A DNA stretch of 64,000 nt from Octopus sinensis (lineage: Eukaryota), in NCBI RefSeq assembly GCF_006345805.1, contig NC_043002.1, forward strand, positions 47,244,001-47,308,000, given 5' to 3'. Below are positions 1 through 64,000 of the stretch, one piece after another (position 1 is the stretch's first letter; each line of letters opens with the position of its first letter). A model generated the notes under the pieces. It saw nothing but the letters and a program-made list of their open reading frames with translations, was not told the DNA's origin and searched no databases. The translations under genes were made by a program, and so were the position numbers.

Positions 1-76
1 AAGTACACATGGTCTTGGATAAATACTGGATGGACCCAATCTAAGTTGTCTATATTACTTTTCTTTTCACTGCCAG

Positions 77-140
77 AACATTAAAATAACTGAAGAACTG
101 TGCAACAATACTATTAGTGTTGGAAACCTTATTATAACTA
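77..140 (+). CDS. Weak candidate penultimate exon of the plus-strand paralog ([21 protein letters not shown])
   Basis: Acceptor ttttcttttcactgccag, open frame, and phase-1 donor a|gtaatt compatible with the 1801 exon. It does not resemble the module exons of the minus-strand gene. Confidence 0.2.
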
Positions 141-150
141 GTAATTACAG

Positions 151-224
151 TCCATCCATCCATCCATCCATCCATCCATCCGTCCGTCCGTCCGTCCGTG
201 CATCCATCCATCCATCCATCCATC
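151..224. repeat. (TCCA)n/(TCCG)n microsatellite
   Basis: Direct reading. Confidence 0.95.
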
Positions 225-715
225 GATCAGCCTTCTGAAAACTAGTTTGTGCAGACATACATACTTCTTTACTTTTTAAATTTTAGCTCCTAACTATGTA
301 AGCATCCACAATAGGGGCCGGGCCTAATTTGAGAATTTCGCTTAATTTGGGGCCATACTTATACTATCTCAAGTTTGAGATATACCCAACCCCTGGATTT
401 TAAAGCTAGTTTATTGCTTATTTTTAAAGCAAATGAATTTGTGCTAAGAGTTGAAAACATTTTATTGATGTTATGCTATAAAAAAATGGCCCACATTGGA
501 TTTCCGGAGATCAGACATGGCCCATTTGAGTCTTAGGCCATTATGCGGTAACTATTAATTCCCGATCTTAATATTTTCACTGTCCGAATTTTGATAATAT
601 AATAGACATTTGTGCCTACTATCAAAATGTATCGGACTAATCACCTGAAATTGTTGTATCGGATGCTAAAATCCAAAATAATCTTGCATTTCGAAGTATG
701 TTTTTACATGTTTGG

Positions 716-929
716 ACTTGGTGAGCTGGCAGAATCGTTAGCACACAGGGCAAAATGCTTCGCAGCATTTCGCCCGTCTTTACGTTCAGAGATCACAATC
801 CGCCGAGGTCAGCTTTGCCATTCATCCTTTCTATGAAGTAAGTACTAGTCGAATAACGTTGTCGATGTAATCGACTAGGACCCCTCACTCCCAAGTCTCA
901 GGCCTTGTGCCTATAGTAGAAGAGATTAT
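716..929 (+). mobile_element. Octopus-type SINE, degenerate
   Basis: Head gagctggcagaatcgttagc, body ccgccgaggtcagctttgcc, tail ggccttgtgcctatagtagaagagattat. The same family recurs at 25862-26075, 45130-45470 and 61786-61980. Confidence 0.75.
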
Positions 930-1800
930 AATTTATTTGTAGTGTATTCGTGGAGTAGGCTGCATGTATAAAGTTTCACAGGCTGAAAGTGTCTCAATTT
1001 TTAGACATTAAATGCTAAATATGGCTTCAAATTTAGTAAAATCCTCAAGTACGGTTCAGCACACTATTTTGACTACTCGTAAAATTAATATCATAGTTAG
1101 GAGATAAAGTATTTAAGATTGACTATGTACAAAGACCCCGTCACTTTGGACAAATTTCCAGTAATTTGGGAGACCATCTTTCAAGCCTGGTTCACATTTA
1201 TCTAGAACACCTCTGGGTTAAAATCCGAATATTTAATTACTCCTACAGACATGATAGCGATTTTAACTCGATTCACTTGAAATCACTTTTCATGATGGCT
1301 TATTCTATGTTTGTCTAAACTATATTGTCATACTGATTCATACTTTCGGGCATTTTTGTTTTTCGCTTTAACGTAATCACATCACGTTGACTTCATTAGT
1401 TTTTAGTGTCTTGATTTTTCGATTTTTGAATTTGTATTTTTTTATATAAAATCTTTGATCTGAAACTCTATTGAAACGTTATGTTTGAGAAGAGTCATAA
1501 TTAATAAAACTTATAAATAATCTCACCAGCTTCTGTTTGTTTATAGTTCACTTCTTCTTATTTTTCCGAAGCTGTTTGTTTATGACGGCAAAAATATTTT
1601 TTTCAATAATCCTGTACATTTTTAAATGCTTGGATTTTAGCAAGCATAAACAAACAACAAAGGCTTTCAAAGAAAAAAAATGTGAAATATAGCCACACAA
1701 CAACCAGTGATTTGATTTACAGGCTTTATTAAATGTGACACTTCTTAAAGAAAACAAAGTTACATTGATGCTGATACATAATTTGTATTTTCTTTTGTAG

Positions 1801-1889
1801 GCGCTGCAAATCAGAATACAGTGTTCGCCATCATATTTTCGTTTTTATTAGCAGTTCAGATGCTAGAGAAATATATTTCTCTTTCTTAA
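1801..1889 (+). CDS. Terminal coding exon of an unknown gene (paralog 1): xAANQNTVFAIIFSFLLAVQMLEKYISLS*
   Basis: Strong acceptor tttgtattttcttttgtag. It aligns codon for codon with the minus-strand exon 24544-24632, with synonymous and conservative changes and the same stop position. Confidence 0.8.
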
Positions 1890-2510
1890 AGATGAATGTT
1901 ATTGATAACAAGAAATATATATACAATCATATATATATACAAGCATAGATTTTTACACTTACGCATCACTTTCGCATAACTATAAATATAAACAATTAGA
2001 TTTTACATAACCGTTATCTCATCAGTTGTTACAAGCTTCGACATGTTCAACTGCAAACTTACTTTTTCGATGTTATTAATATTTGCTGAAAAATATCTTT
2101 CACATTCTTTAACATGTTTTGCTATAAAATAAATTTACTAATAAATATGAACAACCCTTCATACCTTTGCTAGAAATGTTTTGACCTATTGAATAAATTA
2201 ATATTTGCTGCTAAAATTGTTTGAACATTAATTGAATTAGCTCTCCCAACTTAGGACAGCATTATATTGTTATTATTCAACATCTATAACAAGCCATTTA
2301 GAATTAAAAGAAAATAAATTTATTATTATCTTGTCCAAATCGGAGGAAAAATGTCTAAACCATCCACTTCATGGATCTTCAGACGATGATCAATATGTTT
2401 GCATTGATCTATGCACAGAATGTTTCTAATTCGATCACTAAAAAATTCTGAACCATTTTCTTTAAATCTATTTTCACATGTAATGATTAATAAAAAATGT
2501 CATAAATTAC
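1890..2510 (+). other. Putative 3' UTR/flank of paralog 1
   Basis: Visible homology to the reverse complement of about 23950-24543; AATAAA at 2128, 2140 and 2192. Confidence 0.6.
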
Positions 2511-2666
2511 ACAATGTAACACATGGTTTGTTTATTTGTATTTTTTAATGCTCATATATGCATTTTTGCCACTAAATTAAAAAATCACATTCGTTTTGAC
2601 GCAACATCGATAGTTATTTATTTATTCCTAATTTCATATTTGCTCGTTATATTTGTAACTTTTCTC

Positions 2667-3386
2667 CACAGCACTTTGTTGGTTCAGTCTATTCTAGTAT
2701 TGTAAGGATAATTACACAACATTTAGTACTTTTTCATATATTGTAGGAAGTATAATATTAGTTAGAACAAAAAGAAACAATAAACTCTGCACTGTAAATG
2801 CCTTGATAACTCTTTTCTGAAGATGAGAAGTGCTTTGACGACCGAGATTTTCTGGAGTGTATACCTTCATCTCTTCTGACTAGGGACCATATATAATCTC
2901 CCATCATAGCAGTATCCCATCGTCCTTGGTATCTTCTTTCCATAGTTGCGATGTCCTGATGAAATCTTTCACCATGCTCCTCACTAATATCACACAAGTT
3001 TTCGGGGAAAAATCTAGGTGAGAGTGCAAAAAATGAACTTTTGCTATCCAGGAACAGGAGAGCTACTAAATACCTGATAAACAAGAGATACCATCAAACC
3101 TCCTGTTGTGAAAGAAAATATTGTCTATGATATGCCAGTGTTGAAGTTATCACGCATATCATAATCAGCTGCTCCAATATATCTACGAGATACTAGCTAC
3201 CCTTGAAGCATGATATAAATACAACGCTATCTGCAGGAAGGATTTGCCCCGGTGTATACATCAAAGGCATTTCATAACCAGGATGTATTCACACCTTTAA
3301 AGACAATGAATACTTGTAGAGAACTCCAATAAAAACAGCAAAACAGCAATTCGGTGCAAACATAACAGACCTGATATTGTTCTGTG
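2667..3386 (-). mobile_element. Internally deleted DNA transposon remnant, Chapaev3 (CMC)-like transposase C-terminus
   Basis: KVHFLHSHLDF (frameshift) FPENLCDISEEHGERFHQDIATMERRYQGRWDTAMMGDYIWSL at 2760-3045. Ends guessed only from cacag...ctgtg. Confidence 0.65.
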
Positions 3387-3416
3387 GGATAGGGAGCTGC
3401 ACAGCAGCTATAATGA

Positions 3417-3417
<1 letters not shown>

Positions 3418-3481
<64 letters not shown>

Positions 3482-3482
3482 C

Positions 3483-3543
<61 letters not shown>
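3418..3543. repeat. (GATA)n microsatellite
   Basis: Direct reading. Confidence 0.95.
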
Positions 3544-3789
3544 TCTATGAATACATTCAGTAATAAAACGGCGGGAAGTGAAATGGAAAGAATATTAAAT
3601 TACTGGCTGTATAAGAGCAGTTTAAAAAAAATATTCATATGGGAGTGACTATTTTTGCAAAGTATCATCAGTGGTTTCATTTTGAAAAAAGGTATATTCA
3701 AAAACTGCACTGACTTTAGTCAATGAATTTGATATTTGCTGTACCGTTTCTGCTTTCTACAGGTGTGGGGATTTATATTTAATTTTTCA

Positions 3790-4034
3790 TTTTCAATATA
3801 CACATACACACACGCATGTATGGATGCATGTGTGTATGTGTAGATCTATTTATGCATGTACATGTGTATATGTATGCATGTATGTGTCATGTATGTGTAC
3901 GCTTGTGTAATTTCGTATACATACGTGCATGCATATATAATACGTACATACATATCTGTAAGAGTTATCAGTTTGCAAATTATGTATAGGTATATGTATG
4001 TGTGCATATATATATTTGTGTGTTTATATGTCTG

Positions 4035-4123
<89 letters not shown>

Positions 4124-4138
4124 TATATATATATATAT

Positions 4139-4231
<93 letters not shown>

Positions 4232-4236
4232 TATAT
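3790..4236. repeat. Compound (CA)/(TATG)/(TATC)n/(TA)n microsatellite
   Basis: Direct reading; source of the spurious YI/YLSI ORFs. Confidence 0.95.
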
Positions 4237-7200
4237 ACTTTCGTAAATCACCCCTAAGGAATAAACACCTCAAATACCTCGACAAAGTCGCCAGAGATAT
4301 AAACAAATTTGACGCTATCCTGGTCCAATCGGATAAAACCGGGAATATATATAAGCTTGCAAAGAACCATTATTTAGAGCTGTTCAAGAAAGAAATACAT
4401 AAGAATTACAGGACAACAAATAAGAATACACTCAGACAAGCCAACTTAGAAATTAAGAAAATCATGGAAACGTACGGATTACAAATGAAAACACAACCGC
4501 TGAACCCCAGACAACCAAGATTCATCGTTAAGGACCATAAACAGAATTTTCACACCAACCCTGCATTAAGGCTCATATGCCCTTCTAGTTCTGACATCGG
4601 TACCCTTAGTAAGTACATTTTAGATAAATATATACCTATATTAATCAAAAAGTTAAAACTCAGCTTTGGTCCAACTCCGCTCAAGTCGTAGAGTGGTTTA
4701 CTGCTATTACTGATAAGGAAAACACAAAATTTATACAATTCGACATATCTAGTTTCTACCCCTCGATCAACCCTAGTGTACTCAATAAGGCCCTGTGGCA
4801 CGCGCATAATAAGGCAGGCCTCTCCAGGGAGGAAATCAATGTAATATTAGCAGCTAGAAAGTCTTTCATACAGTTCGATAATAAGTTGTGGGTCCAAAGA
4901 GACACCCCTAACGCGTTCGATGTGCTAATGGGAAGTACAGACAGCGCCCAAATAGCCGATTTGGTCGGAATTTATATTCTCTATGAATTGGCCGACCAAT
5001 TCCCGGACATCTGTGGCGGTCTATATCGGGGCGATTGTCTACTTTACCTCCAGAATGCTTCGAACCATAGAATACAGAAGATTAAGAGCAGATTAGCTAG
5101 ATTTTTTAGGAGAAAGGGCCTGAGTATAGTTTTTGACGATGAATTAACTAAAGCCAACTTCTTAGACATTACCCTAAATCTACAAAATAATTCATACTTC
5201 CCTTATCATAAGCCTTCTACTAATCTTAAATATATCAGCATTTTCAGCAACCATGCCAAAACAATTACCGATAATTTAGTTAAAAACATTCTTTAAGACT
5301 GTCGAAATTGTCTGCCAATGTCGACATCTTTAACCAGAAAGCGGAATTTTACAACGCCGCCTTATCAAAAGCCGGTTATAGAGATAAAGTATCATACACC
5401 GACCCGGCCCATTCTAAACCAATAAATGCTTCTCAGGATAAGAAAACTAATAACAATAGAAATAGTGAGAATAATGATTCCAGCTCTAACAATGTCAGCA
5501 CCCCTGTACATAAGAAAAGTAATTTACGGACCAGGGGAGGAAATAGACATCCAACCCCAAATTTCCAACATAGACATTTTCCCTTTACTGTCAATGGTAG
5601 CAATATGACCAATTCTAAATCCACAAAAAACTATATCTGGTTTGTTATACCGTTCGGGAAGCAAATCAAATCAAACCTTCCTTTACAGTTCCGTGAGGCC
5701 GTAGCTAAGAACTTTCCCGGGGATTCTAGGTATTACTCGATTATCAATTCGCATAGGGTAAGGATTGCATTCTCTAACACTAAAAATCTTTTGCAAATTA
5801 TCGCCTCCCATAATAATAAGCTGCTAAACAAAGATTCTTCACCCGGGAGTTACAACACTATTCTCACCAATTCCAACCAAACATACAATAGTAATGATAG
5901 AGGTAGTATTGATAATAACAACATTCGTAACAGCGTTAGTATTAACAATGGTAATATTAGTAATAGTATTAGTCAAATTAATAACAGTGGTAGTGTTGAT
6001 GGTAACAACGACAGCATTTCTATTGTCAGGGATATTGCCGGTGATAGTACAACTAATAATAATAACAATAATAGAAATAGTGTAGTGATCAACGCTAGCA
6101 GTAATGTTAACAGCAATCAGAACAATGGAAACTCCGTTTTAATCTCGGAGGAAAACCCTAACAGATTAAAGTTCTTATCCAGTAATTCCAAAATTAAAAA
6201 CTCCATTTACCAGTGTAGGATTTCTTCCAGTACCGGTGTCTTCTTCTATATTGGCGCGACAACTTCTCGTTTGTCCCAGAGAATTTCCAATCATTATTCA
6301 ACTTTCCGAGATAAGAGAAAACAACAGAGTACAGGACTAAATAAATTAGTTTGGCGTCTTAAGGACAGCAATATAACTTTCAAACTGGACTGGTCCATAT
6401 TATCTGTATCTTTTCCTTTTGATAAGGGCAGGAAATTCTGTGGCCTTTGTAATTCCGAAGTCTTCTTTATCCTTTTCTCAAAATTCCCCTTGGTAAACAC
6501 AATTATAGAAAAATCCTATAAGTGCAAATATTGGCAGAGACATACTTTCCTCTCATATGAATGATGATTAGTATAGATAACCTCTTCGATTTTAATAATT
6601 TAGTTTCACTTCTACAACACCACCATAGACAATTTCTTTTTTTCTACTACGTTACATGAAGAATTACTACTAAATTTGTTGGGATATGTTTTCCTTTTTC
6701 TCTGCATCTCCCCATCTCTCTCTCTCTCTCAATCTATACCCACAATCGAACACACAGACACAAATCTGTCACCTCACTACTAAATGTTTCTGACATTTGT
6801 CACCCTACACACACAGTCACGCACACACACACACACACACACACGAATCCAGTTATATACATACATACACACACACAAGCACTCAAACTCATTAACAATA
6901 GAATACACCCACGCATCCCCATACGATGCAGCTTGCACTCTATCCCCTTCCTAGAGCTTTCTCCTCCCAACCAAATTTGAACTTTTGAATTCTTTAGAAC
7001 ATTCTCCATCCAACCAACTTTGACGTCATTGCTTATAACGGGATATTTTAAAGAAACACTCATTATTACTATGGACATCATGTGGGCAGTCATCTAAAAG
7101 TTTTTGCTCTTCATGGTGCTGACATAAGTACCTTGTCTTTCCTGATGAGATGGCGGCATAATGCACCCTTTATTCCTTCGGAATTAGGAATATGCAGCCT

Positions 7201-7260
7201 TCGAAACATGTGTCGAGAGTAAAGGAATTTTGTTAAAATCGTCGTTCGACTCCATTCTTT
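4237..7260 (+). mobile_element. Penelope-like retroelement (Naiad-like), 5'-truncated: RT + GIY-YIG endonuclease + 3' UTR with HHR
   Basis: [46 protein letters not shown] (YRDD mutated), NFLDITLNL; then SIYQ...FYIGAT...RISNH and CGLC. Frameshifts and a stop at 5294-5296. Confidence 0.9.
7137..7219 (+). ncRNA. Type I hammerhead ribozyme, canonical core
   Basis: Stem I ctttc/gagag, CUGAUGA 7142-7148, extended stem II gatggc/gccttc, GAAAC 7203-7207, palindromic ACATGT, GUC 7212-7214. Confidence 0.8.
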
Positions 7261-7416
7261 CATTTATTCATAGTTAAAAAAACCCACAAATTTACACACG
7301 AGAACACGGGATCCCTGCTCTTGGCATATAGCTTCAACCGTGTTTTCTGACGTGAATTTGCTACCCAGGTATCGGTTAACCGAATTATCCATACTAGGAT
7401 AATTCATTCACCTTCT

Positions 7417-7447
<31 letters not shown>

Positions 7448-7500
7448 GAACAGGTCGCGGATTTTAGCGACGAAAATATATATATATATATATATATATA

Positions 7501-10500
7501 CTTTGATACTTTGATACTTTGATAGGTTTCGGCCATTATTGGCCCAGGCCATGTCTAACTTAATAGCACCACCTGGTGAAGTCTTTCAAGTCAGAATTTG
7601 GGCACTATGGCCCATTCAAGTAGAGAGTTATTGTTTACAGAGACATATCCGGGTGTAGGGGGTTTATCCGGGATTTCTTGAAGGAATCTGTCCAAAGACT
7701 TCTTGAACCCTATAGGTCAGTTTCTGTTTTAATGTGTTTTGGTGTAATGTTAAAGAGAGCGGGGCCAATTGAGGTGAAATAATTGTGCCGTATTGTTGTT
7801 ATGAGATGAGAGTGCGATTTTTGTTTTGGGCGGATGGCACGGGGCCCAAGCCTTGGATGTACCTTAAAGGTGATGCCAACATCATTTGGGCAATGCTGAT
7901 GGAATATTTTCCACATCATGCAGATGATGTAGCGCTCACGACGACGTTGGAGAGAATAGAGTTTTAGCTTTTCTAGTCGACCCCAATAGTCGAGGCCTGT
8001 CATGCCATCTATCTTTTTTGTGATTGCCCTTTGAGTGCTTCGACTTTTATGATACCTTGTATTGTGTGGGGAGACCACAGTGGACAACAGTATTCAAGGT
8101 GGGGTCGGGCAAAAGTGGAGAAGAGAAGGATAATGGTGTGGATATCTCTCGACTGGAAGTTCTGAGAATCCAGGAACACATTCTGCGGGCCATGTCAACT
8201 TTGGTGTTTATATGAGTGGCCCAGCTTACGTTGTTGTCCACAATTACTCCCAAGTCTCTGATGTTGTTGGACGCCGTGAGAGTTTCACCTGAAGGAAGGG
8301 AGTATGGGAGTTTCAGGGCATCCTCTTTTCCAAAGTGGATTAGCTCAAATTTATCCTCGTTCAGCAGCATATTGTTTTTTTCTGCCCATTGGATAACAGC
8401 CAGTAGATCTGACTGAAGGCATGTCCGGTCACTCGCCTCATTTATGACCTTCTGTAGCTTGGAGTCATCTGCAAAGATTTTTATGTTGCTGTGCTTGATG
8501 ATGTCATTAATGTCATTAATGTAAATGATGAAAAGAAGTGGGCCCAGCACAGTGCCTTGCGGAACGCCACTACTGACTTTGGCTGGCTTGATTTTACCCC
8601 TTCAACTACAACATGTTGAGTCTGTCTGTCTGTCAGGAAACACTTAATCCATTTCAGTAACTTTCCAGAGACACCAATGTTGGATAGTTTTTTCAATAGG
8701 ATCTTGTGATCGACCCTGTCGAAGGCCTTACTGAAATCAAGGTAGATGACATCGGTGTTGGAGCCCTCTCCCAAAGCTCTCAAAATGTCCTCAAAGTGAT
8801 GCAGGAGCTGCGTTAGGCAGTCCCTTCCATTACGGAACCCATGTTGGTTGGAGATCAGCCGTCTGTTGCTTTCCAGAAATTGGGTTATTTGAGATCTCAC
8901 CACCCTCTCAAATACCTTGATGATATGAGAGGTGAGTGAGATCGGACGGTAATTCACTGCAAGGGACTTGTTTCCCTTTTGAAAACTGGGACAACAGACT
9001 GGGACAGAAGGTTTTTTGGAATATAGCCAGCATCCAGTGAGTTTCTCCACAGATTAGCAAGGGAGATGCAAGTTGGTGTCGACACACCTTCAGGACACAA
9101 GCAGGGAACCTATCGGGGCCTACTGCTGATTGTGTTTTATTTCGTTTATCGCCGCTAAGACACATCAGGGGCACTAAACGTTATGTCCGATATAGTGTGT
9201 TGGGGGTTGACATCACTGATACAGCCCAGATCGGCCATATCAGGATTGCTGAAAACAGAGCAGTATTGTTTCTGCAGTATCTCGGCCATGGATTTGGCAT
9301 TATCTTGGAGAGTGCCAGTTTCGTCAATTAGAGGGCCTACAGTGGAGACAGTGACCCTGCGTTTCCTCGCAAATGAAAAGAACACTTTGGGGTTGAGTTT
9401 GATTTTTTCAATGGCCCACTTCTCCTCAGCTGATCTTTGGTTATTGATGAGGGACTTCATGCATTGTTGGAGGTTATATTTTTTGGATTCAAGCAGTGCG
9501 ATAGCCGTCGAATGTGTGTGTTGCTGTTGGCAGTACTTTAGTTTGTTAATTTTTTTGTTTGTTCTTTTTATTTTTCTGATAATGTTTTTCTGTTTTGGGG
9601 GATTCTGCACTTTTTGTTCACAGGTCTTGGTGGGGAGTGTTTTGCACATATGTCTGTGACGGTGTCTACAAAGATCTGCCAGATGTTTTATGGTTGGTGG
9701 AGATGTGTGTATGTGTAAGGACCAGTCAACATTTGATAGCTCGTTCCTGATTGCATCCCAGTTGGCTTTATGGAGATCCATGTTGTCAAATGGGTGGGCT
9801 GGAGGAAGGTCACTAGGATTAGCTTTCGGCTGGTGGAATTTCATGTTACAGAGAACCATGTCATGGTCTGAAAGAAGGGTTTTTTCCACTGTAACGTTAT
9901 GTATAGTGTTAGTGTGGTTACTAAACACTAGGTCCAAAATGTTCTGATGTCTTGTTGGTGCAAGGACAAGTTGGGACAAAAAAACTCATTCGTAAAGTCG
10001 AAAAGTGACTCTGCTGCTTCTTTGTCAGCGGTTGAGGCGGGAGTGCTTGGTTTCAAACAGTTTGTAGTCCAGTCAACACAGGGTAGATTGAAGTCTCCCA
10101 TCATGAGTATGTTGCTAGAATGGCACTGTTGAATAAAGCACTTAATGCTGTTGAGGCATTCTTTAAAGCACAGTATGGGTGTTTGGGGCGGCCTATAGAG
10201 TCCAATTACTGTCAGATCATTGGCTTTGTTGTGCACGGTGACTGATTCACAGTAGCCGTTGGAGAATATACTATTTCCATCTGCCGTAAATGAATCATGC
10301 AGGAAAATGGCAGTTCCACCCTTCCTCCTGCCGATACGATCCGCGCGGATGGTTGTGAAATTCTTCACTCTCACTTCGGCTTCCAAGTGGGAGTTGTCAA
10401 GGTGGGTCTCAGTGAGAATGAAGAAAGGGATGTGGTGTGAATGGTTACCAACCCAGTCTTCAATGAATTGGACCTTCCATTTTTGTGCATTGATGGAAGG

Positions 10501-11695
10501 GCTGACACCTTGTGCATTGAGTAGGAATGTGGAGGTTAGTGTAGTGGCTGGTTTTGACTGTTGCAGGGGCTTGGATTTTTTGTGTGTTTAGTGGCAGCAA
10601 TGTGGGGAATTGGTGCACTGGGGTAATAGCATAGGATGGTGTTGAGTGATGGCTAGAATGTTTTTTGTGTATCTCTTTTGCCATGTTCAACATGGCTAAA
10701 AAAGATTTTCCTGCTTAGGGAGCAGTTTTTTGCTGGAGGTGTGGTTGCACTGTTGGATAGGGTTGTAGTTTCCACTTTTGTTGTTTGTTGTTTTTTGTGT
10801 CTTCCTGAAAAGACTGACCAGCATTACTGCAGCATGGTGTGTTTCTATTTTTATTGTTATTCAGGTTTGTGTGTTGGCTTGAGGCCCCGTTTCTGTTTGT
10901 GCGTCGGGTCCCTGGAAGATGAGTGAAGGGACAGTCACTCAGTAGACATGTTCTCTCACGTTGGGAATACCGGCAGATTTTGGGACTCCGAGTTGTGTGT
11001 TTTTTGAATTTCGATTTACTATTTGGTGGTGTTGATGTTATTGTGGGATGCGTGCTTTGCCTTGGCCAGTAGTGCGTCTAGTGCCGGGTAGATGCGTGAA
11101 GATGCAGTCACTATTTGTGCAGAGTCTCTGGCGCAGTGAATAGCGGCATATTTGGGGATTTCTTGTTTGTGGTGCCGGGGGGCGCATTCTGCTTCCTATG
11201 TTTCTTTAAGTTTTTGTTACTGCAGTAGTATTGAGGTTGTGATGTGGGGGAAGAGGGCAGTGGTTTCTTATTTGGTTTTCTGTTGGTATTTTTGGTGATA
11301 GAAGACGATGGTGGCAGCGGTGGTGATGATGATGATGATAATTGTGTGGTTGCTGTGAGAGCGGTGAAAAGATACTGGCATTTAGTGAATCGTCTAGTAA
11401 GCTAGAGTTGAGGAGTGGCTGTTGTTGTTCTTGTTGCTGTGGCTGTTGTTGTTGTTGTTGTGCCTGACCGATGTCAGGTCAGCCATTGTGTTGGGAACCA
11501 GGAGTGGCTCATTCTGTTGTTGTTGTTGTTGTGGCTGCTGATTTTCTAGCTGTTGTTGTTCTTGAACTGTGAAAATATGTAGAAGCTTTTCATAATGGCC
11601 TCTTATCATTTTGAAAGATACTTCGATATGTTTCAACTTGCTACGAATCTGTTTGACGGATCGTGGTGTTGACCACTTGTGATGTTTTTTCGGCA

Positions 11696-11696
<1 letters not shown>
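7501..11696 (-). mobile_element. Near full-length CR1-type LINE (ORF1 + APE-RT ORF2), frameshifted
   Basis: GGTAIF, MGDFNLP, PTRHQNILDLVF, NYRPISLTS, QHGFRNGRDC, YLDFSKAFDRVDH, LGPLLFIIYIND, IFADDSKL; 8-bp (TATCAAAG)x3 tail at 7501-7524; ORF1 CCCH finger near 11080-11155. Confidence 0.9.
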
Positions 11697-11736
<40 letters not shown>

Positions 11737-11758
11737 ATATATACATATATTATATATA

Positions 11759-11803
<45 letters not shown>

Positions 11804-11847
11804 TTTATATATATATATATACATGTATTTGTATATACATACATACA

Positions 11848-11897
<50 letters not shown>

Positions 11898-11925
11898 TTG
11901 CATATATATACGTATCACATATGTA
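11697..11925. repeat. (TA)n-rich microsatellite
   Basis: Direct reading. Confidence 0.95.
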
Positions 11926-11927
11926 TA

Positions 11928-12138
11928 TTGGGTTGTCCGGAATGTTCGTGCCGATTTTTAAAGGAAAAAAAAGGAGTGGCTGTGTGGTAAGTAGCTTGCT
12001 TACCAACCACATGGTTTCGGGTTCAGTCCCACTGCGTGGCACCTTGGGCAAGTGTTTTCTACTATAGCCTCGGGCCGACCAAGGCCTTGTGAGTGGATTT
12101 GTGTTGACAGAAACTGAAAGAAGCTTGTCGTATATATG

Positions 12139-12197
<59 letters not shown>

Positions 12198-13623
12198 GTG
12201 TGTGTGTGTGTTTGTGTGTCTGTGTTTGTCCCCCCAACATCGCTTGACAACCGATGCTGGTGTGTTTACGTCCCCGTAACTTAGCGGTTCGGCAAAAGAG
12301 ACCGATGGAATAAGTACTAGGCTTACAAAGAATAGGTCTTGGGGTCGATTTGCTCGACTAAAGGCAGTGCTCCAGCATAGTCGCAGTCAAATGACTGAAA
12401 CGAGTAAAAGAGTAAAGAGTCAATAAATACTTGTCATTACATTTTTAATCAACCAAATATAAACCATTTTGTTGCGTAATGCGTCTCCATCTTTCCTTTA
12501 ACTTGAAAATGCCCTCTTGCCAGAATTGAGGTGGTTTCATGGAAAAGAATTCATCAAGATATCTTTTTACGTCATCCAAGGAATTGAAATTTGTACCATT
12601 AAGGCTATTCTGCAGAGACCTGAATAAGTGGAAATCCGAAGGTGAATATGGGGGGCGGGGAACACATCCCAGCCGAGCTGCAGCAATTTTTGGTTCCCAA
12701 AGAATCGTGCGGTCTTGCATTATCATGTTGGAAAACAACACCCTTCCTGTTGGCCAATTCTGGACGTTTCTCTTGAATTGCTATCTTTAACTCGTCCATT
12801 GTGTGCAGTATTTCTCAGAATCAATTGACCGGTTACTTGGAAGAAGCTCATAGTAGAGAACTCCTTTCCAATCCCACCAGACACAGAGCAAGACATTTTT
12901 AGGGTGAAAACCCGCTTTTGGGGTAGCTGAGGATGGCTCATGTCGCTTACTCCAGGATCGCTTTCTCTGAACATTTCGGTAGATAATCTATTTCTCATCA
13001 CTTGTCACAATCTGCTTTAAAAAAGGCGCGTTTTCATTCCGCTTATAAAGCGAATCACAGATGGAAATAAGATCCAAAAGGTTCTTCTCACTCAACTCAT
13101 GTGGTACCCAAACATCACAACAATTTGTGTACCCAAGCTTTACCAGGTGCTCATGAATGACGGATTTGGATAGGTTGAGGCTTTCTGCCAGATCTCGGGT
13201 TTTGCAATGTGGGTTATTCTCAATTAATGACTTGATTTGGCCATCATCTGTAGTAGATGGTCGGCGTGATCGCTCTTCATCAATAAGACTACAATCTCCA
13301 TCTGCGAACCACTTCCATACAGTTCCTTCCGTTAAAGAAACATCACAGTAAACTGCGCATATTTCTTTGGTTGCTTGTGAGGCAGTTTTCCCATTATGGA
13401 AAAAGAAAAGCATCAAGTGCCGAAAATGAACTTTTTTATCTTCCATTTTAAAGGGTTACAGAATTAACACAGATTATAGGAACATAAACTTTCTTCCACG
13501 AAAAGATAGCTTAAACTGTGCTCTAAATGGAGGTGTAGTCAAATCCTATTTTATGGACTCAACCATGTTTTAAAAAAGTCGAATGTTAAGCTACTATTAA
13601 TCGGCACGAACTTTCCAGACAAC

Positions 13624-13627
<4 letters not shown>
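11928..13627 (-). mobile_element. Mariner family A (mellifera-like), defective, interrupted by a SINE
   Basis: TIRs ttgggttgtccggaatgttcgtgccga / tcggcacgaactttccagacaacccaa with TA on both sides; MEDKKVHFRHLMLFFF, WVPHEL, TSDEK, HDNARPH. Confidence 0.9.
11971..12417 (+). mobile_element. tRNA-derived octopus-type SINE inserted in mariner A
   Basis: A box tggctgtgtgg, B box ggttcagtccc, internal (TA)/(TG) tract, tail gactgaaacgagtaaaagagtaaagagt; inverse copy at 29925-30370. Confidence 0.85.
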
Positions 13628-13670
<43 letters not shown>

Positions 13671-13672
<2 letters not shown>

Positions 13673-14447
13673 AATGGTTGTATACTGTCAATCTAACAAG
13701 AACGTGACAGTAGGGGGTACACCACCGCTGTATAGCCCTAGGAAGCATCGAACGCCTCCTGATAGCTTTGACACATTTTTTTCCCCCTGTGTCCTTATAT
13801 ACATATACGAAGGGGAGACAAACACCCCCGGCCGCCGGAACTGCATCTAGGGACACCGTGTTTCAGGATCGTTGTCCTTCATGTCTCCCCTTCGTATATG
13901 TATATAAGGACACAGGGAAAAATATGTGTCAAAGCTATCAGGAGGCGTTCGATGCTTCCTAGGGCTATACAGCGGTGGTGTACCCCCTACTGTCACGTTC
14001 TTGTTAGATTGACAGTATACAACCATTCTATCGTCCCACCACCGTACATGTCTCTACGAGAGATTTAGAAATTCAATATTTCTTATTTTGATAATCAGTG
14101 AATAAACTTCACTGAATATATGTATATACAATTACGAAGTCGAGGCAAATATCACCAGCTGACCGGTGTCAGCTACTCTAGGCCGATGAAGGACAACGAT
14201 CCTGAAACACGGTGTCCCTAGATGCAGTTCCGGCGGCCGGGGGTGTTTGTCTCCCCTTCGTATATGTATATAAGGACACAGGGGAAAAAATGTGTCAAAG
14301 CTATCAGGAGGCGTTCGATGCTTCCTAGGGCTATACAGCGGTGGCGTACCCCCTACTGTCACGTTCTTGTTAGATTGACAGTATACGACCATTCTATCGC
14401 CCCACCACCGTACATGTCTCTACGAGAGATTTAGAAATTCAATATTT

Positions 14448-14452
<5 letters not shown>
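13671..14452 (+). mobile_element. ORF-less HHR-bearing repeat: inverted 5' part plus 366-bp tandem unit (pLTR/retrozyme-like)
   Basis: 13671-13882 is the reverse complement of about 14187-14397; 13883-14080 is repeated at 14249-14450. Confidence 0.8.
14178..14221 (+). ncRNA. Type I hammerhead ribozyme with CCGAUGA core variant
   Basis: Stem I ctagg/cctag, stem II agga/tcct, GAAA, stem III acac/gtgt, GUC ending at 14216. Confidence 0.7.
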
Positions 14453-14490
<38 letters not shown>

Positions 14491-14543
14491 ATATGTAAGT
14501 ATGTATGTATGTATGTATGTATGTATATATCTATATATATATA

Positions 14544-14594
<51 letters not shown>

Positions 14595-14638
14595 TGTATA
14601 TATGTATATATATTTCAGTATGTATACATATGTATATA

Positions 14639-15761
14639 TCAGGTCATTCCACAAGTTCTGTCAGATTTTACCTTTTTTAAAATTGAATGAAATTTAATAG
14701 TATTTTAGAATGTCTAATGGAATTAAATATTATTTTACAGAATAATAGAATTAAAATTTCTTTGATTAAAACACTTTCTAACGTGGAAGTATTCAAAGAG
14801 CATTTAAGGCACATAATGCTTTATGAGTACAAAGAAAGGAAACTCTGCACCTGAAGCAACTCGAAACATGTACTCAGTTTATGGGAAAGAATGCATGAAT
14901 GAAGGAACTTGCAAAAGATGGTTTGCGAAATTCAGAAGTGGAGATTTCAACCCTGAAGATGAAGATCGAACCGGACGTCCAGTTGAGTTTGATGATAAGC
15001 ACCTTGAGGTATTACTTAAAGAAAATCCTGCATAATCATTTGAAAAACTGACAATAAAATGAGTTCAACCATACAACTGTTCATCATCATCTTCAACAAC
15101 TTGGAAAGATTCTTAAACTTGGAAAAGTTATCAACTTAGAGCAGATATCAACTTAGTGGCTTGGTAAAATGGAAGAAACCTCAACCATAACCTAGAAGGG
15201 AACTTCATGGAAAAAAGGTCCTTCTCTCCGTCTGGTGGGATTGCAAAAGCGTAATTCACTTTGAATTGTTACCACTTAATGCAACAATCAATGCTCAAGT
15301 CTACCGTCAGCAACTAGAGCGTTTGAACCAAGTTTTGCAGAAAAAAAGACCCGCTTTAGTGAATCGAAAAGGAGTAATGTTTCATCAGGACAATGCGCGA
15401 CCCCACACTGCAGAGATCGCATCACAGAAGATCGAAGAGCTTAGTTGGGAAAGAAATTCCTCATCCACCTTATTCTCCAGACCTTGCTCCTTCAGACTAC
15501 CATTTGTTTCGTAGTTTAAAAATCATTTGGGGGACATAATTTTCGAAAGCCAGGAGGACGTCGAAACTGACATTTCAGAGTTCTTCATTTTGAATCCAAA
15601 AGAGTTTTACATTGATTGGATTAAAAAGCTTGAAAATAGATGGAAGAAAGTCATAGATAATCAGGAAAAGTAAATTGATGATTAAATTTCAATTCAAGAT
15701 AACATTTAAACACCTTGTTTTCTTTATTCCTAATTCGGAGAGAACTTATGGCATGACCTGA
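14639..15761 (+). mobile_element. Mariner family B copy 1, defective
   Basis: TIR tcaggtcattccacaagttctgtc / gagaacttatggcatgacctga flanked by TA; KRWFAKFRSGDF, HQDNARPH, PPYSPDLAPSDY. Confidence 0.9.
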
Positions 15762-15784
15762 TATATATATCAGGTCATGCCATA

Positions 15785-16622
15785 GCCGAGCTGCAGCAAT
15801 TTTTGTCTGATTCCGAAAGAAACGTGCGTTCTTGCATTATCATGTTGGAAAACAACACCCTCCCTGTTGGCCAATTCTGGACGTTTCTCTTGAATTGCTG
15901 CTTTTAACTCGTCCATTGTGTGCAGTATTTCTCAGAATCAATTGACTGGTTACTTGGAAGAAGCTCATAGTAGAAGATTCCTTTCCAATCCCACCAGACA
16001 CAGAGCAAGACATTTTTAGGGTGAAAACCCGCTTTTGGGTAGCTGAGGATGGCTCATGTCGCTTACTCCAGGATCGCTTTCTCTGAACATTTCGGTAGAT
16101 AATTCATTTCTCATCACTTGTCACAATCTGCTTTAAAAAAGGCGCGTTTTCATTCCGTTTATAAAGCGAATCACAGATGGAAATAGGATCCAAAAGGTTC
16201 TTCTCACTCAACTCATGTGGTACCCAAACATCACAGCAATTTGTGTACCTAAGCTTTACCAGGTGCTCATGAATGACGGATTTGGATAGGTTGAGGCTTT
16301 CTGCCAAATCTCGGGTTTTGCAATGTGGGTTATTCTCAATTAATGACTTGATTTGGCCATCATCTATAGTAGATGATCTGCGTGATCGCTCTTTATCAAC
16401 AAGACTGCAATCTCCATCACGGAACCTTGCAAACCCCTTCCATACAGTTCCTTCGGATAAAGAAACATCACTGTAAACTGCGCATATTTCTTTGGTTGCT
16501 TGTGAGGCATTTTCCCCTTCATGAAAAAGGAAGAGCATCAAGTACCGAAAATGAACTTTCTTATCTTCCATTTTAAAGGGTTAACAGAATTAACACAGGT
16601 TATAGGAACTTAAACTTTCCTT
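15785..16622 (-). mobile_element. Truncated mariner A fragment, copy 1
   Basis: Highly similar to 12672-13495; ORF MEDKKVHFRYLMLF...TSDEK. Confidence 0.9.
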
Positions 16623-16762
16623 CTCTTATGTTTCCGACGAAGAGCTCCGCTCGAAACGTTAAACCTTCGAAACGTTCTTTCCTTCCTTCCTGATTGTCCA
16701 ACAATACTATATTTGTTCCACGTCCTCGCGTTGTTGTGTTTTTTGTGTTTTCGTGTTTGGAT

Positions 16763-16770
<8 letters not shown>
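16623..16770 (+). mobile_element. Short PLE pLTR-like repeat with minimal HHR motif at 16630-16665
   Basis: gttt-CCGACGA-A-gagc(tcc)gctc-GAAAC-GTT-aaac; repeated at 18845-18880. Confidence 0.55.
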
Positions 16771-16800
<30 letters not shown>

Positions 16801-16852
16801 CGTATGTAGGTATATATGTATATAGATTTCAATATGTATATATATGTATATA

Positions 16853-17975
16853 TCAGGTCATTCTACAACTTCTGTCTGATTTTCCTTTTTTAAAATTGAA
16901 TGAAATTTAATAGTATTTTAGAATGTCTAATGGAATTAAATATTATTTTACAGAATAATAGAATTAAAATTTCTTTGATTAAAACACTTTCTAACGTGGA
17001 AGTATTCAAAGAGCATTTAAGGCACATAATGCTTTATGAGTACAAAAAAAGGAAACTCTGCACCTGAAGCAACTCGAAACATGTACTCAGTTTATGGGAA
17101 AGAATGCATGAATGAAGGAACTTGCAAAAGATGGTTTGCGAAATTCAGAAGTGGAGACTTCAACCTTGAAGATGAAGATCGAACCGGACGTCCAGTTGAG
17201 TTTGATGATAAGCACCTTGAGGTATTACTTAAAGAAAATCCTGCATAATCATTTGAAAAACTGACAATAAAATGAGTTCAACCATACAACTGTTCATCGT
17301 CATCTTCAACAACTTGGAAAGATTCTTAAACTTGGAAAAGTTATCAACTTAGAGCAGATATCAACTTAGTGGCTTGGTAAAATGGAAGAAACCTCAACCA
17401 TAACCTAGAAGGGAACTTCATGGAAAAAAGGTCCTTCTCTCCGTCTGGTGGGATTGCAAAAGCGTAATTCACTTTGAATTGTTACCACTTAATGCAACAA
17501 TCAATGCTCAAGTCTACCGTCAGCAACTAGAGCTTTTGAACCAAGTTTTGCAGAAAAAAAGACCCGCTTTAGTGAATCGAAAAGGAGTAATGTTTCATCA
17601 GGACAATGCGCGACCCCACACTGCAGAGATCGCATCACAGAAGATCGAAGAGCTTAGTTGGGAAAGAAATTCCTCATCCACCTTATTCTCCAGACCTTGC
17701 TCCTTCAGACTACCATTTGTTTCGTAGTTTACAAAATCATTTGGGGGACATAATTTTCGAAAGCCAGGAGGACGTCGAAACTGACATTTCAGAGTTCTTC
17801 ATTTTGAATCCAAAAGAGTTTTACATTGATTGGATTAAAAAGCTTGAAAATAGATAGAAGAAAGTCATAGATAATCAGGAAAAGTAAATTGATGATTAAA
17901 TTTCAGTTCAATATAACATTTAAACACCTTGTTTTCTTTATTCCTAATTCGGACAGAACTTATGGCATGACCTAA
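16853..17975 (+). mobile_element. Mariner family B copy 2, defective
   Basis: Near-identical to copy 1 at a 2214-bp offset, with the same lesions. Confidence 0.9.
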
Positions 17976-17998
17976 TATATATATCAGGTCATGCCATA

Positions 17999-18838
17999 GC
18001 CGAGCTGCAGCAATTTTTGTCTGGTTCCGAAAGAAACGTGCGTTCTTGCATTATCATGTTGGAAAACAACACCCTCCCTGTTGGCCAATTCTGGACGTTT
18101 CTCTTGAATTGCTGCTTTTAACTCGTCCATTGTGTGCAGTATTTCTCAGAATCAATTGACTGGTTACTTGGAAGAAGCTCATAGTAGAGAATTCCTTTCC
18201 AATCCCACCAGACACAGAGCAAGACATTTTTAGGGTGAAAACCCGCTTTTGGGGTAGCTGAGGATGGCTCATGTCGCTTACTCCAGGATCGCTTTCTCTG
18301 AACATTTCGGTAGATAATTCATTTCTCATCACTTGTCACAATCTGCTTTAAAAAAGGCGCGTTTTCATTCCGTTTATAAAGCGAATCACAGATGGAAATA
18401 GGATCCAAAAGGTTCTTCTCACTCAACTCATGTGGTACCCAAACATCACAGCAATTTGTGTACCTAAGCTTTACCAGGTACTCATGAATGACGGATTTGG
18501 ATAGGTTGAGGCTTTCTGCCAAATCTCGGGTTTTGAAATGTGGGTTATTCTCAATTGATGACTTGATTTGGCCATCATCTGTAGTAGATGATCTGCGTGA
18601 TCGCTCTTTATCAACAAGACTGCAATCTCCATCACGGAACCTTGCAAACCACTTCCATACAGTTCCTTCGGATAAAGAAACATCACCGTAAACTGCGCAT
18701 ATTTCTTTGGTTGCTTGTGAGGCATTTTCCCCTTCATGAAAAAAGAAAAGCATCAAGTGCCGTAAATGAACTTTTTTATCTTCCATTTTAAAGGGTTAAC
18801 AGAAGTAGCACAGGTTATAGGAACTTAAACTTTCCTTC
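17999..18838 (-). mobile_element. Truncated mariner A fragment, copy 2
   Basis: Same breakpoints as 15785-16622, 2214-bp offset. Confidence 0.9.
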
Positions 18839-18975
18839 TCTTATGTTTCCGACGAAGAGCTCCGCTCGAAACGTTAAACCCTCCTTCTTTCCTTCCTTCC
18901 TGATTGTCCAACAATACTATATTTGTTCCACGTCCTCGCGTGTTTGTGTTTTTTTGTGCTTTCGTGTTTGGATTA
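18839..18975 (+). mobile_element. Second copy of the short HHR-motif repeat
   Basis: Matches 16623-16770. Confidence 0.55.
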
Positions 18976-19045
18976 ACTATATATATATATGTTCGTATGT
19001 AGGTATATATGTATATAGATTTCAATATGTATATATATGTATATA

Positions 19046-20236
19046 TCAGGTCATTCTACAAGTTCTGTCCGATTTTACCTTTTTTAAAATTGAATGAAAT
19101 TTAATAGTATTTTAGAATGTCTAATGGAATTAAATATTATTTTACAGAATAATAGAATTAAAATTTCTTTGATTAAAACACTTTCTAACATGGAAGTATC
19201 CAAAGAGCATTTAAGGCACATAATGCTTTATGAGTATAAAAAAAAGGAAACTCTGCACCTGAAGCGACTTGAAACATGTACTCAGTTTATGGGAAAGAAT
19301 GCAAGAATGAAGGAAATTGCAAAAGATGGTTTGCGAAATTCAGAAGTGGAGACTTCAACCTTGAAGATGAAGATCGAACCGGACGTCCAGTTGAGTTTGA
19401 TGATAAGCATCTTGAGGTATTACTTAAAGAAAATCCTGCATAATCATTTGAAAAACTGACAATAAAATGAGTTCAACCATGCAACTGTTCATCGTCATCT
19501 TCAACAACTTGGAAAGATTCTTAAACTTCGAAAGTGGGTGCCTCATGAATTGTGCAAAAGCAACCGCAAATCTCGAGTTGATATCTGCTTTTCTCTCCAT
19601 TCTCGCGAACTCATTTGCCCCTTTTTGGATAGACTTGTGGCTGCTGACGAAAAATGAATCTTCTATAGAAATGTGAAATGTTAAAAAAGGTTCTCTCCGT
19701 CTGCTGGGATTGCAAAAGCGTAATCCACTTTGAATTGTTACCACCTAATGCAACAATCAATGCTCAAGACTACCGTCAACAATTAGAGCGTTTGAACCAA
19801 GTTTTGCAGAAAAAAAGACCCGCTTTAGTTACTCGAAAAGGAGTAATGTTTCATCAGGGCAATGCGCGACCCCACACTGCAAAGATCGCATCACAGAAGA
19901 TCGAAGAGCTTAGTTGGGAAAAAATTCCTCATCCACCTTATTCTCCAGACCTTGGTCCTCCAGACTACCATTTGTTTCGTAGTTTACAAAATCATTTGGG
20001 GGACATAACTTTCGCAAGCCAGGAGGACGTCGAAACAGAAAAACAGACATTTCAGAGTTCTTCACTTTGAAACCAAATGAGTTTTATATTGATTGGATTA
20101 AAAAGCTTGTAAATAGATGGAAGGAAGTCATAGATAATCAGGGAAAGTAAATTAATGATTAAATTTCAATTCATATAACATTTGAACACATGTTTTCTTT
20201 ATTCAAAATTCGGCCAGAACTTATGGGATGATCTGA
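19046..20236 (+). mobile_element. Mariner family B copy 3, defective, more complete centre
   Basis: TIRs tcaggtcattctacaagttctgtccga / cggccagaacttatgggatgatctga; keeps the WVPHEL region lost in copies 1 and 2. Confidence 0.9.
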
Positions 20237-20237
20237 T

Positions 20238-20239
20238 AA

Positions 20240-20271
<32 letters not shown>

Positions 20272-20464
20272 TATATATAGTATATATATATATATATATT
20301 ATATATATATATATATTATATATGTATATATATATATGTATATATCTATATGTATATATATATATGTATATATCTATATGTATTTTATCCATACATACAT
20401 ATATATATATATATATAATATGTATATATATAATATATATATATGTATATATATATAATATATG

Positions 20465-20506
<42 letters not shown>

Positions 20507-20529
20507 TATTATGTATATATATATCTATA

Positions 20530-20560
<31 letters not shown>

Positions 20561-20737
20561 GATATATATATATTATATATATGTATATATATAATATATA
20601 TATATATGTATATTATATATATATTATATATATTATATATATTATATATATATGTATATAATATATATATATATATATCTATATATATATATATATGTAT
20701 TATATATCTATATATATATATGTATATAATATATATA

Positions 20738-20787
<50 letters not shown>

Positions 20788-20856
20788 CTATATGTATATG
20801 CCTATATATGTATATATATCTATATATCTATCTATATATATATACATATATATATA
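20238..20856. repeat. About 620-bp (TA)n-rich tract
   Basis: Direct reading. Confidence 0.95.
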
Positions 20857-22160
20857 GTTGAAAAGTGTCGTTATAGGTATAAGTATACCATAAACAATTA
20901 TAGAAAAATGGTGGAGAAAAGTGTGGTATCAAATTTAGATTAATACAAAATAAGTTTCAATTCACCTATGGTCAAACACACTGGAAACTATTAAATGGTT
21001 TCAATGCTTAAGCGACTAGAATAAATCAAAATTCTTCCAATTTGACATTGACAGTTACTATCAATTGATTAGTCCTATTCTACTTAATAAGGCTCTTATT
21101 TTTGCAAAGAATAGGATTAACTTATTAATGAAGGAAATAAGAGTTATACTTGAGGCGAGGAAGACCATAATTCATCACCAAGGAAAATTTTAGACTAGAA
21201 AGGACACAACAAATTGCTTTGATATACCAATGGGCGCGCAAGACTCAGCCGAAGTCATATACTTAGGATTTATTTACTACACCTAATCCATGAAGAACTC
21301 ACAGGTGGTCACTATAGGGATGATGCTCTGTTTGTAGTTCGAAATGCCTCTAACCGTAAAATCGAAAGATATCAGAAGAGATTACATAAATTTGTCAAAA
21401 GCCATGGACTTACCATCACCATCGAACAGGATCACACTTCTGTGAACTTCTTGGATGCAAATTTTAACCTCACTACTTCAGCTTACCAACCATACCATAA
21501 GCCTAATAGCAATATTAATTATATTCATGTGCATAGCAATCATCCTTCTAATAATCTTGATTACATACCTTATAACATTGAAAATAAGAATTAACTCATT
21601 ATCCTCAAATGAAGAAATTTTTAATAAGCATAAATACTATTTCAATCTGGCTCTTAGGTGTGCTGGTTATAAATATCAAATTAAGTACAACAAATTTAGC
21701 AATGAATTTTCCAATCATAGCAATTGCTTTTGACAAATTTATGTAATCTCTTCTGATATCTTTCGATTTTACGGTTAGAGGCATTTCGAACTACAAACAG
21801 AGCATCATCCCTATGATATGAATTTCAATAACCACACCACAATTTCTTGATACCATCACGAATTGGAACACCCTGGCACACAACTTAACTCTATGAAGTA
21901 TATTTGTAAAGATAACTCCACCATAAAAAAGAAAAGTTTTAACAGCTATGGACCAAATAACAAGACTTTTACTAACCAGATTTCTACCAATACCTATATT
22001 TCTATGATGATAAACAATTGTAATGTCACAGGCAGTCATTGCGAGAAAAAAACATTAATATAGCCGGAAATAGTAACACACAAAAAATCTCTTATTTCTT
22101 CGCATAATCTTAATTCCCCACACAACTACATAACCAACTTTAATGATGTCCAATATTTTC

Positions 22161-22216
<56 letters not shown>

Positions 22217-23090
22217 TAGAAGAAGAAGAAGAAGAAGAAGAAGAAGAAGAAGAAGAAGAAGAAGAAGAAGAAGAAGAAGAAGAAGAAGAAGAAGAAGAAG
22301 AAGAAAAAGAAGAGAGGTAAAAAGAAACCTATAACTTTTATTCGAATAGGCGACCCGTCTAATAAAAACCACCATACCAATAAGAAACACAATAATAACA
22401 TTATTTGGATTATATTTCCTTTTGCTAAACATTGGTAGTCTTATTTTATAAACTCTATTCGTTCTATTATTACACCAAATTTTAGTAAATCTAGGTAAAC
22501 CGGGATATTCAATAACCGAATGATTAGATTTGGCTTTTCTGTTTCTCCTAACTTATTTAGGATTATTTCTTCCTTTAACAATAGAAAACTAAATCTTTAC
22601 TGCAAGAATTTAACCCCCTCTACTACTTATACTAACCCCAATTATTCAAGTAGCTCTGTATCTTCTACCAACGATTCCCATGCTCACACAAACTCTTCCT
22701 CTATCAACACACATACACACAACAATTGTACGTCTACTATTAGTAACAATTGTAACTGTGGAAACCCTAACACCTGTGAGGTTATAGGTAATTGTAAAAC
22801 GAAAAAGGCTGTATATAAAGCTACTATTACAACACATGATCTCTTCAGGTTTCATTATATAGATTGCAAGCAGACCCCTCTTAAATTACGTTTGAATACT
22901 CATAAATCATCTTTAAAATGATCCTTGGAAAGAAAGTAGTACTAGATTATCCATAAAGGTATGGCAACTTAAAAGAGACAACAAAAATTACTGTTTCTTG
23001 GAATATTGTTTCTTCTGCCCCCTCTTATAGGATTAGAAATAGAACTCGCCCTTTATGCCTTGAAGAGTCTTATTATTTGCTCTCGCTGTT
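20857..23090 (+). mobile_element. Second Penelope-like (Naiad-like) element, degenerate
   Basis: IPMGAQDSAEV, GHYRDDALF, VNFLDANFNL, YHKPNS; CNCGNPNTCEVIGNC zinc motif then AVYKATI GIY-YIG-like region; (AAT)n(AAG)n tract at 22162-22318. Confidence 0.85.
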
Positions 23091-23197
23091 TTTTTATGAA
23101 TTTGATGAATCTTTATTAGAAATCATTTTTTCTCTTTTTTTAGACCTCTCAAAAAGTTTGAATTGTCCTTTTTTGAACATATTTTCCCTATGTATAT

Positions 23198-23272
<75 letters not shown>

Positions 23273-23273
23273 T

Positions 23274-23351
<78 letters not shown>

Positions 23352-23364
23352 TATGTATATATAT

Positions 23365-23450
<86 letters not shown>

Positions 23451-23452
23451 AT

Positions 23453-23700
23453 GGAAAAAAGTCAAGATAGAAAATGGTAAAATAATTTTATAAAGAACAT
23501 TTCAATACCAGTTTCAGTCATTGAGACTTTTTCAACTGTAACAATTAAACAATTAAATTTAGAAAAATTAAAAGAAAAGTTTTTTTAAAAGAATATTTGT
23601 ATAGTATTCAAATACAAGTGGCATTTTCCTTGTTTCTGCCTGTCTTTGTCTCTCTTGTTTACTCTTGTGGGTTCGAAGTCGTTGTGAATTCTTGGTAAGG
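23453..23700 (-). mobile_element. PLE 3'-end/pLTR fragment with degenerate HHR-like motif
   Basis: Same family as the arms at 43951-44372. Confidence 0.6.
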
Positions 23701-23927
23701 AAGAAGAAGAAGAAGAAGAAGAAGAAGAAAAGAAGAAGAAGAAGAAGAAGATGGCGGAGGAGGAGGAGGAGGAGGAGGAGGAGGAGGAGAAGAAGAAGAA
23801 GAAGAAGAAGAAGAAGAAGAAGAAGAAGAAGAAGAAGAAGAAGAAGAAGAAGAAGAAGAAGAAGAAGAAGAAGAAGAAGAAGAAGAAGAAGAAGAAGAAG
23901 AAGAAGAAGAAGAAGAAGAAGAAGAAG
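23700..23927. repeat. (AAG)n/(GAG)n trinucleotide tract
   Basis: Direct reading. Confidence 0.95.
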
Positions 23928-24543
23928 CTCTTATATTTATGGTAAAAGAAAATATTCATTATTTATTGTAGCATGTTTATTATTTATAACACATATTAAT
24001 ACATTTAGAGAAAGTTGTACCGAATCTTTCAGTGATGAAATTGGACAGATTCTATGCGTAGTACAATACAAAAATGTTAACCATCCTTTGAAGTTTCATA
24101 AAGTGGATATTAATAAATTTATTTTCGAAAATCTGAATAAATTACATGTTTTAGTGGTTGAATAATAAGCATGGTACTATCCAAATTGGTAAGAGCAATT
24201 CTCAAGCCATTTTAGTGGCAGATATTAATTTATTCAATAGGTTGAAACGTTTTAATCAAGACAGTAGGGCTATTCATATTTATTAGTAAATTTATTTTAT
24301 GTCAAAACGTGTTGAAGAACGTTAAAGATATTTTTTAGTAAATATTAATAACTTCACAAAGATTATTTCGCTGTCGAACATGTCGAAGTCTGTATCAATC
24401 GATGAAAACAAGGTAAAGTAAAAGCTAATTTGTTATGTATACTTATGCGAAAGTGATACGTAAATGTAACGATATATGCTATGTGAAGAGCTTAAGTCTG
24501 TGCGCTAAATAAAAATATATATATATATAAATCTCATTGATGT

Positions 24544-24632
24544 TTAGGAAAGTGAAATATATCTCTCTAGCATCTGAACAGTTAGTAAAGCAAGAATTAT
24601 TATTGAGAACATTATATTCCGGCTTGCAGCGC
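24544..24632 (-). CDS. Terminal coding exon of paralog 2: GAASRNIMFSIIILALLTVQMLERYISLS*
   Basis: Acceptor gtatttttcttttcttttgtag; gap-free homology to 1801-1889. Confidence 0.8.
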
Positions 24633-25281
24633 CTACAAAAGAAAAGAAAAATACATATGAACATCAACGGAATTTTGTTTTTGAGGAAGTATTTAATAAC
24701 GCCTGTAAGCCGGTTGTTGTTTGTCTATATGTTACGTTTTTCTTCTATCAACAATAACAAATTCAGTTAAAAACTAAAAACCAAGAATGTAAAAATATAT
24801 ATTCATTGAACAGATTACAAGCTGATGTAGTGCATGATATTTTGGGGGTCATGAACAAATAACTATTTTGAAGAAATAAAAACAAGTGGAATAGAGAGAA
24901 ACAAAAACTACTGTATAGATTTTATCTATGTATAAAATCTATACATAGATTTTATTATGACTCGTAGAAACAGTAAATCAGATTAAAGTGACGAGGAAGG
25001 GTAACTTTGAGTCAGAGTAAGTGGAAATATTTGTTCCTGATATTCTGCTGGGAGAAGTGTAAATGGAACATAAACCTTGCTTGGAAGCTAAAGGTTTTGT
25101 GTCGCAGCAAAGCTGTAATGACTTGTGTGTAAGGGAGTAATAATGTGTAGAATCCAGGTCGGTTCGTCTTTATAATTTTATTTTAAATTGCATACATTAG
25201 TATTTAATTCACCTTATTTTCGTGTTAATCACATCGTCAATCACCTTGATTTTGTCTTACGAAAAATAATGAATTACTTAC

Positions 25282-25364
25282 CATTACACTCCAGAAGTTT
25301 GTTATATCCCTCGTCCACCTCACATTTGGATTTCTCAGCACAGTCAAGATATTCTTTATAATAC
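25282..25364 (-). CDS. Penultimate exon (phase 2 to 1): YYKEYLDCAEKSKCEVDEGYNKLLECN
   Basis: Acceptor ttttcttttctctctcttcctag, donor g|gtaagt; splices in frame to the terminal exon; Cys spacing matches 45656-45744. Confidence 0.8.
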
Positions 25365-25523
25365 CTAGGAAGAGAGAGAAAAGAAAACATATTGTTGAAG
25401 CGATAGAATTTGTAATGAAATATGACACTACTCAATGTTTTCCTCATGTTCCTTAATTAATCCTTTGTCTGTCTTGTGCATCTCTTGGGATTCACAGGAT
25501 GTATTTCCTTAACCACCATGTAC

Positions 25524-25620
25524 CATATATGTTGCACATTCGCAATATTTACAATCACCAGTGTAATTTGGAACTCAAGAAAAGATAGCTTTATATTACT
25601 CAGGACGTTTGAAGAAAGAG
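25524..25620 (-). pseudogene. Decayed or ambiguous exon resembling 49529-49604
   Basis: The Cys frame (RPE*YKAIFS*VPNYTGDCKYCE) aligns without gaps but has two stops and an AT instead of GT donor. Another frame is open, phase 1 to 2, but lacks Cys. Confidence 0.35.
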
Positions 25621-25861
25621 CTAAAGAAAAGTTTGAATACAAGCGTGGACGATTATGACAAACATGAAAATGCTTTGGACAAGCAAAAGTATAATATAAT
25701 CTATATTTTTCCGATACAACTTTATTTTATCGACCCTGAGAAGATGAAAGACAAATATAATTTGGCAGAATTTGAAATCAGAATGTATAGAGCCGAAAGA
25801 AATACCAGAAAGTATATGTCCAATACTAAGGTTCCTGCTAGTACGCCGCCTCTTCATTTTG

Positions 25862-26075
25862 TTTTATATAATAACGTTTTCTGATTTACGCATAAAACCA
25901 GCACTTATGAGGGGATGGGTTTGTTGAAACGATCGGCTCAATAACTTGATTGTCATTTTATTTTCTTGATCGCAGAGAAGGCAAAGTTCCCTTTGCGGGA
26001 TTTGAAGTGAGAACGCAAAGGTTTGGAACAAATTCAACAAGGTAATTTTTCTGATGCTCAAACGTTTCTGCTAAA
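25862..26075 (-). mobile_element. Degenerate SINE
   Basis: Reverse-complement similarity to the 716-929 family. Confidence 0.6.
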
Positions 26076-26249
26076 ATGATGATCTCTTTATTAACCACAA
26101 AATTGACAAAAATATCAAGGCCAGCACAAGACGATGTGATATGGGATTACATAAAAATATGTAAACAAGAGAATTATCAAAAGATAAATACAAAGATTCA
26201 AAGACCAATTTCCCAGCATAGGAGAACCTCTGAGAGCTATTCGTGGAAG

Positions 26250-26620
26250 TCCTACAAAAATCACGGTCTTAGACAAGTGCCCCCTCACAACTACCATTCC
26301 CCAATTTACAGTCGCATGCTTAAGGCCCGTTCCTTTTATGTGGGTAAAATGTCTTATGTTATTTGTGTTCCCACACAAGTGACACTTTGTCCTTCTACTC
26401 ACAACAGCCACGTGAAGGTTTGTGCAATCTGGTAGCGTTATGAAGCTAGGGATCGCCTCGACATTTGGCAGATCTATCTGTGTTAACCACACATGATCTT
26501 CTGTATTCTCAGTATCTGCAGAATACTGGCTTTCTCTTTTATGTCAAAGAGAACCGCTTCCACCAACCAGTGGATGTTGATTTCTGGTGGTATATTTAAT
26601 ATTCTTATTTTATACACACT
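26250..26620 (-). mobile_element. LINE ORF1/gag-like fragment with degenerate zinc knuckle
   Basis: IPSFITLPDCTNLHVAVVSRRTKCHLCG. Confidence 0.5.
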
Positions 26621-26719
26621 TCAGCCAAGGTAAATGGGGCTGAGGATGAGTTTGTAACTCCTTAAGGTGGTTGTTGAGTGCTTTTTGGCCTTTTCTTCTG
26701 AGGTGAACTTCACTTCCAG

Positions 26720-28809
26720 CTACTCATCAATAAGATGATCTTAGAAGATTGTCACAAACGACACAAAAACTTATCAATAGCCTGGATAGACAATAAAAAG
26801 GCTTTTGATAGCCTACCACATAGCTGGATTAAGAAATGCCTGGAAATGTATAAAATAGCGCCTACTCTGCGAAACATTTTGTCTGTAAGTATGAGATCAT
26901 GGAGAACCACACTAACTTTGAACAGTGACGATGAATTTCTAAATGCTAGTGATGTAAAAATTTCATTTGGTATTTTCCACTCCTCTTTTGTTTAGCCTTA
27001 ATACCTCTCTCAAAATTGCTCAGTGACGCACAGTACGGATATAAAATGTTGGATAAAAATATAAATCATATCATTTACATGGATGATTTAAAGCTTTTTG
27101 CAAAAAATGACTAACAACTCAAGGGCTTACTAACGATTGTTAAACGATTCAGTGATGACATCAGAATGCAATTTGGCCTCGATAAGTGTGCAAAAGCTAC
27201 CTTTATCAAAGGAAAAATGACAGAAACATCTAACGTTTACCTTGACCAGCAGAATGTCATAAAAGAGTTAGACCCAGCGGAGAGCTACAAGTATCTAGGG
27301 GTAATTGAAGGAGAAGGAATAAGGCATTCAGTGATGAAGGAAAGGATCAGGAGAGAATGTTATCTCAGACTAAGAGCAATACTCAAGACAGAGCTGAATG
27401 CGAGAAACAGGATTGAAGCGATCAATGCTTTAGCCATACAAGTCGTGACTTACAGTTTCAATATCATTAACTGGTCAATTACTGAAATATGTAATCTTGA
27501 CAGAAAAATACGAATACCGTTGACAATGCATAGAATGCACCATCCTAAGCCAGATATAGAATGACTTTATCTGCCAAGAAAAGAGGGAGGTCGTGGACTT
27601 TTACAACTGGCAATAACAATGAAGATTGCTACAATTGGCCTAGACACCTACCTGAAAAAGTCTGAGGACTGGATGTTAAAACTTGTCTCAAAACATGAAA
27701 ACAAGAAAGCATCATACTCAGTAACAAAACAGGCAAAGGAATATCTAAGTGAATTCCGAATACACCAAATTTCGGAATTAGACTTACAAGAAACAAGCAC
27801 AGACAATGCTAAGCGCATGAAAACCCGTGCTAAAACTGCTACCTTAGATATTCTTACTGATAAATCGCAAGAAAAACCTCTCTATGGCAAATACCCAAAG
27901 AGAGTGAATAATGCAGATGTTGACAAAGCCCTGACCCATCAATGGCTAATGGCCTCTGGCTTAAAATCTAAAACAGAAGGGTTTATCATAGCAGCTCAAG
28001 ATCAATGCCTACCTACAAGGAACTACCAGGCCAACATATTAAAGAACAGCAGTAGCCCAACATGTCGTGTATGTCAACAACAAAAGGAAACCATTGATCA
28101 TGTTGTCTCCAAGTGCAGTCTTCTAGCGCCTACAGAGTATCTCAACAGGTATGATAGACTGCACAATATATTCACTGGGTAATTTGCAAAAGCCTGAACT
28201 TGCTCCATGATAAAAACTGGTGGGAACACAAACCACCTCCAGTGCTTGAAAATGACCACATCTCACTCCTCTGGAACTTCACAATTCAAATTGACAGAAA
28301 GGTAGATGCGAATAGGCCAGACATCTTAGTAAAAGACTTCAGACAAAAAACATGCCTCCTCATTGATGTGACTGTCCCAATCGATATAAATGTATCTGTC
28401 AAGACCTACCAGAAACTGAGCAAATATAAAGATCTGCAAACAGAAATCAGCAAAATGTGGAACCTGAAGACTAAAACAATACCTGTTATCATAGGTGTCC
28501 TAGAAATGATAGCAAAAGGAGCTGATTGCTACCTAACTCAGATACCAGGAAACCCCAAAATGGCAGAAATTCAAAAGATAGTGCTCATGGGAACTGCTCA
28601 TATCCTACTGTCTATGTAATCTCAAGTTTTGAAACAAACATAATTTTCGTATGATTTTTAGGCATTCACTAGTACAACACTAAGTACAAAACCAAATATA
28701 TGGCACCCTAGGCATAACACCAATACGAACTTCCAACTTGTTGTCTCTTGCGGTCTCTGGGTGAGACTTGGAGCAAGCTTGTGCAAATGTAAAGCAAAAG
28801 TCAAACATA

Positions 28810-28851
<42 letters not shown>

Positions 28852-28886
28852 TGATAATAATGATAATAATAATAATAATAATAATA

Positions 28887-28918
<32 letters not shown>
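26720..28918 (+). mobile_element. 5'-truncated R4/Dong-type non-LTR retrotransposon (RT + RLE) with (AAT)n tail
   Basis: AWID.KKAFDSLPHSW, CRVCQQQKETIDHVVSKC, RPDI, KLSKYKDL; lacks the QGDSLS motif present in copy 2. Confidence 0.9.
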
Positions 28919-28919
<1 letters not shown>

Positions 28920-29398
28920 GGAGAAGGCGGCTGGACGTGATAGAAGCTAGACGTGTTTTTTCGCTGCTCTAACCAACCCAGCGTGACAACGGAAAAACTG
29001 GAAGATCTACTGTTTTCTGTGAGTAATTTGAATTTCCCTCAAAATAAGCTAAGGAACTTACATATCTACAGCTTTGCACATACAAGCAAACACCTAACAA
29101 AGAATTTAGAATCATAAATATCTCCAATTTTGTGTGAACAGTCTGCCGTCCCTTCTTTACCTTTTATTGTAACAACACAATTAAATGCACGATAAAAAAA
29201 CTATGGAAGTAAGCATATGCCAATATATATACACTGCACAACCACAAAAACTGTACACCACAGCATAACTTTTAAAAAGAAAAGAAAAATTTCTGAGCAT
29301 TCGAAAATGTAAACATTCTTCCCTTTGCAAAAATCTTTTTTTTTTTTCCAAATGGACATCTCAAGAATACTTAAAAAAACTTTAATATATTACCCAAA

Positions 29399-29625
29399 CA
29401 CGTAAACACGCAAACTTTTATTGCACCAACACAATTGAACTCAGAAATTAAAAAAAAAAATCATCGAATATCAGAAAATATGCGTGTAAGAATATACATA
29501 TACATATACACGTAAACACGTAAACTTTTATTGCAGCAACACAATTGAACTCAGAAATATTTTTAAAAAATCATCGAGTGAATATCGGAAAATATGCGTG
29601 TGTGAATATACATATACATATACAT
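29399..29625. repeat. Two-copy tandem duplication, 110-bp period
   Basis: cacgtaaacacg(c/t)aaacttttattgca at 29399 and 29509. Confidence 0.85.
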
Positions 29626-29924
29626 ATGTGTATGGGTATATATATATAGCTGGATTGCTTTTCAAGATAACGCTGGTACTAGTAAACAGGTTTGACCTCT
29701 CCCTGACCCAAAATGTCCTTTGCCCACCATCTGATGAATCTATTTATAGAACATGACCACTTGACCGTGGCGACGGTGATGGTGATGGGAATAATAATAA
29801 TAATAATAAGCTACTGCTGTGACTACACATAAAACAATGTCATTGATGATGATGATGGTGATGATGATGACGGTGATGATGATTATTCTTATTTTTGTTT
29901 GTTTACTCTTTTTTTTTATCTTTT

Positions 29925-30370
29925 TACTCTTTTTCTTGTTTCCGTCATTTGACTGCGGCCATGCTGGAGCACCGCCTTTTTAATCGAGCAACTCGACCCT
30001 GGGACTTATTCTTTTGTAAGCCCAGTACTTATTCTATCGGGCTCTTTTGCCGAACCGCTAAGTGACGGGGACGGAAAAAACACCAGCATCGGTTGTCAAG
30101 CAATGGTGGGGGGACAAACACAGACACACAAACACAGACACACAAACATATACATACATACATACATACATACATACATACATAAATACATACATACATA
30201 TATACATATATACGACGGGCTTCTTCCAGTTTCCGTCTACCAAATCCACTCACAAGGCTTTGGTCGGCCCGAGGCTATAGTAGAGGACACTTGCCCAAGA
30301 TGCCACGCAGTGGGACTGAACCCAGAACCATGGGGTTGGTAAACAAGCTACTTACCACACAGCCACTCCT
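29925..30370 (-). mobile_element. tRNA-derived octopus-type SINE
   Basis: Reverse complement of the 11971-12417 family. Confidence 0.85.
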
Positions 30371-30429
30371 GTTTGCTTATTTATTTATTTATTTATTTAT
30401 TATTTTTTTCTCGTATTTTATTCTCATTT

Positions 30430-33400
30430 TTTCGAACTAATACAGGCAGAGTGAACCTTTCATAAGTTTAGGGAAAAAAAGTGAATGAATAAATAAAAGG
30501 AAGAAGGGAAAACTATGCCAGGAGATAAAACTATCAACAAAAAAAATACAGATGAATACAGATCTGCTAGCCTTGAGAAGCTGCGCTACGAACAATGTTT
30601 ACGTGCAGAGAATCCTAAACTGACAGATCCGTCTCTTAATGTAAGAGTCGAAGCTCGTCATGCTTCAATGTCAACAAAACAACCTACAATCCGCGATGGT
30701 CGGCGAGCGGACTACAAAAGACCACGTACACGAAAATTGAACCAAAGTCTGATTGAAAAATCAGCTACTGGATAAAATCTTCCCGACACACAGGAGCTGG
30801 ACGTACCCCGCAACTGGAATATTCCAACAGATGGCCATCCATGCTCGTCACCAAACACTCAAAAGAAAAAGAAGGAAAAATGGACTAGGGAAGATAATAA
30901 AGAAGTTCTTGCGGCCTTCTACCACGCCATATATTTCCCCACAGATAAATCGAACACTATACAAACCTACATAAACTGGAGACAGAAATACCCTGAAGTA
31001 AGACCCAACATAGACAGTAACAAACTTGCCAACGTCAGAAAAAATATTATAAAAAAAAATTTACTGACTGAAGTAGAGATTGATCAAATTAGACAAGCAG
31101 TAACGGATAGAATGAACGAAGCTGCAGCTAGAGAAGATAATACAGAGGAAATAATTATAGACCAGCCCAGAGATAATAAAAACGAAGTAAGGATTGAAAG
31201 AGTTAGTATAAGTGATAGGCAAAGTGAAATACTCCCTGAACCAAATATAAACACTAAGACAGATGAACATCAAATAGATGAAGAAAGTCACACAAATATT
31301 GACCCGACAGAACTACATGAGCTAAAAAGTCAAATCATGATTGAATGGCTGAAAATTAAAGAAACCAGTATGGATGAACGTGATATACTCCCTAAAATCC
31401 GCAACTCTAACCAAAACATGAAAATAATTGGTAAAACCCGGCTTGCACTTAAGGATATAATTTCAGCTAATGATGTTGATATCACAGATCTCAACCACCT
31501 ATACTATGCATCCGCGAAAATCTCAACGATCCTATGTGGCGAAAAGATTAGAAAACGGCAACATTTCCACAAAAAGCCTTCTTAGCAAGAGCGTTTGCAA
31601 CAACAAATTAAAATATTTAGGTCTGACATTGAATATTTGAAAAACCTTAAGGTTCATAAGACTACCAAACCTACAAAAACCCCAAAACTAATGAAAAAAT
31701 ATAATATGAAAACTATACTTGATATTGATGCCACCATAGAAACCATCAAGCAAAAGGTATCTGCTAAAGCTACCCGCATAGCGAGGTATGAAAAGCGTGT
31801 TAGATTCTTCAGGGACAACAACATGTTCAAAAATAATCCCAAAAAGTTTTACAGGAAGATAGGAAAAACAACAGTTACTGTAAAGTCTGTACCATCAAAA
31901 GAAGAAGTGCAGGGATTTTGGAATAAAATTTGGGCAGAAGAAAAAACACACAGCGAAAAGGCCCCCTGGATTGATAGAATATCTAAAGAACTGGACTCAT
32001 TAGAAGAGCAAAAGTGGGAGGGTGTCAAGGTAGAAGATATAAGATCTGCTCTCAGGAGGTCAAGCAAATGGAAGTCACCAGGAAAGGATAAAATCCCTAA
32101 CTTTTGGTTGAATACCTTCCCAGAGAGCCATGAACTACTAACAACTTTACAATGATATTTTGCAACACCCTAGTAGGATGCCTCCTTGGCTAGTTAATGG
32201 GTTAACATTCCTGCTTCCAAAAAGTGAAGAAACAAATGAACCAAAAAACTATAGACCCATAACCTGCTTAACAACTATGTATAAAACACTAACATCTGTC
32301 CTGACGGAATATACCTATAGTTTTTTGACAGACAGCAGCATATTCCCTAATAAACAGAAAGGATGTAAACGTGGATCCTACGGTTGTAAAGATCAACTAC
32401 TCATCAATAAGATGATCTTAGAAGATTGTCACAAACGACACAAAAACTTATCAATAGCCTGGATAGACTATAAAAAGGCTTTTGATAGCCTACCACATAG
32501 CTGGATTAAGAAATGCCTAGAAATGTATAAGATAGCACCTGCCCTGCGAAACATTTTGTCTGTAAGTATGAGATCATGGAGAACCACACTAACTTTGAAC
32601 AGTGACAATGAATCTCTAAATGCTGGTGATGTAAAAATTTCATGTGGCATTTTCCAGGGAGACTCACTATCAACACTCCTCTTCTGTTTAGCCTTAATAC
32701 CTCTCTCAAAACTGCTCAATGACGCGCAGTACGGGTATAAAATGTTTGATAAAAATATAAATCATCTCATTTACATGGATGATTTAAAGCTCTTTGCAAA
32801 AGATGACCAACAACTCAAGGGCTTACTAGCGATTGTCAAACAATTCAGTGATGACATCAGAATGCAATTTGGCCTCGATAAGTGTGCAAAAGCTACCTTT
32901 ATCAAAGGAAAAATGACAGAAACATCTAACGTTTACCTTGACCAGCAGAATGTCATGAAAGAGTTAGACCCAGCAGAGAACTACAAGTATCTAGGGGTAA
33001 TTGAAGGAGAAGGAATAAGGCATTCAGAGATGAAGGAAAGGATCAGGAGAGAATGTTATCGCAGAGTAAGAGCAATACTCAAGACAGAGCTGAATGCGAG
33101 AAACAGGATCGAAGCGATCAATGCATTAGCCGTACATACCAGTTGTGACTTACAGTTTCAATATCGTTAACCGGTCAATTACTGAAATATGTAATCTTGA
33201 CAGAAAAATTCGAAAACTGTTGACAATGCATAGAATGCACCACCCTAAGGCAGATACAGAACGACTTTATCTGCCAAGAAAAGAGGGAGGCCGTGGAATT
33301 TTACAACTGGCAATAACAATGAAGATTGCTACAATTGGCCTAGACACCTACCTGAAAAAGTCTGAGGACTGGATGTTAAAACTTGTCTCAAAACATGAAA

Positions 33401-34582
33401 ACAAGAAAGCATCATACTCAGTAACAAAACAGGCAAAGGAATATCTAAGTGAATTCCGAATACAACAAATTTCGGAATTAGAGATAGACATACAAGAAAC
33501 AGGCACAGAAAAAGCTAAGCACATGAAAACCCGTGCTAAACCTGCGGCCTTAGATATTCTGAATGATAAATGGCAAGAAAAACCTCTCTATGGCAAATAC
33601 CCAAAGAGACCGAATAATGCAGATGTTGACAAAGCTCTGACCCATCAATGGCTAATGGCCTCTGGCTTAAAATCTGAAACAGAGGGGTTTATCATAGCAG
33701 CTCAAGATCAATGCCTACCAACAAGAAACTACCAGGCCAACATATTAAAGATCAGAAGCAGTCCAACGTGTCGTGTATGCCAGCAACAAAATGAAACCAT
33801 TGACCATGTGGTCTCCAAGTGCAGTCTTCTAGCGCCTACAGAGTATCTCAACAGACACGTTAGAGCTGCACAATATATTCACTGGGTAATCTGCAAAAAC
33901 CTGGATTTGCCCCATGAAAAAAACTGGTGGGAACACAAACCACCTCCAGTGCTTGAAAATGACCACATCTCATTCCTCTGGAACTTCACCATTCAAACTG
34001 ACAGAAAGATAGATGCAAATAGGCCAGACATCATATTGAAAGACTTCAAACAAAGAACATGCGTCCTCATTGATATGACTGTCCCAATCGATATAAACGT
34101 ATCTGTCAAGACCTACCAAAAACTGAGCAAATATAAAGATCTGGAAACAGAAATCAGCAAAATGTGGAAGCTGAAGACTAAAACGATACCTGTTGTCATA
34201 GGTGCCCTGGGAATGATAGCAAAAGGGGCTGATAGCTACCTAACTCAGATACCAGGAAACCCAAAAATAGCAGAAATTCAAAAGATAGTGCTCATAGGAA
34301 CTGCTCATATCCTACGCAAAATACTTTCTATGTAATCTCAAGGTTTAAAACAAACATAATTTTCGGTTTTTAAGGAAAAAAAAAAAAATTTTTTTTTTTT
34401 TTAGACATTCATTAGTACAACACCAAAAACTCCCCCCCTCCCAAATATATAGCACACTAGGCATAACAACAACATGAACTTCCAACCTGTTGTCTCTTGA
34501 GGTCTCTGGGTGAGACTTGGAGCCAACTTGTACAAATATAAAGCAAAACTCAAACATAGAATAATAATAATAATAATAATAA
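30430..34582 (+). mobile_element. Near full-length R4/Dong-type retrotransposon, several stops and frameshifts, (AAT)n tail
   Basis: KWKSPGKDKIPNFWL, NYRPITCL, IFQGDSLS, HLIYMDDLKLFAK, CCHC finger, RPDI...IDMTVP...KLSKYKDLE restriction-like endonuclease. Confidence 0.92.
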
Positions 34583-34589
34583 TTGGGGT

Positions 34590-34925
34590 TTGGGTAATTC
34601 ACCTCTGGAAACATGGATGTTTCATTCAACATCCTTAAACAACTCTTAAACAACTCTTATTCAGGGACCTTTTGAGCGGGATGGGTTACTTGACCAGAAG
34701 AAAATTCTAACTGGGCCCCACCTGCAAGGTCATGTGCTGTTTATCTTGATATGAGATCACCATTTCGCGCACATATGGTTATGATGCATGTGCCTAGTGT
34801 ACCCTTATAGGACGGGTAGTCATGATGGGTATACTGGGCTTCGTATATTTTACTCCAGTGTCACTTTGCTGGCATGCACTGCTCTCTCACTCAATAATAA
34901 TAATAATAATATTAATAATAATAAT
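34590..34925 (+). mobile_element. 3' end of another retroelement ending in (AAT)n
   Basis: GC-richer block directly after the R4 tail, ending ctctctcactc(aat)n; family not assigned. Confidence 0.5.
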
Positions 34926-35659
34926 CTCTTCCAACGTAGGTATAACATCTCACAGTTGAGTGGAGGAGACTACACGATTATGTCAACCACAGTGTTTGAC
35001 GGGTTCTTTATTTATCACCTTTGGAGTGATGAAAGCAAAGTTCACCTCAGCAAAACGTGAAATCAAAAGGCAAAGAATTGTTACATTTAATGCAAAGCAT
35101 TTTATTACATGCTCTAAAGATTTTGCCATTCGTCTACCCACGGCACCTTAAATAATAAAAATAACACTACAGTTGAGCTTAAAATTTTGAAACTTTTTTT
35201 ACAAACTAAAATTGTTATGTTCAAGTACAATTCGATTCAAATATATACAAAGTATATATTTGGGCATTAAATATAAAAATTCTAATTCGCATACATTTGT
35301 TCCAAACTTTTGGTCAAGTAATAATATATTGCAAATTAAATATAAAAATTCTAATTTTTAGACCTATGTTCCAATCTTTTGGCCACAACTGTTATCAAAA
35401 GTAAATTGTGTTTGAAATTTGTGGGATGGTATACAGTTTCTTACTCTATACTTTACAATATCTTATTCAATGTCTCATGACTTGATTCAAATACTAGCAG
35501 TGTAAAGTTTCTTCTCCCTTTATCTCCTTCTGCAAACTGAAACTTGAAAACATATGAGACACATCTCTTCCTTGAATATAACAATTTAGCCCACTCTTAA
35601 GTAAAACATTGCATAACATTACTTTAATGAGTTACATATATAAATTAAGAATGGATTAC

Positions 35660-35734
35660 CGTTACCAAGCAGAGTTGTGATAGATGCACAATATGAAGAT
35701 AAAGTCGTCAAGCAGTTCCTCAAAAGCACATTGT
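35660..35734 (-). CDS. Candidate exon (phase 1 to 1): NVLLRNCLTTLSSYCASITTLLGN
   Basis: catacag acceptor, g|gtaatc donor; the SYCAS motif recurs near 44985-45010 with third-position changes only. Confidence 0.35.
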
Positions 35735-36313
35735 CTGTATGATCAGTATTTCATAAATATCAATATATAACGAATCATATTAAAAGTAGTATAAATAAAA
35801 CTAGATATCATGCTAGTCCTTATCTGAATGTCTCTTTTATAAAGTTATATTAACTACATTGAATGTTTTCGGGGGATATGGTTCTATATTTACCCGCATT
35901 GCTCATCTCTTGTGCTGTTTAGCGGTTCCTTTAAAGTATTCGTACACTTAGAATATTCAATACCGTTGCAACTGGTATCTGCAAGAGCAAAAAAATTTTA
36001 AAAATTGCGTGTATTGAACAAAACAAATATCAACATATTTCAGTTCTTCCGTTGAGGAATATTCAATAATAGAAAACATTTAAATATGTTTAACCGTACG
36101 CTTGTGTTTGTGTGTTAGTGTGTGTATGTGTGTGTATATGTGTGTGTGTGACTGTAGTTCAACTTTGTAAAAACATTTAAATGTTCATGTATATGTGTGT
36201 GTACACACACACACACACTCATTATACATGAACATTGTTTATTTACTGCACGTTTTTTTAATTATATATATAGGTATGTCATATTTTCAGTTCGTTGGCT
36301 TTTTATTTAATCC

Positions 36314-36360
<47 letters not shown>

Positions 36361-36363
<3 letters not shown>

Positions 36364-36915
36364 AGCAAAACGCCTCCCGTCCAATGGACGGTACTGAATC
36401 ATATCTGCTGGATAAAAAGCAATCAGTGTTTTCTTTTCATTAAAAAATAATTAAGCATGCCTTTATTTCACAAAACGTTTTGGTTTTGTTAAACGAAGTT
36501 AAGGGGAAAAAAAGACTTCTTGAGAAACCAAATAGTCTTTCCTACCTTCATGCCAGGTTTGAAGAAAATATCTCTTATGCGTCTTACTTTTTAGGTCTCT
36601 TAATTATACTGCATTTTGTGGTATTATTTCAAGCCAGCCGGCTTTTTTTTTTTGCATAAACTGCACGTGCATTTTTCTCGCGTACGCGTAGTATTGATCG
36701 CAAAAGCTGATGTATTTGTGCGTACAAATGCACGTTCCCACGGATTTATCGATCGCATTCTCACCTGGAATCGATTTTTGTAATTTTTTTCAAGACTTAT
36801 AGACGCTCTGATACCGTCGGTATCTACATATCAAATTTGAGTGCAATCAGATGGGGGATGCCCGAGATCCTAGAAGACACACACACACACACACAGACAG
36901 AACGGATTTTATATA
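36361..36915 (+). mobile_element. Non-autonomous Helitron/HINE-like element
   Basis: 5' hairpin ccgtccaatggacgg, 3' (CA)n-cagacagaacggattttatata terminus, inserted in TA repeats. Confidence 0.45.
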
Positions 36916-36994
36916 ACATATATATATATATATAGGTGAAATTTGTTGATTTTATTAAATTAATTATATTTCACCCTATATCTGTAATGACTAA

Positions 36995-37049
<55 letters not shown>

Positions 37050-37109
37050 CGCAGGTAAAGCATAAATCCGAAATAGAAGTACACTCTAAGTTATAGAGCA
37101 GTATATTAT

Positions 37110-39725
<2,616 letters not shown>

Positions 39726-39790
39726 GTGTGTATATATATATACACACACACGCATACATATATAAGATATATACATTATTTTAATAAGTA

Positions 39791-40829
39791 CGAGGGGCGT
39801 TCAATAAGTAATGCCCCTTACCCACTTCCCATAGCAGTAGAGCAACGAAACTTGGCACAGGTATTAGTCTTTTTCTACATAGGAACAACCCAGAGGTACG
39901 CATTTCTCCCATCGTTTGATGCAGTTCTGGAGACCGTTTTCGTAGAAGACCCCAGCTTGGTCCTCCAACCACGACGTGACTTCAGAAATCAAGGCTGCAT
40001 CATCTGAGAAACGCTTTCCTTTCAAAAACAACTTCATTGCTGGGAAGAGGTGAAAATCAGAGGGTGCAAGGTCAGGAGAGTAGGGGGTGGGGGAAGAGTT
40101 CATAGCCGCACGCCTGTGCTTCTGATCTGGCGACACGCGAGTTGTGGACCGGAGCGTTGTCCTGCAGGAGGAGGATGCCTTTGCTGATCTTGCCCCGCCT
40201 CTTGGTTTCGATAGCTTCTCTTAATTTCCTCAAAAGTGAAACATGATAGGCTCCTGTAATTGTGGTACCCTTTGCCAGGAAATCTGTCATCACTACTCCG
40301 TCCTGGTCCCAGAAGACTGTGAGCATGACCTTGCCAGCGGAGGGCTGCACCCTTGCCTTCTTTGGAGGAGGTGAGTCATGGTGCTTCCGCTGCATTGACT
40401 GGGCTTTGGTCTCTGGATCATAGTGATGGACCCAGGTCTCATCCTGTGTAATCAGTCTTTTGAAAAATTTTGACTCATCTTCTTGGCATATCCCTAAATT
40501 CTTGCTTCTGGAATTCTTGCGTTCTTGCTTCTGGAAAAGTGTGAGCAACCTGGAAATCCATCTGGCAGACACCTTTTGCATATGCAAATGGTCATGAATG
40601 ATAGCTTCCACAGACCCGGTACTAATCTTGACCTCATGGGCTATTTGGCGAATAGTTATGCGTCGATCTTCCAAAATGGCAGCCTCAACTTGACGGACAG
40701 ATGCCTCATCAATGGCAGAAGGGGTGCGACCAGATCTGGGAGCTGTTTCCACAGAGTTCCGACCATGTTTGAATTCACGATCAAACAAAGGCAAGTGGGT
40801 CAGAGGCATTACTTATTGAACGTCCCTCG
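39791..40829 (-). mobile_element. Mariner (irritans-like), internally deleted near the 5' end
   Basis: 25-bp TIR cgagggg/acgttcaataagtaatgcc with one mismatch, TA on both sides; ITQDETWVHHYDPE, QDNAPVH, YSPDLAPSDFHLF. Confidence 0.92.
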
Positions 40830-41243
40830 TATGCCTTCAAATATACACACTCAGTCTACCAGTCTATACTGATATAAATATATCGTCTACACACACACAC
40901 ACACACACACACATACACACACTCTCTCTCTCACACACACAAACACACACAAAATGTTTGTGTATCTCAGGCAACATAATTAGAGTATAGTAAGATAACA
41001 GGGTAACGCTGTTAGTCGGAGAAGTTAGGAAGGTAAAGGAAGAGAGTGGAATAAAATAAATCTAGATGGAATTAGATAAAATACAATAAAATGATTGTAG
41101 AGTACAAGGAGATTTGAGGAGGTTTAATTTTCTGTAATAGATTTAAGGATATAAGTAGATATAAAAGTAGATAGGTAGATAAAAAGATAGACAGACAGAT
41201 AAGAAATTGACAGACAGATAGCTAGATAGATAGATGTAAAATA

Positions 41244-41509
41244 CAGTGTAGATTTAAACACATTAAGTGGTTTCCATCATATGAATCTTTGACGCTAGAA
41301 AGAACAGCTAAAGTCCAAACCACAAATTAGGGATAAATTCTTGAAGAGAATGAAAAATAAAAACATTTACCATCTCTTTATGGTAAATGCTTTTATTTTT
41401 CATTCCCTTCAAGAATTTATCCCTAACAAGTGGTTTGGACTTTAGCTGTTCTTTCTAGCGTAAAGGATTCCCATGATGGAAACCTCTTAATGTGTTTAAA
41501 TGTACACTG
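41244..41509. mobile_element. 266-bp foldback MITE with TA flanks
   Basis: ta|cagtgta...tacactg|ta; arms complementary up to the centre catttaccat-ctcttt-atggtaaatg. Confidence 0.75.
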
Positions 41510-41699
41510 TATTTTATATGAACAATATATAGTCTATTGACTAATTTTTCTATACGCTAGGTCACTGGTATTAAAAATTTCTAAAATCTTCATTGCCTTG
41601 ATATTATCAGCTAGCTAGATAAAAAAACAGATATATGAAAGCCTTGTTGCTGGGAGTAATAGCTTATTTTTCGTTCTGTCTTGATGATGGCTACTAAAG

Positions 41700-42190
41700 A
41701 CCCTAGGAGCAGCATATGTGTTTCCATGCATCCAGCCCATTTAGGGCGGTTCAGGCTAGGTGTTTCTTCCTAATGAAGTGAGCCTCTATGATCATGAGCT
41801 TAACTGTATCCGTTCCCCTCACCAGTATCCGGGTGAAGTCCCCACAACATGCCAATGTGTGATATAACCTTGTGGATGTGTTCTTCACTTTAAGGTGAAA
41901 GTGTCTTCTGGTTGATCCTATATAAGTCGCCACGTAAGAGTGCATCATTTGGTATACCACGGGTGTAAAACACACCCGGACGCTGTTTATTGGTTGCACT
42001 GTTATGACTGGATATTGATTTAAACAGCATGCGTCCGGTGTGTTACTGGTGTATGAGACGTTGTGTGGCCCCGTTTCCTGATTCTAACGGGGAGGTCAAA
42101 TCTATAAATGCTGATTTTAAACTTTTCTCTACCTCTTTTCCGTAGAAGAGCAGATTAACGTATATTCTGTGTTTGCTGTTCTCCTGTTTC
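41700..42190 (-). mobile_element. Degenerate PLE linker/GIY-YIG fragment
   Basis: YVNLLFYGKEVEKSLK, TYIGSTRRHF, KLMIIEAHFIRK. Confidence 0.6.
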
Positions 42191-42357
42191 TGTCTTCTGT
42201 CAGACTGCCTTCTGCCATTCTCTCTGTCGCCAATCCCACCACTCCTTCAGCCAGTCACTGCGGTACCAAATCTGTTACCTTCCTAATCTTTCCTACTAAC
42301 GGCGTTAACCTGTTTTATATATATATATATATATATTTAACGTATATTCTGTGTTTA

Positions 42358-43108
42358 CGTATTTATCGCTGAAGAGGGGAAAATTCTTATGAATTAACTC
42401 CGAAATTGGACCAATACGGTAATAACGGATTTTTTAGAAATTTCTATCGGTTTGTTTCGAGACGCATAAATTATAATGGTTATTGACAATTTTTGTCTTT
42501 TTTCGGCATATTTGGCATTAGAATTTTTCTTTTGCCCTTATCTTGTAAATTATTTATAAATTTAACCTTTGAAGGTATTTTTTGATATGCTGGCCATTGA
42601 AAAAAAATTTTTCCCGAAAAAAATTTTATCCTACATTAGTTATAAATTGAATAGTGTTCACTCCCGGATTCTCTCACTCTGTGAAAGTTTCTATTTCGAA
42701 TCACACGTGTCTCGAGATGTACCGAAGATTTTCTATTTTGGATATATTTGGGGTACTTAGGTCTGCTCAGGACTTAGTGCTTGCTTTTTCCATGGGTATG
42801 AGTAAGTATTTCACTTATATCTCACGTATTTATTGCTGAAGAGGGGAAAATTCTTATGAATTAACTCCGAAATTGGACCAATACGGTAATAACGGATTTT
42901 TTAGAAATTTCTATCGGTTTGTTTCGAGACGCATAAATTATAATGGTTATTGACAATTTTTGTCTTTTTTTCGGCATATTTGGCATTAGAAATTTTCTTT
43001 TGCCCTTATCTTGTAAATTATTTATAAATTTAACCTTTAAAGGTATTTTTTGATATGCTGGCCATTGATAAAAATTTTTTTCCCGAAAAACTTTTTATCC
43101 TACATTAG

Positions 43109-43110
<2 letters not shown>
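42358..43110 (+). mobile_element. Two pLTR-like direct repeats (467-bp period), each with a canonical-core HHR
   Basis: CUGAAGA at 42369 and 42836; stem II gggg/ctcc with aattc/gaatt extension; GAAA ttgg-a-ccaa UA; stem I ttatcg/cggtaa. Confidence 0.75.
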
Positions 43111-43149
<39 letters not shown>

Positions 43150-43446
43150 TATATACATATATATATATATACACACACAGGCACACTCACACGCACACGC
43201 ATGCATACACGTACATGCATACATACATTCATACATACATACATATACACACACACACACACATATAGTTAGCACAGATGTGTGTTTAATAAGTTTGTTT
43301 CCAAATCATGTTTTCATGTTCTGTCCCACTGGGCAACTGTCTTCTACTATAGCCTTGGGCCGACCAAAGTCTTATGGGTGGAAGCTGAAAGAAACCCGTT
43401 GTGTGTATATGCATTCAATAACGAATTAAAAAGCAGCATTAGTTTT

Positions 43447-43836
43447 GTAAACATTATCGACCGCACATACGCAATGTGTGTTTCGTTTGTTCGCCGGTTC
43501 ACTGCAGTATAATACTTGCGGGATAACTCCCTCATAATACTGGGTGTTAAAACACAGGAAAATCATCGACAGACGAGAGAACTCATTCGAATTCAGGAGT
43601 TATGGATACTGATAGTTTGCTATTTTTGTAGTTTATCAACACTATTCATATATAGTCACAGAATGGTGATTTGATTCCTCCCCGGTTCGATTCAGGTACG
43701 ATTCTCGCCTGTCTATGACTTTCAGGTGTTTTAACACCCATATTTACGAGAACGTTATCCTCCAAACGCTATACAGCAGCGAACCAGAGAACAAATCAAA
43801 CACATACATTGACTATGTGCAGTCGATAGCGTTTAC
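43447..43836. repeat. Old imperfect inverted repeat with arms of about 135 bp (MITE-like)
   Basis: 43447-43580 versus the reverse complement of 43700-43836; shared gggtgttaaaacac core. Confidence 0.65.
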
Positions 43837-43950
43837 GCACACATAGACACACATACATATATGTATATATATACACACACATATGAATGTTTGCATGTAT
43901 GCATGAATATGAATATGTATGTGTATATATATATATATATGTATATATAT

Positions 43951-44372
43951 ATGAAAAAACAAGTCAAAAATAGAAAATGCTAAGATAATTTTATAGTGAA
44001 TCTTTCAGTACCGGTTTCAGTCATTTTGAGACCTTTTCAACTGTAACGATTAAATAATTAAATTTAGAAAAATTAGAAGAAAAGTTTTTTTTAAAGAATA
44101 TTTCTATAGTAGTGTTCAGATATAAGTTGCATTCTGCCTTTCTCTGACTCCCTTGTTTGCACTTGTGTGTTCGAGGTCAAGAAAGGCAGAATGCCACTTA
44201 TATCTGAACGCTACTATAGAAATATTCTTTTAAAAAAACTTTTCTTCTAATTTTTCTAAATTTAATTATTTAATCGTTACAGTTGAAAAGGTCTCAAAAT
44301 GACCGAAACCGGTACTGAAAGATTCACTATAAAATTATCTTAGCATTTTCTATTTTTGACTTGTCTTTTCAT
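43951..44372. repeat. Inverted pair of PLE 3'-end/pLTR arms (about 197 bp, 27-bp spacer)
   Basis: 43951-44148 versus 44176-44372, nearly identical; degenerate HHR motif at 44280-44317. Confidence 0.85.
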
Positions 44373-44404
44373 ATATATCAACTCGTGTGTTCCTTTCCAC
44401 CCTT

Positions 44405-44489
<85 letters not shown>

Positions 44490-45129
44490 TTGTGTTTTCT
44501 TCTCTTGAAATCATAAGATTGTTGTAAATTAATGTTATTTCCAATCATCTGCAAAAGCATGTCTGGCCACCTGCTTGGAAACAGATGAGGGGTTGTGACA
44601 GGAATGGCATCCAGGTGTAGAAAATTTGCTTCAGTAAACTCTGATCCATGGATAAGTAGACGTGAAAACAACGATGAATATATAAAGGTATATTGTATGT
44701 GGGGTGTTTGAGTCCACGTGTACGCTATCCTGGAAGGCTTTCCGAAAATGCACTCCATTTATAGAAGTGCAACCCAAAGCTTCTTGGACCGGAAAAATAA
44801 ATAAGAAGCTGAATCTATCTTGGCCATTAAACACTCATAACATTAAAGTCACTTTTGGTAAAAAGTCAGTGAAGCTTCAGAAAATTTATATAATTTATGT
44901 TTAAATGCAAAAAAAAAAAAAAAAGAAATTATTTAAAATGTATTTCATAATGGCATTATTAGGTTTTTATGAATGTACTTCAGTCATAGAAGCACAGTAA
45001 GAATTTGTTGAAAATGCATTTCTGATGAATTTTGACAAAATGCTACATATAACTGCTCTTAAGTATAGCTAAAGCTATATTTCTTGATAATATTGGTTTC
45101 AGATTTTAGTGTAATCATCCTCAGTGCCC

Positions 45130-45580
45130 AACTGGCATTTAATTTATTGATTCCGTAAGGATGTAAAGCAAAGTTGACATTGGCGGAATTTGAATTCAGA
45201 ACATTTTGTCCGGCGTGCTAACGATTATTCCAGCTCGTCACCTTATATTTCTGATAACAGTAACTGACAGTCGTTAGCAGGTCGGGCAAAATATTTTGCG
45301 GTATTTTGTCCGTCTTCACCTCCTGAGTTCGACTTTATCACCTAGTACGACTTTACTTGTCATCCTTTCGGAGTCAATCAATTAAGTTTCAGTTGAGTAC
45401 ATGAGGTCGAGGCAATCGACTTACCCCTTCACCCGAAAATTGCTGGCCTTGTGCCAAGATTTGAAGTCAATATTAATAACTCATATGAATTTGAATTTAT
45501 TATTTTTTTGTAGGAATATTCTTATTATTTATCTTTTACTTGTTTCAGCCATTTAACTGCGGTCATGCTGGGGCACCGCC
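45130..45580. mobile_element. Cluster of SINE fragments in both orientations
   Basis: Matches the SINE families at 716 and 11971. Confidence 0.65.
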
Positions 45581-45655
45581 TTGTATATTAACATTTTTTA
45601 AAAACAATATTTTCCCGGAGTTATTAAAAATATCATTGAAAGAGGAAATACCTAC

Positions 45656-45744
45656 CACATCCATAAAAAGCGTATAGATCATGGGTTTTCTGTGATGTAG
45701 GACAGACAGTATTCTTCGAACACTCAACGGCATATGATAGTCGT
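45656..45744 (-). CDS. Internal exon (phase 2 to 1): RLSYAVECSKNTVCPTSQKTHDLYAFYGC
   Basis: Acceptor tttatttttattactttacag, donor g|gtaggt, open frame, C-x9-Y-x4-C end motif. Confidence 0.8.
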
Positions 45745-46261
45745 CTGTAAAGTAATAAAAATAAATTTCTTACCCAAAAGTAAACAATTAAGGAACTGTC
45801 GGTTAATAAACTATATTTCTGATCAGCTTTTAATCGCTAGTCACTTTTTACTTAATAGAAATGAGTTTGTAGTAAACACGAGCATAGATACAGTTCATTT
45901 CGATAACAAACAGATCACTATCTTGGCGGCTTCAGTTGTTGGTAAAATAGATGTTGAATGTAATCCAATAATAGAAATATATACATTTCAATAGCTACTT
46001 CGTACAGTTGGTCCTGATATTTATATCAAAGTATACAACATTATTAAAAATAAATTGTAGCACTGCTTTACAAAATACCATTATACAACTTGTGCCATTT
46101 TAACAAAATATTTTGTCAGCTGAAAATTTACACTTTTTTCAAAAGCTCTCTTTTGTTCTCAGTCGTCTAGATTAGTGCTCTAAACAGTGGTCGCTGCAGA
46201 GCGTCAAGTTGGTGGCAGAACTAGAGGCAATCCAGCGCCCCTACACAAAGAAGACTAACTC

Positions 46262-46343
46262 GATGAAGTAGTTGAGTTACAGGGAGAGTGTACCAGAACT
46301 GAAGCGCTACACCCTGGAGAGAAGACGAGAAATATATGCAGTA

Positions 46344-46345
<2 letters not shown>
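46262..46345 (+). mobile_element. Tiny CR1-type LINE fragment
   Basis: LSYRESVPELKRYTLERRREIYAVIY resembles the RT C-terminus at 7900-8000. Confidence 0.5.
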
Positions 46346-46376
<31 letters not shown>

Positions 46377-46461
46377 CACACACACTCACACGCGCGCGTG
46401 TAAGTGTGTATGTGTGTATATACGCGTATATATACAAATATATATATGTTTATATATATAT

Positions 46462-46497
<36 letters not shown>

Positions 46498-46864
46498 TAA
46501 GGTATGTAGAAAAATACAACATGGACAAGAATGTATAACTCTTAGAAGACGATACAATAAACACGGACAGGACATTCGAAACCCTCAGTCATATATATAT
46601 ATAAATTAAACTAGAGATAAAACCACTATTAGGCAAATCAAACAGTGAAAGACATAAACCAAAACATAAAAATAAATATAATTAATATAATATACAAAAT
46701 ATATAAAATTTAAAATTTATATTTTTATATCTTTAAAATTTAAAATTTATAAATTTTTAAACTTTTAATTTTTAATTTTTTAATCTTTTAAATTATTAAG
46801 TTTTTAATTTATTAATTTTTTTAAGCTATCAAAAATATTAAAAAGTTTAATATAATATAAGTAA

Positions 46865-46966
46865 AACCACTACGTACGTTTCATGGCCATAATTCAATTC
46901 GAATTACAATTAGTTTAAATTCTATTAAAAATTCGAATTATAATTATAGTCAATCTTCAGGTTAAT
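46865..46966 (-). ncRNA. Hammerhead ribozyme motif with long AU-rich stem II
   Basis: CUGAAGA (46960-46954), stem tgactataatt/aattatggcca, GAAAC GUAC GUA; stem I weak. Confidence 0.55.
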
Positions 46967-47849
46967 GATAATAGTTAAATAAATGTTCCTATAGATTATT
47001 ATTATTATTGGTGATAGGTTTTTTTATCATATGTTTGGACTCAAACAACTATGGTTTGGATGCTCTGCCTCCTGTAACATTGTGTAGCACATAAGGTTGT
47101 TGATAATTTGCATAACAGAATATATATTGTGCCTTCAATACTTGTTATAGTATCTGTTGCATGACAAAGATATGTTTGCAACATTGTATAATGTATCTAC
47201 ATACAAGTGTCATGCAATTATGATGGTGAATTATTGAAACATGTGTATGTTCTATAGAGTCGTGAATGCCATACCTGGTTTCTGTTTGATATGTGTGTGT
47301 GTATGTGCGTGTGTGTGTGTGGTGAGGAGTTTTTAGATATATTTATATACTTTATACCTCTTCTTAATTAAACTTTGTCCTATTTAAAACAAAGCAAATA
47401 TTTGATTTACTTCAGCATCTCTTTGTGCAACCATTGTTTGTTGCTTTTTCTATTAATTTTTTCTGCCTTTTCTACCCTTTCTTCCACTTTCTCTTCTTTT
47501 TTCACATATTCACATCCATCTTATTCCTTTCTTCATCATACCTTTTTTTATCCTCCCAACTAAGGTAATAATCAAACGTCCTCACCAAACGTTTTAATGT
47601 GTGAACTAATTTCTGCATTGTGCTAGAAAGACCTGCATATATAAACAGTACAATCTAAATACAATTTGCAGATTGATGAGACCAACTACTGGCCAAAACT
47701 CAGTCACTATCATTAAAATTATACATACATACATACATATATGTGTGTTGTGTGTATTGTGTGTATATGTGTGTGTGTGTGTATTTATGTACTTGATTTG
47801 TGAACTTGAATTAACAAGGCCTTGTTTATTCACAAATAAGGAATATTTA

Positions 47850-47994
47850 TCCACCAATGATGTTGAGCACTCATTCCGAGATGGTTTTGGGTTCGGTCTC
47901 TCTGTACAACACCTTGGGTAAAGCCTTCTACTCTAGCCTTGGATCTTTCAACACCTTGTGGTGAATTTGTTAGATTTAAATTGTGCGAAAGCCT

Positions 47995-48027
<33 letters not shown>

Positions 48028-48290
48028 ATATGCATGTGAGTGTGTTTGTATGTATGCATGTGTATATATATTTTCGAGTGTGTCTTTTTGTTTGCATCTG
48101 TCCTCCACCACTGCTTCTGATCTCTTATTAGTTTGTTTGCATCCCTCTAACTGAGTGGTTTGGCAAAAGAGCCCGATAGAATAAATTCCAGATTTAAAAA
48201 TAAATATTAGGGTTGATTTCTTTGACTAAGTCCTTTAAGGCAATGCCTCAGCACGACCTCTGTCCAATGACTAAAACAAGTAAAAGAAAA
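47850..48290 (+). mobile_element. Degenerate tRNA-derived SINE
   Basis: Diverged match to 11971-12417. Confidence 0.65.
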
Positions 48291-49528
48291 TAAAGAAGTA
48301 TGTATGTATGTGTGTCGAAACACATTAAATTTAAAATATTTATACATTGTGAATAACTGTTGTAGTTGTAATGGATTACAGCTTTGATTCCATTTCATAG
48401 TTTGTGAATAATAGATTATATTCCCGATTATGTTCTGTAGCTTAGAGAGCATTTGTTTAAAGCATTATGTCATTAGATTATATAATAGATTAATTAGAAA
48501 GATTTTATGTTAATGATTTGTAATGTAAGCAGCTATTTGAGATGAACAGGGGAATCTTTTGACTTGTCTTAAATTGTCCTAAATTGCGGTTTATAATCCT
48601 AATACTACGAAATAATATGATTTTTTTCTTTCATTAGTATATATAACCATTCAGATGACTTACCAAAAACGCTGACTTTTTTCTCTACCTCCTATTTTAA
48701 ACTTTTCTGCTATCCACTTGTGCTCCTTATTGGTTTAACAGACTAAAATATCTAACATACACTGAAACCAAAACATGTAAATGTCACAACTCACCTGGGA
48801 ACTCCTTGTTTGTTCAAATCATGCATTTTCTGAACCTTCACTAAATATATGATTGTGACTTAGATTTACCAAAATAACCAAATTCAAATGACCTACTCAA
48901 CTCTACTAACTTTGTATCATTTCAATTTTGTTTCCTACTCAATCTGGAGGAGTTGTTTTGAAATATCTCTTAAGCCAACTTTATTATATTTGCCATGTCT
49001 TTGACTTTAGTTTTACTTCTAACACAAATTTCTCTGAAATACCTTTCACTTGCTTTCTATTTTTCCAGTTTAGCTCTACAAGCTATCACTTAATGTGTTA
49101 ATTAAACTATTAAAATGCACATTCTCTTGGAGTATATAAATACATTTTCTCCCTACTAACATTTGAAAACTCAAGCTATACATTAACCTTACTAATCTCA
49201 GTTCTCAATTTCTCTGATTATCCAGTACAGGCAGATCTGAAAGAGTTATGTTCATTGATCTCCCTTTTGTTCATGTTAAACAGTCTTCAAACAAATGATT
49301 GAAAAACTACATACAACTTCACTTTGAAGTACATTTTCAGCAAACATTAGCTTGTGTTCTGTGTATGTAAATTCAATTGATATCATAAATTGCTATTGCA
49401 GTTGCACTACCTGTGTTAACTGGGACTGAGCAGCAATGAAGATTTTATTCTTATAATATAGACAAGTTTAACCCTATTAGCTGATTTCCTGTTAAGTATC
49501 ATATAGTAATAATAATTGAAATACACAC

Positions 49529-49604
49529 TCGCAATTTTTTTTTCTACCATAATCATCATCCACATTTGCTGTGCAGACCAAGTAGTTTTTCGGGCAACGA
49601 GTGT
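49529..49604 (-). CDS. Internal exon (phase 1 to 2): TRCPKNYLVCTANVDDDYGRKKNC
   Basis: Branch-like ctaac and pyrimidine tract before tatacag; donor ga|gtgtgt is weak but in the same position as in the 57300 exon. Confidence 0.7.
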
Positions 49605-50399
49605 CTGTATATGGCAAAAAAAATGTAGAAATAACATATTTGTTAGCATGAAACAAATGATAAGACTGTAAAAGTGGTAACAAGCATATTTTAAAGACAA
49701 AAATTGTAAAAATGTGACATCTCTACATTTCCTAAGTGTATCTATATTGTACATAAAATGAAACAATTTGAACAAGACAACAGGAAAATTAAATTCAGAT
49801 TGCAACCGTAACAATACCACTTTAAGCTACAATAGGAACAATTTCCTTCAAATTAGAAATGTATATTTTTATTTGGGTTTATGTTGTAAGAACCTTAGAA
49901 AATAAGGTAAGCTGCTGCAAATTCAGACTGTGACATTGTTTTGATTGTCGAGAGACAGTACTCTACTAATATCCACTTGAAAAAGACACCAATGTTATAT
50001 TATGCATCCTAATGTTGCACTTTTCATACCATTTACTACTTAAACTAAAGTATAGTCTTCGTATTAAGTTCAAAATGAAACCACAATTTTGCATTTTTCA
50101 ATATATTCATTATGGCACCAGTAAAGTGCATTAGTGTCTTCTTTTTAAGAGGCCCATAAGTAATGACAAATGGTATACTTGGGTAGAATTACTAGAATAT
50201 TGTCTTCCCCATGGAAATTGTTGCATGAAAAAGTTGCCTTCAACAGCTACTGAGAATTTTTTCTGCTCCCTGACTCTACAAAACACCAATTTTGTCATTT
50301 TAAACAAATTGATTTTTTTCATCATAGCAATTCACATATCTAAGTGATTTTAAATGCCTTATAATGTTCATATGAGACATGGAGTAGCTTTGTGATGTC

Positions 50400-50700
50400 C
50401 TGAGTTATCCAATCTGGATTTGGTTTATTAAAATTTCAATATTTAGGCTGTCTTGAATATTTACAGTCTTTCAGATCAAAATTTTCACTCCTAATCCTAG
50501 TGTACAACTTGTGTTGTGAACAGTCCTCTCACGTATGGAACCAGCATCATAAGCTGCACATATCTTGTTAGCTGTTTGTGCAGGATGTTTTCTTTCTGGG
50601 AGCAAGAGGATGGTAAATGACAAGCTTATTTTCTTATGTTTTCCCTTTTAACATAGAAACAATAGAAATAAACTATGCACACAGAAGTTGTATAAACAGT
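50400..50700 (-). mobile_element. Old mariner 5' fragment
   Basis: RKHPAQTANKICAAYDAGSIRERTV resembles the mariner N-terminal HTH. Confidence 0.5.
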
Positions 50701-50931
50701 TGTGTTGAAATATCATCTTTCATAAAATATGTGTCATGCTTCTGCCACATGAACAATGGAATCCTTGTGTTTAAACCCCTCCAAATGAAAAAATGGTACA
50801 AACTTTATTCCAGCTCAGTGTAATATTTTCAGAAATATAATATTTTATCAGTGTTAGATGATCATTCATCATTTTTTGATGAGTAAATTAAAGTTCTATA
50901 AGTATTGCTTTTATACATGTAACATTAACTA

Positions 50932-52151
50932 TAAGGCTGTCGGGAAAGTTCTGATCATTTTTTAATATACAAAAATGGAATATAAATAACCGTTCACTAA
51001 ATTGTATTCAATGAAATAATTTCCATTATTATTAATGACCTTTGCCCGTCTGTCAGGCAATTTAAATATTTCACCAGCATAAAATTTGACTGGTTTTGAA
51101 GAAAAAAGTTATCTAGATGCATTTTGACTCCATCTAAATTGTTAAATGTTTTTCTTAGAGTTCTGTAGAGACAAAAGCAAGTGGTATCTGGTTGGTGCAA
51201 TGTCATGTAACTTTGTTTGAGTAGCCAAAGACATGTGATCGGGCATTGTCTTGTTGGAACATCACCCTTTTCCTGCCGGTAATCTCAGGCCTCAATTCTT
51301 TGATTTTTTGGGCTCAAATTGGCCAGCTGATTATGGTACACCTCAGAATTAATGATCTGGTTTTGTGGGAGAAGCTCATAATAATGTCTTTATGATCCCA
51401 CCAAACACAAAGCATAGGTTTCTGGCATGGATATTTTTCTCTGATTGCTATTTTGAGGGATCCTCACGCAAACCCTAGTAGCTTTTTCACACTACGTTTT
51501 CTTACACAATCCATTTTTCATCTCCAGTCACGAGTTGTTTAAAAAATTATGCTTTCATTCTGTTTCAAAAGCATATCACAAATGGAATACTGGTCCAATT
51601 CTTTTCTGAGAGTTTGTGAGTAACCCATACATTATAGTGAGAAATGTATCCTAGCTTCACTAGGTGTTCATGAGCCATACTTTTAGAAACTTCCAACTCC
51701 TCTGCAAGTTCTCTAGTCGTGATATTTGAGTTTTCTTCAATTTTTGCCTTCAAAACATCTTCATCCAATTTTGAAGGTCATCCACTGTAACTGTCTTCTT
51801 CCAAGCTAAACTCTCCAGCTCTAAACTTTGCAAATCATCCTCGAACATTTGATTCATCTACAGCATCATTACCATAAATTTCACGAATGTTTTGCAAGTT
51901 TTCGCAAAACTTTCTCCTTTTTCAAAAAAAGAAAAGCATTACAATGCAAATATGAAATGTTTGATTATCCATTTCAAATGTCAATAAAGGGTAACCAGAA
52001 TGAAAGATAAAACTGTTTTTTAGTCAGGAACAAAGAAGAGATGCCCTACCACTTCAAGCAACACCAAAGCTTTAACTGTGTTACGTTTCAGGTGTGTTCA
52101 ATGAAGCATTAAAAGATTTAGCTTAAAAACACTCAGAACTTTCAGACAATA
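50932..52151 (-). mobile_element. Old degenerate mariner
   Basis: ITTRELAEELEVSKS.AHEHLVKLGY...WVTHKLSEKN; partial TIR core gaaagttctga at both ends. Confidence 0.75.
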
Positions 52152-53172
52152 TAACATTTTAAGAACTTGAAGGTTGGTGAAAATTGTTTTGCCAATAATG
52201 AAATCAATGATAACCACTTGAACAAATGGACCACACTGAACTCTTATGAAATTTCTTCACTCACTTTCAGGTTCTTTCTGACATTAAGATATGTGATTCA
52301 TATTAAATCTTGACTACTGTGTGGATTAAAATCTTCATTGAAAGATCACTAGTATATCATTGCAACTACTAAATTAAATTCTACTAAATGGGTGAAATAT
52401 TGTAACATCACAATGTTATAGTGGTTAGCTGCACCAAAACTAACTATGTGGTTTACTGTAGATGTGATACTCGAATCTCATAGACAGTTTCACAACTTTT
52501 TCCGTCTTCTATATTAGATATATATAATGCAATATCCTGAACACTGTGTGAACTGAGGTCCCTGTTGATAGGTCACTGGTATTCCAATGTAGTTACTTAA
52601 TCTAAGTGTACTAATTTCGTTGTTCAAAATTTGTGATGTCACATTGATGTAGTGTTTAAATACAGCTATACTGTTTATAGTATATGAGGTATTCAGATCC
52701 TGCAGAAGATGTTACAAATTTTCCCATCTTCTATATTAGTTACATATTTTGTTCTTGATGAAAACCAGAATGTTGATGATTAATAGGGGATGATTTGCAG
52801 TCTGTATTGAAATGTCATTAATATGTTTTGAGTTTTATTTATTGAGAGAATTATGTCTAGAATTTACATCAATAATAAACAGTGCATTATTTTGTGTTTC
52901 TTCTTACTTCATCTTTTAAAAAAAACTTGTGAACATATTATTTGCATCTAATGTAAAAAATGAACTTTAAAATTAGTACATTTGAACAAGTGCTATGTAG
53001 GCTCAATATGACTAAAATTGCATGATTATAATGATGTTCTTTGAAAATTATTATAAAGTGAGTTCTCAAAACAGAGTGAGAGATTAGTGATTTATGGAAC
53101 TGAATGCAAGACATCAGTTACTAAATCATCAAATAAAGATAGCAAATATTATTTAAATGTATAGAAGCTTAC

Positions 53173-53261
53173 CACATTTTAAAGCTTTGTATTCTGACTC
53201 CATGTCGTCTGGTATCTTGCAATTCTTATTGTTTAAATTTGATTTGTATGCTTTCAATGTT
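53173..53261 (-). CDS. Internal exon (phase 2 to 1): TLKAYKSNLNNKNCKIPDDMESEYKALKC
   Basis: Acceptor atattttttag, donor g|gtaagc, C-x9-Y-x4-C end motif. Confidence 0.8.
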
Positions 53262-54722
53262 CTAAAAAATATATCGCAATTAAAGTAGGAATTCAACATT
53301 TTATTTTACAAAAGATTAGAAGAAATTGTAATGCTGAGAACAAAGGACCTGACTGCATCTTCTGAATCTGACAAGTACTTGCTATGTAGTAGGTTTGATT
53401 CATACAACCGTACTTTCCCCCTAAATATTTGTGACTTTGTACCCATTCCAGAAGTTAAGTATTGTTAAAAGTGAACAGAAATTATTAGTGGATAGAATAA
53501 GTGTGCACAAATAGGATTTACAATAAAAGAATATCAATGTAAATTTACCATTTTAACAGAAGGTGGCAAGAGGAAAATAATATCTTATATTCATTTAAAA
53601 CTAAATAATTTTAGGCTACAATACATGGCATAATTTCCTCCAGCAGATGACATGTTCTTACTATATCAATTTTCAGAGAAGTGAGAATGAAATATCATCC
53701 ACAACAACATCTTAACTCATCACATATCAGGACAAAATTAAATACTGAATGTCTTTAGGTTTAGTGATGAATTATTTTTCTACTAATTGAAGCATACTAC
53801 TGTTCTGATAAGCTTAATATAAAGTTGATGGTAATATCCTGATGAAATATTTAATATATTCGGATAATTATTTGATAAATTGAGGAACGAAAATTAATTC
53901 TACAAACACTGTAGTTAGTTTATCTGGAGAGCTCTTCAACAAAAGATAAACAGATTTCTTTAAGGAAAAAGTCCATTGATGAAATGCAATAGCTGCCATT
54001 GAAAAATTGCACCACTATACAATTCATTGTAGATATAAACTAGATTTGAAAGTTTTCTCACCACTGTAATTTCTCTATTCTCTTGAGGATTTTATCCTTA
54101 GTAGGAGGTGAATTGCAATTTTAGAACTTATATTCCTCTTAGTGGAACCTAAACATATTTGTAATCATCTGTTAAAACAGATATCCGTTGTATTGTGTCT
54201 CCACTTTAACTCTCCATGCTACATTACACGACAAGGTAGATAGTAAAGTTAAGTACCTTGCTTGACTAAGAATCCTTTGTATGTTTATTGTGGCAATTAA
54301 AGCAGTGGGTTTTGTCAACGATTTGCAGAGCTAATTATACATCAATAATTGATAAGAAACATTCTCATTTCTTTATCAACACTGTCGATGGACCACTCAA
54401 AGAGGAAGGACTGTTTCAACGAAGTCGCGTCTCGTCCTTACCTTCTAAACGCAGAGTAGATGAAACAGGGACGACTGAAGAAGGAGAATATTCTTTATGT
54501 TGTATGTCTCGTTTCCTTGTTTTTTTCGTTGTTTGAAAAAAAAAAGTTTGTTTCTATGTTTTCGTTTCGCATTGTGTTCAACGTTTTTTGATATCCTGTA
54601 CCCATATATGCTTGTATATATACATATATATGCAGGTATGTACATATTTGTATGTATATATGCATATATTTATATATCATTTATATTATATATATGTATA
54701 TATATATATATACACATATGTA

Positions 54723-54764
<42 letters not shown>

Positions 54765-54765
<1 letters not shown>

Positions 54766-56000
54766 GAACAGCCATGCTACATGGCAGCGAAACATGGGCC
54801 GTGACTGCTGAGGACATGCGTGAGCTCGTGAGGAATGAGGCCAGTATGCTCCGGTGGATGTGTAATGTCAGTGTACATACTCGACAGAGCGTTAGCACCT
54901 TGAGAGAAATGTTGTACCTGAGAAGCATCAGTTGTGGTGTGCAAGAGAGACGATTGCGCTGGTATGGTCGTGTGGCGAGAATGGATGAAGATAGGTGTGT
55001 GAGAAAGTGCCAATCCCTAGCGGTTGAGGGAACCCGTGGGAGAGGTGGACCCAGGAGGACCTGGGACGAGGTGGTGAAGCACGACCTTCGAACTTTGGGC
55101 CTCACTGAGGAAATGACCAGAGACCGAGACCTTTGGAAGTATTCTGTGCGTGAGAAGACCAGGCAGGACAAGTGAGCCCAGCCCACTTATGAATGCCTTT
55201 CCTCCCTTGGACACAAAGACCGGCTGAGGCAAGCGAAGTCGATATAGAACCTCATCCGACGACAGACACCCATGCCAACCCCCCATGCTTGCGAAGACAT
55301 GTTGGGGCAAGTGAAATTGAAATCGAAACCGAATTGAACCAGCCAGGATCCCTGGCCTGGTGGTACGTAAAAAGCACTATCCGACTCATGGCTGTGGCAC
55401 GTAAAATACTCCAATGCGACCGTACGACAGGCACCCATGCCAACCTCCTTTGCTTGTGAAGACATGTTGGGGCAGGCGAAATCGAAATCGAATTGAACCA
55501 GCCAGGATCCCTGGTCTGGTGGTACGTAAAAAGCACTATCCGACTCGTGGCCGTGGCACGTAAAATACTCCAATGCGACCGTACGACAGGCACCCTTGCC
55601 AACCTCCTTTGCTTGTGAAGACATGTTGGGGCAAGCAAAATCGAAATCGAATTGAACCAGCCAGGATCCCTGGTCTGGTGGTACGTAAAAAGCACTATCC
55701 AACTCGTGGCCGATGCCAGCACCGCCCGTCTGGCTTCCGTGCCGGTGGCACATAAAATACACCAATCTGACCGTGGCCATTGCCAGCCCCGCCTGGCACC
55801 TGTGCAGGTGGCACGTAAAAAGCACCCACTACACTCACGGAGTGGTTGGCGTTAGGAAGGGCATCCAGCTGTAGAAACATTGCCAAATTAGACTGGAGCC
55901 TGGTGCAGCCTTCTGGCTTCCCAGAACCCCGGTCGAACCGTCCAACCCATGCTAGCATGGAGAACGGACGTTAAACGACGATGATGATGATGATGATGAT
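54765..56000 (+). mobile_element. 5'-truncated RTE-clade LINE (RT C-terminus + 3' UTR + (GAT)n tail)
   Basis: [30 protein letters not shown]; UTR with three repeats of about 160 bp. Confidence 0.9.
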
Positions 56001-56339
56001 GCATGTTCAATGTAGAAATTATATCCTTGGATAATATCAATTTCTTAGAGTCATGTGCAAATTTTGTACAAAAGATTGCAAGTTGAAACCTCTAGATAAA
56101 CTCATTACAGTTAAGAGAGATTTTTATAGTGACAAGAGAACAGCACGTCAGTAAAATTAAAAGCATGAAAGTAAATGCAAAAGCTCAAAGTATTTAGTAT
56201 TATGAAGGCAGAGGTAACATAAGTGGTGCAGTGGGATACTTAATCAATCTCTAGAAATATCAATGTGATAAACTATGGAATAAAGATAAATATATTGTAT
56301 TTTGTTCTGCTAGTTTCTCATTAGTTTCAGGCCATGATG

Positions 56340-56770
56340 GAGCACAGCTATTAGCTTTCTCTCTTGATTATTTTAAACTAATTTTCTGGCTTTGGCTCTG
56401 GAATTGGTCCAGTTAAGTAGTGAGTTGGACAGAGCTGCCCTTCTTTGCATTTGTTGATGTGATGTGGGTTCATCTGGTATATCAGATAAAAATTTGTGCA
56501 AGTGTTCTTTGAATACACCCACTGCTACACACCATAGATAACTGAGGCTTTTAAGCAAAGTTTTGAAAAGTTGTGGGCCTTTGAATCCTAAACTGTTACA
56601 GTATTGGGTTGTTACTTTGGATGGAGAATGTTAAATCTTTGGTACTGTGTAGTGGCATCCAGTCTGGTGTCTGGTATATCTTTCAATTCCAAAGTTGGGT
56701 GCTTAACTTTCCAGGATCTTCAATATATACATATCACTGCATATCATTTATGCCTTCTCTCCAAAAGTCT
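56340..56770 (-). mobile_element. CR1-type LINE 3' fragment
   Basis: VFKEHLHKFLSDIPDEPT...RRAALSNSLL. Confidence 0.7.
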
Positions 56771-57299
56771 TAGCTTTTTCAGACTCTCTCAATAGATCAA
56801 CTGCTGCACCAAGGCAATATTGTTGATCTAGTGGTGTTTATATTTATCATTTTTTAAATACCACATTCATAAGTCTAACATATGCCTATAAATTGAAATG
56901 TTAACATTTTTTGTAAGCATATTAAAAAAATTTGAAAAACGCTTCCCTGTCTCTTACTTATCTTCACTAAGCCAAAAGTGCAAGTTAGAAAAATGTTTTA
57001 CTAAGTGAAGATTTTTTTAAAAGAGTGATTGATGACAGTTATTAATCTTTACTTTTGTAATATTAATATTTTATTGGGTTCATGTTCATGTCAGTGATAT
57101 GTAACAATTATTTTCCCTAAAATCTAGCATAAATCATAACAAATACATTGAGGAGCTAAATTTCATTATCTAAAATAGAACACTAATATTTTATTGACAC
57201 CTAATTCACTAACATGTTTTCCATATTTTTCTGATGAACATTCCTCTTATAATATTGGATTAAACATATCAATGTACTTACATAACAAAAATTACTTAC

Positions 57300-57363
57300 T
57301 TGCATTTCTGATCATCTGTCTCACCAGTCAAAGTTGGTTTTGGAGTCTTATGACAGAGTCGTT
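57300..57363 (-). CDS. Internal exon (phase 1 to 2): RLCHKTPKPTLTGETDDQKC
   Basis: caatcacag acceptor, consensus donor aa|gtaagt; phases fit both neighbouring exons. Confidence 0.72.
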
Positions 57364-58937
57364 CTGTGATTGGTATGGATTATAAATTTACACATCAGAA
57401 ATAAAACTTAATTTGAACACTTGCCAAGAAACATGTTAACTTTGAAAAAGTAACATTCTTTCAACAAAAAAAGATTGTACTTACTTTTTCCCAAAAAGCA
57501 ACATCTTTACTGAAGAAAGAATTCAACAATCACAAAATCCTTTTTGTCAACTAGTAACTTGCTTACAGTCTTCAAGCAATACCTTACAATTATTTACTGG
57601 TGTAAGTCTATACATAACAAGTTCATAAGGACATATCGGCTATCACTTGTCATACAAACTAGAGTATAAATGACAAAGTGACCCAGACAATGCAATCAGT
57701 ATTCTGCAGTTTTATCTGATGCATAGAATGGATTAGATAAAGAAGAGAAAAAAGAGTACTGCATGATATATTTCTCTTGCTTTTTCATTCAACAGGATGG
57801 AGTTGATAAGGAATAATCTTTGTAGTTACTTAACCCACTAGAAATAATAATCAAATATTTTGTTAACCACTCCCTCTCATTAATAAAATGAAAGCTATAA
57901 TTCATATTATAATGCTAGATACACGCTACGTCCCCATCCCCCCAAAAGTGAACTAATGATGTGTCGAATACTTTTGATTGTAGGTAATAAATGCAATCAG
58001 TACTGACCTAGGGCTAAACAACAGCAATAACATTTAGAAGAAGAAGAAAAAGTTGATGATTTTGGTATAAAATCATTGTCCTGATATTTTGCATTCTTTA
58101 ACCTGTACCATAACAATATTAACTAATTTTATTTACAGTAAATACTAGTGCCACAAAATAGACAAAATAATACAATGTTCATTAAAATAAAAACTAATAT
58201 CTCAGAGAAAATCATGAAATAAAGAGAGAAACTCCTTGATTCTCAAACCTTGACAGATATTCTAATAATCTGAAAGTTACAACAAAATCTTGAAATTGAT
58301 TGTAATATGAATGTCTAAAAGCCATTGATTACTTTCTTACAACAATCATTACATTTATACACTTCCTCACTGATGCAACTGATTACAGTTTTTCCTTCAT
58401 GGTGCAAGTAATGGTCATGACATTTTTTTGCCTCATTTCATACAACTTTGACCTTAAAGTATTTCAAAATTTCCTATTGTTATTCTTTTTCACATTGAAC
58501 AAGTTCTACAAAAAGGAAAAACATTATCCATAACATTGCAATAACTATAGTAATGCATTGAAGCAAGAAACCTAAATGCAAAGTTTCTCATTGGATTTAT
58601 TCAATCTTCTATCATTAAAGAGACTCCTGTTTTGAAATAGAAGCTCTTTTGTCGTATTGCTATTAAACAATGAAAATTTATCTCTTCAACCAGGTCTGAA
58701 AATACATAAAGAATTCCAAATGTAGCCAAGGTGAGTTTGTAATAATGTTTTAACCTGATCATAATACTTCATAATATCTCTCTTTCATCATCCCCACAAG
58801 AATAACTCCAGAAAGAGTATATTGAATAAATTACTTTCTTTATTTTCAAACCACATACATAATATTTATAGAAAGTATAAGATACTTAAAATACCCCATG
58901 ACGGGTATTAATATTGTCAAGTTTCTCTTCTATTTGA

Positions 58938-59579
58938 CGACCTTCGATCTTTAGGTCTCACCGAGGAAATGACCAGAGACCGAGGCCTTTGGAAGTATGC
59001 TGTGCGTGAGAAGACCCGGCAGGACAAGTAAGGCCATAACCCGTGGCCTCTACCTGGGACGTAGTCAGTCAACCTATGCATACCTTACCTTCTTGGGACA
59101 CAAAACTCTACTTGTGAAGACCTGTTAAGGCAAGTGAAAATCAAAATCAAAATCGAAATCGATCAACATCAATGGAATTTGTAGTTGTGATACCAGTGCC
59201 AGTGGCACGTAAGAGAACCATCCGAACGTGGCCGTAGCCAGCACCATCCTGACTGGCCTCCGTGCCGGTGGCACGTAAAAAACACCATCCGATCGTGGCT
59301 GTTGCCAGCCTCGCCTGGCCTCCGTGCCGGTGGCACGTAAAAAGCACCATCCGAGCGTGGCCGTTTGCCAGCCTCGTCTGGCACCTGTGTCAGTGGCACG
59401 TAAAAAGCACCCACTACACTCACGGAGTGGTTGGCGTTAGGAAGGGCATCCAGCTGTAGAAACACTGCCAGATCAGACTGGGCCTGGTGCAGCCTTCTGG
59501 CTTCCCAGGCCCCACTTGAACCGTCCAACCCATGCTAGCATGGAAAGCGGACGTTAAACGATGATGATGATGATGATGA
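58938..59579 (+). mobile_element. Second RTE 3' end
   Basis: Homologous to 55080-56000; (GAT)n tail; repeats of about 62 bp. Confidence 0.88.
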
Positions 59580-60465
59580 ACTTCAATTTATTTTTAACTT
59601 CCTAAAATATGAATAACTAATTCACAGAACCCTAAAAAATGAACAACAAGGAAAAGATTTCACATGACTCATTACAATTGTCATTTTGCAACAAGTCTCT
59701 GGAGGGTCAAAATGTACTGTAGAAAAATTGGTTAGGATAAATAAGAAATGTCCTCTCTACATCATCAAATCACTGAATATTGTGATAAAATTTTACAAAG
59801 TGTAAGATATATCAAACAAAATAAAATACCAACACATTAGAGATGCAATGGTATGGTTAAATTTGTATTTCATACTTAAGCTCAGGTTGATTTGTACTTG
59901 AAATTAAAGTTAAAATAAAGGATTATGCTATTTGTTTCTACTAAGCAGTCTAGTAGTAACTGATCATGTATAACCTGACCAAAGATATAACTACAGCTGA
60001 ATTTAATAAAAGTAAATATTCATAAAAACTAAGATTATATTATAATTACAACAATTAACAAGTATATTAAAGTAAAATTTCGGCAAAGGCATTCCAACTA
60101 AGAAATAATGTGAAAACCGAAAATAAACTACGTTAAAAAACACAAAAGAGACAAATGTTTGCAATAATTACATATAAAGGCAGAATTGAAAATGAAACCG
60201 GGATGAGTACAAAAATAGACTTGGGTATCCCGAGTAAGTGAAACAAATATGTAAATGTTTAAAAGTCAGTTATGTAATGTCATGGGCTAATTTTTGAAAC
60301 GATAATGGTAATTTTCGTAAAGAAAGGAAATTTTACATGCATCTATATGCATGTATTCGATTGAACAGATACAACTACATTCATATACTTCTCTTCCGTA
60401 AAATTTCAAAAAGTATTTTTGTTTACTTTTTGAAATGATTTCAATTTTAATAGCTCACATATATA

Positions 60466-61672
60466 TAGGGTGCATCAACAATTTGAGGACAATTTATAAT
60501 TTAAGTAAAATAATCATATTTGATAAACCAATATAATATTTTTTTTTAGAATTAGGTATACATATTCTTACATATACATCGCAAAAATAAATTCAATAAA
60601 ACTGTTATCAGCCTCATTAATATCTCGATATAGCTGCTGAAACGACTAAATGTGTTGATCAGGTGATTTTCACCGATATCGGCCTTAATGTTCCCAATAG
60701 CAGGCATCATAGAGTCCTTCAGTATTGTGGGCATTTTTATTAATCTCTCGCTTAACGACACTCCTATCGTAGTACTCATGGGGCGGGGTTAAATAAGGTG
60801 GACGAGGAGACCAAATATTAGTGGTAACATGATCTTGAAAATGTTCAGCCATTCACCCTTTAGTCTTGCAGGTTGTGCAAGAGGGAGCAGAATCTTGCTG
60901 GAATATGTACATCTTGCCCCGAGCATCTCCCTTGATCCAGGCCTTGACACGTTTCCAATGACTCGATGTAGATTGTTGCATTGCCCCTAAGACCTTGCAG
61001 GAAAAGTGAGGAGCTCTCATTGCTAATGACCCCGAAGACCATCCCAGACGATAGGAACTTGGTGTGCATAACAGCAGGGATTTCAGTGAGGCTGGCACAG
61101 AACCATCTGTCATTTCTCCTGTTCACTTCATATCTTGGACTAAGGCCTTCTCATCCAAAGCATATCGGACTCCTCGGAGAGCTTGAGTAACAATTCGACC
61201 GTATAACATTGTTTTCCCGCGTCTTATCGGGTATGAATCACCCTTTTCTCATAGCATAGGGTTTTTATCCGATGTTTTCATGCATAATACGTCTAATGGA
61301 GATGATTGGCAATGGGTCTCACTGGCTTCACGGTAATCTCGTTGATGATGCCTCGGACTTGCTGGACAAACTGAACTTTTCTGAGAAAGTCTGACCATTG
61401 AGAATATGTTGTCATTTTGGCCACCGAAGACACATTTCCGTTAGAGGACTAGAGCTATTTTCTATTCATAAACAAGAAGGATCTGGTGACATTTAAGAAG
61501 GGTGCCATCTGAGAATCACTGTAGTTGGCAACTAAAACGAGGAGGACGGCATGCCTTTTCATTGTATGCACTAATTTTGAAGCTTCTATGTTGGGATTTG
61601 TATAAAGAAAGGACAGGTTTGGATAACTTATCATTCTTAAGAGCTTTGGTTTTAAATAGCTGACTCACCCTG
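60466..61672 (-). mobile_element. Degenerate maT/DD37D-like Tc1-mariner element
   Basis: DRW...TKF.SSGMVFGVISNE, YIFQQDSAP; termini (c/t)agggtg with TA flanks. Confidence 0.75.
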
Positions 61673-61785
61673 TATATGTTTTCTATTAAGAAAAGTACCT
61701 TTCTTCAATGCTAACATAATAATTTCATAAAATTAGTCTGTTCAGTTATAATAAGAAGCTATAATTATTCTTTCTAATTTTTGCA

Positions 61786-61980
61786 TAAGGCCAGCAATTT
61801 TGAGGAGAGAGGACAAGCCGATTACATCATCTCCTGTACTGGGCTGTTAATTATTTTATTGACGTCGAAAGAATGAAGAAACATGTCGAGTTCGGTGGAA
61901 TTTGAACCCAGAACGTAGAGACAGGAGAAATGCTGCAGAGCATTTTGTCCGATGCGCTATCGATTCTCCTAGCTCGATAT
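61786..61980 (-). mobile_element. Degenerate SINE
   Basis: Reverse complement of the 716-929 family. Confidence 0.65.
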
Positions 61981-62228
61981 TTAGTGACTGACTTTTAAGC
62001 ATATACATATTGGTTTCGCTTATCCAGTATACCCAAATCTATTTTGTGTTTTTCCCCGTATTGATTTGCTTTCATTATCAATCCACAGTTACATGCACAT
62101 AAAGTCCATCTCCATTGAACAACAACGATAAAGAATAGTGAACGTAAGAGAAGAAAGCCTTAAACAGTATTCATTAAACAATACCGCTGTACTTTTCTAA
62201 ATTTTGCTTTAAAAAAGATGTTACTTAC

Positions 62229-62335
62229 CGCAATCATTGTCGTCGTATTTTTTTTGCCATTCAGTTGGCATTTTACATATGTAGTTAGTATAACTTCGTC
62301 TCCTCAAAACGCATGAATATTCATCATCCAGATTC
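62229..62335 (-). CDS. Internal exon (phase 2 to 1): NLDDEYSCVLRRRSYTNYICKMPTEWQKKYDDNDC
   Basis: Acceptor cttttactctccatcag, donor g|gtaagt, C-x9-Y-x4-C end motif. Confidence 0.82.
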
Positions 62336-62382
62336 CTGATGGAGAGTAAAAGTATGACTAAATGTTATATATATCTACATAC

Positions 62383-62465
<83 letters not shown>

Positions 62466-62564
62466 ATAGACACGTATATATTTATCCAAGAGCATATTTA
62501 TTGTTTATTTGGAATAACCTTTTACAAAAGAAAAATTCTACCTGAAGTTTTATTGAACGACTAC

Positions 62565-62683
62565 CGAGATTCATAAAATGTTTTGAAACATAAATCAGTT
62601 TGTTTTGATATGGATGGATTTTTCGTTGGTGTAATAATTGTAACCGTCTTAACTGTTGTATTCTGATCACTCAAATAACAATA
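62565..62683 (-). CDS. Candidate upstream exon (phase 0 to 2), Thr-rich: YCYLSDQNTTVKTVTIITPTKNPSISKQTDLCFKTFYES
   Basis: 39 open codons; cg|gtagtc donor is phase-compatible with 62335; acceptor uncertain. Confidence 0.35.
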
Positions 62684-63129
62684 CTAAATGTCAATAGGTA
62701 TACGAAGTAATGACAGTAAATAATCTTTTGATTCCTTTAAAAATGTTTGGCACATATTTGAATCTGCAACCTCTTTTTACTCCAGTTTGTTGTAGAAAAT
62801 AATTCTCGTTTAAGTTATATTGAATAATACAGTGATAAATATGCACTATGTTCTAAAAAAAAACGTACACAATCTTTAAATAATATTCACAGATTTCTGA
62901 TAAAGAAGGCAAAGCTTCTCAGTTAGTTCAGTGTTATCTCCTTGGTTTCTAATGCTGAAGATAACTAAAGCGTTCGAAACACATCCCATAGAGGACGTTC
63001 TGTGCAGACAACGGTGTTCTTACGCCTTTTTTTTTCATCTTATGCAAAAACTTTTCTCTTGAAAGCTGCAGTGAAAATCTCTAACAGGTTCGTATATGTT
63101 TCAAACATATTTGAACTTATCTACAGTTT

Positions 63130-64000
63130 GTGCACACACACAGACACACACACACACATACACACACACACACACGCACATACACACACATATACACACA
63201 AACAGAAACACACACACACAACGCACGCGCGCGCGCACATACACACTTATGTAAATATACACACACATACACGAGTTGCGAGACGAACTCATCTTATAAA
63301 AAGAAACCTATATACGTGTCTATGTATGTATGTATGTATGTATGTATGTATGTATGTATGTAGTTTAAATATATATATATAGTTCACATTTACAGAAAAA
63401 GATGAAGACAAGTGTCGGAACAACTAGTAATGGAGAGACTATGGAATAAAACGGAGAGAAAAGCTATAGAGTTCAGCGATCCAACATGGCGTGATGACTG
63501 GGAAAAAGAGGTCGAAAGAAATGGAGATAATAATGGTGATCCCAACGAACTAAGGCGCGCAAGCATGTGTGTGTGTGTATGTGAGAATGGTGTGTGTGAG
63601 TATGTATGTTTGTACAAGTGTAAGGGAGCGAGTAAGTCTGACGCGTGTGTGTGTTTTTCAAGTAGTGTGTGCACATGTGCATGTATGAGTGACCAAATAT
63701 TGTGCATGTGTATAGTGTATGTTTTATCGGTGAAAGTTATCTTTGTCTGTGCGTGTTGCGTGTGTTTATGTTTGCTGCATGTTGTGGGTATATGTTGTCT
63801 GTGTTCAGGTATTATGTGTTTGTGTAAGTGTGGGTGTGTGCTTGATGGTGTGTGCTTGATGGTGTGTGGTGTGTCTACTGAGTTAAAAAGGACGTTTGGC
63901 TGCTCGTATAGTGGTATGTGTGGTGACGCTATTGAAGATTGTGTATAGGTGTGTGGTGTGGGTACTGAGAAGTGGTCGGTGCTAGTGTGTGGAGTGGGAA
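63130..64000. repeat. (CA)n/(TATG)n/TG-rich low-complexity sequence
   Basis: Direct reading; the Cys/Val-rich ORFs are compositional artefacts. Confidence 0.8.

What the first reader, a model, noticed from the sequence alone, without database searches (positions are those of the whole stretch)
45656..62335. Hidden multi-exon gene built from a repeated Cys-rich module (minus strand)
Seen: five short exons with GT-AG sites (62335-62229, 57363-57300, 53261-53173, 49604-49529, 45744-45656) alternate phases 2-1, 1-2, 2-1, 1-2, 2-1. They splice into one open frame: NLDDEYSCVLRRRSYTNYICKMPTEWQKKYDDNDC-E-RLCHKTPKPTLTGETDDQKC-K-TLKAYKSNLNNKNCKIPDDMESEYKALKC-D-TRCPKNYLVCTANVDDDYGRKKNC-E-RLSYAVECSKNTVCPTSQKTHDLYAFYGC. 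Three exons end in exactly C-x9-Y-x4-C-G|GTA. The full module is C-x6-C-x13-C-x8-C-x5-C-x14-C, encoded by an exon pair bounded by phase-1 introns. The ORF track shows none of this as a gene. Established: phase 1-1 bounded modules typify extracellular domains spread by exon duplication. Inference: a lineage-specific disulfide-bonded surface protein family that I do not recognise.
Basis: partly seen in the sequence, partly recalled or inferred. Interest (0 to 1): 0.8.

Follow-up and report, generated by a model that had tools for sequence, protein, structure and literature searches.

The report
Annotated octopus cysteine-rich surface protein gene
The five predicted exons are real: they are exons 7-11 of a 14-exon Octopus sinensis gene, LOC115213072, that is already annotated as "uncharacterized protein" and encodes a fast-evolving, probably membrane-tethered protein built from six cysteine-rich helical modules.

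Summary
All five exons have AG/GT sites and alternating 2-1/1-2 phases. The 141-aa peptide equals residues 157-297 of RefSeq LOC115213072 (Octopus sinensis, 382 aa). So the gene is not hidden.

- **Extent.** Three more coding exons lie in the window (35978-35894, 25364-25282, 24632-24544 with the stop). Six lie beyond the right edge. The gene has 14 coding exons over 81 kb.
- **Architecture.** Six exon pairs bounded by phase-1 introns encode six ~55-aa modules, usually with six Cys. They sit between a signal peptide and a short hydrophobic C-terminal tail that looks like a GPI signal.
- **Family.** Detectable relatives are all octopod: three O. sinensis paralogues in a conserved +,+,- cluster, three in O. 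bimaculoides and one in Argonauta. The four genes mapped share one exon-phase plan. All 32 Cys are invariant in the five full-length members.
- **Evolution.** Ortholog dN/dS is about 0.9.
- **Classification.** UniRef labels two orthologues "GDNF/GAS1 domain-containing". Pfam, PDB profile searches, hhalign against GFRα1 and Foldseek did not confirm this.

Verdict: a real, ordinary, already annotated gene from an uncharacterised lineage-restricted family. Function is inferred only.

The parts
62229..62335 (-). Coding exon 7 of LOC115213072 (107 nt, phase 2-1). Second half of module M3: NLDDEYSCVLRRRSYTNYICKMPTEWQKKYDDNDC.
57300..57363 (-). Coding exon 8 (64 nt, phase 1-2). First half of module M4, which lacks Cys 2: RLCHKTPKPTLTGETDDQKC.
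53173..53261 (-). Coding exon 9 (89 nt, phase 2-1). Second half of module M4, which lacks Cys 4.
49529..49604 (-). Coding exon 10 (76 nt, phase 1-2, GTGTGT donor). First half of module M5.
45656..45744 (-). Coding exon 11 (89 nt, phase 2-1). Second half of module M5.
35894..35978 (-). Coding exon 12 (85 nt, phase 1-2). First half of module M6, with the invariant NSTR sequon: TSCNGIEYSKCTNTLKEPLNSTRDEQC.
25282..25364 (-). Coding exon 13 (83 nt, phase 2-1). Second half of module M6: YYKEYLDCAEKSKCEVDEGYNKLLECN.
24544..24632 (-). Terminal coding exon 14 (89 nt including the TAA stop). Encodes (G)AASRNIMFSIIILALLTVQMLERYISLS*, small residues followed by a short hydrophobic tail; this looks like a GPI-attachment signal.
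1801..1889 (+). Terminal coding exon of the neighbouring paralogue LOC115213476 (P0001), 100% identical to its C-terminus. The two genes lie tail to tail, with stop codons about 22.7 kb apart.

Best explanation
The five exons are exons 7-11 of the 14 coding exons of Octopus sinensis gene LOC115213072. The window is CM016864.1:47,244,001-47,308,000 and the gene is on the minus strand. The window holds exons 7-14, that is residues 157-382.

Protein layout:
- A signal peptide (exon 1).
- Six tandem ~51-61-aa modules, each encoded by one exon pair (phase 1-2 then 2-1) and bounded by phase-1 introns.
- A C-terminal exon encoding small residues (N-G-A-A-S), a short spacer and a ~15-residue hydrophobic stretch.

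Modules M2-M6 are demonstrably homologous. The consensus is x3-C-x7-C-x8..15-C-x2-L-x5-C-x5..11-C-x9-Y-x4-C. The array arose by duplication of an exon pair, and whole-gene duplication later gave a three-gene cluster.

Inferred mechanism (not shown):
- The protein enters the secretory pathway and forms 16 disulfides that staple small helical modules.
- It is tethered to the outer face of the plasma membrane, most likely by a GPI anchor.
- It acts as a binding protein or co-receptor. Its surface residues evolve fast while the Cys scaffold stays fixed.

This works like the GPI-anchored helical Cys-rich co-receptors GFRα and GAS1. Membership of that family was not demonstrated here.
For: - The source name is 'uncharacterized protein LOC115213072 [Octopus sinensis]'.
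- **Gene-model support.** The same 14-exon, same-phase plan is found in P0001, P0005 and O. bimaculoides P0008. The cluster order and orientation (+,+,-) match in both species.
- **Module homology.** HMMs built from one module hit the others at E = 1e-4 to 2e-7. The 33-sequence module alignment puts all six Cys in register.
- **Secretory and surface features.** The two strongest hydropathy peaks are at residues ~13 and ~365. NST at residue 318 is invariant.
- **Scaffold constraint.** 32 of 32 Cys are invariant in the five full-length members, and none has an extra Cys.
- **Fast evolution.** P0006 versus P0008 shows 66% aa identity and dN/dS 0.94, about 1.0-1.1 in M3-M6. For non-Cys codons of the mature protein it is 0.95, with a 95% bootstrap interval of 0.66-1.39.
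- **Fold.** The AF2 model built with the family alignment is all-alpha, with pLDDT 70-87 over residues ~30-245.
- **Restriction.** An exhaustive HMMER search of 1.84 billion representatives found only octopod proteins.
Against: - No transcript data could be consulted here. Expression rests on the RefSeq model and on conservation.
- GPI anchoring is judged by eye and by hydropathy, not with a dedicated predictor. The tail ends in a polar ERYISLS and is unusually well conserved for a cleaved signal, so a short transmembrane anchor remains possible.
- dN/dS near 1 would also fit relaxed constraint.
- No ligand, tissue or phenotype is known.
- Module M1 is assigned only from its exon lengths, phases and Cys spacing. 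It does not align significantly to the module HMM.
Confidence: 0.9

Rival explanations
1. The family is a true, highly divergent member of the GFRα/GAS1 (GDNF/GAS1 domain) superfamily. Pairs of modules would form GFRα-like domains, and the protein would serve as a GPI-anchored co-receptor for a secreted ligand.
For: - UniRef names the O. bimaculoides relatives P0007 and P0008 'GDNF/GAS1 domain-containing'.
- The overall design matches: signal peptide, all-alpha Cys-rich ectodomain, GPI-like tail.
- Module pairs M1+M2 and M3+M4 carry 10 Cys in ~110 aa, the number quoted for GFRα-like domains (PMC4349606).
- By eye, C-x6-C ... C-x8-C-x5-C in module M5 resembles C1-x6-C2 ... C4-x8-C5-x4-C6 of GFRα1 D2, whose sequence was verified. 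This is a lead only.
Against: - The Pfam-A scan of all seven full proteins and of the window peptide gave no GDNF hit, even at E <= 10.
- Family and module profiles found no GFRα, GFRAL or GAS1 chain in the PDB.
- hhalign of both profiles against verified GFRα1 D2-D3 gave a probability of 0.2-0.3%.
- Foldseek of the AF2 model against the PDB gave nothing at E <= 0.001 and no GFRα entry in the top 50.
- There is no CxC motif.
- The repeat unit is 55 aa with 6 Cys, not ~100 aa with 10.
Confidence: 0.2
2. The C-terminal tail is a transmembrane anchor with a 7-residue cytoplasmic end, or another functional peptide, rather than a cleaved GPI signal.
For: - The tail is the best-conserved part of the protein. 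LLAVQMLEKYISLS is nearly invariant from Octopus to Argonauta.
- It shows 2 non-synonymous and 0 synonymous differences between orthologues.
- It ends in polar or charged residues rather than a purely hydrophobic run.
Against: - The hydrophobic run is only ~15-16 residues and is interrupted by Q, which is short for a membrane span.
- It is preceded by a classic small-residue cluster (N/S-G-A-A) and a short spacer.
- GFRα1, a known GPI protein, also ends in a polar ...LTETS (recalled; not part of the sequence verified).
Confidence: 0.2
3. The locus is a decaying or neutrally evolving gene copy, and dN/dS near 1 reflects loss of function.
For: dN/dS is 0.94 between orthologues and 0.75-1.07 between paralogues.
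Against: - Reading frames, all 26 splice sites and phases are intact in the four genes mapped in two species.
- All 32 Cys are invariant despite 34-50% divergence elsewhere. Under the 34% divergence seen between orthologues, keeping all 32 by chance has a probability of about 0.66^32, roughly 2e-6.
- The signal and tail exons are under clear constraint.
Confidence: 0.04
4. The exon-like pieces are fragments of a dispersed repeat or transposon that happen to be open.
For: The window is full of transposons and microsatellites.
Against: - The exons with 300-nt flanks have no second DNA copy in the window, apart from microsatellites in the flanks.
- They match a single-copy protein model exactly.
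- The paralogues are whole genes with the same architecture.
Confidence: 0.01

Closest known systems
RefSeq LOC115213072 (Octopus sinensis) with paralogues LOC115213476 and LOC115212988; O. bimaculoides LOC106882236, LOC106871163 and LOC128248134; Argonauta hians GAB1608345.1
   Same: The window encodes residues 157-382 of LOC115213072 at 100% identity. The four genes mapped (the three O. sinensis genes and LOC106882236) share the 14-exon plan. All 32 Cys are invariant in the five full-length members. All except LOC106871163, whose model stops at ...ECSGK, carry the conserved C-terminal tail.
   Different: Nothing differs for LOC115213072 itself. Paralogues are 50-53% identical to it and the O. 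bimaculoides orthologue is 66% identical. All are named 'uncharacterized' or 'hypothetical'.
GFRα1-4, GFRAL and GAS1 (GDNF/GAS1 domain, GPI-anchored co-receptors)
   Same: Signal peptide, tandem all-alpha disulfide-rich extracellular domains and a GPI-type C-terminus. UniRef attaches this domain name to two orthologues.
   Different: The repeat unit here is ~55 aa with 6 Cys and no CxC, against ~100 aa with 10 Cys. No Pfam, PDB-profile, hhalign or Foldseek similarity was detected here. No RET or ligand link is known.
Mosaic extracellular proteins built by exon shuffling or duplication of phase 1-1 modules (EGF, LDLa, Sushi and similar)
   Same: Modules are bounded by phase-1 introns, tandemly duplicated and disulfide-stabilised.
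   Different: Each module is split by an internal phase-2 intron. The module is helical and matches no Pfam family.
CCCH (tristetraprolin-type) zinc fingers
   Same: The C-x8-C-x5-C spacing gave the only PDB profile hits (E = 0.0016 to 0.9).
   Different: This is a spacing coincidence. No conserved His follows at +3. The protein has a signal peptide, a glycosylation sequon and an even number of invariant Cys. The hits are marginal.

Membership tests
Octopod LOC115213072-like family (uncharacterised) | Identity or close similarity over the full length to annotated members | tested here: met
   The window peptide equals P0006 residues 157-382. Profile hits reach E = 1e-143 to 1e-200.
Octopod LOC115213072-like family (uncharacterised) | 14 coding exons with phases 0-1, then (1-2, 2-1) six times, then 1-0 | tested here: met
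   The pattern is identical in P0006, P0001, P0005 and P0008.
Octopod LOC115213072-like family (uncharacterised) | 32 invariant Cys, N-terminal signal peptide and conserved hydrophobic C-terminal exon | tested here: met
GFRα/GAS1 (GDNF/GAS1 domain, Pfam PF02351) | Significant match to the Pfam GDNF model | tested here: not met
   No such hit at E <= 10 for the window peptide or for P0001-P0003 and P0005-P0008. The UniRef name for P0007 and P0008 suggests another InterPro member database does match, which I could not check.
GFRα/GAS1 (GDNF/GAS1 domain, Pfam PF02351) | About 10 conserved disulfide-forming Cys per domain (PMC4349606), including the CxC pair seen in GFRα1 D2 and D3 | tested here: not met
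   Modules have 6 Cys (M1 and M4 have 4) in ~55 aa and no CxC anywhere. The GFRα1 pattern was read from the sequence verified.
GFRα/GAS1 (GDNF/GAS1 domain, Pfam PF02351) | Profile or sequence similarity to solved GFRα or GFRAL chains | tested here: not met
   hmmsearch of A1 and A2 against PDB sequences gave no GFRα hit. hhalign against GFRα1 D2-D3 gave a probability of 0.2-0.3%. The profiles are shallow, so this is a weak negative.
GFRα/GAS1 (GDNF/GAS1 domain, Pfam PF02351) | Five-helix all-alpha domain fold superposable on GFRα D2 or D3 | tested here: inconclusive
   The AF2 model is all-alpha but only moderately confident (mean pLDDT 62.7). Whole-chain Foldseek against the PDB gave no hit at E <= 0.001.
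GFRα/GAS1 (GDNF/GAS1 domain, Pfam PF02351) | GPI anchorage at the cell surface | tested here: inconclusive
   The C-terminus has small residues, a spacer and a ~15-aa hydrophobic run. No GPI predictor or experiment was available.
GFRα/GAS1 (GDNF/GAS1 domain, Pfam PF02351) | Binds a GDNF-family ligand with RET, or Hedgehog | not testable with these tools
   A biochemical property.
CCCH zinc finger (tristetraprolin type) | C-x8-C-x5-C-x3-H metal-binding motif in a nucleic-acid-binding protein | tested here: not met
   Only the spacing of three Cys matches (E = 0.0016). The His is absent or not conserved, and the protein carries a signal peptide.
Dispersed repeat or transposon fragment | Multiple DNA copies, or similarity to transposon proteins | tested here: not met
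   There are no second copies of the exons in the window. Pfam gave no hit.

The most novel reading that the evidence does not exclude
The ~55-aa six-Cys helical module, encoded by a 1-2/2-1 exon pair, may be a protein domain not represented in Pfam or the PDB and unrelated to GFRα. If so, the three-gene cluster would be an octopod innovation: a GPI-anchored recognition-protein family whose exposed residues evolve at or above the neutral rate on an invariant 16-disulfide scaffold. Candidate roles include gamete, chemotactile or immune recognition.
Probability: 0.35. Interest if true: 0.45.

Novelty: already known. Interest (0 to 1): 0.25.

Why it matters
For the scan, this case shows that reading splice sites, phases and Cys spacing from raw sequence can recover real eukaryotic exons exactly. 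The locus itself adds nothing to the annotation, because RefSeq already holds the identical model.

What is not in the literature I could search is any description of the family:
- a conserved three-gene cluster, found so far only in octopods;
- an unusually regular exon-pair/module architecture;
- 32 invariant cysteines;
- an ortholog dN/dS close to 1.

That combination is typical of recognition proteins under diversifying pressure. It could make the family a modest candidate for work on cephalopod-specific cell-surface biology. It would also settle whether invertebrate "GDNF/GAS1 domain" labels of this kind are real.

Tried and rejected
1. The word-indexed homologue search with the 141-aa peptide returned nothing, although the identical protein is in that collection. 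This was a false negative of the prefilter. The exhaustive search found the family.
2. Pfam scans of the peptide and of all family members gave no family.
3. PDB sequence searches with the peptide found only a chance PEX1 match. The family profile found nothing. The module profile found only CCCH zinc fingers, rejected as a spacing coincidence.
4. The single-sequence AF2 model of the 197-aa C-terminal part was poor (pLDDT 50.9) and was not used for fold search.
5. Foldseek of the alignment-based model gave only helical-repeat noise.
6. hhalign against GFRα1 D2-D3 was negative.
7. The candidate 'CPKHFHVC' stretch at 25681-25658 has no acceptor site and was rejected as an exon.
8. Literature searches for the LOC identifiers, and for octopus with GAS1 or GDNF-receptor terms, found nothing relevant.
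9. I tried to place module M1 on the module HMM in order to infer a C1-C5 disulfide. The alignment was not significant. Only the joint loss of Cys 2 and Cys 4 in M4 is kept, as a tentative hint of a C2-C4 bond.
10. P0004 (E = 8e-4) is a translated minisatellite, not a relative.
Full report
**1. Checking the observation**

Reading the minus strand at the five stated intervals shows each exon preceded by a pyrimidine-rich tract and AG, and followed by GT. The donors are GTAAGT, GTAAGT, GTAAGC, GTGTGT and GTAGGT. A script joined the five pieces, 425 nt in all. The lengths 107, 64, 89, 76 and 89 nt produce the stated phase alternation 2-1, 1-2, 2-1, 1-2, 2-1. A six-frame pattern scan found C-x9-Y-x4-C on the minus strand only at the 3' ends of the three named exons, each followed by G|GTA.

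**2. Extending the model inside the window**

I listed all minus-strand AG...GT intervals that are open in a 1-2 or 2-1 phase and contain at least two Cys. Apart from microsatellite and transposon noise, two further candidates with strong splice sites stood out:
- 35978-35894 (phase 1-2, TSCNGIEYSKCTNTLKEPLNSTRDEQC)
- 25364-25282 (phase 2-1, YYKEYLDCAEKSKCEVDEGYNKLLECN)

The exons with 300-nt flanks have no other DNA copy in the window. Only microsatellites in the flanks match elsewhere.

**3. Identity of the gene**

The first searches were negative. Pfam gave no family for the peptide. The word-indexed protein search found nothing, which later proved to be a false negative.

The exhaustive HMMER search of 1.84 billion representatives with the 197-aa seven-exon peptide found three proteins at E = 5e-46 to 7e-36, covering residues 2-197. 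A fourth, spurious match was a translated minisatellite. The three proteins are uncharacterised proteins of Octopus sinensis, O. bimaculoides and Argonauta hians.

A second search with P0001 returned P0006, "uncharacterized protein LOC115213072 [Octopus sinensis]", 382 aa. The contig carrying P0006 overlaps the window. The window equals CM016864.1:47,244,001-47,308,000, and the gene lies on the window's minus strand.

An exact spliced alignment gives 14 coding exons over 81 kb. Exons 12-14 are at 35978-35894, 25364-25282 and 24632-24544 (with the stop). Exons 1-6 lie 1.6 to 41.7 kb beyond the window's right edge. The gene is thus real, but it is already annotated.

**4. Architecture**

The phases run 0-1, then (1-2, 2-1) six times, then 1-0. 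Six exon pairs bounded by phase-1 introns therefore encode six modules, M1-M6, of 51-61 aa.

HMMs built from one module across the family detect other modules. Examples are M3 to M4 at 2e-7, M2 to M6 at 2e-6, and M5 to M6 at 3e-5. An alignment of 33 M2-M6 sequences puts six Cys in register. Its consensus is x3-C-x7-C-x8..15-C-x2-L-x5-C-x5..11-C-x9-Y-x4-C.

M4 lacks Cys 2 and Cys 4 together, which hints that they pair; this is inference. M1 shares the exon lengths and phases and a compatible Cys spacing, but it does not align significantly to the module HMM.

Exon 1 encodes a hydrophobic signal-like N-terminus. Exon 14 encodes N-G-A-A-S, a short spacer and a hydrophobic stretch of about 15 residues ending in ERYISLS. 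These two ends are the strongest hydropathy peaks of the protein. The NST sequon at residue 318 is invariant. I read the tail as a GPI-attachment signal. This is inference, and a short transmembrane anchor is the alternative.

**5. The family**

Detectable relatives are all octopod:
- three O. sinensis genes (P0005, P0001, P0006)
- three O. bimaculoides genes (P0007, P0002, P0008)
- one Argonauta protein (P0003)

In O. sinensis the three genes lie at 47.05-47.35 Mb in the order and orientation P0005(+), P0001(+), P0006(-). Their O. bimaculoides counterparts lie at 45.53-45.79 Mb in the same order and orientation. The cluster therefore predates the split of the two species.

The last exon of P0001 is in the window at 1801-1889 (+), tail to tail with the gene of interest.

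All four genes I could map have the same 14-exon phase plan. All 32 Cys are invariant in the five full-length members, and none has an extra Cys.

**6. Rate of evolution**

P0006 and its orthologue P0008 are only 66% identical. Nei-Gojobori dN/dS is 0.94 overall. It is 0.46-0.60 in M1-M2 and about 1.0-1.1 in M3-M6. The signal and tail exons show no synonymous change at all. For non-Cys codons of the mature protein, dN/dS is 0.95, with a bootstrap 95% interval of 0.66-1.39.

The combination of intact frames, intact splice sites and an invariant Cys scaffold argues against a dead gene. It fits fast or diversifying change of exposed residues on a fixed scaffold. A formal test needs more species.

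**7. What kind of protein?**

UniRef names P0007 and P0008 "GDNF/GAS1 domain-containing". That would make the family GFRα/GAS1-like, meaning GPI-anchored helical Cys-rich co-receptors. According to PMC4349606, GFRα-like domains carry 10 conserved disulfide-forming Cys, and GAS1 is GPI-anchored. I tested this in five ways.
- **Pfam.** No GDNF hit for any member, even at E <= 10.
- **PDB profile searches.** The family profile (A1) and the module profile (A2) found no GFRα, GFRAL or GAS1 chain. The only hits were CCCH zinc fingers, through the C-x8-C-x5-C spacing. I reject these as coincidence.
- **hhalign.** I recalled the GFRα1 D2-D3 sequence and verified it as 100% identical to PDB 6q2n_C. hhalign of A1 and A2 against it gave probabilities of 0.2-0.3%.
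- **Structure.** An AF2 model with the family alignment is all-alpha, with moderate confidence (mean pLDDT 62.7; 70-87 over residues ~30-245). Foldseek against the PDB gave no match at E <= 0.001 and no GFRα in the top 50.
- **Cys signature.** The pattern differs: 6 Cys per 55 aa and no CxC.

By eye, part of the spacing (C-x6-C ... C-x8-C-x5-C) resembles the first half of a GFRα domain. Module pairs M1+M2 and M3+M4 hold 10 Cys. These are leads, not tests. I therefore say the protein may work like a GFRα/GAS1-type tethered binding protein. I do not file it as a member of that family.

**8. Mechanism**

Shown:
- the gene structure
- the modular duplication
- the secretory-type termini
- the invariant Cys
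- the fast evolution
- the conserved cluster

Inferred:
- translocation into the ER
- formation of 16 disulfides stapling small helical modules
- GPI tethering at the outer membrane face
- a role as a ligand-binding or co-receptor surface protein whose exposed residues diversify

No data on tissue, ligand or phenotype were available. Literature searches for the gene identifiers, and for octopus with GAS1 or GDNF-receptor terms, were empty.

**9. Verdict**

The "hidden gene" claim fails because the identical model is in RefSeq. The locus is an ordinary, already annotated member of an uncharacterised, octopod-restricted gene family, so interest is low to moderate. The remaining open question is whether the module is a divergent GFRα-like half-domain or an undescribed fold, and what the proteins bind.

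Noticed in passing
window 1801-1889 (+), and CM016864.1 47.05-47.35 Mb: The terminal exon of the paralogue LOC115213476 lies tail to tail with LOC115213072, about 22.7 kb away. It belongs to a three-gene cluster (+,+,-) whose order and orientation are conserved in O. bimaculoides.
   Followed up: yes
window 24440-24760 (-) versus 1672-1992 (+): The last ~110 nt of the final intron and part of the 3' flank (a ...TTACG.ATCACTTTCGCATAA... block) are about 80% conserved between the two paralogues, although coding dS between them is ~0.5. The tail and signal exons show zero synonymous differences between orthologues. Either gene conversion or a conserved non-coding element at the 3' end could explain this.
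   Followed up: partly
window 62336-62364 (-), and P0002 residues 14-24: The N-terminus of the O. bimaculoides model LOC128248134 (P0002, 243 aa) aligns to translated intron sequence just upstream of exon 7. That RefSeq model looks like a truncated prediction that starts inside an intron.
   Followed up: partly
window 55259-55712: A 159-bp minisatellite (2.8 copies, 93% matches) lies in the intron between exons 8 and 9. Its translation produced the spurious database hit P0004, a 384-aa repeat 'protein'. A related 62-bp array lies at 59196-59411.
   Followed up: partly
window 12988-13446, 16104-16571 and 18319-18786 (-); 19094-20070 (+); 40072-40809 (-): Several mariner/Mos1-type transposase fragments (Pfam HTH_48, Transposase_1). 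Three near-identical copies are spaced 2.2-3.1 kb apart, which suggests a local tandem duplication.
   Followed up: partly
window 7710-10386 (-) and 27166-34335 (+): LINE-type retroelement remains: an endonuclease/exonuclease/phosphatase domain, RVT_1 and zf-RVT. The 27-34 kb region holds two partial copies of the same element inside the intron between exons 12 and 13.
   Followed up: partly
window 4002-6564 (+) and 22520-22921 (+): Long ORFs with no Pfam hit. They contain a YIG...-type motif reminiscent of GIY-YIG endonucleases of Penelope-like elements. This is memory-based and was not tested.
   Followed up: no
window 23700-23927: A (GAA)76 tract lies about 620 bp downstream of the stop codon of LOC115213072, possibly within or next to its 3' UTR. 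Large (TA)n arrays lie at 20236-20856 and 23189-23426.
   Followed up: no
window 37798-38062; 38569-38643 (+) versus 39287-39213 (-): A perfect 132-bp x2 tandem repeat ending in (TATC)n. Nearby, a stretch of at least 75 bp is present in inverted orientation about 0.6 kb apart, seen as the same translated string on both strands.
   Followed up: no
The word-indexed homologue search missed a 100%-identical database protein when queried with the 141-aa spliced peptide. Negative results from that tool with short Cys-rich queries should not be read as absence.
   Followed up: yes
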